Source: Nemertoderma westbladi (Eukaryota > Animalia > Xenacoelomorpha). Taken from it: a stretch of DNA of 64,000 nt. A program made the position numbers and the translations under genes. The notes below the pieces were generated by a model. The model was not told the DNA's origin and made no database searches. It worked only from the letters and a program-made list of their open reading frames with translations. The stretch is taken from positions 6,248 to 70,247 of the forward strand of contig JAUCBJ010008544.1 in the NCBI GenBank assembly GCA_032718475.1, read 5' to 3'. Positions within the stretch are counted from its first letter, which is position 1; each line of letters opens with the position of its first letter. This document shows, one piece after another, positions 1 through 64,000 of the stretch.

Positions 1-6
1 CACGTA

Positions 7-1875
7 ATGTTACTGGGTATGGCATATAGCCTCGCATGTGGTTTGAATGTACAACTTACAGCGATTACAAGCGAAAGGGCAAGACTCTTAGGTGGTGAAC
101 ATCTCCACTTACTTTTCCCATTCCCTGTTAATGATTATAAATCAACATCAACGACCACTGGAATGGCTCAAGACTGCTTATTGATGTTAGCCAAAAATCC
201 CACCAAACTTGCTTTACTCAAACGATTAAATATAATTTTCTTTGAGGAAGTTGGCATGCTCTCATGTGAGTATCTCGCTAGCATTGATCTGGTTTTACGT
301 AGAATATGTAACACTCAGAGACCATTTGGTGGGAAATTATTTATTGCCTGCGGTGATCATAAACAGTTGGAGCCTGTTGAGGGTAGGCCTGTTTGGTTGA
401 GTACACATATTATAACAACGTTTAAACTTGCTGTATTAAGGCATTTTGTTCGCAGTGCCAATGATGATGAATTACAGCTTGTCATAATGATTCTACGCAC
501 AAACAACCCAACTGAAAATGAGGTGGATCAAATGATTAACATATTACGGAGGCGTTGCACTTTCGTTGATAGTTGGGATGATGTGCAAGACGATGTGTTA
601 AAAGTTGTTGGAACTAGAGCGGCTGAGCAGAAAGTGCTCCAGAAATACCTTACTTCACATCGAGGTGAGGTAGGGACAATATGTATCAACAGCCGTGATC
701 AAGTAAATAGTGGGAATCCATCAGAGGAAAATTTATGGAGGGATACAGATGCAAGTAACATCATCAGATCCATAAGTAAATCGGTTCGTGAACCAAAAGA
801 ATTGATTTTATTCCCAGACCAGATACTTCGTTTTACATATAATCGACATTCTGACCATCCTGCATTTTCGAATGGGCAATTATTTATTGTTAATAAAGTG
901 CCTGCTGATTCAAGTGATTCATTGGATGGAAGTATTGTACCTAAAGGTTGCCGACGTGTAAACCAAGAAGATGCTCAAATGTGGCCGACAGTCAAACTAT
1001 TTCAGCGTAAACTTCCCCCCCCGGTTATAGTTGGTTATGGTAGTAACGCTTTAATGGGTAGACGAATACAATTTCCTGTCCGCTACTTTGGAGCATGCAC
1101 TATTCATGGAGTTCAAGGTCAGGATTGTTTATGTATAGCAACTCAGATATCCCTTGACATGACTAGTGTGTTTAGGATTTGGCTTAAAACTCAAGTAATT
1201 ACACTCATTTCAAGAATTTCGAATCTTGATAGATTTATATTTGTGGGTTCCAAGGTGGAAACTTTTAACTGCATTCGGATTTTAGCAAGTAAAAAGTCGC
1301 CAAATCAAGAATATATTGATCATTTATTACGACGTCTTAATGTCCTTAGTGATCAACCGGTGGAACCTATAACATTTGCTCATTGTCCTATATTACCATA
1401 TTATAGGGATATTCCAACGTCACATACCGGCTTTGTGTATATGTTAATTAGTATTAGGTACCCTGATAAAGTAACTTATACAGGACAAACCGAAGAATTG
1501 AAATCAAGATTTCGGTGCCACCAGAATAAAACTGGTTCTGACTTTACAAAGAATCCAGCATATCATCCCTGGGCTCTACATGCATTCATTAGTGGGTTCC
1601 CTGGGGAAGCAAAGGGGGATCTTAATAAAAAATTCCGTAAAGAATTTGAAGATGATTGGCATTTCACAACAGATACCCCAAGAGGAGGTGGTAACACAAC
1701 TCTTGGACGAGAGTATATATATAATGTTGGTGTTGAAATGGTTAGAACTTGGAATGCTAATAAATATTATAAAGATGAATCAGGAGAAAATAAGAAATTT
1801 AACCTCATAATGTGTCGTTGTCAAGAAATTGACGATGGTATTGTAGTAGAGGAACCTGATGAACCTGATCCATAG
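7..1875 (+). CDS. PIF1-family SF1B helicase (5'-incomplete, frame open to window edge) fused to a C-terminal GIY-YIG (SLX1-like) nuclease domain
   Basis: PIF1-like motifs: IIFFEEVGML (Walker B variant), PFGGKLFIACGDHKQLEPV, RIQFPV..ACTIHGVQG, QVITLISR. C-terminal GFVYML..VTYTGQT..LKSRFRCHQNKTGSDFT..PW matches the GIY-YIG pattern. Walker A is not in the window. Confidence 0.8.
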   Translation: MLLGMAYSLACGLNVQLTAITSERARLLGGEHLHLLFPFPVNDYKSTSTTTGMAQDCLLMLAKNPTKLALLKRLNIIFFEEVGMLSCEYLASIDLVLRRICNTQRPFGGKLFIACGDHKQLEPVEGRPVWLSTHIITTFKLAVLRHFVRSANDDELQLVIMILRTNNPTENEVDQMINILRRRCTFVDSWDDVQDDVLKVVGTRAAEQKVLQKYLTSHRGEVGTICINSRDQVNSGNPSEENLWRDTDASNIIRSISKSVREPKELILFPDQILRFTYNRHSDHPAFSNGQLFIVNKVPADSSDSLDGSIVPKGCRRVNQEDAQMWPTVKLFQRKLPPPVIVGYGSNALMGRRIQFPVRYFGACTIHGVQGQDCLCIATQISLDMTSVFRIWLKTQVITLISRISNLDRFIFVGSKVETFNCIRILASKKSPNQEYIDHLLRRLNVLSDQPVEPITFAHCPILPYYRDIPTSHTGFVYMLISIRYPDKVTYTGQTEELKSRFRCHQNKTGSDFTKNPAYHPWALHAFISGFPGEAKGDLNKKFRKEFEDDWHFTTDTPRGGGNTTLGREYIYNVGVEMVRTWNANKYYKDESGENKKFNLIMCRCQEIDDGIVVEEPDEPDP

Positions 1876-2555
1876 ATACAATTTACTATATGGACTAAAT
1901 TGCTATCTCAAATACTCTTATAATTTAGCATCATTCCAATTTTATCACCCCAGTTAATAGCATGTTCACTATTATAGTTGAGGTGTACATAGTTGAGTTG
2001 CCATAATAATTGTGATATATACTAAAATAGCATTGCAATTTTATATCAGAAATAATTAAACTCTATTATTATGCAGACTACATTTAATCAGTCATTCATT
2101 TCACCTGTGCTCTAAGTACCCCTATAAACGGCTCTGCTGACCAGTACAGTTTACCGTAGAAACTCATTATCATTTTCGCTCACTTCCCGAAAGGTCGTTG
2201 AGTCATATCATTGGTTGAGAAAATGATGGTTTGCATTACATACTAAAACAGAGTTGCTATTATTATTTCAGAAATAATATTATGGCATAGTACCTACTTA
2301 CCAACCAGCATTACTTGCTAGGAATAGGAAGTAGTATAGTAAATTATACTGGCAGCCCAATCAATCAATACAATAATATTAGATCATTGTAACATTCTGG
2401 AAACTATTCAGGATTTATTATAAAATACAATGAGATGATTACTAATATTAAGAGAGGATGATGTTTGGCTGAGAGGCCAACCAATTATTGATGGGTTGCA
2501 GTATAATAAAGGTGGAGATTGGTATGGCTAAAGGGGAGGATGGAGGCCATATTTA

Positions 2556-3917
2556 TTCAGTGCACACTGAATATCATACTATAATAAAGGTGGAGATTGG
2601 TATGGCTAAAGGGGCGGATGGAGGCCATATTTTTTCAGTGCACACTGAATATAGTACAACAATTAGTTAGTTACCTTATAGAGTTGAACATATACTGAGA
2701 ATATAATGCAGAATGAATAAAACACACACTGCATATAACATACAGTTACATACACTGACTTGATCACCCCCACATACAACTACACACAAAAATAAATTAT
2801 TTATTCAATTATTGCTTAAGGTATGATAAGAGTATGAATTTTAAACAATAAAAAATCCGATAAAAAATATATCGGATAACAAACACCCTATATAACCAGG
2901 AGCTACAGATAAAACTCCTTGGAGTATAAAAATGTACAAGAAACTCATCATTGAGTTTGTACAGTCACACTCAGCAATGAGTGGCTAACTATACGGACTA
3001 ATAGTCCTGTATAAAGGGTACTTTCGTGGTACCAACCTGTATAATGGGTACTTAATTAGTACCAATAAAAGCTTCTAAATATTGTGGGTGTTTGTTATTT
3101 TACATTTCAAGATTTAAGATATTTATTTGAATGAAATCTAATCATATCTCTATCAATATTTGATTAATCCTAAAATCAGACACCGAATGAACCGACTCCC
3201 CGACTCCAGACACTGAAGGGACCGACTCCAGACACTTTCAGTGCACACTGAATATCATACTATAATAAAGGTGGAGATTGGTATGGCTAAAGGGGCGGAT
3301 GGAGGCCATATTTTTTCAGTGCACACTGAATATAGTACAACAATTAGTTAGTTACCTTATAGAGTTGAACATATACTGAGAATATAATGCAGAATGAATA
3401 AAACACACACTGCATATAACATACAGTTACATACACTGACTTGATCACCCCCACATACAACTACACACAAAAATAAATTATTTATTCAATTATTGCTTAA
3501 GGTATGATAAGAGTATGAATTTTAAACAATAAAAAATCCGATAAAAAATATATCGGATAACAAACACCCTATATAACCAGGAGCTACAGATAAAACTCCT
3601 TGGAGTATAAAAATGTACAAGAAACTCATCATTGAGTTTGTACAGTCACACTCAGCAATGAGTGGCTAACTATACGGACTAATAGTCCTGTATAAAGGGT
3701 ACTTTCGTGGTACCAACCTGTATAATGGGTACTTAATTAGTACCAATAAAAGCTTCTAAATATTGTGGGTGTTTGTTATTTTACATTTCAAGATTTAAGA
3801 TATTTATTTGAATGAAATCTAATCATATCTCTATCAATATTTGATTAATCCTAAAATCAGACACCGAATGAACCGACTCCCCGACTCCAGACACTGAAGG
3901 GACCGACTCCAGACACT
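2556..3917. repeat. Near-perfect 681-bp tandem duplication (2556-3236 / 3237-3917)
   Basis: TGCACACTGAATATCATACT at 2561 and 3242; identity continues to GACCGACTCCAGACACT. Preceded by a 78-bp tandem duplication (about 2500-2655). Confidence 0.9.
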
Positions 3918-4260
3918 GAAGGGACTGACTCACCGACTCCAGACACTGAACGGACCGACTCACCATCTCCAAACACCGAAGGAACAGACTCACCGAGTCT
4001 AGACCCTGAATCGCCAACCAGAGACACTTGAGGGACCGAATCACCAATCCCAGACACTTGAGGGACCGACTCACCAACCCAAGACACTGAAGGGACAGAC
4101 TCACTCACTCCAGACACTGAAGGAACCGAGTTACTGACTCCAGTCACTTGATGAAACGACTCACCAACCCCAGACACCGAAGGAACTGACTCACCGACTC
4201 CAGACACCTGATTAACCGACTCACCAACCTGCAGACTCTTCAGGGATCGAATCACCTACC
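3870..4260. repeat. Degenerate ~30-bp minisatellite (CCGACTCCAGACACTGAAGGGACCGACTCA)
   Basis: Tandem units visible; they produce the spurious VSGVGESVPS ORFs. Confidence 0.85.
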
Positions 4261-4945
4261 GCACTGAGTAGAAAACACACTGATTTGAAAACATGCTGAG
4301 TAGAAAACCAACTGAGTAGAAAACACATTGCGTATAACACACACTTGTATAACTCACACTTAGTAAATCACATACTGAGTAGAACACAACAATTAGTTAT
4401 ATTACTGAGTAGAATACACTGAATGCACACTAAGTAGAAGATTACTAAGTAGATTTTTGTATCATGTCATAAGACACTGTGATGGAATTAATTGATTCCA
4501 ATAAACATCAATTTCCAGATAACTCAAGATATTATTCATACAATTCGTCTCAGTCTATTCAGTCTGAGTCTGAGATATTGAATGTAGTAGAGAAAATGTA
4601 GAAAACACACTGAGTAGAAAACATACTGAGTAGAAAAATATTCTGAGTAGAAAACATACACAGTAGAAAAACAAACTGAGTAAAATACATCTGAATGTAA
4701 GACACACTACACTCACTGAATATATCTCATACTGAGTAGAACACAACAATTAGTTATATTACTGAGAAAAACAGATTCTGAATAGAATCCACACTGGGTA
4801 GATCACATACTGCATATAACACACACTCACTCAGTATATCACATATTGAGTAGAAGACAATAATTAGTGATATTACTGAGTAGAATATATGTTGAATACT
4901 AAGTACTAAGTTGCACACTAAGTAGAAGATTACTAAGTAGATTTG
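4261..4945. repeat. Degenerate ACTGAGTAGAAAACAC-type short repeats
   Basis: Many CTGAGTAGAA units. Confidence 0.7.
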
Positions 4946-4999
4946 TATATCATATCAAGAAGACAATCTGATTGAGTTGATTCCCAATTTCATGGACTA

Positions 5000-6880
5000 C
5001 CACTAGGTGATGTTAATTATATCTTCCCTCCATCCACTCAATTTCATTTTATATGGCATTTTTAATGACAAAAAAACTGTAACCTCTTTGTTCTATTGTG
5101 TTTAGTTTATTGTTTTGGTTAAAATAAAGTGCCACTGTCAATGTCAATGTCAGTGTCAATGTCAACCACTGCATGAATTTCGATGAATTTATCTTAGAGT
5201 TATGTATGAATTGTTCCCCATTACTATTAATGGTTTTGAATTAAAGTTGTGAGTTGTAAGTTGTGACTGGTGGTGATACACAATTTAATTGTCTACTACT
5301 AGATGATGTTACTTATCTCTTCTCTCCATCCACTCAATATCATTTTATACCGCTAGATGTTGCTAGATATATTTTCATCTGGTCTTACTTACTGACTCTT
5401 GTTTTGCCCAAAGACCCCATAATTATGTGCCCAGATACCATATTCAACGCAAATAACAGGTGATTACTCTCAAAAATTTAACTGTAACCTGTTCTATTGT
5501 ATTAAGTTTATTGTTTTGGTTAAAATAAAGTGCCACTGTAGTGTCAATGTTAACCACTGCATGAATTTCGATGAAACGTTCTTAGAGTTATGTATGAATT
5601 GTTCCCCATTACTATTAATGCTTTTGAATTAAAGTAAGTAGTGACTGGTGGTGATACACAATTTAATGGTCTACTACTAGATGATGTTAATTATATCTTC
5701 CCTCCATCCACTCAATATCATTTTATACCGCTAGATGTTGCTAAATATATTTTCATCTGGTCTTACTTACTGACTCTTGTTTTGCCCAAAGACCCCATAA
5801 TTATGTGCCCAGATACCATATTCAACGCAAATAACAGGTGATTACTCTCAAAAATTTAACTGTAACCTGTTCTATTGTATTTAGTTTATTGTTTTGGTTA
5901 AAATAACGTGCCACTGTAACGTGCTCCAATTTCAACCACTGTATGAATTTTGATGAAACTTACTTATTGTTATGTATGAATGGTTCTCCATTACTTAAAG
6001 CTCTGTATACCTATACTGGTATTGTCTTTATAATTAGATCAGTGATACGTTGTGTAGTAAATGTTATATGTTATGTACTTATGTATATAATAATAATCAT
6101 GTGACAACTCTTCTCGGGTTGGTATTATGATGCCAACTATTTTATAGTTGGTGAATTGGATGTACTGAATGAACTGATCAGATGAACTGAATGTAGAAAC
6201 TGTCACTTAATTATTATTAGTTAGAAATTAGTTAGACCACAAAATTCTTTCATCAAGGATCACTCATCTAATTATAAAGACAATCTGCAATGCTTCTAAA
6301 GCAAACAGGGTATGTTGACGGTACAGCTGATGCTGAATTATGTGATGGTCCATACCGGTATTACTGTATTACTGTATTAAACCTGTTCTATTGTATTTAG
6401 TTTATTGTTTTGGTTAAAATAACATGCCACTGTAACCTGCTGCTCCAATTTCAACCATTGCATGAATATTGATGAAACTTAATTAGAGTTGTGTATGAAT
6501 TGTTATCCAGTACTTAAAGCTCTTACCACTGCTAAATGGCGCTAAATTTTGCTTCGTTTAGGCTTAATAATTACAACCAATGCATGAATTCGCAATAAAT
6601 TCATCCCTCTCCAGTGGAAATTCGAAGCAAATAACAGGTGATTACTGATTACTCTCAAAAATTTAACTGTAACCTGTTCTATTGTATTTAGTTTATTGTT
6701 TTGGTTAAAATAACATGCCACTGTAACCTGCTCCAATTTCAACCATTACATGAATATTGATGAAACTTACTTAGAGTTATGTATGAATTGTTATCCAGTA
6801 CTTAAAGCTCTTACCTCTGCTAATCGGCGCTAAATTTTACTCCGTTTAGGCTTAATAATTACAACCAATGCATGAATACT
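5000..6880. repeat. ~378-bp tandem repeat and related shorter copies
   Basis: Duplicated segments at 5263 and 5641 (offset 378). TTTATTGTTTTGGTTAAAATAA recurs near 5106, 5506, 5885, 6400 and 6690. Confidence 0.8.
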
Positions 6881-7156
6881 GATGAATACTGAATATGGCA
6901 CGGAGTTGTACTGGGTAGGATAATATTGTCACTTATTATTATTAGTTAGATATTAGTTAGTTAGTTAGATATTCATTAGTTTTTATATCATTGAGTCACA
7001 AAAAATAAATCTGCAAGGATCAGTCAGCTAAATCTCTTTAAAATTATATTTGTGCTTATTGTATATTGGTGTACCTATCCTATACCCATACTGGTAGTAG
7101 TTATGTTGTGCAGTATATATTATGTTATTTCTGTATATATATATATATAATAATAA

Positions 7157-7298
7157 AGCGTGATGGTGCAATATAGCAATGAAAGCGTGATGGCGCAATA
7201 TAGCAATGAAAGCGTGATGGCGCAATATAGCAATGAAAGCGTGATGGCGCAATATAGCAATGAAAGCGTGATGGCGCAATATAGCAATTAAAGCGTGA
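7157..7298. repeat. 27-bp tandem repeat (GCAATATAGCAATGAAAGCGTGATGGC), about 5 copies
   Basis: Seen directly. Confidence 0.9.
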
Positions 7299-8630
7299 TA
7301 TTCATTTTTTTTTTTTTTTACTTTTAGCAAGGAACAAATTGTATAATTCGAATAGTGGATACTTTCAAATTAAAGATTCATCAATTACACCAACAAACAA
7401 TTGGCATTAAAATAAAGACAATTTGAAGATACTGAATAATTATAACTATATAATATGTAAAGATACTGATTGACATCAACACTCCAAATTCATAAAAATG
7501 AATTATATTCCTCAGTCGTGGTGTCGGTAGTGTCGTGGTGTCGGTGTGTCATTTTCCCCTATTCCTAACTCGGTCCCCATTGGAAACGCAGCTTGAGTAC
7601 GAAACTCTCTACTCATCACTGTATAACATAAGTAGGCCTCTGTCTTACTATATATATATTTACCATATATGGATACTATATACATTTGCCATATATATAA
7701 ACTCAGTATGTAGTCTGTCGGTAATGCGCTTCCCTTTGTCAGTCTAGGGGTCCCTGTATGGTGTCGCGGCGTCAGTGGTGTCACGGTGTGCAATAGGGTT
7801 CTGGTAATAGAGTTACCTCGATTATGTCAATATTTCATAATTAAGTTCCAGAACTACATAAAGAACATTAATGGTAAGTAAGTTATATTATATATTACAT
7901 ATATATTATATTAATTATAGTATATTTTATTTAACAATATCCTACTGCCTAGCTATATTATACTAACTATAACTGTTCATCAGTGTACAACTTGTAGTTG
8001 TTGGTGTTGTGCTTAATATCATAATATTATTGTTTTATTGTCAATAAACAATATATAAGGAAACAGTTTATACAGTATTATTAGGCTATATTACCGGTGC
8101 CACCAGTGACCAGTGTTAGTTATTCATATGTGCTATTAGTAGGCCTATATTACTGGTTGCTATTCATCATTATAAATCATTTCTTGCTCTCTTATCGCTG
8201 CCTATTCAACAGTATACAGTATTTGTTGGCTTCTATTACCGGTGGTTATTCATCAGTGTTATTAGTAGGTCTCTATTACAGTATTAGTAGGCTTCTATTA
8301 CTGGTTCTTATTGATCAGTGTTATTAGTATTCCTCTATTACAGTATTAGTAGGCTTCTATTACCGGTTGTTATTCATCAGTGTTATGAGTAGGTCTCTAT
8401 TACAGTATTAGTAGGCTTCTATTACTGGTTCTTATTGATCAGTGTTATTAGTAGGCCTCTATTACAGTATTAGTAGGCTTCTATTACCGGTTGTTATTCA
8501 TCAGTGTTATTAGTAGGCCTCTATTACAGTTTTAGTAGGCTTATATTACCGGTTCTTATTGATCAGTTTTATTAGTAGGCCTCTATTACAGTATTAGTAG
8601 GCTTCTATTACCGGTTCTTATTGATCAGTG

Positions 8631-10329
8631 CTCCCAAGCTCCCAAGCTCCTCAATAATGACAGGGTATTGCCTGATAACTTTATAGAAGTAAAGGTGTCT
8701 GAGTCTGTACTCCCAGATATTCCCATTGGCGATATCTCCTTTGCAGAAGTGAAGGCTGCTGCAAAGAGCATTAAGACCAATCGTGCCAGTGGAGTAGATG
8801 GTGTTCCCCCTGAGGTCTTTAAAATACCTGAGTGTTTAAAGCTCATCTATCCCATCATAGTAGACATGTACCGTACAACAAGAGTCCCACAAGAAATGAA
8901 AACAAATAAGTTGGTGCCAGTTCCCAAGAAGGGCAACCTAACACTCTATGGTTCTTTTCGGGGAATCTCATTGATCTCGATTGCTGCAAAGCTATACAAT
9001 AGGATTCTATTAAATCGCATCAGGGATCCCATTGAGAGCCTGCTCCGTGGAAATCAGAATGGGTTCCGTAAAGGTCGTGGGACCATGGAGCCCATTTTGG
9101 CACTTAGAAGGATAATTGAAGAATTATCAAAAAAGAAAGACAGGCATCTGGCTGTTATCTTTGTTGACTTCTTCAAGGCCTTTGATTCAGTCTCTCGCTC
9201 ACGTATGTTCAGCATACTTTCATTATATGGGATTCCTGATGAAATTATTGCAGCAATCAGATCAGTATACGATGGTTCGACAACATTTGTGTCTACTGTT
9301 GACGGTGACACAGAACCATTTGAAGTGTTATGGGGCGTCCTCCAGGGAGACACACTTGCACCATTCTTGTTCATTATTGTGGTTGACTATGTTCTACGCA
9401 TGTCCTTAGATCATCATAATGATGATGGGGTGATGATAACTCCACCTACTGGCTCCAGAAGTCGAGGAAATCCTTCCAAGTACCTAACTGATCTAGACTT
9501 TGCTGATGACTTAGGAGTACTCTCAGAATCATTAGAGGGAGCCCAACGGCTCCTCAGCTCATTAGAACATGCTGCTTCTAGTGTTGGTCTTTTTATTAAC
9601 TCCAGAAAGACCAAAATTCTGACAGTTAACTTTGAAAGTCCTCAGCAAGTCTCTGATCGGATGAGCATAAGCTCAAAGGATGGTATGCTTGAGCATGTGG
9701 ACGACTTCTGTTACCTGGGATCATGGATCCGGAAGTCAGGTGAGGACCTTCGAATACGTAAGGGAAAGGCATGGGCAGCCTTGAATAGGCTTTCCAGGAT
9801 TTGGAAGTCACCGAGAATTAATCGGAAACTTAAGGTCCGATTATTTAGAGCAGCAGTAGTTCCAGTACTCCTCTATGGGAGTCCATGCTGGGCTCTAACT
9901 GCTGAGGACACCAAATCTCTGGATGGCACATTCACAAGAATGCTACGCCGGGTTCATTGTGTCAAGTACAATGCACACATCTCCAACCAGACACTATATA
10001 ACATTGGAGGTGTCTCATTGGTTCCCCCAAGCTTGACAATAGAACAAAATCGCCTCCGCTTTGCAGGACATTGCTTTCGCCGTGAGGACCAGCCAGTGCA
10101 TAATCTTGTACTTTGGCAGCCTCATGGAGTGAATAAGCATGGTGGACAGCCCATGACTTTCTTGAGACGCATCTTAAAGGACACTGGCCTTAAAGATGCG
10201 GATGATCTAGCAAATGTCATGGGTGATAGGGAGTTGTGGCGGTGCAATTTTGTTGATAAGCCGGCACAGCATTCTTAAAAATGCAGCTGCAATGCAGCAT
10301 GCCGATCCTAGTCCTAGTAGTAGTACTAG
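8631..10329 (+). mobile_element. 5'-truncated non-LTR retrotransposon (RTE-like LINE)
   Basis: 12-bp TSD TATTGATCAGTG (8619-8630 and 10330-10341), RT ORF, very short 3' UTR ending in a (TAG)n-like tail; no endonuclease domain. Confidence 0.88.
8668..10278 (+). CDS. LINE reverse transcriptase domain (5'-truncated ORF, no true ATG start)
   Basis: Motifs ASGVDG, VPKKG, FRGISL, QNGFR, FVDFFKAFDSV, GVLQGDTLAPFLF, FADD, FCYLGS, RLRFAGH. Confidence 0.92.
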   Translation: MPDNFIEVKVSESVLPDIPIGDISFAEVKAAAKSIKTNRASGVDGVPPEVFKIPECLKLIYPIIVDMYRTTRVPQEMKTNKLVPVPKKGNLTLYGSFRGISLISIAAKLYNRILLNRIRDPIESLLRGNQNGFRKGRGTMEPILALRRIIEELSKKKDRHLAVIFVDFFKAFDSVSRSRMFSILSLYGIPDEIIAAIRSVYDGSTTFVSTVDGDTEPFEVLWGVLQGDTLAPFLFIIVVDYVLRMSLDHHNDDGVMITPPTGSRSRGNPSKYLTDLDFADDLGVLSESLEGAQRLLSSLEHAASSVGLFINSRKTKILTVNFESPQQVSDRMSISSKDGMLEHVDDFCYLGSWIRKSGEDLRIRKGKAWAALNRLSRIWKSPRINRKLKVRLFRAAVVPVLLYGSPCWALTAEDTKSLDGTFTRMLRRVHCVKYNAHISNQTLYNIGGVSLVPPSLTIEQNRLRFAGHCFRREDQPVHNLVLWQPHGVNKHGGQPMTFLRRILKDTGLKDADDLANVMGDRELWRCNFVDKPAQHS

Positions 10330-10662
10330 TATTGATCAGTGTTATTAGTATTCCTCTATTACAGTATTAGTAGGCTTCTATTACCGGTTGTGATTCATCA
10401 GTGTTATTAGTAGGCCTCTATTACAGTATTTGTAGTCTTCTATTACCGGTGGTTATTCGTCAGTGTTATTAGTAGGTCTCTATTACAGTATTAGTAGGCT
10501 TCTATTACCGGTTCTTATTGATCAGTGTTATTAGTAGGCCTCTATTACAGTATTAGTAGTCTTCTATTACCGGTGGTTATTCATCAGTGTTATTAGTAGG
10601 CTTCTATTACAGTATTAGTAGGCTTCTATTACTGGTTCTTATTGATCAGTGTTATTAGTAGG

Positions 10663-13600
10663 TTATGCTAATTGTTGCTCATTGTTGCTCGTTGTTGCTC
10701 ATTGTTGTTCGTTGTTTCCTCATTGTTGCTCGCTGTTGCTCATTGTTGTTCGTTGTTGCTCATTGTTGCTTGTTGTTGCTCATTGTTGCTCGTTATTGCT
10801 CATTGTTGTTCGTTGTTTCCTCATTGTTGCTCGTTGTTGCTCATTGTTGTTCGTTGTTGCTCGTTGTTGCTCATTGTTGCTCATTGTTGCTCGTTGTTGC
10901 TCATTGTTGTTCGTTGTTGCTCGTTGTTGCTTATTGTTGCTCATTGTTACTAATTGTTGCTCATTGTTGCTCGTTGTTGCTCATTGTTGTTCGTTGTTTC
11001 CTCATTGTTGCTCGTTGTTGCTCATTGTTGTTCGTTGTTGCTCGTTGTTGCTCATTGTTGCTAATTGTTGCTCATTGTTGCTCGTTGTTGCTCATTGTTG
11101 TTCGTTGTTTCCTCATTGTTGCTCATTGTTGCTCATTGTTGCTAATTGTTGCTCGTTGTTGCTCGTTGTTGCTCGTTATTGCTCATTGTTGCTCGTTGTT
11201 GCTCATTGTTGCTCGTTGTTGCACATTGTTGTTCGTTGTTGCTCATTGTTGCTAATTGTTGCTCGTTGTTGCTCATTGTTGCTCGTTGTTGTTCATTGTT
11301 GTTCGTTGTTTCCTCATTGTTGCTCGTTATTGCTCATTGTTGCTCGTTGTTGCTCATTGTTGCTCGTTGTTGCACATTGTTGTTCGTTGTTGCTCGTTGT
11401 TGCTTATTGTTGCTAATTGTTGCTCGTTGTTGCTCATTGTTGCTCATTGTTGTTTGTTGTTGCTCGTTGTTGCTCATTGTTGCTAATTGTTGCTCATTGT
11501 TGCTCGTTGTTGCACATTGTTGTTCGTTGTTGCTCGTTGTTGCTCATTGTTGCTAATTGTTGCTCGTTGTTGTTCGTTGTTGCTCAATGTTGCTCGTTGT
11601 TGTACTTTATTATTGCTTGTTGTTGCTCATTGTTGTTCGTTGTTGCTCATTGTAGCTCGTTATTGCTCATTGTTGCTCGTTGTTGCTCATTGTTGGTACA
11701 TTGTTGCTAGTTGTTCCTCGTTGTTGCTCATTGTTGCTCGTTGTTGCTCATTGTTGCTTGTTGTTGCTCATTGTTGCTCGTTGTTGCACATTGTTGTTCG
11801 TTGTTGCTCGTTGTCGCTCATTGTTGCTAATTGTTGTTCGTTGTTGCTCGTTGTTGCTCATTGTTGCTAATTGTTGCTCATTGTTGCTCATTGTTGCTCA
11901 TTGTTGCTAATTGTTGCTCGTTGTTGCTCATTGTTGCTCGTTATTGCTCATTGTTGCTCGTTGTTGCTCATTGTTGCTCGTTGTTGCACATTGTTGCTCG
12001 TTGTTGCTCATTGTTGCTCGTTGTTGCACATTGTTGTTAGTTGTTGCTCATTGTTGCTAATTGTTGCTCGTTGTTGCTCATTGTTGCTCGTTGTTGCTCA
12101 TTGTTGTTCGTTGTTTCCTCATTGTTGCTCGTTATAGCTCATTGTTGCTTGTTGTTGCTCATTGTTGCTAATTGTTGTTCGTTGTTGCTCGTTGTTGCTC
12201 ATTGTTGCTAATTGTTGCTAATTGTTGCTCATTGTTGCTCATTGTTGCTAATTGTTGCTCGTTGTTGCTCATTGTTGCTCGTTATTGCTCATTGTTGCTC
12301 GTTGTTGCTCATTGTTGCTCGTTATTGCTCATTGTTGCTCGTTGTTGCTCATTGTTGCTCGTTGTTGCACATTGTTGTTAGTTGTTGCTCATTGTTGCTA
12401 ATTGTTGCTCGTTGTTGCTCATTGTTGCTCGTTGTTGCTCATTGTTGTTCGTTGTTTCCTCATTGTTGCTCGTTATAGCTCATTGTTGCTCATTGTTGCT
12501 CGTTGTTGCACATTGTTGTTCGTTGTTGCTCGTTGTTGCTCATTGTTGCTAATTGTTGCTCGTTGTTGCTCATTGTTGTTCGTTGTTGCTCGTTGTTGCT
12601 CATTGTTGCTAATTGTTGCTCGTTGTTGCTCATTGTTGCTCGTTGTTGCTCATTGTTGTTCGTTGTTTCCTCATTGTTGCTCGTTATTGCTCATTGTTGC
12701 TCATTGTTGCTCGTTGTTGCACATTGTTGTTCGTTGTTGCTCATTGTTTCTAATTGTTTCGTTGTTGCTCATTGCTGCTCGTTGTTGCTCATTGTTGTTC
12801 GTTGTTGCTCGTTGTTGCTCATTGTTGCTAATTGTTGTTCGTTGTTGCTCGTTGTTGCTCATTGTTGCTAATTGTTGCTCATTGTTGTTCATTGTTGCTA
12901 ATTGTTGCTCGTTGTTGCTCATTGTTGCTCATTGTTGCTCGTTATTGCTCATTGTTGCTCGTTGTTGCTCATTGTTGCTCATTGTTGCTCGTTGTTGCAC
13001 ATTGTTGTTTGTTGGTGCTCATTGTTGCTCGTTGTTGCTCATTGTTGCTCGTTGTTGCTCATTGTTGTTCGTTGTTTCCTCATTGTTGCTCGTTATTGCT
13101 CATTGTTGCTCATTGTTGCTCGTTGTTGCACATTGTTGTTTGTTGTTGCTCGTTGTTGCTCATTGTGGCTAATTGTTGCTCGTTGTTGCTCATTGTTGCT
13201 CGTTGTTGCTCATTGTTGTTCGTTGTTGCTCATTGTTGCTCATTGTTGCTAATTGTTGCTAATTGTTGCTCGTTGTTGCTCATTGTTGTTCGTTGTTTCC
13301 TCATTGTTGCTCGCTGTTGCTCATTGTTGTTCGTTGTTGCTCATTGTTGCTTGTTGTTGCTCATTGTTGCTCATTGTTGTTCGTTGTTGCTCATTGTTGC
13401 TCATTGTTGCTCGTTGTTGCTCATTGTTGTTCGTTGTTGCTCGTTGTTGCTCATTGTTGCTCATTGTTGCTAATTGTTGCTCATTGTTGCTCGTTGTTGC
13501 TCATTGTTGTTCGTTGTTTCCTCATTGTTGCTCGTTGTCGCTCACTGTTGTTCGTTGTTGCTCGTTGTTGCTCATTGTTGCTAATTGTTGCTCATTGTTG

Positions 13601-14243
13601 CTCGTTGTTGCTCATTGTTGCTTGTTGTTGCTCAGTGTTGCTCGTTATTGCTCATTGTTGCTCGTTGTTGCTCATTGTTGCTCGTTGTTGCACATTGTTG
13701 TTCGTTGTTGCTCGTTGTTGCTCATTGTTGCTAATTGTTGCTCGTTGTTGTTCGTTGTTGCTCAATGTTGCTCGTCGTTGTACTTTATTATTGCTTGTTG
13801 TTGCTCATTGTTGTTCGTTGTTGCTCATTGTTGCTCGTTATTGCTCATTGTTGCTCGTTGTTGCTCATTGTTGGTACATTGTTGCTAGTTGTTCCTCGTT
13901 GTTGCTCATTGTTGCTCGTTGTTGCTCATTGTTGCTCGTTGTTGTTCGTTGTTGCTCATTGTTGCTTGTTGTTGCTCATTGTTGCTCGTTGTTGCTCATT
14001 GTTGTTCGTTGTTGCTCGTTGTTGCTCATTGATGTTCGTTGTTGTACTTTATTATTGCTTGTTGTTGCTCATTGTTGATTGTTGTTGCTCATTGTTGTTC
14101 GTTGTTGCTCTTTGTTACTCGTTGTTGCTCGTTGTTGCTCATTGTTGCTCATTGTTGCCCATTGTTGCTCATTGTTGATTGTTGTTGCTCATTGATTGTT
14201 GTTGCTCATTGTTGTTCGTTGTTGCTCATTGTTGCTCGTTGTG
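10663..14243. repeat. 3.6-kb 10-bp satellite (TTGTTGCTCA / TTGTTGCTCG) with higher-order variants
   Basis: Seen directly. Variant units TTGTTTCCTCA and TTGTACTTTATTA recur. Confidence 0.97.
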
Positions 14244-14585
14244 CATTTAAGCACCTACCTAAATAAACGCAAATCAATACAACAGTGTGAGAGTTCTACA
14301 GGTATCTCAGCAGAGAATTCCGTAATTGTTATCTTACATTTTGCTTGTAGAAACGAATGCAAGTTCTTGGAATCTTACCGTGCAAACAAATGTTAAAGCA
14401 AACATAATAATACAATACAGTATAATTACATTATGTCAATATAATTATCTTGTCACATTCATTTAATATTTTCTCTTATAATGCTACTGTATCATATAAT
14501 AACTATGGCATTTACAATAATTACACAATTAATTCAACAACCATTTTTAGCAAGTCGGAGCCCCGCCCCCCTAATTTTTTTTTCT

Positions 14586-15284
14586 AATTTCAATCAATTG
14601 CTACGGATTGTGGCATGAATATAGTTCGACAAGTTTTCTTACTGGTGGCAGAGCCGGATTTTTCAATTTTAAATTTACTTAGCCGTTAAAAATTCCTATT
14701 TACCAATATTTGACCATCTCAGTTGGCTTTATTCTTATTCTTTGTAATGTAGGCTTAATTCGGATATAATTAAAACCGCCTTTATCTGCAGATTCCGAAT
14801 CTGAAAACTGTTTTAAATTTCACCCAAAATCGCCACAGATATTATCAAAATTATAAGGTGTATTTTTTGTAATGTATTTTTTGTAATAATATTTTTAAAA
14901 CTCTTCATCTTGTTTCTTCATCACGAGTACATGTACTTAATATTCTATATCGATTTACATGTCAAAATGCGGGAAAGACAGATGTATACGTTTGATATTT
15001 TTGATTATATCTCCGAAGTTCTTGGTGAAAATAAAAACGATTTTCCAATTCGGAATCCTGCAGATGGAGGCGGTTCTAATGATGTACACTTAAAAGATTA
15101 CACTTACACTCAAAAGATGGAAATTAGAGCCAACAGAGAGGGTTAAATATTGTTAAATGGCTTTTTAACGGCTTGGTGTAGCTAAATCATTTTAAACATG
15201 AAAATCCGGCCCTGCCAGCAGTAAGAAAATTTGTCTAACTAAGAACTATCCTCATACCTAAAACCGTAGCATTTCATTGAAATT
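14586..15284. mobile_element. Degenerate palindromic MITE or non-autonomous DNA transposon remnant
   Basis: Imperfect ~115-130-bp inverted arms (AATTTCAATCAATTGCTACGG...CTGGTGGCAGAGCCGGATTTT vs AAAATCCGGCCCTGCCAGCAG...CCGTAGCATTTCATTGAAATT), plus an inner IR at about 14777-14800 / 15048-15073. Confidence 0.65.
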
Positions 15285-15902
15285 AAAAAATTAACAGTGA
15301 AAAATGCCTATCAAGAAAGATGGTGTATTGCATTTCAATGCTTGCAGGAATAATATAAATGACAGTGAAGTTTATGGATTCGGAAATAAGTCGGAAATAA
15401 TTTTATTTGATTTATACAGTTATTGTAGAATATAGGCCTACATTAATATGTATGTATATAAAAATATAAAATTATGTAGAATTTGAATATACACCTACAG
15501 TTAACCAATATTGATTGTTAATGATATTGTACAATAGGTGCGCTAGGAATGCGTCTCGCTAGCGCCCCACTTTACAATAACAAAATAACACTGTTCAACA
15601 TAAATATATACTATTTTATAATGCGTGTAGGCCCTATACTGCTATAGCCTGCCTACTCAATGTGTCTGATACGGGATACTCAAACTGAAGGTACAGGTTG
15701 GAAGATCGGTAGGCAGTAAAGTATTGGGGCGAGCCATCGAGCTCGTATTAATTAGGTCGTGGGTCTATCAGTATATTTATGTGGTCCGCTACATTATATT
15801 ACAGTATATGACAATTATGAAATGTAGTAGGCCTAACTGCAGTTATTAACGTTAAATGTATTTCTAAGACCAATTGAAATGCTGGGAGAAAAACTTTGGA
15901 TA

Positions 15903-17190
15903 AGTGTAGCGCCCACCCCTACCTTCGGGTAGCAGATAGGAGTAGCCCCCACCCCTAACTTCGGGTAACAGATAGGTGCAGCACCCACCCCTAACTTCGG
16001 GTAGCAGATAGGAGTAGCCCCCACCCCTAACTTCGGGTAGCAGATAAGGAGTAGCCCCCACCCCTAACTTCGGGTAGCAGATAGGTGTAGCCCCCACCCC
16101 TAACTTCGGGTAACAGATAGGAGTAGCGCCCACCCCTACCCTCGGGTAGCAGATAGGTGTAGCGCCCACCCCTACCTTCGGGTAGCAGATAGGAGTAGCC
16201 CCCACCCCTAACTTCGGGTAGCAGATAGGTGTAGCCCCCACCCCTAACTTCGGGTAGCAGATAGGAGTAGCCCCCACCCCTAACTTCGGGTAGCAGATAG
16301 GAGTAGCCCCCACCCCTAACTTCGGGTAGCAGATAGGAGTAGCCCCCACCCCTAACTTCGGGTAACAGATAGGTGCAGCCCCCACCCCTAACTTCGGGTA
16401 GCAGATAGGAGTAGCCCCCACCCCTAACTTCGGGTAGCAGATAGGAGTAGCCCCCACCCCTAACTTCGGGTAGCAGATAGGTGTAGCCCCCACCCCTAAC
16501 TTCGGGTAACAGATAGGTGTAGCCCCCACCCCTAACTTCGGGTAACAGATAGGAGTAGCCCCCACCCCTAACTTCGGGTAACAGATAGGTGCAGCCCCCA
16601 CCCCTAACTTCGGGTAGCAGATAGGTGTAGCCCCCACCCCTAACTTCGGGTAGCAGATAGGAGTAGCCCCCACCCCTAACTTCGGGTAACAGATAGGTGT
16701 AGCCCCCACCCCTAACTTCGGGTAACAGATAGGTGTAGCCCCCACCCCTAACTTCGGGTAGCAGATAGGAGTAGCCCCCACCCCTAACTTCGGGTAACAG
16801 ATAGGTGCAGCCCCCACCCCTAACTTCGGGTAACAGATAGGTGTAGCCCCCACCCCTAACTTCGGGTAACAGATAGGTGTAGCCCCCACCCCTCACTTCG
16901 GGTAACAGATAAGTGTAGCCCCCACCCCTAACTTCGGGTAACAGATAGGTGTAGCGCCCACCCCTAACTTCGGGTAACAGATAGGTGTAGCCCCCACCCC
17001 TAACTTCGGGTAACAGATAGGTGTAGCCCCCACCCCTAACTTCGGGTAACAGATAGGTGTACCGCCCACCCCTAACTTCGGGTAACAGTTAGGTGTAGCC
17101 CCCACCCCTAACTTCGGGTAACAGATAGGTGTAGCGCCCACCCCTAACTTCGGGTAACAGATAGGTGTAGCGCCCACCCCTAACTTCGGG
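15903..17190. repeat. 33-bp minisatellite (CCCCCACCCCTAACTTCGGGTAACAGATAGGTGTAG-type), left part
   Basis: About 39 units; the array continues beyond the LTR element at 46400. Confidence 0.97.
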
Positions 17191-17782
17191 TGTGACGGGA
17201 TCAGGGGATCCCGACTGGTTAGTTTTCGTTACGCGTCGCCGCTCGTTGTTATGAGAAAAGGATAATAGTTAGTTGTTGTTCTGATATTGTTAATGCAAAT
17301 CACCAAATATAATATAATAGCAAGAAATATATATGTAATGTTAATGAATAAGATATAATAACGTTGTACCGGTAGTGGCGGTGACGGCGGTGACGGTACG
17401 AAAATGTCACCTAACTGCACTAATTAATGACTGAGTAAACTGAACAACCGACCGGTAGCAGGACGATATATATATGTATATAATTAGTACACCACTACGG
17501 CCTTCGTCCAGTGGATACTCTCCCCCCCGCTCTCATTGGCTGTTGGCCCACTTCACGCCTCTCACCTCTGTGGGAGTGCTTCCCCCCCGCTGCTGTTACT
17601 TTCCCTCTCCCAAGAGGTTTGACCTATAACCCCTTTTGTGTGGCTCTTTGGGGCCTTATGTTGTGCCCGTTATTGGGGGTGATACGAGGTTGATTGTAAT
17701 CAACCTCGTACTCCCCAATATTGCTTAAAACGCCACTTCCCAACTTTATGGGGTCGGTGGGGCGGAATTGAATCCGCTCACA
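17191..17782 (-). repeat. 3' LTR of the outer element
   Basis: Direct repeat of 45814-46399 with several substitutions and small indels; PPT adjacent. Confidence 0.95.
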
Positions 17783-17820
17783 CTCCCCCCCATGCTATCT
17801 TCCCGGTGAGAAGATAGCAT
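17783..17820 (-). promoter_or_regulatory. Polypurine tract (GGGGGGGAG on minus) preceded by an 11-bp perfect hairpin
   Basis: CTCCCCCCC at 17783-17791; ATGCTATCTTC / GAAGATAGCAT stem at 17792-17820. Confidence 0.8.
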
Positions 17821-18679
17821 CACCTTCGAGTGCGCTTCAATTCCGCTGGAACCAGATCTATTATCGGGTGTGGGGTGGAGTTCTCTTTCTTGGAGCCGGC
17901 TTTCCTGGCCGCTCCCTATGGGTATGATATTGCTACCCTCTCTTGGTGCAACTTCACCTATGTTGCACCAAGACATCTGGCGTCTCGGGTCGAGACAATT
18001 GTGGACTCCTCACACATTTTAAAAACTCCTCTCACTCTAAGTTCACTTCAGCTCCACTCCAACTCCACCCTACTCTATCTTACTCGTTCCCCACACCCGA
18101 CTCGCACTCCTTTTACTTTCCCTTATCCTGTCAAACCTCCTCTCATTCTCCCCCCGATTCTCATTCTTACTTTCATTCCTCACACACTTATTGGGCCCCA
18201 CACATGTGCGCATCATGTTAGTGGGCATGTTGCCCTAGTCAATTGATCCCCAGTCCCAGTAGCTAATTGGAAAAAGGTTGTGTTTGACTACGGTACAACT
18301 TCCAACTTCCAACTTCTGATATGGTGTATCCACCTCCCTGTCTACTAGATGCCGGTTGTTGTAGTACACCGACTCGTCCTCCAGCCCCGGGTGATCTACC
18401 AGACCTCCGAAGGCCACCTTGAAGGCTCTTCTGTAGTTCGGGGGTGGTCCTGATATTCTTAATTTTTAATTTTGATTTTGTTTCGTGCGCATTTGCCCCT
18501 ATTCTGTGCTATTATATTTGTACCTACCTCTCTACTTACTTCTTACTTACTACTTACCATGCAACTCTCTTACTACTAACTCTATTAACTCTCTAAAACT
18601 CTACTAACTCTCTAACTCTACTAAGTCTCCAACTCTACTAACTTTCTAACGGTACTATGTACCCTCCTACTACTCTCTC

Positions 18680-18980
18680 GGTACTATGTACCCTCTTACT
18701 CCCGTGGTATGTCTCTATACCACACTCCCTGATCTCTAACTTCTACCTCTCCCGGTACTATGTACCCTCTTACTCCCGTGGTATGTCTCTATACCACACT
18801 CCCTGATCTCTAACTTCTACCTTTCCCGGTACTATGTACCCTCTTACTCCCGTGGTATGTCTCTATACCACACTCCCTGATCTCTAACTTCTACCTCTCC
18901 CGGTACTATGTACCCTCTTACTCCCGTGGTAGTCTCTATACCACACTCCCTGATCTCTAACTTCTACCTCTCCCGGTACT
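18680..18980. repeat. 74-bp tandem repeat x4 in the 3' UTR of the outer element
   Basis: GGTACTATGTACC at 18680, 18754, 18828 and 18902; each unit contains a GTGGTAT..ATACCAC stem. Confidence 0.9.
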
Positions 18981-19295
18981 AACTTCTATCAACTTTCTAA
19001 CTATTTCTAACTTTCGCTAGTTTTCCAATTACTACTAACTTTCTAACTACAACTAACTTCTGCTAACTTTCTATCTACTACTAACTTTCTAACTACAACT
19101 AACTTCTGCTAACTTTCTATCTACTACTTAGTACTACATACTACCTACTATTATCACTTTCTGACTTTCTCCTCTTTAACTTTCTTTCTATTATTTTATT
19201 TATTTTATTATTTTTATTATTTTTATATATTGTGTGGGAAGGGCGTCTCGCCCTCATTCCCACCCCCCTCAGTCCAATACTTGGACGACTAAACT

Positions 19296-22200
19296 CTACG
19301 GTGCCCCTTCTAGCAGGCAGCACTTTCCTACAGCCCTCCTGTAGGTCTTCCTATCTTTCGCTCCTATCTTACCACCTATCCGCACTTCCACCGATTGGAC
19401 TCTTCCGTCCTCGTCGGAGTAAGTGTCCACTACTCTTGCCAATCTCCATTGATTGTTAATGATGGTGTCGTCCGTGACGATCACCAAATCACCCTTCTTT
19501 AACTCCCCAGTGGTATTTCTCCCCTTGCTCCTCCTATGAAGTGTGGGTAGATATTCCTCGACCCACCTCCTCCAGTATTCCGCGCTTATCGCCTTAGCGA
19601 CTTTCCAACTCTGTCGGGAGTGTATATCGTCTGGATCTACACCCCGCATGTCGATGGTCGCCAGCCTCTCCATTAGAAAGTGACTGGGTGTCAGCACATC
19701 TAATGACTCTGGGTCATCATTTTCTGGGTATAGCGGTCTGCTATTAATGATACCCTCGCATTTAGCTATCACCGTCCTTAGCACATCTTCTGTCACCATG
19801 TGGGTGTTCATCAACTTCGTCATCAGATGCTTGGAACTACCCACGAGTGTCTTGACGCATCCTAAAGTATGCGGAGCATACGGCGTCCTCCTCTCCCACT
19901 TCACCTGTCGTCTTCTCATGGCCTGACTTCTCATGCCCTGACTTCCTCCCCTTCCAGGATGTCCAAGGCCTCTGCCAGCTCGTTCTCCGCCCCCACAAAG
20001 TTGGTTCCATTATCGGAGTATATTACTGCGATCGTCCCACCTTTGCGGTCTCTGAACCTCTCTAGGATGAACGCATTGATGAATGCCGATGCGGTTGCGT
20101 CTTGGGCGAGTTCTATTCCTACCGCCCACGTGTTGTTACATACGAAGATAATGCCGTAGCGCTTCTCCGTGTGCCGCATCACCTTAATCTTTATCGGCCC
20201 GAACATATCTACACCGCAGTGCGTGAATGGCGGGTCGTGCTGTCTCACCCTGCTGGCCGGTAATGGCGCCATCTCCTGTACGGCCCGCTCCTTCCTCGTC
20301 CGTCGGCAGGTCTGGCACTGCCCCACTACCGCCTTCACCTTCTTTCTTAGTTGTGTGATCCAGAAGGTCCTCCGTATCTCTGTGAGGGTCCGGTTGGTGC
20401 CCCCGTGCAATATCGACTTGTGGGAGTCCCAAATGATCTGGTGGACTATCGGCGATCTATTTGGGATGATGATGGGTTTCGGTGGAATAATGAGGCTGTT
20501 GTTATTTAGCACTCTGGAGTTCATTACTAAGATCCCATCGTCGTTGAGTTGTAGCGACAGCGTGATGAGCTCGCTGTCCCGACGAAGATGTTGTTGTTTA
20601 CCAACGCGCTGCATTTCGTCGCCGTAGTTCTTTCTCTGTTCGTAACGGATCACGGGCTTGGCCGCTCCCTCCAGATCGATGTTTGGTTTCTTCTTGGTGT
20701 CTTTGCCGACTCCCTTGAGGAAACCCCCAAAGGCTCTCCAGTACGCCACTAACTTCTTGGTCTTGTACCAACTTGAGCTGTAGCTGAGGAGTTTGTCCGT
20801 CGGGTTATCACATGGTTCTTCTGGTTTTTGTTGCACGTCCCTGATCTCCCTCACCATCTGACTATATATCTCTTCACCTTCTGAGTCTCCTCCCTCTTCC
20901 TCTAGTGTTACCTCCTCTGAGCCTGGGTCCACCTTCTTCATCGGTGGCCAGGCCGTCTTATCGTTCAGGAACTGTGGCCCGTGCTGCCACAATACTTCCT
21001 TCCTTAAGAAAGTGTGGCGTGCCACGCCCCTTGATAACAAGTCCGCTGGGTTCTCGTCCGTTGGGCAGTAGTGCCACCTCTCCAAGTCTGTCGTCGCCCT
21101 TATTTCGTCCACCCTATTTGCGACGAATATAGGGTATCTCGTCTTCTCATTGTGTAGCCAACCAAGCACTACCATGGAGTCCGTCCAGTAGTGTGTTTCC
21201 ACTATGTTGGGAATGGTGTCCATCAAGTAGGTTATGGCCCTTACTCCTAACCTCCCAGCTGTCAACTCGAGTTTTGGGACCGATGCTGAATCTTCCGGTG
21301 TCGACTTTGCTTTGCTGAATGCAAGTCTGGGCTTATGAGCCCCCTCTTGTTGTACTAGGTAGAGTGCCGCTCCGTATGCTTCTAATGATGCATCGGAGAA
21401 CATGTGTAGATCCAGAACCGTCATGTCCCCATACGGGAAATACACGCGTGGCATGCTGTACATCCCCATCTGTTCTAAACTCCCCGTCCACTTACTCCAC
21501 TGCTTGCTGATTTCTTCCGGGACCTCTGTATCCCACTCGTCCTTTAACTTATATACTTTCTTAAGTATCTGTTTCCCCGTAACTAATAGTGGGGATGCTG
21601 GCCTAGGGGATCGTATATCCTTGCTATGTACGATACATAGCCCCTCTTTGTGTGGATGTCCGCGCCCTCCTGGCTCAGCTGGTACTTGAACTCGTCTGTC
21701 TCTCGGTTCCACACGATACCCAACGCCTTCTGCTGGGACTCTACTCTCTTGTTCGCCATGTCCTGTCCCTTGGCTGTCGTGGGATTATCCATGGTTGACT
21801 CTGGCCTCCTGTCCTCTATGGCTCTCATAAACTCTTCCGAGCTGGACTGGAACTTGGTCAGGTTAAACCCGGATCCTTTCAGGATGTCGCGAACCTCGCA
21901 CCCTGTATCCAGTAGTTCTTTAACCGTGTTTCCAGACTCCATCCCGTCATCTACATAGAAGCCGCGTCGAATCATATCGACGGGTTTGGCGCTGTATCTC
22001 TCCTCTTTCCCCTCTACTGTGTCCCTCACAGCCACAGTCATCGTAAATGAGGACGACTTGGCCCCCATATTCTGCACCACCATCTTGTACATCGGTATTG
22101 TCGACGGTTCCTCGTCGCTGTTGTACCATAGGAAGCGCTGGCTGTCACTATCCTCCTCCATTACACGGACTTGGTTGAACATGCCTTCAATGTCGCAAGT
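19296..22200 (-). pseudogene. Outer BEL/Pao pol: C-terminal RT, RNase H, integrase (frameshifted)
   Basis: TCDIEGMFNQV, FYVDD, IYDPLG, LHMFSDAS, WTDS, NPADLLSRG, HGG..CQTC, GVDMFGP, YSDNGTNF, INSRPL, LTPSHFL, spread over three ORF pieces. Confidence 0.93.
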
Positions 22201-22348
22201 GAAGGTGATGAATTATTTCACTATAAGGTAGCATTTGTAGTTTAACTTTAACGTAAAAACTTTTGAAAATCCGACGTATTTTGATTAAGTTACAGTAATG
22301 TAATATGCCTATTCATATTTGTACACATAAAACCCTTAGGTACTCTCG

Positions 22349-22417
22349 TGGCGTAGTGGTCAGATGGTTAAGGCGTTGGTTACATTACGTAGGTTACGAG
22401 TTCGAATCCCAGTCGGG
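22349..22417 (+). other. tRNA-derived segment (Pol III A and B boxes) in U3 of the inner LTR; second copy at about 39604-39672
   Basis: A-box-like TGGTCAGATGGTTAAGGC and B-box GAGTTCGAATCCC with tRNA-like spacing; acceptor and anticodon stems are degenerate. Confidence 0.6.
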
Positions 22418-22464
22418 AAATTTGTATTTTGGGGCCATTTATTTTCGTGTGTTGCTAATTGGTA

Positions 22465-22711
22465 GGCCAATGAGAAGCGTACAGCGTAGCGAATGATGAG
22501 CCAGGCCAATCATAGGGCATAAATTATCTTATTGCTCAAATGTGAGGCAGTGGAAAATTCTGTTAGGATTCCATGTCCCAGATTAGTGTAAGGGCTGGAC
22601 TGCGTTGAACGATGAGCTGGGCCAATCATAGAGCACCGAAGCACTTCATTGCTCAATGGTGAAGCTGTGGAAAATTCTGTTTAGTTTCCATGTGCAATTT
22701 CTAGTATAAAA
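22465..22711 (+). promoter_or_regulatory. Putative LTR promoter: three CCAAT boxes, a ~115-bp tandem duplication and a TATAAAA box
   Basis: GGCCAAT near 22466, 22504 and 22620; TATAAAA at 22705-22711. Confidence 0.55.
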
Positions 22712-25387
22712 GGCCGGTTTGCCTTCGGTTATCACACTCTCTGTTATCATCCTGATATCGTTTATTCTTGTAAAATTAGTTAATTCGGTTTCTTGTTGAA
22801 ACTTTATTTGATAAATCCTTTTGTAAAACTGTAAATATACTGCAATTTCCTGACATGTTTTCTTTTGGTCCGACTTCGGGACAGCCGAACACCAGGGAGA
22901 TGGCAGCCTAGATCGTTAGGCCGTAAGCAACGCAGGGAAGGGATGTCCACAACACGCTAGCGCCCACATTGGATCGACCGCGCACCCCCTTTGCCCCTTC
23001 GAAATGCTCAACTTGCTATGCAGCGCCCGCTTTGTGAGAAGGTAAGACTTTGTTCGACGCCCTTGCCCGCCGTAAGACCTATAGATCAGGGTAAGCGTGA
23101 CACCGTACTGGACGCCGCAAATTTAGGATCAAATAATTATATCCAGACACCCCCCCCCCCCTTTGTCAGTCCTACGAATCCCTGGGTTAACCTGTACTTC
23201 CTACAGGTGCGAACTATTGCCATTCGTCAGTACGCGAGTACATATTAGGTACGGACAGCATACGTTCCATAATTTAGTGATTCATAGCACTGACTGTTTG
23301 GTACCGGTTCGCTTTGTAGAACGTACATTAGTACCCCCCCCCCCCCTGTCTGGAGTTAGCTATTTGATCAGGCAAGGAGCATTTCTGCTACCGGCACACT
23401 GCTTGGCCTAGGGAGGTTTATTAATATCCTACCGCGCCTTGCCACGTACTGATAGGTATTGCTGCTAACTACCGCAGCAACAAAGTTCTAGAATTAAATT
23501 AGTATACCAGATCAGCTAACGTACGGTAGCGATTAACCCCTATTCTTATCTTACAACCAGAATCTGGTATTAGTGCCGATCACGGGTGTAGTTACTAACA
23601 CTGTGGTTGCCCATTGGGTTGTGGATAGGAAGGAGAGAGCTTTGACGTCATTCGTGAGTATAAAGTTCTACAAACGCGACTAGTTTATTTTAGTAGCTAG
23701 CGCACGGTATCATTTAGTCAGAAAATCACTAAAACCTAGTAAAAGGAATTACACGAAATTGTTTTATTTGTAACACACCCACACACACACGCCCTAAAAC
23801 ATATCGCCCTTAAAGTTCTACTAGCTATAGCGTACTATACATTACTTTAGGTGGAAATTATCTGTATTTGTAAAATTAGGATCTGATTTAGTTGCGGCAA
23901 GATAAGGAGTATTTCACTTTCGTTATTAAACTGTTGTTTGTCTGGACAACGGTATTGTTACATTTAGGCCTGACCTTTTAGACTGATTTCGTACAGGGGG
24001 ATCAGTTATTGTTACATTTAGGCACGACCTTTAGGCTGATTTCGACAGGGATGATCAGCATTGTTACACTAGGTCTGTTAACCACCTAGTTCGTATATAA
24101 CCCATATAAATCACACCGCGGCAAGTTACTGTATTTAGGACTGTCAGTGATAGTTAGGATTCGCTGCGCGGGGATTGTTTTCCCGTGAGTTTGGTCTGTT
24201 ACTGTAACTGTACATCTGCCTCACCGGTTAGAGGACAGGTATCCTTCTGTCTAGTACGTAGGCATTAGACCCGCTCACGTACATAGAATAGATACAAGGC
24301 TCTGTTCCTCGCCAGTAGTCGTTTGTGTACTATATCTGTTTGTTTAGATATCCTGGACTGGGATTTGTTGTCAGATACTGTACAAGCCCGTATACATTAC
24401 TAGAGTCTCATAGTAAGATACATCGTTACTAGGATCTGGTAAGCGGTATACTACTGGACCCTTACAGTAGGAAGTATATTATACAAATTCTGAAATTAGT
24501 GTATAGTATAGTTTAGATCTGCTAGCTATTGTAAGTAGGAGATATTTAAAAATTTAAGGTTAGTAAATTTAGTAATTTAGAACGTCCCCTGCTTCAGTAG
24601 GCTTTTAGGGTAGCTAGTACTTTCGTATTTAATATTTGACTAGCTAACAGTTAGTTTGTAGCACTTTGTTTTACGCCGTGTGTGTGCGGTGTTACTTTTC
24701 GGTACTTGAAAAGGTACATAGGGTTTAAAGACCAATTTGTATCGGTACCTAGGAAGATTTTTCGTAAGCGTAGAAGTAAAACTCTCACCTTCGACCTTTT
24801 CAGGACTCAAGGACTCATTTCTGGACCGCTTCGAGGATTAGACCGCTTTTCGCAAAGTTTGGGAGACAATAAATTCGTCCGCGCCGCCGAAAAACGGAAA
24901 GACCCACGTCCGGTTTGTATTTGGGAATTTGTACGACTGGAAGATCAAAGGAACGTAAGTTTTACGACTCGCGTCGTTCAAACTTAAGAAAGCACAGTAG
25001 TACTCAAAATTTGTGGGTTTCACTGTCTATTAGTAGTGTTGTTGGTACTTATTTTCCCGTTAGACGTTGCTGTTTGGCCTATTGTTTATACTTGTTGATC
25101 TACATTTTGTTAACGTATATCGTTATCTCACTTATTCGTACAAATTTAGCCGGTAGGCTAGATTACTACTTATTTTATTATATACCTTGTTAGTTTATTT
25201 GTACCGGTTAGGGTATATATATGATATATATATATATCAAGGTAAGTTTGACATTTGTACATTTCGACATTTTGACATTTCGACATTCTGACTTGTTGAT
25301 TTATTTGTACCGGTTAGGTAAGTTTAACACTTCAACATTCAGACACTTTGACATTTTATTATCCGTACTTGACGTATATAATAAGAC

Positions 25388-28300
25388 ATGAGTGACATAC
25401 CCCATTCGACGAGATACCCACCTACCGACTATGACTCGTGCGACCCGGACAGATCGACAGTAGACGAACCGAGAAGGAGAACCCGAGATTCCACCGATGT
25501 CACACCGCTTGCGTCGCCGGTACCCCGAACGGAAATACCGGAAACCGCAACGCGTGGCGACGGCAGAATCGAAGATTTCCTTACCGTCCCGCAGACTAGA
25601 TCGCGGGAACCGGACATGGTAAGTTCGACTGGAAGCCAGGAGAACGTTATTAGAAGTATAGGAGGACACATGGCCCAGATTACTCGGAACCTCGGAGAAG
25701 GTTTTCGCGTTTTACGCGAGTTAACCGCCCCGATGTCGAGATACGAGTTCTACACCTTACAGGTAAGGATAGAAAGTAGGGTACATGCCTCCGTAGATAA
25801 ACTTAAAGGTTTGCACGAACTTGCAGAGTTGCGTGGCGACAACTTTACTCAGGTAAAGATAGTAGATAAATTGGTAAGTGCGAGAGAAAGCCTTATCCAG
25901 TTTAAGTCGGTGATAAGATTGGCTCAACAGGAGCAGTTTGACCAACTGCTAGGTGAGTCAGTTTCGGACGCGTTGTTACAACCCGAAGAGGAAGAAGAAC
26001 TCTACTGCCTGGACGGAAGGTTGGAAACGCTGACCAATTTTCTTCGTAGATGCGGCGTACCGATCGACGAACCGGAAGTCGAACCACGAGGGACGACGGA
26101 AGTTCTCACTACGGAAGGCTCGCGAGCCTACCAACATCCACCACTGGATAGATCGTTCGTTAGCGTACGGAGCGACGTTGGCAACGTTGGCGACGTTAGT
26201 AGAACAGCGTCTGGAATTACTCGACAACAACAGGAGGTTGCACGCCGACAACAAGTCGCCGAGGAAGAAGCGCGACACCAGATGGCACAGATCGCCATCG
26301 AAGGAGAGAAACAACATAGAGAGGACGAGGCAAGAATTGCACAACTCAAGGCGCAAGCCGAATTCGAAGCTTCGGAAATGCGCAGACTGGAGGAGGACTT
26401 AGCGCGAGAAGCGGCGGCAGCAGCCGACGAGTTAGCACGGAAGAAAGCAGCATCCGATGCTCGTGCCAAGTTGGAGGCGCGACAAATAAACGCACGATTA
26501 GCTATACAGGAAGCGGAATTAGCGGCACAACAACAAGTAGCGGATCGACGCGAAAGGGAGATGCAACTACAGTTCGAATTGAATCGTAGATCGCGTGAGA
26601 CAGCGAACGCGCAAGCGGACCTCGAACTCGACGCGAGAGATAGATCTATAAGATCGCGAACTGGACACGACTTGTCTGCCCTGGATCGTATGGAAGCTCG
26701 ATATCGCGGAATACAGAAGCGGATCGAGGAAGGAAGTGTGGGAGCGATAGATCGAGGAGAGGAGTTCGTCGAGGATTACTGTAAACGTTTTCCCCAAGTT
26801 ATTCCTATGCTCAAACCCACGACTCCGATAAAACCGGTCTTCGTTACGAAACCTAAGGAAATAACGCCTGTGCGTTCGACGCAAGGCAACAGGTTTGTTG
26901 TGACGGAATTACCGCAACCTAGGGCGACTTCATCGCCAATTTTAGCAGGTAACATAACTAGTCCACCTACAGTAAGTCGTAGTCTACTTGTAGGAAGAGA
27001 GGAACCTGCGTTTATGACCATTAAACAGGTGAGTAAACCATTACAAGTTAAACCTGTGACGTGCTGCGCGAACCCAGTCATTTATAAACCTACAGTAGAC
27101 CTTAACCCTGATGTTTTTACTAGACCTCTCACCCAATGTTTAACGAGACCTACGACTTCGTGGAAGGCTTGCGAGCCTGCCGAACAACGGAGAGCCGTAG
27201 ATCTCAGATCACAACGAACTCGACCAAGGATAATACGCCGGACGCGAACCCGCCAACCACCTTATCCGGACGACAGCGATTCATCCAGTGACTTGGAGTC
27301 GACGGAACGGGAAATATTCCGTACTGGAGCGGCAGCGGCAGCGGATTACAAACGGGAGGAACGATCGACGAACCCCTATATTGACAATCCTCCACGAGAA
27401 ACACCCCAACAGAAACCCACGTTGCAACCAGCGGAAACGATCAGCGCCAAACAGTTCACCGAGATGACGGACAGAATAGCTCAACTCGAAGAACGACTCG
27501 AAGCGCAACCGTCGGATCGATCTCGAACCAGCGTGGAGTTGGAACAACCTAGACAACATCGACCACCGAGGAGAGAACAGGAGACTAGACGGACTCCGAC
27601 ACATCGAGAAGATGATCCCGTTAATAATTCCTACCGACGAACAACGCGCGGAAGGGAGCGACTGGACGACGCCGCCGAACAGGGACGCGGACAGTTGGAT
27701 TTAGTTAGCGAGATTGCGAAATTCGCGGCTAGACACGGATTACCGGCACAGCAACCGCCGAAGTTCTCTGGCAACGCGAAACACTGGCGCACACTGGTAG
27801 ACTACGTAGAGTCCCAGATCGCTAAGTGTGCTTTCACCTCGACGGAGAAGTTTAACTACTTGCTCCAAGTTCTGTCTGGTGAGCCGAAACGATTAGCGGA
27901 AACCTTTATTGGTGTTCCCGATGCCTTTGAGTTGGCGTACGACCGTTTGTATTCGATTTACGGCGGTAATGTCGCCATGGCTAAATCCATCATTGAAGAC
28001 CTCTGCAGAGGAGGCAACATTTCGAGACCGATCGACCTTTTACGACTCGCGGACGAAATAAAGAACGCTATAGGGACTTTACGGTCCATTGGACAACTCG
28101 AGTACGCTAACGCACCGACGGTTCTCATTCGAATAATCGGTCGACTTCATCATCGACTACGACGAGAATGGCGACGCATCGAGTACCAACGCGAAGAGGC
28201 CGGAGGGTTATTAAAACTCACCGATGTCTATCAACTTATTTCACGGGAGGCCGTGATCGAGACTCGATCGAACTATACCGATCACCATATCGCGGCGGAA

Positions 28301-31300
28301 GGGATAACTGTTTCTGCGCCGAATCGGACAAAACCATTTCCGACGAACGCGAAAGCCGTTACTTACGCCACCCCTACTGAGACTTCTAAAGTTCTGACGC
28401 CTATCGGCACCACGCAGCCACGACAACAGTTGCCGGCGGACTTTGTGGGATGCTCATACTGCGAGCGGAACGGCAGAAACCATAGCGGACATAAACTACG
28501 TGGATGTCGCGCTTTTAAAGAGTTAGGGATCGAGGAAAGGAGACTCCAAATCCGATCTCTAGATTCCTGTTGGAGATGTATGAAGCCAGGACACGTCCGG
28601 AAGGATTGCCCGAGCGACGATACATGTTCTTTGTGTGGACGTAACCATGACGCGTTGCTTCACACAACCAGTCATACTCCGACCAGACGCTTTCGACGAG
28701 AGCATCCAGATAAAGCGGCTAGATGCGACGCGCTTTATAAGGAGCGTGCGCCGCGCGAGATCCGTACCTTTTATACCGACTGTATGGATCAGTCAGGATC
28801 ATCGGACGAGGACGAGGAGGAAGACGACACTTTCTACGTGCATGCAGGTGAGGAACAGCCATCGATAACGCTCCTCACACAGAACCAATTGAAAGGGTTT
28901 AGCGTGATTCCTATAAAGATTACCGGAACCCGAGGGAGCAAGCGTATATACGCCATCTTAGACTCTGCGTCATCGCATAGCTATGTCGACGAACAAGTAG
29001 CCGACGTAGTTACGGACTTGAGTCAAGGTAAGACTGCTCAGTATACTGTAAGCAGCATGCATGGTAAGAGAGCGATTCCTGTGACGAGAGTAAAACTAAC
29101 CTTAGACACTCTTCTTTCCAAAGCGGAACACAGCAAGGAGGAGCGCTCATTACTTCCGGTAAGAAATTTGACCTTTGCAGCTACGAAGGACTTTAGTAAC
29201 TTGCTCGGCCCTGTGCCAGAGCAATCACCGGAAGATCGTAAGTATTTCCGACACCTTGGAATACCGGAATGTCCTGTCAATTATCGTTCCATTGCGATGT
29301 TAATTGGGACAGACCAGTTTAACTTACATCAGGTATGGGAGACACGCCCATCTGTTATTACAGCAGGCAACCCCTACGCATGTAGAACTCCCATAGGTTG
29401 GTATACTAGAGCACCAATACGTTCACTAGAGGTAAGTGACCAGGAGGACGACGTTTTGAGTACGTGTAGTTTATTGACTAACACGATAGATAATTCTCCT
29501 TCACACTCCTGTGGTCCAATTGTACGGACGGCACTACGACAGACTTGCGTCACTAACGCGGACGCCACCGATACTGACGTAACCGATCTGGACACGACCA
29601 TACGGACCTCTGACTTACAACTACTTGCAGTAGACCAGGTTGTATTGACTACTGAAGACCTGAGGGTTGTTGCTGTGGATGACTCGATGAACGAGGATTT
29701 TGGAAGGCTTGCGAGCCTACCGAAAAATCCGAAGGTCATTGACCCCACCCACCAGGCTTCGACACCGGTCGTTGATCTTGGAAGGCTTGCGAGCCTACCG
29801 ATAGATCAAGAAGTTGTCAAACCGCCGCACGACAATTCGACGCCGACTAGTGACACCGGAAGGCTTGCGAGCCTACCAGACACATTGACACTAGCCACCG
29901 CAGCGGACGAAGACGTGGACGAGGACCATGGCGCAGTGCAAGCAGCGTTTGACCGACTGCTGACTGAACGGACCATACAATGGTTGGAACAGGACTCAGC
30001 AGAACCCGGTAGTTACGAGACCGCTATGTCAGAACAGGAAAAACGGTCATTAAATATTATGAGAGATACCATTCGCCAGACTGCGAATGGCCACTATGAG
30101 GTTGGTATGTTGTGGCGCGATGGACAACCTAAGCTCGTTAACAATTACCCGCTTGCTTTGAGGCGACTCAAATCAATAAGGCAGCGATTGTTGCGAGACG
30201 AGACGGCCCATATGCAATACAACGCACAACTTCAGACGTATCTCCAAAAGGGATACGCCATTAGGATGTTAAATCCTGAGGTAACTACAGACCAGACATA
30301 TTACCTGCCACATCATTTTGTTCGACACCCGGACAAACCTGGCAAGGTGCGTGTAGTCAACGACTGCGCTGCGCTTTACCAAGGGATGTCTATGAACAGC
30401 GAACTGATGGACGGGCCGAATATGAATAATTACCTCATGGGAGTCCTAATGCGTTTTAGACAACGCAAAGTGGCTTTCACCTGTGACGTAGAGGCCATGT
30501 TTCACCAGGTTAAGGCTTTGGAGCGGGACAGGGACAGTTTGAGGTTTCTTTGGTATCCGGACGGAAACTTACAACTTCCGCCAGAAACTTACCAAATGCA
30601 GGTAAGAGTATTCGGAGCCAGGGACAGCCCCAACTGCACCATGTACGCATTGAAGCAGACAGCATTGGACAGACGAGACCAATTTGACCCAGAAGTAGTT
30701 CGGACCGTGGAACGAGATTTCTACGTGGATGACGGCCTCAAGAGTTGTGACACCTTGGAGCGCGCTACAACCGTAGCACACCAACTCCAGGATTGTCTCG
30801 CTGAGGGCGGATTTCACCTGACGAAGTTCGCTTCCAACGAACCCGAACTGGTGAACTCATTTGACCCGACGGATCGTAGCGGAGGTGACTTGGACTTAGA
30901 CCTAGAACCTCTGCCGACGACCAAAGTATTAGGACTTAGTTGGGACCCTAACACCGACAATTTTAGGGTACGTGTAAGGTCCAACGACCAGACTAGACCT
31001 CTCACTAAGAGGACTTGCTTATCGACTATGAGTCGATTGTATGACCCATTGTGTTTCATTAGTCCAGTGATCCTACATGCCAGGATCATACTCCGCAGCA
31101 TTTGGCAAGCCGGACTGGAATGGGACGATCCCATCCCAGAAAAGTTAGCTGAGCGATGGAGGGACTGGGAAGCCCAACTGACGTTCCTACAAGACTATAC
31201 CATACCGAGGGTATACTTTCCTTTACAAACCACCTTTCCTGCCGATTTAGAGCTTCACAGCTTTAGTGACGCTAGCAAGGATGGATTGGGGGTTACTTTA

Positions 31301-34153
31301 TACCTTAGACGACAAGTGACATCGGACAGCTACGATGTGTCTCTCGTTACTTCAAGGGCTAGAACAATGCCATTGAAGTATATGACTGTACCTCGTGGGG
31401 AGCTGCAAGCCGGGACGATATCCACCGATATTGTCAGTCTAGTTCAACGCGAGCTGGAGGCTAACTTGAAGGTCACATATTGGACGGATGCGACGTTGGT
31501 ACTTTGGTACATAAACAACGAAACATTCGAGTTCAAGACTTTCGTAGCCAACAGACGGGCTGAAATACTAGACCGGTCGCTCAATCAAGATTGGCGTCAC
31601 TGTCCAGGGAAGCTGAACCCAGCTGACATCGCGTCACGGGGAATGCAACCACTTGACTTTTGTAAACCGGACAATAAATCCTTTTGGTTTAGAGGACCCG
31701 ATTTCCTACAGCGACCATCAGACGAATGGCCACCGTTATTCGACGCGACAACCAACACCATACCAGAGGGTGCCGAGATAAAACTCGACAAGGTTGTCAA
31801 GTCTAAAGCGAAAGCCAACGCCAAGGTCAAAAGGAAAAAAGGACGGACGAAATCTGATGACCTGGACGCCAGACCTGACATTACGCCAGACGTCTCGCCA
31901 GACACTCGACCAGACGCTTGTACGAATCCTTCGCCGGATGTTCCGCGGGAGATTTCACCAGACGTTTCGCCGGATTGTTCACCAGATTACTCGCCAGACT
32001 ATTCACCAGAAGAGACACCAGATTGTTCTCCGGATTGTTCGCCAGATTGTTTGATGGAACTCTCGACAGAATGTCTACCGGACGTCTCACCAGACTGTTC
32101 ACCAGACATCTCGACAGACTGTCCACCAGACTGTCTACCAGACTTTGAACCAGACTTTCTGACAGAAGTTACGCTAGACAGACTTTGGGACCGACGACAG
32201 GACATTTCGCCGGATGTTCCGCGCTATGTCTCACCAGACGTCTCACCAGACTGTTCACCAGACGCTTCACCAGACTGTCTACTAGACACTCCATTAGAAG
32301 ACCCATTGGAGCGGACATTTAGAGACGTACCAAATTCGACTTCTTTGGACGACAGAGATGTGGCCACAGGGATTACACTCCGCTCGAAGAAGGTACTTGA
32401 CTTACCTACAGGTAAACGTGTGACTAAGGTTAGGAAGCTTACAGGCTCACAGGAACACACTGACGCTGTAGAGTTGAAACCATTACTGCCAGTCGACACA
32501 TTAGGTGCGGACGGTAAAGGTAAGACCGTAGAGATTGACGTACTTGGGGACTCAGACAAACCTACCGGAAGGCCCGTGGGCCTACCAAGTCCAGACAAGT
32601 ATCCACACTACGACTACACCTTACCCGATGACGTCACTAACACTTACGTTGACAGGATAGTGAACCTAACTAGATCATGGACTGACGCGTGCCGCAAGTT
32701 AGCATGGCTCAAACGATTGAGACAATATGCCAGAGGCAAACGCGACTTTCCTAGAAGACTTACCTTAAAGGAAATTGGCCACTGTGAAGTTGATATCATT
32801 CGACATTATCAATTGCGATATTTCGCACGAGAGTTCACAGCGATCAAACAAGGTAAACAGATTAAGTCTTCACCGATTTTGAGTTGGAGTCCGATTATTT
32901 ACCGGGGCTTACTTTGTCACAAGTCCAGACTCCAAAACATCGACTTTGCACTTGACTTTAGGTATCCTATCATCATACCGCAACACCATGAGTTACAGCG
33001 CGCTATGATACTGGACGCACATGTACAACTCAAACACGTAGGTAGACACCACTGTCTATCACACTTACGCTCGAGGTTTGTACTGATTAGACCTAGTAAG
33101 GCACTGAGTTCAGTAACACGGAACTGTATTATTTGTAAGAAGGTGCACGCGAGGATAGGACACCAAGAAATGAGTGAACTACCACTAGCAAGATTACAGG
33201 CGTTTAGACCCCCTTTCACTGAGACAGGGATAGACTGTTTTGGACCCATAATCGCGAAACGCGGAAGGGTACAGGTAAAACGTTGGGGATTGATCTTCAC
33301 TTGCATGGCCAGCAGAGCTGTCCATATAGAGCGAGTGACAGACTTGTCCACCAATGCCTTTATCCTAGCCTTACGGCGATTTATCGCTAGACGTGGATTG
33401 GTCAAATCCATATACTGCGACCAAGGGACAAACTTTGTGGGTGCACGGAACGAGATAACCAGAGCTTTGAGAAAATTGGACCAAAACCAGATTTCCGAGG
33501 AACTACGTCCTCACCGTATTGTTTGGTTTTTCAATACTCCAGACAGTCCGTGGAGAGGCGGCGTTTGGGAAAGGCTGATTGGCTCAATAAAGACAGCTAT
33601 GGCTAAAGTCGTACCGACGCAACACATCTTGACAGACGACCAACTGACGACGTTACTAATAGAAATCGAAGCAATCTTAAATACCAGACCGATCGCTTTG
33701 ATCCCAGACAATAACGACGTACAGTTTGCCTTGACACCAGCGCACCTGCTTATGCAGGCGCCGACGACACTGTTGCCCATTTCGGTACCCGTTGATAGTG
33801 ACGGATACGGCAACAAGGCTTGGAAAATCACTCAATTGCTTGCAAATAAATTCTGGGAAATATGGCAGAAATATTATTTGCCCTCTATTTCGACCAGAAC
33901 CTCTTGGTATCTAAATACCCGATGTTTAAGACGTGGTGACCATGTTTTATTGGCTGAAGCTAATCTGAAAAGACGGTTTTGGCTGACTGGAGTCATTTTG
34001 ACCACGCACCCTACATCTGGTGTAGTGAGGACAGTTACTGTACGGACTATCGACGGTCGTACCGTAGACAGACCTGTACAACGTCTCGTACTCCTTGAGG
34101 AGACTAGAAACGAGACGGGAGACTACAAATCTCCACCCAATATTAGTAAATAG
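25388..34153 (+). CDS. BEL/Pao Gag-Pol polyprotein (Gag with 3 Cys/His boxes, protease, RT, RNase H, integrase)
   Basis: PKFSG..W gag motif; CSYC..H..C, CWRC..GH..C, CSLC..H..LLH; ILDSAS; YYLPHH, DVEAMFHQV, FYVDD; FSDAS; NPADIASRG; GIDCFGP, CDQGTNF, GGVWERLI. Uninterrupted 2921 aa. Confidence 0.97.
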   Translation: MSDIPHSTRYPPTDYDSCDPDRSTVDEPRRRTRDSTDVTPLASPVPRTEIPETATRGDGRIEDFLTVPQTRSREPDMVSSTGSQENVIRSIGGHMAQITRNLGEGFRVLRELTAPMSRYEFYTLQVRIESRVHASVDKLKGLHELAELRGDNFTQVKIVDKLVSARESLIQFKSVIRLAQQEQFDQLLGESVSDALLQPEEEEELYCLDGRLETLTNFLRRCGVPIDEPEVEPRGTTEVLTTEGSRAYQHPPLDRSFVSVRSDVGNVGDVSRTASGITRQQQEVARRQQVAEEEARHQMAQIAIEGEKQHREDEARIAQLKAQAEFEASEMRRLEEDLAREAAAAADELARKKAASDARAKLEARQINARLAIQEAELAAQQQVADRREREMQLQFELNRRSRETANAQADLELDARDRSIRSRTGHDLSALDRMEARYRGIQKRIEEGSVGAIDRGEEFVEDYCKRFPQVIPMLKPTTPIKPVFVTKPKEITPVRSTQGNRFVVTELPQPRATSSPILAGNITSPPTVSRSLLVGREEPAFMTIKQVSKPLQVKPVTCCANPVIYKPTVDLNPDVFTRPLTQCLTRPTTSWKACEPAEQRRAVDLRSQRTRPRIIRRTRTRQPPYPDDSDSSSDLESTEREIFRTGAAAAADYKREERSTNPYIDNPPRETPQQKPTLQPAETISAKQFTEMTDRIAQLEERLEAQPSDRSRTSVELEQPRQHRPPRREQETRRTPTHREDDPVNNSYRRTTRGRERLDDAAEQGRGQLDLVSEIAKFAARHGLPAQQPPKFSGNAKHWRTLVDYVESQIAKCAFTSTEKFNYLLQVLSGEPKRLAETFIGVPDAFELAYDRLYSIYGGNVAMAKSIIEDLCRGGNISRPIDLLRLADEIKNAIGTLRSIGQLEYANAPTVLIRIIGRLHHRLRREWRRIEYQREEAGGLLKLTDVYQLISREAVIETRSNYTDHHIAAEGITVSAPNRTKPFPTNAKAVTYATPTETSKVLTPIGTTQPRQQLPADFVGCSYCERNGRNHSGHKLRGCRAFKELGIEERRLQIRSLDSCWRCMKPGHVRKDCPSDDTCSLCGRNHDALLHTTSHTPTRRFRREHPDKAARCDALYKERAPREIRTFYTDCMDQSGSSDEDEEEDDTFYVHAGEEQPSITLLTQNQLKGFSVIPIKITGTRGSKRIYAILDSASSHSYVDEQVADVVTDLSQGKTAQYTVSSMHGKRAIPVTRVKLTLDTLLSKAEHSKEERSLLPVRNLTFAATKDFSNLLGPVPEQSPEDRKYFRHLGIPECPVNYRSIAMLIGTDQFNLHQVWETRPSVITAGNPYACRTPIGWYTRAPIRSLEVSDQEDDVLSTCSLLTNTIDNSPSHSCGPIVRTALRQTCVTNADATDTDVTDLDTTIRTSDLQLLAVDQVVLTTEDLRVVAVDDSMNEDFGRLASLPKNPKVIDPTHQASTPVVDLGRLASLPIDQEVVKPPHDNSTPTSDTGRLASLPDTLTLATAADEDVDEDHGAVQAAFDRLLTERTIQWLEQDSAEPGSYETAMSEQEKRSLNIMRDTIRQTANGHYEVGMLWRDGQPKLVNNYPLALRRLKSIRQRLLRDETAHMQYNAQLQTYLQKGYAIRMLNPEVTTDQTYYLPHHFVRHPDKPGKVRVVNDCAALYQGMSMNSELMDGPNMNNYLMGVLMRFRQRKVAFTCDVEAMFHQVKALERDRDSLRFLWYPDGNLQLPPETYQMQVRVFGARDSPNCTMYALKQTALDRRDQFDPEVVRTVERDFYVDDGLKSCDTLERATTVAHQLQDCLAEGGFHLTKFASNEPELVNSFDPTDRSGGDLDLDLEPLPTTKVLGLSWDPNTDNFRVRVRSNDQTRPLTKRTCLSTMSRLYDPLCFISPVILHARIILRSIWQAGLEWDDPIPEKLAERWRDWEAQLTFLQDYTIPRVYFPLQTTFPADLELHSFSDASKDGLGVTLYLRRQVTSDSYDVSLVTSRARTMPLKYMTVPRGELQAGTISTDIVSLVQRELEANLKVTYWTDATLVLWYINNETFEFKTFVANRRAEILDRSLNQDWRHCPGKLNPADIASRGMQPLDFCKPDNKSFWFRGPDFLQRPSDEWPPLFDATTNTIPEGAEIKLDKVVKSKAKANAKVKRKKGRTKSDDLDARPDITPDVSPDTRPDACTNPSPDVPREISPDVSPDCSPDYSPDYSPEETPDCSPDCSPDCLMELSTECLPDVSPDCSPDISTDCPPDCLPDFEPDFLTEVTLDRLWDRRQDISPDVPRYVSPDVSPDCSPDASPDCLLDTPLEDPLERTFRDVPNSTSLDDRDVATGITLRSKKVLDLPTGKRVTKVRKLTGSQEHTDAVELKPLLPVDTLGADGKGKTVEIDVLGDSDKPTGRPVGLPSPDKYPHYDYTLPDDVTNTYVDRIVNLTRSWTDACRKLAWLKRLRQYARGKRDFPRRLTLKEIGHCEVDIIRHYQLRYFAREFTAIKQGKQIKSSPILSWSPIIYRGLLCHKSRLQNIDFALDFRYPIIIPQHHELQRAMILDAHVQLKHVGRHHCLSHLRSRFVLIRPSKALSSVTRNCIICKKVHARIGHQEMSELPLARLQAFRPPFTETGIDCFGPIIAKRGRVQVKRWGLIFTCMASRAVHIERVTDLSTNAFILALRRFIARRGLVKSIYCDQGTNFVGARNEITRALRKLDQNQISEELRPHRIVWFFNTPDSPWRGGVWERLIGSIKTAMAKVVPTQHILTDDQLTTLLIEIEAILNTRPIALIPDNNDVQFALTPAHLLMQAPTTLLPISVPVDSDGYGNKAWKITQLLANKFWEIWQKYYLPSISTRTSWYLNTRCLRRGDHVLLAEANLKRRFWLTGVILTTHPTSGVVRTVTVRTIDGRTVDRPVQRLVLLEETRNETGDYKSPPNISK
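31860..32290 (+). repeat. 12-bp-unit coding repeat (SPDC/SPDV) inside pol, between RNase H and integrase
   Basis: TCACCAGACTGT-like units. Confidence 0.85.
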
Positions 34154-34889
34154 ATGTGGGACCTTTGTTGGCCGCCACATAGACCTACTGTATTTTAGTT
34201 ATTTGTATTTGTATTACTGTACGTGCATTTGTAATCCTCTTCACTGTAGATAGAGACAGCGGTGGAATTCCATTGTCTTTATACGTGAACATGGAGGGTA
34301 GTACCCTTATGTATCACATAGGAGCGGGATTGTGTGTACAGTAGGAATGGAATTCCACTTGGAACCCACAAGTGAGACAATTTTCAAAAATTATTAGACA
34401 AATCCATTTAGTTGGATTTAAATTTAAGAAAAACGATTCTCCAGTGAAAGCAAATTCTAGAATACAGCTAGATAAAATTAAAATTGGGGAGGACAAGAGC
34501 GGATGGAAGGCTTGCGAGCCTACCGATAAATTTTTTTTGGAAAAAGAAAATCGGTCTTGTTCTACGTAGTCGTGTCTACTATTATTTAGACCGAATTAAT
34601 TCTCGACTGCACTATTTTTCTTGGGAAATGTAGCTTGGGAAATTAAAAGGTGAGTATTTTAGACTCGCGGCTAGTTTACCCGGAATTCGTTTTTTATCGG
34701 CACAATTTTTTGGATTAGGGGCCAGTGCGAAATCACGCGAACCCGAAGTCATTAGGCAAAATGGGTTGGGGTTTAGAGCAGAGTTGAGCCAAAAGCCAAC
34801 AAACTCTGGAGTCACCTCACATCTAACCTCTATTTTGTGCTTCATCTAGTAGAAACGTAACGATATGTAACCGCATATATTCGTATACA

Positions 34890-37649
34890 ATGGTGGAGAA
34901 GATGTATAAAGAGTTACGTCAAGGGTTTACGCAAGAACAGGAGCACCAGGCACCATTCAATCGTTATGGAGCTAAAAACTTTAGTGTGTTTGGAGTGGAG
35001 AGTATGGCTAGGAGTACGGCCAAGCTCGCTAAATCCAAGGCGGACCCGAATGTTACGCGACAGCGGTTGGACGCATACAACAAAAGAACGGAGGAATTAC
35101 GCGCGGAATACAATGCGTTATATCCCTACGATGCGTTATGCGACGCTAGCGACATTTGCGAGGATCCAGACACCGAAATACGCCGATTGTATCATACGCT
35201 GCAATATTTGACGGTAAACGAACCTTTACCTGCAGCTAGAGACGAATTTGAAGGAATGCATCTTTATAGACGCGCTCGAGGAGCGGATCCAGAGACCAAG
35301 GACGCGTTTTCCGTATACAAACTGTTTTATAAATGTGGAGCGTGTATGCGCGAGCAAGACAACGCGATTCCTATGCGGTTGAACTCGGAGAACCCCGAGC
35401 CGATATTAGCGCGATGTTCACACCACCAAAGTCTACGTTACCAAGAAGGCGGATACCCTTTGACAAATCCGTATCATTCATTTAAGATGAGTGGACCGAA
35501 CGCGGGTGAGATCGTTATTTACGAACCTAAATTAGTCGAACCAGACGTCTACAGCATGGTAGTGGACGAGTCTAACAAGTCGACACAAGAGAAACGGGAA
35601 GCTTTGAGCCTCTACAGGGCGTACAAGGCGTACGAGAAAGGCGAGATCGAGGAGTTCGGCGGAAGGCTCAAAGGATACTTTAGAGAGTATAACACGCTAA
35701 AAACTGGGACGGGTTATATCTCATATCTGATGTTCAGTTGGGATTACAAGGAGAGTAAGAGGAACAAATACACGGACGTATACGGAGAGGGAGATACCCC
35801 CGGCGTAAACGAGTTCGAGTCACAGTTGAAGTGGCGAGGTTGCGTGTATTGGGCGATTACTTCACCTCCGCGGATAATCTTGCAATACTATTTAGCGATA
35901 GAATCTTCGGTTAACGTTTGTTTCATCGCGGACGTAGTATCCAGAACCTTAAAGCGACACCCGTTATGTCTTGGCGAAGGACATACCTTTTACGATGGAG
36001 GAAGGACGCATACTGATGTATTCCGACGATTTCTCCAACCCTTTTATAACACCGATGCGCACTGCGAAGTTTTCACGCGAGCGGGACTTAGCGTTTTCAG
36101 GGACGTCTATCTCACTCACGCGGGAAGTCTAGTCGACAGACCGTCGATGTTAACGTTAGTACCCTATGACGGGGAACGCCACGCGGAATTCGAACGCCCG
36201 GAAGGATCCTGGAAGGCTCGCGAGCCTACCGCCCATCATGACGATGTGGATCCGACCGAGTTGGCGCTAATAGACGAACCGTTACGGCAACTCATAGAAA
36301 TAGAAGAGAACCTTCCAAGGAAGACGCGAACTGAGATACGCGAGTTAGAGAAAAGCGATGCCATGGTTTGTGTACAACCTACGGAGACGAACATACCGAC
36401 TGACCCGGATGATGAGAATTATCACGTGGACGGTAGCGCTCGCCCCATCGGAGACCTCATCTATGAGCGAGTTTGGTATCCTGCCAACACTATTTGTGGC
36501 AGATGTGGAGCAACTGGCCATCACGCAAAGAAGTGCGGAGCGAAGCACATATCTCTACCGGATTTAGTATGCAACTGGTGCGGGGATCAACGTTCGCACA
36601 CTTTCTACACTTGCTGGCGTTTCGTGGCGCAGTGTACTTATTGTAATATTAAGGGCCATAGGGCATCTGAATGTCAACTTAGAGACGTCCCCTATGAGCA
36701 CATGTCAGTTAAAATCGTTCGACAATTATTCGACCATTGGGAGGATCTAGCAGACGAGCATGTATCGACGCAGCGACGCCGCTTCCCTATGAGAGCACAT
36801 TTGGGATTTTGGGCCGTAAACCCTCTCATAATGTCAAAGGAAGGATATGTATCGGCTATGCCTCAGTACGATGAATTGTTGGAGGTATTGGATATATTGC
36901 CGTTGGACAGTGGATTCAAAGTTGTGCGGGACTATTTCTTACAAGTGCACCCGGACAACAAGAATACTTGGAACTTTCAAACTGTGGTGAACAAGATTAC
37001 CGCCGGAGAATTCGATAAACTGCGAGTTGAACAGCGGAATCGAGGAGCCTGGCATTCGATAGCTTGGGCATACCGGAGCGCATTTTATCACAAACGCGTA
37101 ACCTCGTGCATTCTGGACGAGACCGACGTTTTGCGTGAGACTGGCTTCAAGGCCACGCCGTTAGCGGAGAAGACGCGTCACCCACAGGATGATCAGCAAT
37201 TTCGTATACTCAAAGCCCAGAAGGCCGGACAAGAGATTAAGAAGATAGTGAATGTCGCCGAGAGGACGACATCGAAGTCGCAAATCCGGATGACTCGGGG
37301 CACGGTTTCCCTTGCTAGAGAACCACGCGGAGGGACAGGATACGCTTTGACTGAACCCATTAGGATTCAAACGACGTCAGAGAGCGAGGTGTCAACGGAC
37401 GGAACAGTCCTACCCTTTCGACTTCCTCCTAGCGTTGTAGAAACTCGATCCGATGTTAAGTCGACAGTTGGAATCGGACGAGGATTTAGAGGATTGAGCG
37501 CACGACGGATGTGCGAAACTCCCGTCGTCCCCTTTCCTAGCGTTTTGGAACCACCGACGACTCGACGCCGAAGTCCGAGCCCAGTTCGACCTCGACCACC
37601 CCCCAATCGCACTAGAGGACGTGGACGAGCCCGCTCAGCGAAGGAATAG
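34890..37649 (+). CDS. Additional 919-aa ORF of the inner element; unknown protein with three CCHC-type zinc knuckles and a basic R/P/S-rich tail
   Basis: CGRCGATGHHAKKC, CNWCGDQRSHTFYTC, CTYCNIKGHRASEC; no evident signal peptide or transmembrane segment. Confidence 0.85.
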   Translation: MVEKMYKELRQGFTQEQEHQAPFNRYGAKNFSVFGVESMARSTAKLAKSKADPNVTRQRLDAYNKRTEELRAEYNALYPYDALCDASDICEDPDTEIRRLYHTLQYLTVNEPLPAARDEFEGMHLYRRARGADPETKDAFSVYKLFYKCGACMREQDNAIPMRLNSENPEPILARCSHHQSLRYQEGGYPLTNPYHSFKMSGPNAGEIVIYEPKLVEPDVYSMVVDESNKSTQEKREALSLYRAYKAYEKGEIEEFGGRLKGYFREYNTLKTGTGYISYLMFSWDYKESKRNKYTDVYGEGDTPGVNEFESQLKWRGCVYWAITSPPRIILQYYLAIESSVNVCFIADVVSRTLKRHPLCLGEGHTFYDGGRTHTDVFRRFLQPFYNTDAHCEVFTRAGLSVFRDVYLTHAGSLVDRPSMLTLVPYDGERHAEFERPEGSWKAREPTAHHDDVDPTELALIDEPLRQLIEIEENLPRKTRTEIRELEKSDAMVCVQPTETNIPTDPDDENYHVDGSARPIGDLIYERVWYPANTICGRCGATGHHAKKCGAKHISLPDLVCNWCGDQRSHTFYTCWRFVAQCTYCNIKGHRASECQLRDVPYEHMSVKIVRQLFDHWEDLADEHVSTQRRRFPMRAHLGFWAVNPLIMSKEGYVSAMPQYDELLEVLDILPLDSGFKVVRDYFLQVHPDNKNTWNFQTVVNKITAGEFDKLRVEQRNRGAWHSIAWAYRSAFYHKRVTSCILDETDVLRETGFKATPLAEKTRHPQDDQQFRILKAQKAGQEIKKIVNVAERTTSKSQIRMTRGTVSLAREPRGGTGYALTEPIRIQTTSESEVSTDGTVLPFRLPPSVVETRSDVKSTVGIGRGFRGLSARRMCETPVVPFPSVLEPPTTRRRSPSPVRPRPPPNRTRGRGRARSAKE

Positions 37650-37683
37650 GAAGCGAGTGGAAGGAAGGCTTGCGAGCCTACCG

Positions 37684-37756
37684 ATTTGGATATTATATTT
37701 GGATATTATATTTGGATATTATATTTGGATATTTTATTTGGATATTTATATTGGAC
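37684..37756. repeat. 13-bp tandem repeat (ATTTGGATATTAT) x5
   Basis: Seen directly. Confidence 0.85.
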
Positions 37757-39460
37757 ATACCTAAAGAGGTGAGGTCTCTATAGGGGTGTGTCCAACAGGC
37801 GGCGGCGGACTCGTGAGGGTCTGGGGGCACGTTAAATCAATATATAGTGCTAGGGAGTCACTGAAGGCCCTCGTGTCTAGCGAACCATGAATCGACATGG
37901 TGCCGTGGTTCCGTCTAGTCGGCCTGTTGCCGTACTGCCAGTCCTGTACACAGTAGGGGTGGTGGCATGGCGTGATTTGTGGTTCATGTGGCGTGAACTA
38001 TGTTTTGTATGTGGGCGATCAGTGGCAGTTTGCTTGGGGCTTGGATGGGTTCCTTTGGCCATCAGCTGTTCCGTTTTTTTGATACTATATGTTATTGTCT
38101 CCATGTTCAGCTGATTGGTCTTTGGGATTTGTTCGGGTCTTTGAGCTTTCTGTTGCTGTGGGTACGTGAGTACATGTGATTGTATGTGTGGCCACTGCGA
38201 GTGAGTATGGGAACCCTTGCCAGTTGGTCCAGATGCCGCTGGTATTAGTAGGACCATATCTCTACTGCGCCTCAGCATACTTTGTGCACACAAAGTTATT
38301 TTGCCCTGTCGGCAAAATAAGGTACTCTCGATTAGCCTGTTAGTCGATACAATTTGTCCCCTCTGATTTGACCCCGATTTTGTCTTTACCGATTTTGTCT
38401 CTGTGTGTGCATGGTATGTGTTCGATTTGTGCTTACCGTTGTGTACTTGATTTCGTGAACATCTGTTGAGTACACGTGTACAGTGACTGGTAAGTGGTTA
38501 CTTGTTCAGTAGCTTTTGAGCTACAGACAGTATTGTCTTTTCAATACTGCCGGCGAGGCAGGTGAAAACGTGTCAAAATTCCATGTTGGGTAGCGCAAGC
38601 CCATGTGGGACAAGACCGTCGGTTAGGCCCAAGGGCGACCTTGGTGCTCGATCGCTATCGACTGGTCCACCTGCCGGTTGACTCTTTGTTATACTTTGAG
38701 TTGGCTCAATGTACAGTCAGGCCACAGTAAGTTGACAGTAGCCGCCCATCTGGCTACACGTTCGACGAGCTGTGCCGGTGTGATCGGGGGACCGAAAACA
38801 GAACCCGGGAAGCATCGGACCACCCTCCGGCCCAGTCTGATAATAACAAGCAGTCAGACTGGCCCCAGGGGTGGTGGAAAGGTGTCCGCCTTGTGGGTGC
38901 GCCTCCGGGAGGAGCCCAGAAGGACACAAGCGTATGTTTGAATGTTGGGTTTGGAGGAGCGAGATATGGAAGGAAGGCTTGCGAGCCTACCGTTAGCAAT
39001 TAGTGCTCAGGAGAAGATATCCAGACCAGCAGGACGAACTTTTTAGATCGTCAGGAGGACTCATTTGAAAGTTATTAGCGCATTATGTTTATATTATATT
39101 TGGACAGATTTAATTTGGTGAAGGTTTATTATGTATATTTACAATATATAAAGATTTATCGAAAGAGTTTGATTTATTTGTTCGATTTGTTTTGATTTAT
39201 TTGTTCTGATTTGTTTAATTTGTTTACCTTGATAACCGAAAGCCTTTTTTTGTATTTTAGGCACTAAAGTTAATTCGTAAATTTGTATTTGTATGTACGA
39301 TCGATTGTATTTACGCCGTATCTGCAATATTAAGTATGCAATAATTAGATAGTGATTATATTTTATATTTTAGGCCCTACCAGTAAATTTAGAAATAGTT
39401 TGTAGATATTTTATATTTTGATTGGTGAAAACAGTCTTACTTACTGTTTTCATGGAGCGG

Positions 39461-41723
39461 TGATGAATTATTTCACTATAAGGTAGCATTTGTAGTTTAA
39501 CTTTAACGTAAAAACTTTTGAAAATCCGACGTATTTTGATTAAGTTACAGTAATGTAATATGCCTATTCATATTTGTACACATAAAACCCTTAGGTACTC
39601 TCGTGGCGTAGTGGTCAGATGGTTAAGGCGTTGGTTACATTACGTAGGTTACGAGTTCGAATCCCAGTCGGGAAATTTGTATTTTGGGGCCATTTATTTT
39701 CGTGTGGTGCTAATTGGTAGGCCAATGAGAAGCGTACAGCGTAGCGAATGATGAGCCAGGCCAATCATAGGGCATAAATTATCTTATTGCTCAAATGTGA
39801 GGCAGTGGAAAATTCTGTTAGGATTCCATGTCCCAGATTAGTGTAAGGGCCGGACTGCGTTGAACGATGAGCTGGGCCAATCATAGAGCACGAAGCACTT
39901 CATTGCTCAATGGTGAAGCTGTGGAAAATTCTGTTTAGTTTCCATGTGCAATTTCTAGTATAAAAGGCCGGTTTGCCTTCGGTTATCACCTTCTCTGTTA
40001 ATCATCCTGATTATCGTTTATTCTTGTAAAATTAGTTAATTCGGTTTCTTGTTGAAACTTTATTTGATAAATCCTTTTGTAAAACTGTAAATATACTGCA
40101 ATTTCCTGACATGTTTTCTTTTGGTCCGACTTCGGGACAGCCGAACACCAGGGAGATGGCAGCCTAGATCGTTAGGCCGTAAGCAACGCAGGGAAGGGAT
40201 GTCCACAACACGCTAGCGCCCACATTGGATCGACCGCGCACCCCCTTTGCCCCTTCGAAATGCTCAACTTGCTATGCAGCGCCCGCTTTGTGAGAAGGTA
40301 AGACTTTGTTCGACGCCCTTGCCCGCCGTAAGACCTATAGATCAGGGTAAGCGTGACACCGTACTGGACGCCGCAAATTTAGGATCAAATAATTATATCC
40401 AGACACCCCCCCCCCTTTGTCAAGTCCTACGAATCCCTGGGTTAACCTGTACTTCCTACAGGTGCGAACTATTGCCATTCGTCAGTACGCGAGTACATAT
40501 TAGGTACGGACAGCATACGTTCCATAATTTAGTGATTCATAGCACTGACTGTTTGGTACCGGTTCGCTTTGTAGAACGTACATTAGTACCCCCCCCCCCC
40601 CCTGTCTGGAGTTAGCTATTTGATCAGGCAAGGAGCATTTCTGCTACCGGCACACTGCTTGGCCTAGGGAGGTTTATTAATATCCTACCGCGCCTTGCCA
40701 CGTACTGATAGGTATTGCTGCTAACTACCGCAGCAACAAAGTTCTAGAATTAAATTAGTATACCAGATCAGCTAACGTACGGTAGCGATTAACCCCTATT
40801 CTTATCTTACAACCAGAATCTGGTATTAGTGCCGATCACGGGTGTAGTTACTAACACTGTGGTTGCCCATTGGGTTGTGGATAGGAAGGAGAGAGCTTTG
40901 ACGTCATTCGTGAGTATAAAGTTCTACAAACGCGACTAGTTTATTTTAGTAGCTAGCGCACGGTATCATTTTAGTCAGAAAATCACTAAAACCTAGTAAA
41001 AGGAATTACACGAAATTGTTTTATTTGTAACACACCCACACACACACGCCCTAAAACATATCGCCCTTAAAGTTCTACTAGCTATAGCGTACTATACATT
41101 ACTTTAGGTGGAAATTATCTGTATTTGTAAAATTAGGATCTGATTTAGTTGCGGCAAGATAAGGAGTATTTCACTTTCGTTATTAAACTGTTGTTTGTCT
41201 GGACAACGGTATTGTTACATTTAGGCCTGACCTTTTAGACTGATTTCGTACAGGGGGATCAGTTATTGTTACATTTAGGCACGACCTTTAGGCTGATTTC
41301 GACAGGGATGATCAGCATTGTTACACTAGGTCTGTTAACCACCTAGTTCGTATATAACCCATATAAATCACACCGCGGCAAGTTACTGTATTTAGGACTG
41401 TCAGTGATAGTTAGGATTCGCTGCGCGGGGATTGTTTTCCCGTGAGTTTGGTCTGTTACTGTAACTGTACATCTGCCTCACCGGTTAGAGGACAGGTATC
41501 CTTCTGTCTAGTACGTAGGCATTAGACCCGCTCACGTACATAGAATAGATACAAGGCTCTGTTCCTCGCCAGTAGTCGTTTGTGTACTATATCTGTTTGT
41601 TTAGATATCCTGGACTGGGATTTGTTGTCAGATACTGTACAAGCCCGTATACATTACTAGAGTCTCATAGTAAGATACATCGTTACTAGGATCTGGTAAG
41701 CGGTATACTACTGGACCCTTACA
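39461..41723 (+). repeat. 3' LTR of the inner element (2263 bp)
   Basis: Preceded by a short purine-rich GGAGCGG and the hairpin TGAAAACAGT / ACTGTTTTCA (39426-39452). Confidence 0.97.
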
Positions 41724-41728
41724 GAAGG

Positions 41729-44397
41729 CGTGCCTCCCGTTTCTGAATCTGAGTAGGACCTCGCTCCCTGAGTTGTAGATATTGGGACCCTCTAGCAGAT
41801 AATCGTTTAGGCATTTGCCATTGGTCTTAGCCGATGCGTCAACTACCATCCGCAGTTTACCTTTCTTCGGGTCTAGAGCCACGTGAAGTGGTAGGTTATA
41901 GGTCCTGTCCGTGTTCAGTTCGTCGACCGGTAACTCCACGGCCCATCCTTTCTCGACGTACTTCCTTATTGTCTTATGGATGTACTCATCCTTTTCGGGG
42001 CTCCGTTTCAGCGTTTGCTTCAGTTTGCGAAGCCTCGTGAGTACCATCCTCTTGTTGTCAGGCAACGGTATCTTCGGCTGTTTCCATACCATGCCTATGG
42101 TGTACCGTCCCTCCTCACATCTCATGGACTCCTTCACACTTTGTATTGCCTGTTTATCTTCTACCGAGGTTCCGACCCCGGTCTCTTTCAATCCCTCAAA
42201 GTCCTGCCAAAGTAGTCTCCTGAGCTGCTCCTCCGCTCCTTCATCTTCCATCTCCCTCATAGTTCCCGCGAACATGCACCCTGATGTCTCCGACATCCTA
42301 AACGGAATCTTGGTCCTGATCGGGCTGCTTAGCGTCCACCCGAATGATGTTAAAATTGCCACCGGGTCACGCTATCCGTCTTTGCCGAAGACAGTCTGCA
42401 TTCTCTCGTGGGCCGTCGGGCAGTCCATTCCTACTATAATGGATACCTTCCTAACGTCCACCTCTGGTATTGAGAAATCGATACCATCCAGGAATCTATA
42501 TTGTTCGACTTCGATGTTGGTTGGTCGCCTGGCGTTGATATTTATCGACTCTATCACCTGGATGGGGTCGATGGTCGCCCCATAGTCGCATCCCGGTGCT
42601 ATCGCTGCTATCGCGCACACTATCTACTTGGCCTCGTCTTCAATCCTATCTCTTCGGCCACCCAATTCTCGACCAATGTGAAGGCTGCTCCACTGTCGAC
42701 CAGCATTAACGTGGTTACTGATCGATCGCCTTCTCCGATCACCCTCACTGGCACTACCCCGAGTAGCACCATTCCTCTCTTCTTCGCCCCTACAGTGCTT
42801 GTCGCCATTGTCTGGCCTTTGCCTTGACCAAACTTAACTGGTGTTTCTTTACACTCCTCAACCTTGTGTCCCCCTATCACACATCGGTGACAAATTCCAT
42901 TCTTATCCGCATAGGCTTTCCGGTCCTGTTCGGGTAACGCCTGCCAATGCTTACAGTACATGGTCTTATGGGTTCCGTCTTTATATAATTGACATTCATA
43001 TTCTGGGTTATAGCGTTCCCTATATAACCCTACACTTATTGCGCGTAGGTTTACATCTACCGGCTTAGTGTTTTGGTTATTTGGCCTACTGGGTGTGTTG
43101 GGGTTATATTTGTTCATGTTGTTATTTTTTCCCCGTTCGTGCCACAGTTTGGCCCCACTTCCGGCTATCTGTGGACTTGCAGTCCCCTGTGTCGCCGCGT
43201 ATGGTAGGGCTTGTCTTAATTTTGGAAACGCATTCGCCGCGTTATGCTCTATCCGTAATATGCTGTAACCGTACGGTTACACCAGTCTTGGGTCTGTCGT
43301 CCGGTCCCTGTAAGTGGGGTATCAACAAACGTTTCCATAACTTCTGGCTCCCCGTAAACACTACCCGAGCCAGCCTCACTCTCTGATAGCCCCAACTGCG
43401 CCAGTTCTAGTCGGCGCTTCTGTTTGGCCTGATATTGCATAAGCCCCCTTAGCCAGGCATGCATATCATCCCACACACGCTTTCCCGTTCTCTCTCTCTC
43501 TATCCTCTCGCAAACTCTGGTTCGCTAACTCTGTTTCTCTCGCCACCCGCTCTCTACGTTCATTTGTTTCTCTCGTTTCTCGCTCTTTGCACTCCTCTTT
43601 CTCCCTCTTGTGCTCCTCTTTCTCCCTCTCTTCTCGCTCCTTGCGCTCCTCTTTCTCCCTCTCTTCTCGCTCCTTGCGCTCCTCTTTCTCCCTCTCTTCT
43701 TGCTCCCTACAGTTCCTGGCCACCCTCTCGACTCTCTCTTTACACTCCCTCGCCAACTCTCTCTCTTTCTCTAGCAACGCAGCTCCCTCTTCCAACTACC
43801 TCTCTAACTCTTTCTGGTCTATTTCTAACACCCTTCTTACTTTTGCGGAGGATGTAGCGGACTTGTTGGTCGCGACGGACTCCCGTCGCCTCTCTGTCCT
43901 ACTAACTTTCCCCCGCTTTCTGGGGTCCTCGCTAACCGACGAGACCGAATCCTCGGGGTTAATCTCGGATTCGCCTTCGTGCGGGTCTGCCCAACCCACT
44001 AACTTAATTCCCCTAGCATCCACTAAATACGGCCCTATGTACACAACTTGGGGCTCCATAATCCCGGATCGCCACAGTTCAAATATTTCGGTGGCGACCC
44101 CCCTCGCTCTCTCACTGGCTAGTTCTCCCTGTCCGAAGCGAACTAGGTATGTAAAATGTTTATTCGACTCACCTAGTCGCCGACTCAACTTCCCTTGGTC
44201 TATCTTTACTCCTTCCCTGGCCTCCTTAAGTTGCTTCTTTGTTGCGTTGTAGGCTCATCGGAGCCGGTCACAGGTTCCGACGTCCTCGTCGCCGACCTCT
44301 CCTCCTCCCCTCCTGGTTCGGCGTCGTACCGGCGGCCCCACCTTCGCCGTTCCGGTGGGCCGTCCGTCGCCCTCGGCCTGTGGCTGGCCGGCGACAT
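41729..44397 (-). pseudogene. Outer BEL/Pao gag, protease and N-terminal RT (frameshifts, stops)
   Basis: E/R/K coiled-coil stretch, CHRCVIGGHKVEEC, LVDSGAAFTLV, FGWTLS, TYNLPLH, RMVVDAS, LNDYLLEGP, LLRFR. Confidence 0.88.
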
Positions 44398-45813
44398 CGG
44401 TACTACGAGCGCCGTTGTGCATCGACTCCTCCTCCTGTTGTGGTAGACGGCCGCCCTCCGCTTGGGCTACCGGATCGTTCCTTTCCGGCGAGTCCGGTGT
44501 TGCGGGTCGATACCGTCGCGGTGTAAAAGCTTTTGCGGATATAACCAGTCATTTTTCTCCGTAATGAACTGTTTAGTTGTTTTAGCGGACATAACAAGCC
44601 ATTTTCTGCCGCAATATGCCTAATACTCTAAAAGACTGGAACTCCGATGACGAAATCTGTCAGCTGGTTTACTGTACACGTGGAGCCTCTCTTTGTTCAG
44701 GCTCGGCCAATCAGAGCGATTTTCATTTAATCTTGCACAGAGGCCTACGGAAAACCGCGCAATGCATTACGGTCTTTGTTTACCTTTCTGAGCGAGAACA
44801 ACTGCTTGGAAATTCTTCTGTACTTCTGTGTTGGAAGTTTCAGACTTTGGCCAACATTAGACGGCTTTGATTATAAGAACGTAAATCTATTATCCTGTCA
44901 ACTTGTCAACTGGCTGACTGCACTGTGCAACTGTGCAACAAACCATAACAACTGCACCTGGCTGCAACTGCGGTACCGACATACTGACTTTCACCACATT
45001 ATTTTACTTCTGTTTACTGTCTGTTATTAATGGTTATATGTTGATGGATATGTTGTTATATTTGGAGAATATCGATAAATAATCATAAAACCCCTATCTT
45101 CTTGATTACTGAAGGTAAGAGGGACCTGTTACCAGTAGCAATTGCGACTTACATTACAGTGGTTTTAGTGTGCATTAAATGCTATTTCATAATCCCTACA
45201 TGTGTCAGTTGCTATCCTCCTTATATATGGTTAAATTCAGTGACGGTCGGCAGATCAGTGTGCAGCAGTGTGAAGTCGTATGCAGCAGTGTGACAGATAA
45301 TAAAGCATCTCCTAAGGAATGCGCTATTTACGAAAATCAGTAGCCATCTCGTTGTGTTTAGTATAAGTCATAACTCTGTTTTATACTTAAAGCGCCACGT
45401 CCTAAAGGAACTGTTGATATTTCCCCGAAAGTGAATAATATTGTCAGAGATTATAAAGTAACGATCAATCGAATAATACAGTAGGTCTGCAACGCAATAA
45501 CTTCGAAGCACCCGAATCCAGTCTCCCTTAACTGTGGGTGAATGATCGCGCATAGACTGACTTCGGCTAATGTTACTTCATGTGCATTAAATAATTGTTA
45601 TAGGCTAAAGTCGATTTATAAACAAGAAGACACCTAAAATTGGCAGGTTAAACTGCTAAAGGTCTGAAAGCGCGAACACGTGGATCGTTTCGTTCGTATC
45701 GTCCGGGGTCCGCGGCGGTGTCGTCTCTCCCTTTAGATTTCGGGCTTCGCTCATCCTTTAGTCTTTGATGGTGGCTGGCAGTCACAGCTTTAGCAGTTGT
45801 CTGATTTTCGTAC

Positions 45814-46399
45814 TGTGATGGGATCAGGGGATCCCGACCGGTTAGTTTTTGTTACGCGTCGCCGCTCGTTGTTATGAGAAAAGGATATTACAGTAGTTAG
45901 TTGTTGTTCTGATATTGTTAATGCAAATCACCAAATATAATATAATAGCAAGAAATATATATGTAATGTTAATGAATAAGATATAATAGCGTTGTACCGG
46001 TAGTAGCGGTGACGGTACGAAAATGTCACCTAACTGCACTAATTAATGACTGAGTAAACTGAACAACCGACCGGTAGCAGGACGATATATATGTATATAA
46101 ATAGTACACTACTACGACCTTCGTCCAGTGGATACTCTCCCCCCTGCTCTCATTGGCTGTTGGCCCACTTCACGCCTCTCACCTCTGTGGGAGTGCTTCC
46201 CCCCCGCTGCTGTTACTTTCCCTCTCCCAAGAGGTTTGACCTATTACCCCTTTTGTGTGGCTCTTTGGGGCCTTATGTTGTGCCCGTTATTGGGGGTGAT
46301 ACGAGGTTGATTGTAATCAACCTCGTACTCCCCAATATTGCTTAAAACGCCACTTCCCAACTTTATGGGGTCGGTGGGGCGGAATTGAATCCGCTCACA
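45814..46399 (-). repeat. 5' LTR of the outer element
   Basis: Direct repeat of 17191-17782. Confidence 0.95.
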
Positions 46400-47270
46400 T
46401 CGGGTAACAGATAGGTGTAGCGCCTACCCCTAACTTCAGGTGACAGATAGGTGTAGCCCCCACCCCTAACTTCGGGTAACAGATAGGTGTAGCCCCCACC
46501 CCTAACTTCGGGTAACAGATAGGTGTAGCGCCCACCCCTAACTTCGGGTAACAGATAGGTGTAGCCCCCACCCCTAACTTCGGGTAACAGATAGGTGTAG
46601 CCCCCACCCCTAACTTCGGGTAACAGATAGGTGTAGCGCCCACCCCTAACTTCGGGTAACAGATAGGTCTAGCCCCCACCCCTAACTTCGGGCAACAGAT
46701 AGGTGTAGCCCCCACCCCTAACTTCGGGTAACAGATAGGTGTAGCCCCCACCCCTAACTTCGGGTAACAGATAGGAGTAGCCCCCACCCCTAACTTCGGG
46801 TAACAGATAGGAGTAGCTAGCCCCCACCCCTAACTTCGGGTAACGGATAGGAGTAGCTAGCCCCCACCCCTAACTTCAGGTAACAGATAGGAGTAGCCCC
46901 CACCCCTAACTTCGGGTAACAGATAGGAGTAGCCCCCACCCCTAACTTCGGGTAACAGATAGGAGTAGCCCCCCACCCCTAACTTCGGGTAACAGATAGG
47001 AGTAGCTAGCCCCCACCCCTAACTTCGGGTAACGGATAGGAGTAGCTAGCCCCCACCCCTAACTTCGGGTAACAGATAGGTGCAGCCCCCACCCCTAACT
47101 TCGGGTAACAGATAGGTGTAGCCCCCCACCCCTAACTTCGGGTAGCAGATAGGTGTAGCGCCCACCCCTACCCTCGGGTAGCAGATAGGTGTAGCGCCCA
47201 CCCCTAACTTCGGGTAACAGATAGGTGTAGCGCCCACCCCTAACTTCGGGTAACAGATAGGTGTAGCCCT
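46400..47270. repeat. 33-bp minisatellite, right part
   Basis: Same unit as 15903-17190. Confidence 0.97.
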
Positions 47271-47382
47271 CACATGTCATGTGACATGTCATGTCATGTG
47301 TCACATGTGTCACACATGTCATGTCATGTCGTCTGTCGCGGTGTGAATTTATAATTTGTACGGCGCGCATCCGATTAGTATT

Positions 47383-48392
47383 CCAACAAGGGTGTGTGGA
47401 GTGTACGTGTGCCCCCCAACCCCCCCAACAAGGGTGTATGGAGTGTACGTGTGCCCCCCAACCCCCCCAACAAGGGTGTGTGGAGTGTACGTGTGCCCCC
47501 CAACCCCCCCAACAAGGGTGTGTGGAGTGTACGTGTGCCCCCCAACCCCCCCAACAAGGGTGTATGGAGTGTACGTGTGCCCCCCAACCCCCCCAACAAG
47601 GGTGTGTGGAGTGTACGTGTGCCCCCCAACCCCCCCAACAAGGGTGTATGGAGTGTACGTGTGCCCCCCAACCCCCCCAACAAGGGTGTATGGAGTGTAC
47701 GTGTTCCCCCCAACCCCCCCAACAAGGGTGTGTGGAGTGTACGTGTGCCCCCCAACCCCCCCAACAAGGGTGTATGGAGTGTACGTGTGCCCCCCAACCC
47801 CCCCAACAAGGGTGTGTGGAGTGTACGTGTGCCCCCCAACCCCCCCAACAAGGGTGTATGGAGTGTACGTGTTCCCCCCAACCCCCCCAACAAGGGTGTG
47901 TGGAGTGTACGTGTTCCCCCCAACCCCCCCAACAAGGGTGTGTGGAGTGTACGTGTGCCCCCCAACCCCCCCCAACAAGGGTGTATGGAGTGTACGTGTT
48001 CCCCCCAACCCCCCCAACAAGGGTGTGTGGAGTGTACGTGTTCCCCCCAACCCCCCCAACAAGGGTGTATGGAGTGTACGTGTGCCCCCCAACCCCCCCA
48101 ACAAGGGTGTATGGAGTGTACGTGTGCCCCCCAACCCCCCCAACAAGGGTGTATGGAGTGTACGTGTTCCCCCCAACCCCCCCCAACAAGGGTGTATGGA
48201 GTGTACGTGTTCCCCCCAACCCCCCCAACAAGGGTGTATGGAGTGTACGTGTTCCCCCCAACCCCCCCAACAAGGGTGTGTGGAGTGTACGTGTTCCCCC
48301 CAACCCCCCCAACAAGGGTGTGTGGAGTGTACGTGTTCCCCCAACCCCCCCAACAAGGGTGTGTGGAGTGTACGTGTTCCCCCCAACCCCCC
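47383..48392. repeat. 37-bp minisatellite (CCAACAAGGGTGTGTGGAGTGTACGTGTGCCCCCCAACCCC-type), about 27 units
   Basis: Seen directly. Confidence 0.97.
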
Positions 48393-48401
48393 ACCCCTTA
48401 A

Positions 48402-50789
48402 CCCTTTTAAGTACAGCAAACGGGCGGTGCCCGTTGATGACATGCGCGGCGGACGGGCACCGCCGTCACAATTCTATGCTTTGCTATAGTGATTTGTTAT
48501 GGCGCCGGATTTCAATGCAGTACATTCCCTGACCCTTACCCTCATAGCCGGCAGAAATGCAGGCCTATATGTAAGTGTATAATTAGCCTATGACGCAGTC
48601 CCTCCAGCTGATAACACTTGTGTGTAACTGAATTTCTACATAAGTTTTCCCTATTGACTGCTTTCCTCGACCCTTCTATTAGATAGTAATGGATAGCGTA
48701 ATATTAATAAACCATACCATGCTGGAGTATTATTGGTCACATACATGGCCATAAGTGATTTTATATACAGTAACATTGGTACCGGTATAAATTAAATTAA
48801 TATTTGAGGTTGGACTGCAAACGGTTAGGTATTGCATTATATGTTGACAAGTCCCTAAAAGGTGCCACCCTGCTCCATTGCGCGGGAAATTCAAATGATT
48901 GAAAGACATGTTATTTGTACTGGAAAGGGTGGCAGATCAGATCTGCCACCTATATATTGGCGGTAAATTCAAATCTGTTTTAACATTGAATACATGAATA
49001 GAGTAAGACCAATCTTCCAATGTAATTCATTGAATCAGAATAAATTATTTATTATCGGTTTAACTCACTCATCCGTTAATGTTGTTGATTTATCTATTCT
49101 GGGACTTCGAGCAGCACGTGAACAACTAAACCAGCACGCTAACTACCGCTAGTTTGGGGCTTCGAGCACCACGTGAACAACTAAACTGGCTGGTTTCCTA
49201 GTCTGGGACTTCGAGCAGCACGTGAACAACTAAACCAGCACGTTAACTAGTCTGGGACTTCGAGCAGCACGTGTACAACTAAGCTGCCTGGTTAACAAGT
49301 CTGGGACTTCGAGCAGCACGTAAACAACTAAAGCTGACTGGTTAACTAGTCTGGGACAAATATAGCAGTATAGGCAGAAGCATTATACACCTATTGTTAT
49401 TACAGTAGGCCTACCTGCGAAATATTTTACTATCAGTTCCCTGCTATATTGTTATAATTATATTGTTCAGATGTAATTATAACTGATACAAGCAAATAAC
49501 AAATGTTCTTTACATTTTACTGATAGAAGTTAAGCCAAATACCTCGATCCACCCCCCTTCTCAATTTGCAAGTTTACTCGAAGTCCCAGACTAGTTAACC
49601 AGTCAGCTTAGTTGTTCACGTGCTACTGGAAGTCCCAGACTAGTTAACGTGCTGGCTTAGTTGTTCACGTGCTGCTCGAAGTCCCAGACTAGGTATCCAG
49701 CCAGTTTATTTGTTCACGTGCTGCTCTATGCCCCAGACTAGTTAACGTGCTGGTTTAGTTGTTCACGTGCTGCTCGAAGCCCCAGACTAGTTAACCAGTC
49801 AGCTTGTTGTTCACGTGCTGCTCGAAGTCCCAGACTAGGTATCCAGCCAGTTTATTTGTTCACGTGCTGCTCTATGCCCCAGACTAGTTAACGTGCTGGT
49901 TTAGTTGTTCACGTGCTGCTCGAAGTCCCAGACTAGTTAACCAGTCAGCTTAGTTGTTCACGTGCTGCTCGAAGTCTCAGACTAGTTAACCAGTCAGATT
50001 AGTTGTTCACGTGCTGCTCGAAGTCCCAGACTAGTTAACCAGTCAGCTTAGTTGTTCACGTGCTACTGGAAGTCCCATACTATAGTTAACCAGTCAGCTT
50101 AGTTGCTCACGTGCTGCTCGAAGCCCCAAACTAGTTAACGTGCTGGTTTAGTTTTAGTTGTTCACGTGCTGCTCGAAGTCCCAGACTAGGTATCCAGCCA
50201 GTTTATTTGTTCACGTGCTGCTCTATGCCCCAGACTACAAGTTAACGTCAGGTTTAGTTGTTCACGTGCTGCTCGAAGTCCCAGACTACCAGAATAGATA
50301 AAACAACAACAATAATGGATGAGTGAGTTAAACCGATAAGAAATAATTTATTCTGATTCAATGAATTACATTTAGTCTTACTCTATTCTTGTATTCAATG
50401 TTAAAACAGATTTGAATTAACCGCCAAAATATAGGTAGCAGATCTGATCTGCCACCCTTTCCAGTACAAAATTTCATGTCTTTCAATCATTTGAATTACC
50501 CGCGCTATGGAGCAGGGTGGCACCTTTTAGGGACTTGTTTATATGTTGTACTCTGTATGCATTCCTTTCTGTAATTATACAAATTATCTATTATAATATT
50601 ATTTTATGTTGTAATATATGTTTTTAAAATAATTTTTTATTAATTTTTTGAAATTTAAAATTTTTAAAACTTTTGAATTTTTTTTACTTTTTTTTGTTTT
50701 TCAATTTCCGGGATTTTGAGAAATTAAAAAAAAAATTTCTATAGCCGGATCTCAGTGCAGGAAATATTTATTAAGCCGTAGTTAAAGGG
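48402..50789. mobile_element. TTAA-flanked non-autonomous DNA transposon (piggyBac-like ends)
   Basis: TTAA|CCCTTTTAAGTACAGC ... GCCGTAGTTAAAGGG|TTAA; imperfect ~15-bp TIRs with TTAA at 48398-48401 and 50790-50793. Confidence 0.6.
48847..50538. mobile_element. Foldback/Mutator-like non-autonomous element
   Basis: ~250-bp TIRs (ACAAGTCCCTAAAAGGTGCCACCCTGCTCC...), inner inverted arrays of a ~45-50-bp unit (CTGGGACTTCGAGCAGCACGTGAACAACTAA), 10-bp TSD TTATATGTTG (48837-48846, 50539-50548). Confidence 0.88.
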
Positions 50790-51112
50790 TTAATTCTTAA
50801 ATAAAGGAGGACATTCCCCTTTAGAAACATCTAAATCCGCCACTGTAGGTGATTGTAATTAATATACAGAATATGTATGTACATATGTACCTATATACAC
50901 TACCTACCTACATATATATATTTATACAATATACCATGGAAATTTGAATTTCCCTCTCACTAACACGAAGTTCGTATTATATATTTTTTTATGTTTCATG
51001 TCCCCTTAGGGACTCCATTTACTGTATTTCTGCAAAGCTTACCGGTATTTCTAATTTAGTCGTCTAATTTAATTTAGTTTAAATTTCATGCGTAACTTTG
51101 TAATAATTTCCC

Positions 51113-52210
51113 ATGGCGATAGCCCAAAGTATGATAACAAACATTGAGGAAAACATGAACCACTCAACCGAGCAGCCATCACTAGTCGCTATGATGCCAT
51201 TGAGACGCTGTGGTTCTCACGCGATTCGTTTTCGGTTGAACATGTCACCTGAGGTGACATCACCATACCCGTTACACGTAATCGACTATTTGCGAATTGT
51301 CCCTAGTGATTGTGATTTGGGAGATGTGGAACATTGGAAACAAATGATTAGAGATGTGGTTGGTCTTCAAAACACTTTGATGGTGCCCTGGAAAGGCATA
51401 AATTTTCAAGAAGAGGCCGTTGTCAATGAACTGATAGATTATCCAAAAAGATCCGTTCACACGGTTGTTGCCCATCTTCTCAAAGCTTACGGTAAAGCCA
51501 ATTCCGCCAGTATTGTTATTGATAAATCACTTGATTGTGTCCACTATGCTAGCGAGTACATGGATGCTTTTCCTTCCCTGAAATTTATTCATATTGTTCG
51601 CGATCCAAGAGCTCAAGTTAATAGCATGAATGAAGCCATAATCCATGAGTTTTCCACTCTTAGCAATGCTCTCATCTGGTTGGATGCATACGAGAAGGCG
51701 GAACATTTGGTTGCCAAGTATCCAAGTCGGTGTGTGTCCATTCGTTTTGAAGATTTCATCAACGACCAAGAAAATGTACTCAAAAAAATTTGTAATTTTC
51801 TCAACATCCAATTTTCGCCGGAGATGCTTGATATTTCAAGGTCCACAGAAGCAAATGAATTGTCTAAGAAATCGGCTCTTTGGAAGTACAACGCACTTGG
51901 CCCGGTTGCGGCCAACATTGACAAGTTTCGCAAGAAGTTGTGTGACGATGATATTCAAATTATTGAGTCTCTTTGCGGTCATCTAATGAAAAAGTACGGC
52001 TACCACAAAATATTTCCAGAAATGTGCATTGATGTCACGGATAAAATGAAAGCAGACGCGAGGAAGCGAAGTGACGATGGTCGCACAGAGGCATGGAAAG
52101 CCCTGGAATGTGATCCGGAGTTTCCCGATGACTACAAATTAAGAAATAATCGGAATGAATTCTTAGCATGTTGCAAACGCCGTTTTGAACAAAAAAAAAT
52201 CTTGACTTAG
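51113..52210 (+). CDS. PAPS-dependent sulfotransferase family protein, single coding exon
   Basis: 5'-PSB-like PLRRCGSH, IDKS, 3'-PB-like FIHIVRDPRAQVNS, IRFEDFI..ICNFL, IIESLCGHLMKKYGY; AATAAA at about 52338. Confidence 0.8.
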   Translation: MAIAQSMITNIEENMNHSTEQPSLVAMMPLRRCGSHAIRFRLNMSPEVTSPYPLHVIDYLRIVPSDCDLGDVEHWKQMIRDVVGLQNTLMVPWKGINFQEEAVVNELIDYPKRSVHTVVAHLLKAYGKANSASIVIDKSLDCVHYASEYMDAFPSLKFIHIVRDPRAQVNSMNEAIIHEFSTLSNALIWLDAYEKAEHLVAKYPSRCVSIRFEDFINDQENVLKKICNFLNIQFSPEMLDISRSTEANELSKKSALWKYNALGPVAANIDKFRKKLCDDDIQIIESLCGHLMKKYGYHKIFPEMCIDVTDKMKADARKRSDDGRTEAWKALECDPEFPDDYKLRNNRNEFLACCKRRFEQKKILT

Positions 52211-53459
52211 AAAATCAACGTATCAATAGCCATTCTCATCTTGGATAATTTTAATGGTTACGATTCTGTCGTTAATTGTCATTTTCTTGACTCTTTGTTT
52301 TCTATTAAAATAGCTTTGTACTCTAATAGGTGTCTCAATAAATAATAATAATTATGTACTAATTCCTTAATGTTTATTAGTAAATTACATGATTAAAAGT
52401 ATTATATATCACAAGTATTATCAATATATCTCCGTTGATGTTTTCACCTGCGACAGCACTCAGTCACAGTAAAAATCGAAAAAATGGCCTCACACAATGT
52501 GAATAACCGTAGATAAAATTCGTAAAAGTAATTCTGCCAAGTTTCGTGACAGCATATCGTCGCCAAATCGCATGTAAAAAGTCAAACGTCTAGTGACCAT
52601 TCACCAGCAGCACTAAACTGGCATACACTGTAAGCATTTATACAAAAATTGCAACATGGCAGTTTAACAAAATTAGTAAACATATGCATGCATATATATC
52701 AAAATAACATTGTCGTTCTATTTTTTCAAATTAATTACGCAATAGACACAGAGCTGGATTTAGATTGTAGGAGGGAATCACTTTGTAGGGAACTGGCAGT
52801 AAGGGAAATCAACGATTATCTGATGAATCGATGAATCTGATGTTTCTAGAATTTTTTAAAATTATTTGGTTGAGTGATTAATACCAGTAATTCAAGTTAT
52901 TTCGTTGTGCGAGCGCCTAGGTCACTAAGTATAGGCGCTATATAAATAACTCTATAATGTTATAATAAATCTATAACTCTATAATGTCGGCTGGACTGAC
53001 CCGTCCCAACCGACAGCCTATTTACATACAGGTTGCTTCGTACTTTACAATATCTCTGCAGCAAGGGCTACCTACTGTAACATAGTGAAGATATGGCTTT
53101 TTTTAAATATTATTGTCCTTCTCGCCGGCGGCAATTTTATTCTATAGGATTATGGATTAAATGCGAGTGAAAAGCTGTAGAAAATCCAAGATTATTAAAA
53201 CTCGCTCTTATGAAGAATATTAGGTCATTTTTCGGTTGAAATTATATTTAAATTTTATATATGGAGCATATTTGTATTTCTTTAATTTATCCTAATTTTT
53301 AAGTGTTTTATAGCGCTTATTCCTTTTTATAACCTGCAAAGATAGTAATTCGTTTATTGTTTTGGTTAAATTCAGCCGTTACGTAACCTTCACTTAATAT
53401 TCTTAACATGGGGGTATACTGCGAAGTGTAATGTAGCAACGGGCATGAAAGGCTGTGTG

Positions 53460-53531
53460 GACCCTGGCGGGGCTTGAACATAGAACCGATAGCTTAAAGA
53501 CTGAGCGCTCAACCAACTAAGCTACCCCGAC
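53460..53531 (-). pseudogene. tRNA pseudogene or tRNA-derived SINE head
   Basis: Minus strand reads GTCGGGGTAGCTTAGTTGGTTGAGCGCTCAGTCTTTAAG...GTTCAAGCCCCGCCAGGG; stems are imperfect. Confidence 0.55.
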
Positions 53532-54195
53532 GTTATAGGGCAATTCCACCATTGATGTAACACTTACGTCGAAAATAAAAAGTCATCTAATCGGCATAAT
53601 TTGGGTATCAAAATGACGGCAAAGAATGAAATTTTTAATAAAAGTGACGGATTTTTAATATTGAAATTGATAAATTTATTTCCATCATATGGTAAAATTT
53701 GTGAATGATTAAAAAACAAACATGAGCATTTTTTACTTTAAAAAGACTAATTAAAAACGATTTAGTGATATAAAAGTGAAGAGTTAGTTTACAAAGTATT
53801 TACAAAGGTGTAGATTCTGGAGCTGGGTCGGGGCGTTGTAAGCTCATAAGAAACGGAGCTACTCTCAAGTTGCTTCGGCAGGGTGGAATTTTACTACATG
53901 AGTTGTAATGCTCATGGCTAATTGCTGGATTACCGCATAACCAGCAAATACAACCCTCTGTTGGGCGCCAGCATCGGGGGTCGCTGCAGAGTTTTTGTAA
54001 AGACATTGTAGGTCAATAGGGCAACTATTTGGATCATCTACTGCAAGCAGGATGGCTGTTGACGAGGAATATCGGCTGATGCCACACCATAGCGAATTTT
54101 AATATTCTTGAGGGTAACAACTGTTTTTTCGATTATTGATAGTAACAATGTGTTGTTGGCAAGCTGTATTTTTCGAGGTGTTTGTTATTATACAT

Positions 54196-54354
54196 TTATT
54201 ATAGGAATGGATCTAGGGGTCTTAAACTCGAATGATAAGTTTATTTTACCGAAAATAACTTATCGTTTATTTAATCCCAATAAAAGATAAGTTATTTTCG
54301 GTAAAATAAACTTATCATTCGAGGTTAAGACCCCTAGATCCATTCCTATAATAA
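54196..54354. mobile_element. Short near-perfect palindrome (MITE-like, ~69-bp arms)
   Basis: TTATTATAGGAATGGATCTAGGGGTCTT... / ...AAGACCCCTAGATCCATTCCTATAATAA. Confidence 0.75.
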
Positions 54355-55142
54355 CTGGTTTTTCATTATTCAATATGAGGAAATTTTTTTACGTATTTTC
54401 AAATTTGCAGAAATTAATCCATGTCATTTTTGACATAATCTTACTACCATTGAAATTGTCTGATTAAACAGGTAATTCACCAACCGAAAATTCAACATTT
54501 ATTAAAAGCTATTGATGATAAAAATTTGAATATAGACAGCGTAGCATTGTGTATTCAAAGTTTCAAATATTTTAGATTTGGCCTACAGAATTATGTGAGT
54601 CCGTAACGAAAAGTACTCAAAGTTTTAATTTGGAGTAGGCCTACACCCCCGCATGTATATTGCACTGATAATCATTTTCCTTTGGGTTTACAACCTTTGG
54701 GTTTGTAGGTTAGGTAAGAATCATTCTGCTTTTTATACATTATTCACTATGTAAACTGAAAGTATTCAGCTCCTTTTATTCCTTTAATCCTGTCTCTTAC
54801 GTCTAATACTGACATTTCTGGTGCTGAAAGGGCCAAACGGCATATATCACGGATGACAGAAATTACTGACCAAGATGTTATAGTATGATACCCTCGAAGT
54901 TCGCCAAGATTTCATGAAACGAGTGAGCGAATGATGGATTGTGTGATACAAAAAAATCGCCCATTAGGCCAGGGATTATGCACAAAGTCTCAATAATTAT
55001 TACCAATGCGTCCCCCAAGACCTATAGATTCCCCAGAAGAAACTCCAGTACTCATTTAGCTACCATTTACGGAAGGAAGCCCTGGCTAATAAGTTTGTTT
55101 ATTGTCTTTAAAGTATTCGTGCCGAAACGAAAACTACCCTGC

Positions 55143-55226
55143 TAGCCCTCATGATGGGATCGAACCCACGACCCAAGAAGAGATGTGATTTCAATGCCAC
55201 TGATTTAACCAACTACGCCAAAGTGG
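55143..55226 (-). other. tRNA-derived SINE-like head
   Basis: Minus-strand A box TGGCGTAGTTGG and B box GGTTCGATCCC. Confidence 0.5.
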
Positions 55227-55899
55227 AATAACTTAAGTACAGTGATAGTTAATTCATAAATACAACGAAATACTGTTCAAAATTTATTTTCCAGCATAAA
55301 AAATTTTTCGTGAACGTGGTATTTATGTTTTTAAAGAACTAGAAATTGGTCATTTTAACAATGAAATTATAGGATATTAAATATACACTACTATAATACA
55401 CACACCAAATATGCCTACTCAATCTCATAGATATGATGTACAATTAACTTCATGAACACTACTAAAGATATATCTAATAGTGATTCTTAAGGTACATTGT
55501 GAAAGGTATATAAGTAATAAAGATATTTATTGAATAAACACCATAAATATTCATTGGTCGTTGCTCTTTTTTTTCTTAGCAATATAAAGAGTGCATAACG
55601 ATTTCAAGTGTGAGTCCGTAACATTTTTTTCTGTGAGTCCGTAACGAACAATTTCTCTATAAATGAGATTTACCACCATATGTTTCTGCTATTAACTTAC
55701 AAATTTACAAAATTTGATGTATCTACCTCGCATTGTGAAAGTTATAACGTATGGCGTTAAACATTTCAAGAGAATTTGTCAAAATAAAATTGGGTAATTT
55801 TTCTTTGTCCAATTGCATGTGAGTCCGTAACGGGCACTATATTTACAATATACTATGAATCAAATGAGATACACAACTCTTTTTTATAAGTCAAAGTAA

Positions 55900-57600
55900 A
55901 CCACTGGGTGCCCACTCCCCACCACTGGTACCCACCAATCACTACTGGGTGCGTACCCCTCACCACTGTTTGTGCACCCCTCACCACTAGGTGTGCACCC
56001 CTCACCACTGGTACCCACCCCTCACCACTGGTACCCACCAATCACCACTGGGTGTACGCTCCTCTGGACTGGGTGCCCACCCCTCACTACTGGGTACCCA
56101 CCCACCCATCACCACTTGGTGCCCACCCCCCACCACTGGTACCCACCAATCACCACTGGGTGCATGCTCCTCTACACTGGATGACCACCCCTCACCACTG
56201 GGTACCCACCCGTCACCAGTGGTACCCACCCATCACCACTGGATGCCCACCCCTCACCACTGGTACCCACCCATCACCACTTGGTGCCCACCCGTCACCA
56301 GTGGTACCCACCCATCACCACTGGATGCCCACCCCTCACCACTGGTACCCACCTATCACCACTCACTGGGGTGCCCAGGCCCACCCCTCACTACTGGGTA
56401 TCCGCCCCTCACCATTTGGTGCCCACCCCTCACCACTGGTACCCACCAATCACCACTGGGTGTACGCTCCTCAGCACTGGGTACCCATCCCTCAGCACTT
56501 GGTTCCCACCCCTCACCATGGGTACCCACCCATCACCATTGGGTGCCCATCCCTCACCAGTGGTACCCACCAATCACCACTGGGTGCATGCTCCTCTACA
56601 CTGGATAACCACCCCTCACCACTGGGTACCCACCCATCACCACTTGGTGCCCACCCGTTACCAGTGGTACCCACCCATCACCACTGGATGCCCACCCCTC
56701 ACCACTGGTACCCACCTATCACCACTCACTGGGGTGCCCTGCCCAGGCCCACCCCTCACTACTGGGTATCCGCCCCTCACCATTTGGTGCCCACCCCTTA
56801 CCAGTGGTACCCACCCTCACCATGGGGTACCCACCCCTCACCACTTGATGCCCGCCCCTCAACAGTGGTACCCACCCATCACCACTGGGGGCCTACCCCT
56901 CACCACTGGGTACCCACCCCTCACTACTGGGAGCCCATGCCCACCCGTCACCACTTGGTGCCCACCCCTCACCAGTGGTACCCAACCCACCCATCACCAC
57001 TTGGTGCCCACCTATCACCACTTGGTGCCCACCCCTCACCACTTGATGCCCTCCCCTCACCACTTCGAGCCCACCTCTCACCACTGGGTACCCACCCATC
57101 ACCATTGGGTGAAAACCTCTCACCACTGGGTACCCACCCCTCACCACTTGGTGCCCACCCCTCACCAGTGGTACCCAACCCACCCATCAACACTGGGTGC
57201 CCACCCCTCACCACTTGGTACCCTCCCTTCACCACTGGGTGCCCACCCCTCACCACTTGGTGCCCACCCCTCACCACTGTGTACCCACCCCTCACCACTT
57301 GGTGCCCACCTCTCACCACTGGGTACCCACACTGGGTGAGCTGAGCACACCTCACCACTGGTTACCCACCCATCACTACTGGGTGCCCATGACCACCCCT
57401 CGCCACTGGGTGCCCACCCCACACCACTTGGTGCCCACCACTCACCAGTGGTACCCAACCCACCCATCACCACTTGGTGCCCACCCATCACCACTTGGTG
57501 CCCACCTATCACCACTGGGTACCCACCCCTCACCACTGGGTGAGCACCACCCACCACTGGGTACACACCCATCACCACTTGGTGCCCACCCCTCACCAAA
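55900..57600. repeat. Degenerate ~21-bp minisatellite (CCCACCCCTCACCACTGGGTA/TG)
   Basis: Seen directly. Confidence 0.92.
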
Positions 57601-59502
57601 CAGAACCCACCCCTAGACCAACATGTGTTGTTATTGCCAACAACACTCAGGTTTGATTAGAGCTAATTTACATGTCAACCTACGCGTAGGTTTGTGATAT
57701 TAGGGATAGAGAATGAAACTTATCTTATTAAAATATATTATATATTAAATTGCATTAATGACACCAAATAATAATATTTATGTAAATTCAATTATTATAA
57801 CACACACTAGGTAAGATTTCAAAAAAATATACATATTTTGACATTCGTTTTTATAAGCAGCTTTAAGTTTGCACCCAAAATGTCCCGCACACCAGACACA
57901 ATGACACCAACACCACAATGTGCCATGGTGTCAACTACGGCATTAGATTTACCATGCAGAAACTTAGGCTACATAATGTCGGACAGAATGCAGAATTTCA
58001 ACTAAAGCAACTGCAAAATAAAATGAAAACAACAGTAACTAACAGTTATATACTGAGAATGTGTACCGAAATGGACGGAAACCGGATAAAACAACCAGGT
58101 CTATAACTTCCCTTTATTTACTTCCCTACCTATTATTTTTTCCCTTTTAAAACGCAATTTTATTCTTAAATTGGTACTTTTTTGCTCAATTCTTTAATAC
58201 TCTACATTATTTAAATTACATTAATACTTTACATTATTTCTTTAAGACTCAACATTATTATTATTTTCAAATTACCGTACCGTTCGGTACGTATTATTAA
58301 GATAATTATTTAATGTCTTTCATGGGCGTATCATAAGTTCGCTTGTTCGCCCCTGATTGACTATATGCAATGCAGTAGTAGTATTATGTAGTTATTATTA
58401 TTAGTGTATTAATCTTGTAGTAGGCTATATTATATTAGTTAGTAGTACTGTAGTTAGTTCTTAGTTGTGTGCTATAAATAATATAATTTACAAAATTGTA
58501 TATCATTAAAGCCACCGGGGCATCATTCCGGATTGATTGAATAAAACATAGAGCGACACAGTAGTGTTACAAAATAAATTGAACTGCAGTATTTTACTAT
58601 ATTTCTTCCATAGTTACAGCGATTCCAATTATTGAACTCTTCAACTCCTGATGCTGCCTTACTCAATGCGAAAATAGAGAGCTGCTTAACTACTTAAACC
58701 AATATTGGATATTGAGTTCCGTTTTGGTGTACGCACGCAGACACTAAAGTTGTAATAACTTTTGAGTGCGTGACTGGATTTTGTTAAAATTACGTGCAAA
58801 CCTTTTCTACGTCGATGCTCCTTGAACATATGTAATAAGATTTAAGAAATTCCACCAAAAATATTTTACCTTTTCGCCGGGAAAAAATAAAATCAATGCC
58901 ATCAATCCTATGGGTTACCGGTACTCCGGTACTGTACAGTATTCCATTTTCTCCCGATTTTGGGATATATTCGATCAAAAAAGTAACAACTTAAGAATAT
59001 AATGGTTTACAACTTTTCTAAGAACAATTAAATACCCTGATGTTTGTTATTTATGGATTGCTGTCTATAAATTACTGCTACTGGTATATAAAGACCTGCC
59101 AAATGAAACGAGAAAATTACAAAATTGAATACTTAAATCCCCAAATAGGCTACTTTTGGGTTTGAATAGGGCACCACCACCATGTAACCCTAAACTATAC
59201 CCGCCCACAGGACCAATTGTAAAGTTAAGTTTAGCAATTTTCCTGGTCGAAAGATAAACTGAAAAAAGAACTAGAAAACACAAGTATATAATATAAATTC
59301 AAACAATTACATATGTAAAATTCCGAACCAGCTGAACCTGAGACAAACGATTACAAAACAACTTACTATAAACAAAATTAGCATTAAATGGTAAATAAAA
59401 AAAATTAAGTTTAGGAAGAAATGAAGAGAAAAATAGAAAATACGAAACTATAAAAATATCTCCCTATTATATAAACAAATCAAATGGCAAAAAATAGGCT
59501 GT

Positions 59503-60936
59503 TTAATTAAATTCCTGGGCTAAACCAATTACCTCAAAGTCATCCTCAAGCACTTCCTCAGCGGCTCCTTCTATAATCATCCCGCGAAAAACCTGATTGT
59601 AACAGGGTGAGTCTTTCTTACTGAAGTGTGAATAAGGGTTGGCCTTGGAGAGAATGGCTAAGCAGATCCAACAGAAATGGACACGGCAGCGTAAGCACAC
59701 CATCTTATTGCATGTGTCGGGGGTTTTATCGATGTGGCTACCGCATTGAGGGCAATCCTTACTGTTTACGGCGAGGAAATCTTCGGAAGCTTTCTCTCGG
59801 ACTAGATTCTCTAAGCGGCGTCGACCGTATTGCTTCTCTAGAGCGGCGCGTTGCGTTTCAGTCCCGGAGGAATAAGCATCCCGAACCTCGATAAGTTTGG
59901 AGGCGTTCGCCTTGCAAGGCGCGACACCGTGCGAAGCCTGTCTACAGAAAGAGCAGAACACGTAGGAGCACTTGGGACACCGACCAATCGATCGATCGGA
60001 CTCTAGAAGTACTGCGGTGTCGCAGAGAGGGCAGTAATCCACGTCGCACATCGCCTCTAACGAGGTCCGCAAAAGTAAATCGTCGTATCGTTTGAAAAAC
60101 TCAGGAGTTACGAGACGTTGGACTAACCCTGGGGGAACGCAAGACTCGCAATCGGAACCCGGGCATTGCAGACTGGAGACCCTGCCTTCTGAAATCTCTG
60201 AGGTGAAGTAGCAACTTAGACACGCGTCACAGAAAACGTGTCGGCAAGGAGACAAGAGCTGGCAGTTTTCTCCTTTATTCTCGAGGAAACAAATTCCACA
60301 GAAATGTGTTGACGTTCTAAAACGTTTTCGGCGTACAAAGTTATCGTGTTCACGGATTTCAATAAGTAATAAAGACTTGGAATTGACTGTTTGGATAAGT
60401 TTAAGTTCATTTGAACAAGTATCACTGTTATCATATTTTGTAGGCCTACTAACATCTAATATAGGCGAATTCAAGTTTGATACATCTAAAGTTAAAGGGG
60501 ATTTTATTTCTAAAATACTAAAAGCATCATTCTCGATGAAAGAGAACCAAGTAAATAATATTTCCGACTTTGTGTCGGACCAGAGCCGGTCCATTTCGTT
60601 ATATAAAAGTTTCAATTGTTTTGGACTGAGCCACGAGCAGGACAAAGTATAATGTGGGGCCTCTTTAGACGGATAGTTTAGAGGAAATTCAAAGTTTATT
60701 GTAATTGGAGGTAGAGATATAATATCTAGGGTTGGGTTGCCGTTGTCTTCGAGTTTATTCGTGATTAGATTATCGAGATTTACTGTAAAACCTTCGGGTA
60801 AATAAACTTCGGCGCAGAATTGGCCTCCGTTGAGTCCATTAGTATCGAGTTCGCTGCAGAATTTATCGTCGTCTGTGTAAATACTGGACAGGGCGAATAG
60901 CTCGTCCAATTGTCGCTGATCGTGGAAAACTGACAT
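59503..60936 (-). CDS. RNF14: RBR E3 ubiquitin ligase, RNF14/ARA54-like (RWD-RING1-IBR-RING2), single coding exon
   Basis: Q.DELFALSSIY, LPPI..F..P..YPS..P (RWD); CGICF..C.HVFC..C..CP; CPLC..CPKC..FC..C..H; CPQC..I.K..CNKM.C..C..FCW.C. First ATG at 60936 (the ORF-track start at 60984 is TTG). Confidence 0.88.
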   Translation of the reverse strand: MSVFHDQRQLDELFALSSIYTDDDKFCSELDTNGLNGGQFCAEVYLPEGFTVNLDNLITNKLEDNGNPTLDIISLPPITINFEFPLNYPSKEAPHYTLSCSWLSPKQLKLLYNEMDRLWSDTKSEILFTWFSFIENDAFSILEIKSPLTLDVSNLNSPILDVSRPTKYDNSDTCSNELKLIQTVNSKSLLLIEIREHDNFVRRKRFRTSTHFCGICFLENKGENCQLLSPCRHVFCDACLSCYFTSEISEGRVSSLQCPGSDCESCVPPGLVQRLVTPEFFKRYDDLLLRTSLEAMCDVDYCPLCDTAVLLESDRSIGRCPKCSYVFCSFCRQASHGVAPCKANASKLIEVRDAYSSGTETQRAALEKQYGRRRLENLVREKASEDFLAVNSKDCPQCGSHIDKTPDTCNKMVCLRCRVHFCWICLAILSKANPYSHFSKKDSPCYNQVFRGMIIEGAAEEVLEDDFEVIGLAQEFN

Positions 60937-63900
60937 TGTAAATGGAGAAATGTTAGGCCTAAATATGATAGCTGGATAGGCCAATGTATACCGGTACCAG
61001 GGTACCTAAAGTTTAACCCGTTTCCTACACAATATACTGATATAAGCCAGTACAGCAGTAAGCTTATAAGTGCTGAAGTGTAGCAAATAATTGGCTAGCT
61101 GCACGCACTGCAAATTGCAATGTCAGAATGTTAAAATGTAAAAAGGTAACCGGCAGGTAGCCCAGTGGTCAGTCAGTCAGTCACAGTGCGAGAGTGCTGC
61201 AGTCCTGCAGTGCAGTGTAGATACCTAATCCCTAATCTAATGCTGTAATGCCCATGTGCCATGTACTGCACACGGAGGCCAACTTGCTGACTTGCTAATG
61301 CCCTAACATGTCAGCCTCTGCTGCTCTGCATGTACTGATGTAGGTGGGCGTGTGGGCGAGTGCCGAGTGGACCTACCAAAGGGCCAAGGCAGGGTACAAT
61401 AGCCAAATCTGGCAATGATTGTGATATTGTGTTTGCTACCTATATTTGGCAACCAAGCAAAATCTGGCAACATTTCTGATTGCCTAATTTGGCAACTATA
61501 TAAACCCGCTGTTGCCATATTTGGCAACTTAACTAACTCAATGAATATGGCTTATATGGTTCTGCATCATTAAGTCTTATCAGTCTATGACTCTATGGTC
61601 ATTCCTTAGATCCTGAAATGTTAAGGCAGTAAGGGGTAGGGCCAGCGCCAGGTTATACTTCTGTACTTGTACATTCTTTTACATTGATTTAAATCAGCAG
61701 TTAAATCTCACCTCCGTGTGCAATGTAAAAATAGGTACAATAGTCCTACAGTACCGTAAGTTATTAGTTTATTAATTATTTACTATTTATACTGTAATTA
61801 CGTTTTATAATAAATTGTTCTGTACCATCTTTATCGTTGAGTCGGACATTGTCACGCTCTCGGTAAAGTTGTACATGTACATAGTGTAATTACGTTTTAT
61901 ATTGGTTTTAGGTTAGCGTAGTAATATTGTATTTGTAACCAAGTAACATAAAGGACCCCCTTGGAAATAAGCTGCAAAGCTTTAGGGGTAATCCTATATG
62001 TTATGTTGGACAATACCTTTATACCGGTACATTGTTTGGTGTATTTGTTATTGTTTTTACATAATGTATAAATAAATCTATCTATCTATCTACTTATATT
62101 GGCATATTCTAACCAACTGACCAATACTGCAATATACCCTAATAAACAGATCTGCAGATAAATGAGTGTCAATAACACAAACAAAACCTGACTGGTGATA
62201 GTTTATTTTTGCTAGTAATCTCTGGTGCTGCTTGGGGAGGTGGTTGATTGTTGCTTGTACCAATAATAGTTAAAGATCAGAAGATTGTAACTGTGTAATG
62301 CGGTACATGCTAAAAAGTAGAATGAGCTAGAATGATCTAGAATGGCCTAGAATGAGCTAGAATGACCCAGTAAGCAACCGAGGGTGGACTCTCTATAGCC
62401 GAGGGGCACTTGTATAATAACTAATAATCACGAACCCCATCCTCTTATAATATATAACTCTGTAGTAGTCAGTAGCAGTAGTAATAATAGTAGTAGTAGT
62501 AGTAGTATAAGTAGTAAGTAATAGTAAAGGAGATCGGTTTAAACCAAAGTGATAAAGTAACATTATTATATAACATAATCATATAGACAAAGTAGAATAA
62601 GATACAGATTCATAATTATTTTATCAAACTCATGTACTACTTACTTCAATGTGCCAATTGTAATAATAATTAAACATATTATTCCGATTAATCTGCGTTT
62701 GGCCCTATAAGATATTATACTGAAGTGTTTTATATCAATATATCCATGCGAGTAAACAAGAAGTGAAGTAAATGTTTATTATTATAGTTTTAGAAATTGA
62801 ATGATATACCCAAGATAGTGAAATAGATAATATACAAGAAATTGCCATTTGATCAGATATATCAAAGCGGCGTCTTTAGTATAATACTGTAATAGTATCA
62901 ATTAACTCTGTTATACAATGTAAATATACTAAATCTATTTATAAATATATTATGAGCCCTACATTGTATATTTCTCCTACAGGTAGACAATGTAGTATGT
63001 TAAAACTTGATATAATTTGGTATAATGTATAACATATTACAAATAAGACTGAGGCAGCTAAACTATATTGCAAAGAAATCAAATATCCTAAAGTAATATA
63101 CTAGACCCTCCCTCCACCCTATAAATAGTGTTCACCACCTACCCCACCCACCGCCCTTATTACTTCATTATAATGAAAGATAGTACTGGCGCTCCGGTCA
63201 CTCCGTTCCCTCCGCTGGGGGGGTTAAGTAGTAGGTTCTGACACTATGCAAAATCCGAGCACAGAGTTAGAAGCGCATTGGATAGGCGAACATTTCTTGC
63301 AGTGAAAGTATTTCCATACCTATTATAGTTTTCGAGATAGTCAGACATGAGTAGCAAAAATTTGAATTTTTTTCGGTAAAGTCTGATTTCACCGGTACCT
63401 GTCATCCGAAATATGGATTGTGATATATCGTTGGATGCGGGTCCACTAACTGTACATTCACATATTTTCAAGGAAAAAATTCGATCAAGGGTTTTCGAAA
63501 TATTTTCGAATTACCGGAAGCAGACTTTGGACGACCATATCTCCGGTACCGATAGGCCTATTGAGTCGAAATTTTTTTTAATCTACTTAGAACACTCCAG
63601 TGAATGTTTTTTAGTTTGAAAGTTTTGCCCCAAAATGCTCAGAAGTAATTTCGAAAAAACTGATCATTTCGCGATCATGATCTTTTGACCCCCTAGAATT
63701 GAACTTTTTTATGGTCAAATTTTGGCTACCCCCCCTAATTCGAGGGTGAGGAATCTTTTTGTAATGTTAAGTTTTTTCATACGGTGAACTCACAGGACTT
63801 GGTCTTCGAAATAAAACCGAAAACATGATCTTTCCTGATCATGGCCTGATCAATTCGCTTTTTGAAAATTTCGAAATGCTTAAAAGTTGCCCCTTCTTAA

Positions 63901-64000
63901 TAGAAGTCGATTAGTAAAAAAAAAATCGGGGGTCTCAAACAAAGTTTTCGAGAAAATCGGGAAAAACCGAAAAACACGATCTTTTATGATCAGGTATCAG

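Follow-up and report, generated by a model that had tools for sequence, protein, structure and literature searches.

The question raised by this locus is what primes reverse transcription of a BEL/Pao element whose primer binding site (PBS) is not of tRNA type and is complementary to the element's own LTR. In the window, i.e., the whole stretch of 64,000 nucleotides that was analysed, this inner element occupies positions 22206-41723 (19,518 bp), is flanked by a GAAGG target duplication and belongs to an abundant and young family; the repeat identity of its LTR copies is 99.4%. A start of the LTR near 23166, as given in the preliminary description, was wrong by 960 bp. The real start at 22206 was fixed by the two LTR copies and the target duplication, and contigs from public runs diverge from the window at 22204-22205, consistent with this position. 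The limits and main parts of the element are as follows.

22201..22205, + strand: target site duplication GAAGG, left copy
22206..24466, + strand: 5' LTR of the inner element, 2261 bp, TG...CA
24467..24485, + strand: non-tRNA primer binding site, with no gap after the LTR
25385..34153, + strand: open gag-pol frame, 2922 codons from stop to stop
34827..37649, + strand: extra ORF of 940 codons downstream of pol, with three CCHC-like knuckles
39454..39460, + strand: short purine tract, GGAGCGG, adjoining the 3' LTR
39461..41723, + strand: 3' LTR of the inner element, with TCAAG at the acceptor and the primer site at 40450-40459
41724..41728, + strand: target site duplication GAAGG, right copy

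Judged by protein domains and Pol order, the inner element is a member of BEL/Pao. Thus, the gag-pol frame encodes DUF1759, protease, reverse transcriptase (YVDD), Pao peptidase/RNase H, integrase and DUF5641, Pfam families PF05380 (E 1.6e-39), PF18701 and PF03564 were found in the polyprotein, and the order of Pol motifs in the translation is PR-RT-RH-IN. The polyprotein has 811 homologues, with the same domains among the matches listed. For the extra 940-codon ORF, comparison with Pfam gave weak matches only (E 0.35 and 0.88), with no family match and no envelope. A 12-bp tandem repeat in pol (31882-32300, + strand) encodes a stretch rich in SPD that separates RNase H from integrase. Two single long ORFs were also noted elsewhere in the window, one for an RNF14-like E3 ligase (59503-61005, - strand, approximately 37% to fish RNF14) and one for a sulfotransferase (51107-52210, + strand).

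At the end of the 5' LTR, CTTACA (24466) was followed by GTAGGAAGTA, as had been described, and the reported lack of TGG was borne out, the nearest TGG being 355 nt downstream. The sequence TACTTCCTAC, at 23195-23204 within the LTR, was likewise found to be the exact reverse complement of the PBS, and the extension of this pairing to a 12-bp duplex with one G:U was reproduced. This sequence occurs only at 23195-23204, in the PBS (as the complement) and in the 3' LTR. The match is at offset 0, and among decoy windows taken from the element's own leader (n = 300), 3 reached 10 nt anywhere in the inner LTR. The hairpin placed around this site is real and longer than had been claimed, having a 7-bp stem (ACCTGTA/TACAGGT) that covers both ends of the site; stems as long were noted at 13 of 2216 positions in the inner LTR.

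23190..23208, + strand: hairpin that encloses the unspliced primer site, with a stem of 7 bp
23195..23204, + strand: direct, unspliced 10-nt complement of the PBS

A longer match of the PBS, comprising 14 bp and reached by none of the 300 decoys, was evident at the joint of 22834-22841 and 23170-23175. In this match, AATATACT at 22834-22841 is the pairing partner of PBS letters 7-14, with four further pairs past one bulge, and the two halves lie at the edges of a candidate intron. The features of this part of the LTR are as follows.

22467..22712, + strand: three CCAAT boxes (22467, 22506 and 22622) and TATAAAAG (22705), a likely promoter as judged by its motifs
22830..22841, + strand: candidate end of exon 1, of which 22834-22841 pairs with PBS letters 7-14 and 22830-22833 with letters 16-19
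22842..23169, + strand: candidate GC-AG intron of 328 nt, with a weak donor and a strong acceptor (12 C and TTTGTCAG)
23131..23144, + strand: AT-rich stretch, previously taken for a TATA-like box, which by its position 33 nt before the AG could equally be a branch point
23170..23175, + strand: candidate start of exon 2, TCCTAC, complementary to PBS letters 1-6

The TCAGT at 23166 had been read as an initiator, which is unproven; it comes after 12 C and TTTG and has the form of a 3' splice acceptor, with 23168-69 as the AG and the following six letters completing the 14-nt match, and the promoter lies at 22467-22712. From these motifs, transcription is predicted to start near 22735, which would probably place both PBS matches within R and the primer at some distance from the 5' terminus of the RNA. 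The canonical promoter 460 nt upstream and the place of 23168-69 as an acceptor AG make a start at 23168 less likely, and a 37-nt 5' fragment beginning there is accordingly an unlikely primer for the inner element. The TCAAGT variant previously noted in the 3' LTR was confirmed and, in three DNA runs, also made up 24-38% of the depth; this variant retains the AG ahead of TCCTAC.

Two other ways of forming a primer from this region were rejected. Thus, splicing from the GT at 22831 would yield no more than 9 pairs, a number reached by 152 of 300 decoys, and the end of an excised intron at 23206 has, by inspection, a mismatch at its second-last letter. Within the candidate intron, 22854-22880 (+ strand) contains CA, 10 nt and then TGGTCCGAC, which we take to be a tRNA-type PBS motif; this layout resembles an LTR end followed by such a site and may be due to chance or be left over from an LTR of only 650 bp. 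Motifs like the A-box and B-box of a tRNA were seen by eye in U3 (22345-22415, + strand), possibly the head of a SINE or a Pol III promoter, and neither ARAGORN nor Rfam called a tRNA in this region. The only ARAGORN call was an AT-rich tRNA-Cys (39110-39200, + strand) in the 3' untranslated region, which is probably spurious and lacks the PBS complement, and an Rfam scan gave four weak matches, all under gathering scores.

The inner element was found to be inserted in another BEL/Pao element, which lies on the - strand and shares 30-34% protein identity with it. The relevant features of this outer element are as follows.

45814..46399, - strand: 5' LTR of the outer element, 586 bp
17191..17782, - strand: 3' LTR of the outer element, 95.5% identical, with target duplication TCGGG
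45804..45813, - strand: non-tRNA PBS of the outer element, GTACGAAAAT
46015..46024, - strand: exact 10-nt complement of the outer PBS, situated in a loop closed by a 6-bp stem, with imperfect pairing to about 46053

The 10-nt match of the outer element was reached by 4 of 400 decoys, and stems as long occur at 17 of 541 positions in its LTR. Compared with the inner site, four of the ten letters differ and all four are compensated on the other side. The pairing of PBS and LTR is present in the minimum-energy fold of the outer element, and the imperfect pairing runs approximately 37 nt back to a TCAGT; a primer consisting of a 5' fragment fits the outer element better than the inner one. The +28 spacing from TCAGT reported for the inner element does recur here, but the outer LTR has TCAGT motifs at three distances (23, 27 and 36 nt), so that this recurrence lends only modest support to a start at 23168 and was rejected as strong support. 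For the outer element, no spliced match was found that had 3 nt or more on both sides of the joint. A working rule for self-primers, given in PMC6317226, is complementarity of at least 10 nt at 0-5 nt from the LTR; the inner element has 10 nt at the direct site and 14 nt at the junction, and the outer element has 10 nt. The outer element sits in an array of a 36-bp satellite (15794-17190 and 46400-47270), and the inner insertion breaks its RT gene approximately 250 nt before the YVDD codons.

Relatives (35-45% identity) were represented by 79 loci on metagenome contigs, and a search of viral contigs revealed none. The 5' LTR end was fixed from both copies in 13 loci, of which 11 entered a null test; L016 and L069 were excluded since their LTRs were not delimited. 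In this test, 8 of 11 loci had a GT-AG junction match of 10-15 nt in their own LTR, each reached by 0-8 of 400 decoys, and one had a TGG-type site, as did L069; both of these are presumably tRNA sites. Direct, unspliced matches of 11 nt were noted in L024 (0 of 400 decoys) and L055 (1 of 400). A blind scan for junctions, which covered the 65 loci for which 600 nt or more of upstream sequence was present, gave matches of at least 11 nt in 12 loci as opposed to 3 of 1300 shuffles. A relaxed acceptor rule, set after the misses had been seen, gave matches of at least 10 nt in 19 of 65 loci and in 24 of 650 shuffles, a background at which chance may account for two or three of the 19. In total, 22 of the 79 loci, with 15 different PBS, had a junction match with a GT donor, 2 had a direct match and 2 were apparently tRNA-primed, while for many of the remaining loci the LTR was missing from the contig.

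Wherever the motifs were visible, the intron of these relatives was located between the TATA box and AATAAA or ATTAAA, i.e., in R; TATAWA was absent in 5 of 9 relatives. The distance from TATA box to donor was 137 nt in the inner element (from the box at 22705), 142 nt in L015, 138-140 nt in L027, 127-129 nt in L055 (to the position equivalent to the junction) and 36 nt in L013. Several further observations fall outside the counts or concern single loci. The LTRs at L014:9139 and L024:911 end in TA rather than CA in both copies, the putative PBS of L020 is near-palindromic and matches the LTR of this locus if one gap is allowed (not counted), L023 has a direct 10-nt match that is also similar to a tRNA-type PBS (not counted), and on the L043 contig one element is repeated perfectly with a period of 6138 bp, either a tandem array or an assembly artefact.

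Complementarity between the PBS and the element's own LTR has thus been kept with different letters in the outer element and in 24 metagenome loci. The sequence comparisons indicate that the inner element probably self-primes reverse transcription; this part of the preliminary description was upheld by the outer element and the 24 loci, and the part that specified a start at 23168 and a 37-nt fragment has become less likely.

The reading that we favour, at a probability of roughly 0.45, is that the unspliced direct site supplies the primer and has likely replaced an older splice-junction primer, the halves of which remain in the LTR. The transcript would start near 22735 with an R that carries both PBS complements, and the direct site at 23195-23204 would pair with the PBS. 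Cleavage of the RNA would follow ...UAC and would probably be the work of the element's own RNase H on the analogy of Tf1, where RNase H cleavage of an RNA duplex, the subject of a 1996 paper by Levin, reportedly frees the primer. Copying of the primer into the next PBS would keep site and PBS matched. On the most economical single history, splicing of 22841 to 23170 would have made the primer in the ancestor; a copy identical to the junction would have been gained 19 nt downstream and the donor would have decayed afterwards. The direct site, located 19 nt downstream of the junction, does in fact have the same sequence as its last ten letters.

The unspliced site was ranked first because the inner donor is a weak GC. 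Thus, the donor ACT/GCAATT (slash at the exon end) has 4 of 9 consensus letters compared with 6-7 of 9 in seven relatives, and an abundant and young family needs an efficient primer, which such a donor would hardly give. Also in favour of the direct site are the exact 10-nt match, the same design in the outer element, the hairpins at the inner and outer sites and the direct matches of L024 and L055. A switch from junction to direct priming was indicated by a quick tree (67 rows, with L059 left out), in which the direct-type L055 groups with the junction-type L038 and L040 at 99% support. This tree was otherwise poorly resolved, with junction types scattered and the inner and outer elements joined as long branches only, a point against the direct-site reading. 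Also against it, a 10-nt match alone is reached by about 1% of decoys, the hairpin stem masks both ends of the site, and the junction match is longer (0 of 300 decoys), has the cheaper duplex to form and includes 8 extra pairs, the perfect conservation of which is unexplained if the junction is a mere relic.

Energies of pairing and folding bear on the same choice. The junction duplex (14 + 4 bp) was calculated at -21.5 kcal/mol versus -17.4 kcal/mol for the direct site, and forcing the direct-site duplex cost approximately 22 kcal/mol in unspliced RNA and 17 kcal/mol in a model of spliced RNA, as opposed to 6 kcal/mol for the junction. When the RNA was left to fold freely, the PBS paired locally and with neither LTR site in all three inner models, whole-leader folding being unreliable at such length. 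In the minimum-energy fold of 24448-24514, the PBS pairs with U5 (24451-24454) and the leader (24500-24514), possibly as a closed state.

That the primer is still made by splicing of the GC-AG intron 22842-23169, with the 14-nt junction of AATATACT and TCCTAC as the primer end and the direct site as a bystander or back-up, is a doubtful though substantial possibility. Such a primer would act in cis or from co-packaged spliced RNA on an intron-retaining genome; since the LTR keeps its intron, a junction primer requires an intron-retaining template, and priming in trans by spliced RNA would suffice. Besides the 14 contiguous pairs with four more past the bulge, unmatched by any of the 300 decoys, and the lowest folding cost of the sites, this explanation draws support from the 6 letters between AG and the end of the match, which fall within the 4-7 seen in relatives, from a TATA-to-donor distance near those of L015, L027 and L055 (L013 differs), from the AG that the TCAAG variant preserves before TCCTAC, and from the excess of junction matches over shuffles in both scans of relatives (12/65 vs 3/1300 and 19/65 vs 24/650). 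Weighing against it are the very weak donor and the stronger GT donors at 23042 and 23091, which compete for the acceptor. The candidate intron contains four GTAAG and is 328 nt long as opposed to 67-186 nt in relatives; because internal GTAAG also occurs in the introns of L027 and L038, competing donors do not rule out splicing. The T at 22843 that would make a GT donor was absent among the best 40 of 70 variant rows. The variant data also revealed a diverged subfamily in which the letters of the hairpin stem are preserved, whereas those of the loop and of the start of exon 2 have both changed. Also unfavourable to the junction primer is A>G at 23174, which accounted for 5-6% of depth in two runs and would leave a wobble at the second-last primer pair, as is a possibly-RNA run (type guessed, depth 2) in which the single contig over the acceptor starts at 23160 and is unspliced there; no 22841-23170 joint was listed for this run at that depth. 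A gap over 22835-23160 in this run (X4) was rejected as a sign of splicing, there being other gaps and no listed joint. At 23039-23047 (+ strand), in the candidate intron, AAG/GTAAGA places an AG directly before a strong donor, which is the layout of a recursive splice site; splicing through it would yield the same junction in two steps.

It is improbable that, with no splicing at all, the PBS binds 22830-22841 and 23170-23175 next to each other while the intervening 328 nt are looped out, the RNA being cut after 23175. Such pairing would account for the 14-nt match without a working donor at a folding cost in unspliced RNA of 21 kcal/mol versus 22 kcal/mol for the direct site; only 6 pairs would adjoin the primer end, and the fact that real GT donors and AG acceptors coincide exactly with the joint in relatives argues for splicing as the origin of the match.

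Equally improbable is priming by a host RNA, i.e., a tRNA half or other small RNA, with the LTR matches being secondary. In favour of this explanation, ICTV gives tRNA priming for the family (PMC8742986) and PMC6317226 describes half-tRNA priming in Ty1/copia. Against it, no TGG lies within 355 nt, and the CCA end cannot pair since the PBS starts with GTA. A single host RNA cannot explain why 15 junction-type PBS and those of the inner element, the outer element, L024 and L055 each match their own LTR. Finally, that the inner matches arose by chance or are dead remnants with no function, as might be argued from the 10-nt match in approximately 1% of decoys and from the many windows that such scanning covers, is scarcely credible given two matches in the inner element, a third in the outer and 24 loci elsewhere, a 2922-codon open frame and LTRs 99.4% identical, and was largely refuted by the outer element, the decoys and the blind scan.

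A wider proposal, which on balance we think holds, is that in a broad part of BEL/Pao the host spliceosome builds the primer by removing an intron from R so that the exon joint pairs with the PBS, that some lineages have converted this to a self-primer that needs no intron and that the inner LTR shows both states. Self-priming, if true, would bring a third LTR superfamily under the Tf1 mechanism, and a self-primed PBS would explain why PBS finders overlook such elements. A splice-made primer would couple the onset of reverse transcription to the RNA processing of the host, would require either spliced and intron-retaining RNA in each particle or a primer acting in trans, and would make these elements independent of tRNA supply and of control by tRNA fragments. 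In the abstracts and open-access passages that the literature comparison covered, neither self-priming in BEL/Pao nor a splice-made primer was found; the available text of PMC554778 does not mention PBS or tRNA, and that of PMC3118150 does not mention primer, tRNA or PBS. The comparison also included PMC3601003 and PMC13524379.

Among known systems, the closest in mechanism are Tf1, Tf2 and Tj1, the Tf1/sushi group of Ty3/gypsy chromoviruses and, by prediction, plant Tcn1/TAR, which according to PMC4600332 and PMC6317226 also lack a tRNA site. In Tf1/sushi, as in the inner element, the PBS beside the LTR complements RNA encoded by the element's own LTR over at least 10 nt (same sources), and a DNA copy of the primer site is found on about half of Tf1 cDNA according to PMC11042837. 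The inner element is not a Tf1/sushi member, since its Pfam families are those of BEL/Pao and the Tf1/sushi polyprotein is of Ty3/gypsy type; moreover, in Tf1 and Tj1 the 5' segment of the mRNA serves as the primer, whereas in the inner element the primer is likely to come from 110-470 nt within R, where it would be part of a hairpin or span an intron. For Belpaoviridae, the replication of which is called poorly understood, ICTV describes an 18-nt PBS that fits tRNA-Arg or tRNA-Gly, together with LTR lengths of 0.2-1.2 kb and genomes of 4.2-10 kb (PMC8742986). The inner element resembles this family in its Pao peptidase, DUF1759, DUF5641, single gag-pol frame, PR-RT-RH-IN order, TG...CA termini and 5-bp target duplication. 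It differs from the described tRNA-primed form in having a PBS that starts with GTA and is not of tRNA type, its 2261-bp LTR and length of 19,518 bp are beyond the ICTV ranges, and it carries an extra 940-codon ORF. Cer7 of C. elegans, also a BEL/Pao element, is said to encode its own tRNA-like primer; the two elements would thus be alike in providing their own primer, which is reportedly a tRNA-like structure in Cer7 as opposed to a plain complement in R in the inner element.

Follow-up and report, generated by a model that had tools for sequence, protein, structure and literature searches.

A near-invariant, self-complementary 20-nt motif dispersed through the interior of a long BEL/Pao retrotransposon of Nemertoderma westbladi

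A BEL/Pao LTR retrotransposon of Nemertoderma westbladi carries throughout its interior a 20-nt motif whose copies, all on the sense strand, are nearly identical and self-complementary. The motif is real and its architecture surprising; no such dispersed layout was found described for elements of this kind in the literature searched. The proposal of an earlier note, that selection acts on the motif at the nucleic-acid level, i.e. that it is conserved below the level of the protein, is supported by comparison of tandem 78-nt units, by sequence variants in reads, by the reading frames used, by the placement of the copies in gag-pol and by their spacing. Our tentative reading, with a probability of about 0.4, is that the motif serves the element's RNA of about 18-18.5 kb as a distributed signal for packaging and dimerisation.

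The element is 19.5 kb long, young and intact, and unusually long for an animal jumping gene. It is nested in a second BEL/Pao element that lies on the minus strand. Its features in the window (the whole stretch of 64,000 nucleotides that we analysed) are as follows.

22201..22205, + strand: target-site duplication GAAGG, 5 bp (second copy at 41724-41728)
22206..24466, + strand: 5' LTR, TG...CA, 2261 bp, without a motif copy
22467, 22506 and 22622 (CCAAT) and 22705 (TATA): boxes of the 5' LTR
25388..34153, + strand: gag-pol, intact, 2921 aa from the first Met (ORF of 2922 codons)
34890..37649, + strand: ORF2, 919 aa, orphan, without a transmembrane segment, with a basic low-complexity tail
36495..36674, + strand: the three ORF2 zinc knuckles of CCHC type (zf-CCHC match at E=0.0034, short of the curated cut-off)
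39461..41723, + strand: 3' LTR, 2263 bp

Aligned to each other, the two LTRs show 2253 matching positions, 4 mismatches and 8 small gaps. Assignment to BEL/Pao follows from the single gag-pol with a full domain set (DUF1759, zinc knuckle, protease, RT, Peptidase_A17/RNase H, integrase and DUF5641), together with the TG...CA LTRs and the 5-bp target-site duplication. The gag-pol exceeds its homologues by about 900 aa; among the matches listed, the closest full-length one is 46% identical, over RT-RNase H, and short ones reach at most 55%. We did not find a TGG tRNA primer binding site 3' of the 5' LTR, where the sequence reads GTAGGAAGTA, and TGG is also absent at this place in several control BEL/Pao elements. 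Both ends of the transcript of about 18-18.5 kb are predictions from the TATA and poly(A) signals, and splice signals are predicted upstream of ORF2 (a donor at about 34650, acceptors at about 34250 and 34850). The element is present in sequencing runs from four studies, one of which may be the source of the window, and in run X1, 2,136 of the 20,595 records mapped to it were less than 90% alike, so the family is large and diverse.

All ten sense-strand copies claimed in the earlier note were recovered at exactly the coordinates it gave, with the encoded peptides it named:

26113..26132, + strand: copy 1, loop CGCG, in the gag N-terminal extension, peptide EGSRAY
27162..27181, + strand: copy 2, loop TGCG, A:G mismatch, in the gag N-terminal extension, peptide WKACEP
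29702..29721, + strand: copy 3, first 78-nt unit, in the protease-RT linker, peptide GRLASLP, extended stem
29780..29799, + strand: copy 4, second 78-nt unit, extended stem, last base C>T at 0.8-3.5% of depth
29858..29877, + strand: copy 5, third 78-nt unit
32567..32586, + strand: copy 6, T8-A13 changed to C8-G13, loop CGTG, in the RNase H-integrase linker, peptide GRPVGLP
34505..34524, + strand: copy 7, between pol and ORF2
36211..36230, + strand: copy 8, loop CGCG, in the ORF2 acidic linker preceding the knuckles, peptide WKAREP
37663..37682, + strand: copy 9, 13 nt past the ORF2 stop
38972..38991, + strand: copy 10, in the 3' non-coding region

The common form, GGAAGGCTTGCGAGCCTACC, is identical in six copies (29702, 29780, 29858, 34505, 37663 and 38972). 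Position 9 is C in the copies at 26113 and 36211, position 18 is G in that at 27162, and the copy at 32567 carries C8, C9, T11 and G13, four mismatches to the common form. The count of ten stands, but not as a count of independent copies, since the three that lie 78 nt apart represent one tandem expansion, which leaves eight sites. As the note had also stated, the motif occurs in all three reading frames and in non-coding sequence: 7 of 10 copies are coding (codon positions 3, 2, 1, 1, 1 and 1 in gag-pol and 2 in ORF2) and 3 of 10 are non-coding.

A covariance model built from the ten copies recovered just those ten in the window, at 37-48 bits and including the divergent one at 32567, while the best unrelated match scored 12 bits; it gave no copy in either LTR or in the leader, and the predicted transcript has none in its first 3 kb. 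When up to 3 mismatches were allowed, the whole window gave 11 matches (9 loci, two of them matched also on the minus strand through the near-symmetry of the motif), compared with 0.00 matches in 100 shuffles. No further copy was found outside the element in the 64-kb window, and Rfam covariance models run over 22000-42000 gave no match at E up to 1. An assembly artefact is ruled out, since contigs from two other studies carry the copies with few or no differences. An X4 contig spanning 35864-36279 covers a copy with 0 differences, and X5 contigs covering copies show 5 differences over 29279-29820, 3 over 32511-32982 and 0 over 29680-29900.

Evidence that it is the nucleic acid which is conserved comes first from the 78-nt tandem units. 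The motif is identical at 20 of 20 positions in all three pairwise comparisons, whereas outside it the units agree at only 29, 18 and 23 of 58 positions (31-50% alike). All six full codons of the motif are common to the units, though codon usage would permit many others. Read variants of the family with a frequency of at least 3% fall at 1 of 60 motif positions against 13 of 116 flanking positions (p=0.02), and 8 of the 13 flanking variants change an amino acid. This test is modest: for the middle copy alone the comparison is 1/20 against 13/116 (p=0.35), the outer copies are close to the ends of the mapped stretch, and some contigs fit two places. The six gag-pol copies (6/6) all lie in segments aligned by almost none of 120 homologues (coverage 0-0.08; 120 of 949 matches, among the matches listed). 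Such poorly aligned segments make up 42% of the gag-pol protein, giving p of about 0.03 when the copies are counted as four independent sites.

The sites are also spread evenly. If the tandem three are counted as a single site, successive gaps along the internal region measure 1646, 1049, 2618, 2787, 1938, 1706, 1452, 1309 and 488 nt, a more even spread than placement at random gives (CV 0.41, p=0.007), in a test picked after the data were seen. The result was p=0.005 when only the spacing between the first and last site was considered, and p=0.0006 when sites were confined to permissive sequence. This pattern suggests a function that needs one site every few kilobases of the element body.

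The fold predicted for every copy, GG-A-AGGCY/RGCCT-R-CC around a loop of four bases, is a hairpin of 2+5 bp with a purine-purine mismatch and a YGYG loop, at about -7.6 kcal/mol. The A:A mismatch described earlier is present generally, except at 27162, where it is A:G. When 40 nt of flank are included, the inner stem of the sense strand forms with a probability above 0.9 in 8 of the 10 copies and of about 0.55 in the remaining two. A flank of 100 nt abolishes this stem in copy 5 and leaves it at about 0.5 in copies 4 and 6, while seven copies stay above 0.9. In most copies the antisense strand is predicted to fold as well. Copies 3 and 4 have an extended stem with two paired differences between them; a general extension of the stem beyond the motif was rejected (p=0.69).

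The earlier note had counted two compensatory changes. One of them, T-A to C-G at 32567, does preserve a stem pair, while the other (T:G to C-G) lies within the four-base loop and makes a base pair only in a duplex of two copies. The single compensatory double change was equalled in 61 of 500 shuffles and is thus not significant alone. Once the loop-spanning positions 9-12 and 10-11 are included, 90 of 90 cells pair, and each variant leaves the entire 20-mer, loop too, self-complementary as sense RNA. Wherever a copy departs from Watson-Crick symmetry (8/8), the sense strand has G.U at that place and the antisense strand C.A or A.C. Two distinct changes lie behind these departures, and the C20>T polymorphism, again a C to T change facing a G, adds a third event; C/T changes fall at CpG-type sites, and the three events that inform on the strand, each at about even odds under CpG decay, are a hint of a bias towards G.U-tolerant sense RNA. 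The sense homodimer is predicted to be an 18-bp duplex of -31 to -35 kcal/mol, by computation 13-20 kcal/mol better than two hairpins, while antisense homodimers of the variants that need G.U would gain only about 8 kcal/mol. Given the one double change, the G.U-tolerant variants and a sense fold predicted in most contexts, an RNA hairpin is the favoured candidate form of the motif.

The invariant unpaired purines and the loop guanines suggest that a protein recognises the motif, and its self-complementarity suggests RNA-RNA pairing. In the packaging and dimerisation reading, each copy of the tag, which recurs every 1-2.8 kb through the element interior, would fold into a hairpin, and any two could switch to an 18-bp duplex. 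A Gag (or ORF2) zinc knuckle would read the exposed loop guanines and the invariant mismatch; Gag could thus nucleate at eight places on the RNA, condense it, and chaperone the hairpins of two genomes into duplexes. The copies may multiply by template switching and tandem duplication, and would persist only where the protein tolerates them. Conservation of the motif in the 78-nt units, scarcity of read variants, use of several frames and even spacing argue for this reading, as do the 90/90 pairing, the G.U bias, the homodimer gain and the absence of copies from the LTRs.

The choice of this reading was also guided by a retroviral hairpin-duplex switch, a Rous-type nucleocapsid knuckle (RSV) and dispersed viral stem-loops. 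Retroviral DIS pseudopalindromes pass from hairpin to extended duplex with the aid of nucleocapsid (PMC7599994), and Ty1 and Ty3 dimerise via short palindromes at the 5' end (PMC6844567; PMC11381356). The HIV-1 DIS, MoMuLV DIS-1/DIS-2, Ty1 PAL1/PAL2 and Ty3 PAL6 are, like our motif, self-complementary formers of hairpins and duplexes (PMC7599994; PMC6844567; PMC11381356). The capacity to form both a hairpin and an extended duplex is found here by computation only. However, DIS and PAL elements comprise one to three different sequences confined to the 5' end, while here a single sequence occupies eight evenly spaced internal sites. In RSV, guanines of a UGCG tetraloop are bound by the knuckle of the nucleocapsid, yet that tetraloop is dispensable for Gag specificity and packaging (PMC5035970). 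This loop of the muPsi stem-loop SL-C is common to 7 of our 10 copies, and the element likewise encodes CCHC knuckles (PMC5035970). Unlike the dispersed motif, SL-C is present as a single copy in a three-way junction of the leader, and no homology is implied. Isolated stem-loops are described as weak binders (PMC7599994). RNA viruses also assemble capsids through many dispersed stem-loops, and the packaging signals of MS2 and of the HBV pregenome resemble our motif in that many stem-loops with a common recognition motif are distributed across coding and non-coding RNA (PMC6281560). Many stem-loops sharing a motif along the genome are indeed what we found. However, the viral signals are degenerate and of graded affinity, whereas the copies described here are near-identical 20-mers for which capsid binding is only a candidate role.

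Several points speak against the packaging and dimerisation reading. For a kissing contact a loop of four bases is small; sites that are nearly identical cannot bring two genomes into register; and the known retroelement signals to which the motif can be compared are located at the 5' end. In addition, copies 8-10 lie in or after ORF2 under any splicing, and 3-4 copies would remain in the predicted spliced ORF2 message, so the motif would not mark genomic RNA exclusively.

This last point fits better with an RNA escort coat than with a genome-only tag. Here ORF2 or a host RNA-binding protein would bind the hairpins during transcription and protect, export or localise the very long unspliced RNA; the motif would then be in place in both the predicted genomic RNA and the predicted ORF2 message. 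We rank this alternative close behind the packaging reading and regard it as possible but doubtful. It shares the RNA-level evidence and the even spacing with the packaging reading, and draws further on ORF2 itself, an orphan that combines three knuckles with a basic tail, while the distant BEL/Pao elements examined lack both the motif and an ORF2 homologue. No relative of ORF2 came up in searches of 7982 scored candidates or of 1.84 billion representatives (E up to 0.001), and comparison with the PDB gave one chance match (E=2.3). Its two single-sequence structure predictions (pLDDT 34.7 and 34.5) are too low for use. Extra ORFs of BEL/Pao elements have been described as envelope-like (PMC13524379). 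As an env-type membrane glycoprotein ORF2 was rejected, its highest 19-residue hydropathy being 1.48, with no Pfam or PDB match. However, an escort role leaves the self-complementarity of the loop unexplained, and the co-occurrence of ORF2 with the motif is based on one family. Some contigs (runs X2 and X4) skip most of ORF2 (35452-37519), which would be compatible with such a role only if ORF2 acts in trans.

A bolder combination, which we consider rather unlikely, is that the orphan zinc-knuckle ORF2 protein binds the RNA tag every 1-2.8 kb and so both coats and pairs the 18-kb genome. The genome would thereby escape host surveillance and be packaged, letting the lineage reach about twice the usual length, and reverse transcription might prime on the element's own RNA and not on a tRNA.

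It is also conceivable, though improbable in our view, that the motif works as double-stranded DNA, a palindrome of 20 bp to which a dimeric protein, either ORF2 or one of the host, would bind and so avert silencing of the element body. Its two-fold symmetry and central CpG, the even coverage of the body and the orphan accessory gene would all suit such a site. The model here is VANC/VANDAL of Arabidopsis, which likewise combines an accessory gene with a motif multiplied in its own element, partly by tandem expansion as in our 78-nt units (PMC5735166). However, VANDAL is a DNA transposon whose 8-9-bp motifs are non-palindromic and located in non-coding DNA, while 7 of 10 copies here are coding and none is in the LTRs, and ORF2 is without a detectable homologue. 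The symmetric double change at 32567 suits base pairing more than a dimeric DNA-binding protein, because it would damage both half-sites without compensation, and the asymmetries are all of G.U type on one strand. CCHC knuckles, moreover, usually bind single strands. Another multi-copy, symmetric and CpG-containing motif is known in LTR retrotransposons with an extra gene, the RM boxes of Sireviruses, which also have multiple PPTs; in the source cited, RM boxes cluster within LTRs, as well as upstream of env, whereas our motif avoids the LTRs and sits inside ORFs (PMC2829016).

Reverse transcriptase template switching always preserves orientation, so the uniform strand of the copies is weak evidence for function in RNA. 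The same uniformity would be expected of a neutral by-product, i.e. a hairpin that acts as a pause and template-switch hot spot for reverse transcriptase and so copies and homogenises itself. Partial repeats occur immediately upstream of the copies (GGAA within 15 nt in 4 of 10, against a background of 8%), and six X1 contigs diverge at a half-site near 35661-35669, their letters completing the motif. We nevertheless hold this explanation to be very unlikely, given the sharp 20-nt edges in eight unrelated contexts, the two intact ORFs, the even spacing and the lower number of variants inside the motif than outside. Still less probable is an aid to reverse transcription of the very long genome, through internal plus-strand priming or programmed strand transfer points: even spacing on an 18-kb template and a hairpin that would form in single-stranded DNA too (about -4.5 kcal/mol, computed) are set against a DNA hairpin about equal on both strands, a pyrimidine preceding 6 of 10 copies, and a comparison on which the motif was rejected as a copy of the purine tract preceding the 3' LTR. 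As for a pair like HIV-1 Rev/RRE, also put forward in the earlier note, a possible likeness is that of an accessory RNA-binding protein with a structured site overlapping coding RNA. However, the RRE is a single large element that the Rev message has lost, so the strict analogy fits poorly with copies that would stay in that of ORF2.

The motif looks specific to this lineage, as it appears neither in distant loci nor in homologous proteins. At 21 BEL/Pao loci of 33-42% identity (from bacterial genome bins, many of them partial), the covariance model gave no match in 170,374 bases, and dispersed repeats that seemed present there proved to be LTR pairs, flanking satellites or chance. The second BEL/Pao element, which hosts the insertion, has no comparable internal repeat, and no hexapeptide encoded by the motif occurs in 174 homologous proteins among the matches listed. 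The viral contigs searched gave no relative. From pattern scans came 4 single matches in viral contigs, which all share one context, and another 2 single matches in metagenome contigs. No evenly tiled, near-invariant retrotransposon hairpin was reported in the incomplete literature library searched.

How LTR retrotransposons select and pack their RNA is poorly known (PMC6844567). The signals known so far are each a single site close to the 5' end, and a near-invariant tag repeated evenly along coding and non-coding RNA represents a different design. The motif also offers a ready ligand for the test tube, a 20-nt RNA with two candidate zinc-knuckle domains. Such a design would provide a first function for an orphan accessory gene and a reason why the element can carry an RNA of about 18 kb.

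Directly 3′ of the 5′ LTR of the BEL/Pao element, no primer-binding site of the tRNA type was found at 24467-24478. The first 10 bases here are perfectly complementary to a segment within the 5′ LTR (23193-23204), and the pairing extends to 12 bp with one G.U pair. The complementarity begins at the LTR boundary, and a splice-acceptor-like AG directly follows the segment within the LTR. Comparable 10-base complementarity was found for 19 of the 14,984 internal 10-mers of the element (1/150 in a second test). Distant control BEL/Pao loci gave p = 0.03 for L015, 0.07 for L009, 0.11 for L018, 0.30 for L008 and 0.58 for L024. Tf1 is a retrotransposon with self-priming, and our literature search found no report of self-priming in BEL/Pao. 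It is possible that the element similarly primes reverse transcription on its own RNA.

The control loci belong to a set of BEL/Pao retrotransposons of animals (L007-L027), several of which have two LTRs. They were found in the species collection within genome bins assigned to bacteria, where they represent host contamination.

The U3 region of the LTR (22340-22420, and its copy in the 3′ LTR) harbors, 5′ of the CCAAT/TATA promoter, a sequence that resembles a tRNA and contains motifs similar to the A and B boxes; ARAGORN called no tRNA in 22340-22420. The program did call a tRNA-Cys at 39110-39200, in AT-rich sequence 5′ of the 3′ LTR, a call that is likely false.

The linker between RNase H and integrase (31880-32300) carries a 12-nt tandem repeat encoding SPD-type tetrapeptides (SPDC, SPDV, SPDY). 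At 41724-41740, the target duplication and the host bases that follow it (GAAGGCGTGCCTCC) form a short sequence resembling the two arms of the 20-nt motif, probably by chance; this is a single site. Elsewhere in the window, nested long inverted repeats made of 49-nt units (48847-50538) resemble a foldback or MITE-type element, and two host genes have uninterrupted reading frames:

51107-52210, sulfotransferase
59503-61005, RWD-RING-IBR (RNF14-like)

Some contigs skip the 1.17-kb segment between motif copies 9 and 10 (37758-38933) while keeping both copies, and others skip 35452-37519, most of ORF2; these may be shorter subfamilies or non-autonomous derivatives. ORF2 also holds a motif half-site at 35661-35669 (GGAAGGCTC), where six contigs of the X1 sequencing run diverge from the window and complete the motif. 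These contigs may be either recombinant or a subfamily with one more motif copy.

Follow-up and report, generated by a model that had tools for sequence, protein, structure and literature searches.

Self-priming of an LTR retrotransposon has been shown for Tf1, in which the RNA's first 11 bases pair with its primer-binding site (PBS) and a cut by RNase H falls between bases 11 and 12 (available sections of PMC7175516 and PMC4600332), and it has been proposed for Tj1, sushi, Tcn1 and the plant TAR elements (PMC7175516, PMC4600332, PMC6317226, PMC6934838 and PMC3601003, each in partial text). In the TAR lineage of plant Ty1/copia elements (Houba, Osr-1), self-priming is predicted from at least 10 nt of complementarity located 0–5 nt after the LTR (PMC6317226, partial text). 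Half-tRNA priming is described for Ty5, copia, Osser and Bianca, and a conserved hairpin site for GalEa, in the accessible portions of PMC10886601 and PMC6317226. The BEL/Pao elements are classified by the ICTV as Belpaoviridae, with an 18-nt PBS for tRNA-Arg or tRNA-Gly of the host and LTRs measuring 0.2–1.2 kb, and their replication is described as poorly understood (PMC8742986). Terms for the PBS or for priming do not occur in the available text of four BEL/Pao papers (PMC554778, PMC3118150, PMC6238403, PMC8556966), and that of PMC8220671 mentions the PBS in general terms only. Neither self-priming nor a primer built by splicing was found for BEL/Pao in the literature searched; an earlier note of it may exist in subscription journals, Repbase, GyDB or supplements, which lie outside that scope. 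Cer7 of C. elegans reportedly encodes its own primer-like RNA, a statement for which the literature search gave no confirmation.

The window analysed here, a whole stretch of 64,000 nucleotides of an animal genome (Nemertoderma westbladi), contains two BEL/Pao LTR retrotransposons, one nested in the other. The PBS of each is a perfect complement of a segment of its own LTR. The reading that we prefer is that the outer element primes itself in cis, in a Tf1-like manner, with an internal piece of R of its own RNA; the sequence, the predicted folds and the analogy with Tf1 would together give this a probability of about 0.75.

Two nested elements and their primer sites

Both elements have TG...CA LTRs, a polypurine tract and a target-site duplication (Table 1), and Peptidase_A17, DUF5641 and integrase domains are recognised in both by Pfam, with DUF1759 in the inner one only. 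The two Pol proteins are collinear by tblastn, in the order PR-RT-RH-IN, at an identity of ~30–36% (30–34% in the tblastn pieces, 36% over conserved columns); the best database identities for the two elements are 47% and 36%. The 18-nt tRNA-Arg or tRNA-Gly site of the ICTV description is absent, TGG being missing after both 5' LTRs, and this departure leaves membership of BEL/Pao by Pol phylogeny unaffected. The elements do not belong to the Tf1/sushi group, as their Pol domains are those of BEL/Pao and not of Ty3/gypsy (chromovirus).

Table 1. Positions of the features of the outer and inner elements within the window.
Feature	Position	Strand	Remarks
Outer 5' LTR	46399-45814	-	586 nt; TG...CA; terminal TGTGA/TCACA
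Outer 3' LTR	17782-17191	-	primer 10-mer retained; 9 nt duplicated just 3' of the hairpin
Outer target-site duplication CCCGA	46400-46404; other copy 17190-17186	-	within a 36-bp tandem array
Predicted outer promoter	46048-46156	-	CCAAT 46156; TATATAT 46091; two TCAGT(T/C), A at 46060 and 46051
Outer hairpin GGTGAC/GTCACC	46008-46030	-	11-nt loop; predicted alternative fold without U5 and PBS
Outer candidate self-primer ATTTTCGTAC	46024-46015	-	10/10 complement of the PBS; 3' end towards U5
Outer U5-side partner	45866-45857	-	predicted to pair 9/10 with 46014-46005, directly 3' of the primer; probability 0.97
Predicted outer terminal U5 hairpin GGGATC/GATCCC	45820-45835	-	probability 0.92
Outer PBS GTACGAAAAT	45813-45804	-	offset 0 from LTR end; called non-tRNA by missing TGG
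Outer pol, 5' part	41724-43276	-	protease-like, RT start; severed by the nested insertion
Outer pol, 3' part	19299-22209	-	RT end, RNase H / Peptidase_A17, integrase, DUF5641; three reading frames
Outer polypurine tract	17783-17791	-	G-rich
Inner 5' LTR	22206-24466	+	2261 nt; target-site duplication GAAGG
Inner acceptor-like pyrimidine tract + CAG, then TCCTAC	23150-23175	+	
Inner candidate self-primer TACTTCCTAC	23195-23204	+	10/10 complement of the inner PBS
Inner PBS GTAGGAAGTA	24467-24476	+	offset 0; called non-tRNA by missing TGG
Inner gag-pol ORF	25385-34153	+	2922 aa stop to stop; DUF1759, Peptidase_A17, DUF5641, Integrase_H2C2 (below cut-off)
Inner second ORF	34827-37649	+	940 aa stop to stop
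Inner 3' LTR	39461-41723	+	

The LTR pair of the outer element differs by 9 substitutions and 3 indels and that of the inner by 4 substitutions. The outer pol is split over several frames and interrupted by the inner element; being broken, the outer element shows a past state only. In its leader, 45088–45600 has a very high contig depth, suggestive of an inserted high-copy repeat, and other outer copies have joints from about 44350–44520 to 45680–45806; a contig that is joined at 45806 hints weakly at a second copy with the same site. Of the 896 contig differences, the 40 listed include none within the 10-mers of primer and PBS.

In the inner Pol, an in-frame 12-bp tandem repeat at 31880–32300 (+) encodes a low-complexity insert of the DCSP/DVSP type in the interval between RNase H and integrase. 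Pfam recognises nothing in the second ORF, and no homologue of it turned up among proteins of 517–1645 aa; the ORF carries three CCHC zinc-knuckle-like motifs and occupies the position of the env-like gene of some BEL/Pao elements. At 22340–22420 (+), and again in the 3' LTR, stand A-box-like and B-box-like motifs that we take to resemble those of tRNA-derived promoters; neither ARAGORN nor Rfam calls this stretch. A tRNA-Cys called by ARAGORN at 39110–39200 looks spurious, the sequence being AT-rich, and was rejected. Elsewhere in the window are a large inverted-repeat element that contains 49-bp tandem repeats (48847–50538), single long ORFs for a sulfotransferase (51107–52210, +) and for a RWD-IBR ubiquitin-ligase-like protein (59503–61005, -), and a different retroelement, with a reverse transcriptase ORF bearing DUF6451 and 62-bp repeats on its flanks (8563–10278, +).

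An earlier note on this DNA, made from the letters alone, had described a TGG-less outer PBS with a perfect complement inside the LTR, and both observations are borne out. In the two elements alike, the match starts at the first base past the LTR and stops at 10 nt, the self-primer 10-mer occurs in both LTR copies, and the polarity is such that extension would copy U5. Each therefore offers at least 10 nt complementary to its own LTR within 0–5 nt of the LTR end. Both complements end in TAC, as had been remarked. Dinucleotide shuffling reproduced the outer match in 2/5000 trials at offset 0 and 6/5000 at any offset from 0 to 5, and the inner one in 21/5000 and 115/5000, respectively; among internal 10-mers, 13/8494 and 19/14984 have a complement in the own LTR. 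The LTRs (586 vs 2261 nt) are indeed unalignable in the sense that blastn returns no match of at least 40 nt between them, and the two elements, distant as their Pol proteins are, carry two different 10-mers, each complementary over 10/10 positions.

Other parts of the architecture that had been proposed as common to the two elements are not supported. The GTTA and GC..ACTA flanks are at chance level, an equal similarity being found in 2074/10000 random position pairs. The 10-mer forms the loop of a hairpin in the outer element, where it takes up all but one of the 11 loop bases; in the inner element it spans stem and loop, and the hairpin stabilities are merely in the top 8–9% of LTR windows (21/273; 102/1111). 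The spacing of +28 to +37 is arithmetically right when counted from the A at 46051 (outer) and 23168 (inner), but these start sites are doubtful. The outer TATATAT lies 31 nt before the A at 46060 and 40 nt before that at 46051, and by this distance it would suit 46060 better as a start, so that the caveat already voiced about a second TCAGT gains weight. In the inner LTR, CCAAT boxes and TATAAAAG at 22705 make a clear promoter about 460 nt upstream of the TCAGT; of the 96 YAGs in this LTR, that of the TCAGT has the highest pyrimidine content and is acceptor-like, and a weaker TATATC 30 nt before it leaves a start there possible. Because the outer TATA favours 46060 and the inner TCAGT is acceptor-like, an identical +28 spacing is not established. 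From the predicted start, the promoter motifs would place the primer 27–36 nt or more inside the transcript, compared with the first 11 nt in Tf1.

The acceptor-like site of the inner LTR, joined to a donor-like site at 22831, yields a second junction match of 9 nt to the inner PBS (candidate at 23170). The inner element thus has two candidate primers, which is counted against self-priming in cis. One DNA contig skips 40398–40464 in the inner 3' LTR, the location of both candidates, and possibly represents a subfamily with a different primer region. Another contig ends at the acceptor-like site; it was discarded as evidence of splicing, since its end can be put down just as well to an additional base at that place in the 3' LTR. 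For the outer primer, too, a splice junction within the 10-mer was rejected (best match 4 nt). Rfam gave nothing near gathering score on either LTR, and therefore no known ribozyme in them.

In folding predictions for the outer RNA, primer and PBS pair with a probability of at least 0.95 in 16/20 choices of start and end. The R:U5 helix behind the primer is equalled in stability by 2/1000 shuffles; most of the contigs compared differ from the window copy at 46005, which would remove the end pair of that helix. The local hairpin reaches 0.94–0.96 in RNA ending at 45900 or 45870 and is disfavoured, at 0.06–0.07, in RNA that extends to the LTR end. A pairing between 5' flank and leader is borderline (32/500 shuffles). 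For the inner element, the predicted long-range pairing probability is 0 across 1.26 kb and no helices are added beside primer:PBS; extra structure beside this helix is thus predicted, and significant, in the outer element and absent in the inner one.

Self-complementary primer sites in BEL/Pao relatives

A profile search for RT-RNase H supplied 91 loci, made up of 11 in genome contigs and the best 80 of 556 in metagenome contigs, which were grouped into 65 families. The LTR end could be fixed independently, by the divergence of the LTR pair, in 19 families; the remainder comprised 8 with an LTR start only, 23 that were searched blind and 15 too truncated to score. We infer that the relatives are animal DNA in host-associated assemblies. 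Seven loci (L001, L002, L003, L005, L007, L008, L010) lie in bacterial genome bins, most with both LTRs, and the BEL/Pao loci in such bins are most likely contamination from the host animal. No relative was found in a search of viral contigs.

A self-match of 10–14 nt is present in 16 of the 19 families, starting 0–4 nt after the LTR end and with different letters in each family. It is contiguous in four of the 16 (L005, L019, L027, L047), and in the other 12 the longest match runs across a GT-AG junction inside the LTR. The three families outside this group are L050 and L071, with a TGG site of tRNA type and no self-match, and L007, where the self-match reaches only 8 nt. The permissive junction search (any GT, any AG) also gave at least 10 nt in 22/418 cross-family pairs. 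Although it required no more than GT, the donor that it chose was GTAAG or GTGAG for 9 of the 12 junctions, and GT also begins the primer site in 19/21 elements. When splice signals were confined to the strict form and the site had to begin with GT, 14/19 families matched vs 3/420 cross-family pairs, all of them sister families, and 0/21 matched on the opposite strand; scoring each family's PBS against its own LTR, which had been suggested as a check, thus gives a result above chance.

The sister families L065 and L049 each have a match of 10 nt in the unspliced and 14 nt in the spliced form, and where the two families differ, to either side of the junction, the changes are matched. In the L065 contig, one LTR copy lacks a 117-nt intron, removed exactly at GT..AG, and the other copy keeps it; the intron-free junction matches the PBS at 14/14 positions. 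This copy may stem from a spliced transcript, from DNA without the intron or from a mixed assembly. Blind searching gave at least 10 nt in 5 of the 8 families with an LTR start only and in 7 of the 23 others, vs 4/115 shuffles; the 16 of those 23 that yielded nothing include many with incomplete LTRs. In L091 the match is contiguous, and over its 5' part it is similar to the end of the exon in L065 and L029, which at sequence level is as would be expected from intron loss. The sites of L040 and L062 begin with TGG or TTGG, yet 10 and 14 nt of them match a splice junction of the own LTR; TGG alone is therefore no proof of tRNA priming. The idea that the primer of the relatives lies at the first bases of the transcript, after the initiator motif, was dropped in favour of the splice-junction reading in view of the acceptor-like context and the junction matches. 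Predicted pairing exceeds 0.5 in 8/12 spliced vs 2/12 unspliced forms, and in 2/4 contiguous families.

In a quick IQ-TREE analysis (822 columns, 35 rows; L007 left out for its coverage), the contiguous families require 4 separate changes among the junction families, and the TGG families L050 and L071 group together (support 99). The tree gives no direction of change; we infer that the intron-free forms arose by intron loss. The window elements join each other at a support of 89, with a long-branch warning and at a base without resolution. This long-branch node is the one link that RT phylogeny provides between them, and with a Pol identity of ~33–36% the proposed lineage of self-priming BEL/Pao elements is supported as to self-priming, whose signature extends beyond the window, but not as a close lineage. 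The best reading of these sequences is that many BEL/Pao elements share the pattern, the primer often being assembled by splicing, and that the window elements represent the intron-free form.

Proposed route of priming and competing explanations

In the full outer transcript, the primer:PBS helix is predicted to form, with the R:U5 helix as its continuation, at the expense of the local hairpin. Dominance of that hairpin would be confined to RNA stopping short of the U5 partner, where it could shield the 3' copy of R. A cut 3' of ...AC, most likely made by the RNase H of the element as in Tf1, would leave a short 5' fragment with a free 3'-OH (about 46 nt long for a start at 46060); granted self-priming in cis, we put the odds on that enzyme, by analogy, at about even. 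By the general LTR scheme and that of Tf1, minus-strand synthesis would then copy U5 and the part of R that is 3' of the cut. The sequence 5' of the cut, any intron included, would be restored from the 3' copy of R, and it is for this reason that an intron could survive. Plus-strand copying of the primer would rewrite the PBS and so keep primer and PBS in step. In most relatives, splicing would remove an intron from the 5' R region and so put the primer together, and intron-free forms such as the outer element would stem from repeated loss of the LTR intron. A more general proposal, which to us seems evenly poised between right and wrong, is that a large part of BEL/Pao outside arthropods replicates without tRNA, with an R primer assembled by the spliceosome from the 5' LTR copy only, and that intron-free offshoots use an RNA switch between the hairpin and primer:PBS plus R:U5.

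An LTR-derived primer could also act in trans or be cut by the host: a short capped RNA, from this or any solo LTR, would receive its ...AC end through early termination or a nuclease of the host and anneal to the PBS. Such a primer could make do with a short match and no cis fold, which suits the inner sites, 1.26 kb apart without predicted pairing, and the several relatives that lack a duplex fold; the GT at the start of 19/21 sites hints, moreover, at a sequence-specific cut. Nevertheless, the R:U5 helix behind the primer is significant in the outer element, whose predicted cis fold is robust, and Tf1 employs its own RNase H (available text of PMC7175516), so that we regard this explanation as unlikely. 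Somewhat less probable again is that the pairing serves as a structure for regulation or packaging (closing of the 5' end, splicing, translation, dimerisation), priming being left to a fragment of a host tRNA or to some different RNA of the host. TGG-less half-tRNA primers are known in Ty1/copia (PMC10886601 and PMC6317226, partial text), and a host tRNA fragment might match the PBS. A structure of that kind would hardly account for a match that always lies 0–4 nt past the LTR end, in priming polarity and with letters that differ per family, or for its absence from both TGG families.

Chance complementarity, or a rearranged copy that has lost its normal TGG site, has the smallest claim and seems very improbable. 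A 10-mer in a 2.3-kb LTR does arise in 115/5000 shuffles, and both the high-copy repeat in the outer leader and the joints there in other copies would fit rearrangement. Against this, both elements have exact target-site duplications and a match at offset 0, and the pattern is repeated in 16/19 independent families; to judge from the sequences, the family survey has largely refuted this explanation. Self-priming in cis, for its part, leads to a sharp prediction for the outer element: the RNA 3' end would lie at 46015 and the cDNA start at 45814. If it holds for many BEL/Pao elements, self-priming would extend to a third LTR superfamily, retrotransposon priming would be tied to host splicing, these elements would be beyond the reach of silencing by tRNA fragments, and annotation tools that demand a tRNA site would miss them.

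Relation to described priming systems

The earlier note regarded a lineage of self-priming BEL/Pao retrotransposons as the best candidate for an undescribed system. The mechanism as such has a precedent in the self-priming of Tf1; the part of the claim that stands is a proposed BEL/Pao variant with an internal primer. As in Tf1/Tf2 of Schizosaccharomyces pombe, Tj1, Tf1/sushi and Tcn1, a tRNA site is missing, the PBS pairs with RNA of the own LTR and a cut is required, which is here predicted. Unlike the Tf1 group, which is Ty3/gypsy, the window elements are BEL/Pao, and their candidate primer, which ends in AC, would be internal to R. It would lie at about +37 to +46 or +28 to +37 in the window, and past the first exon and mostly split by an intron in the relatives, whereas that of Tf1 is the first 11 bases.

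With the TAR lineage, both window elements have in common the feature from which self-priming was predicted there. They differ in that TAR elements have the copia domain order and plant hosts, and a primer split by an intron does not figure in the accessible part of the description in PMC6317226. The likeness to the Belpaoviridae of the ICTV covers PR-RT-RH-IN, DUF1759, Peptidase_A17, DUF5641, the LTRs, the polypurine tract and the 5-bp target-site duplication; the differences are the lack of a tRNA-type PBS and, for the inner element, an LTR of 2.26 kb. Half-tRNA systems resemble the window elements in priming without TGG, but in those systems the primer is a fragment of a host tRNA or is unknown, whereas here the PBS has its complement within the element's own LTR, and the two sequences change together.
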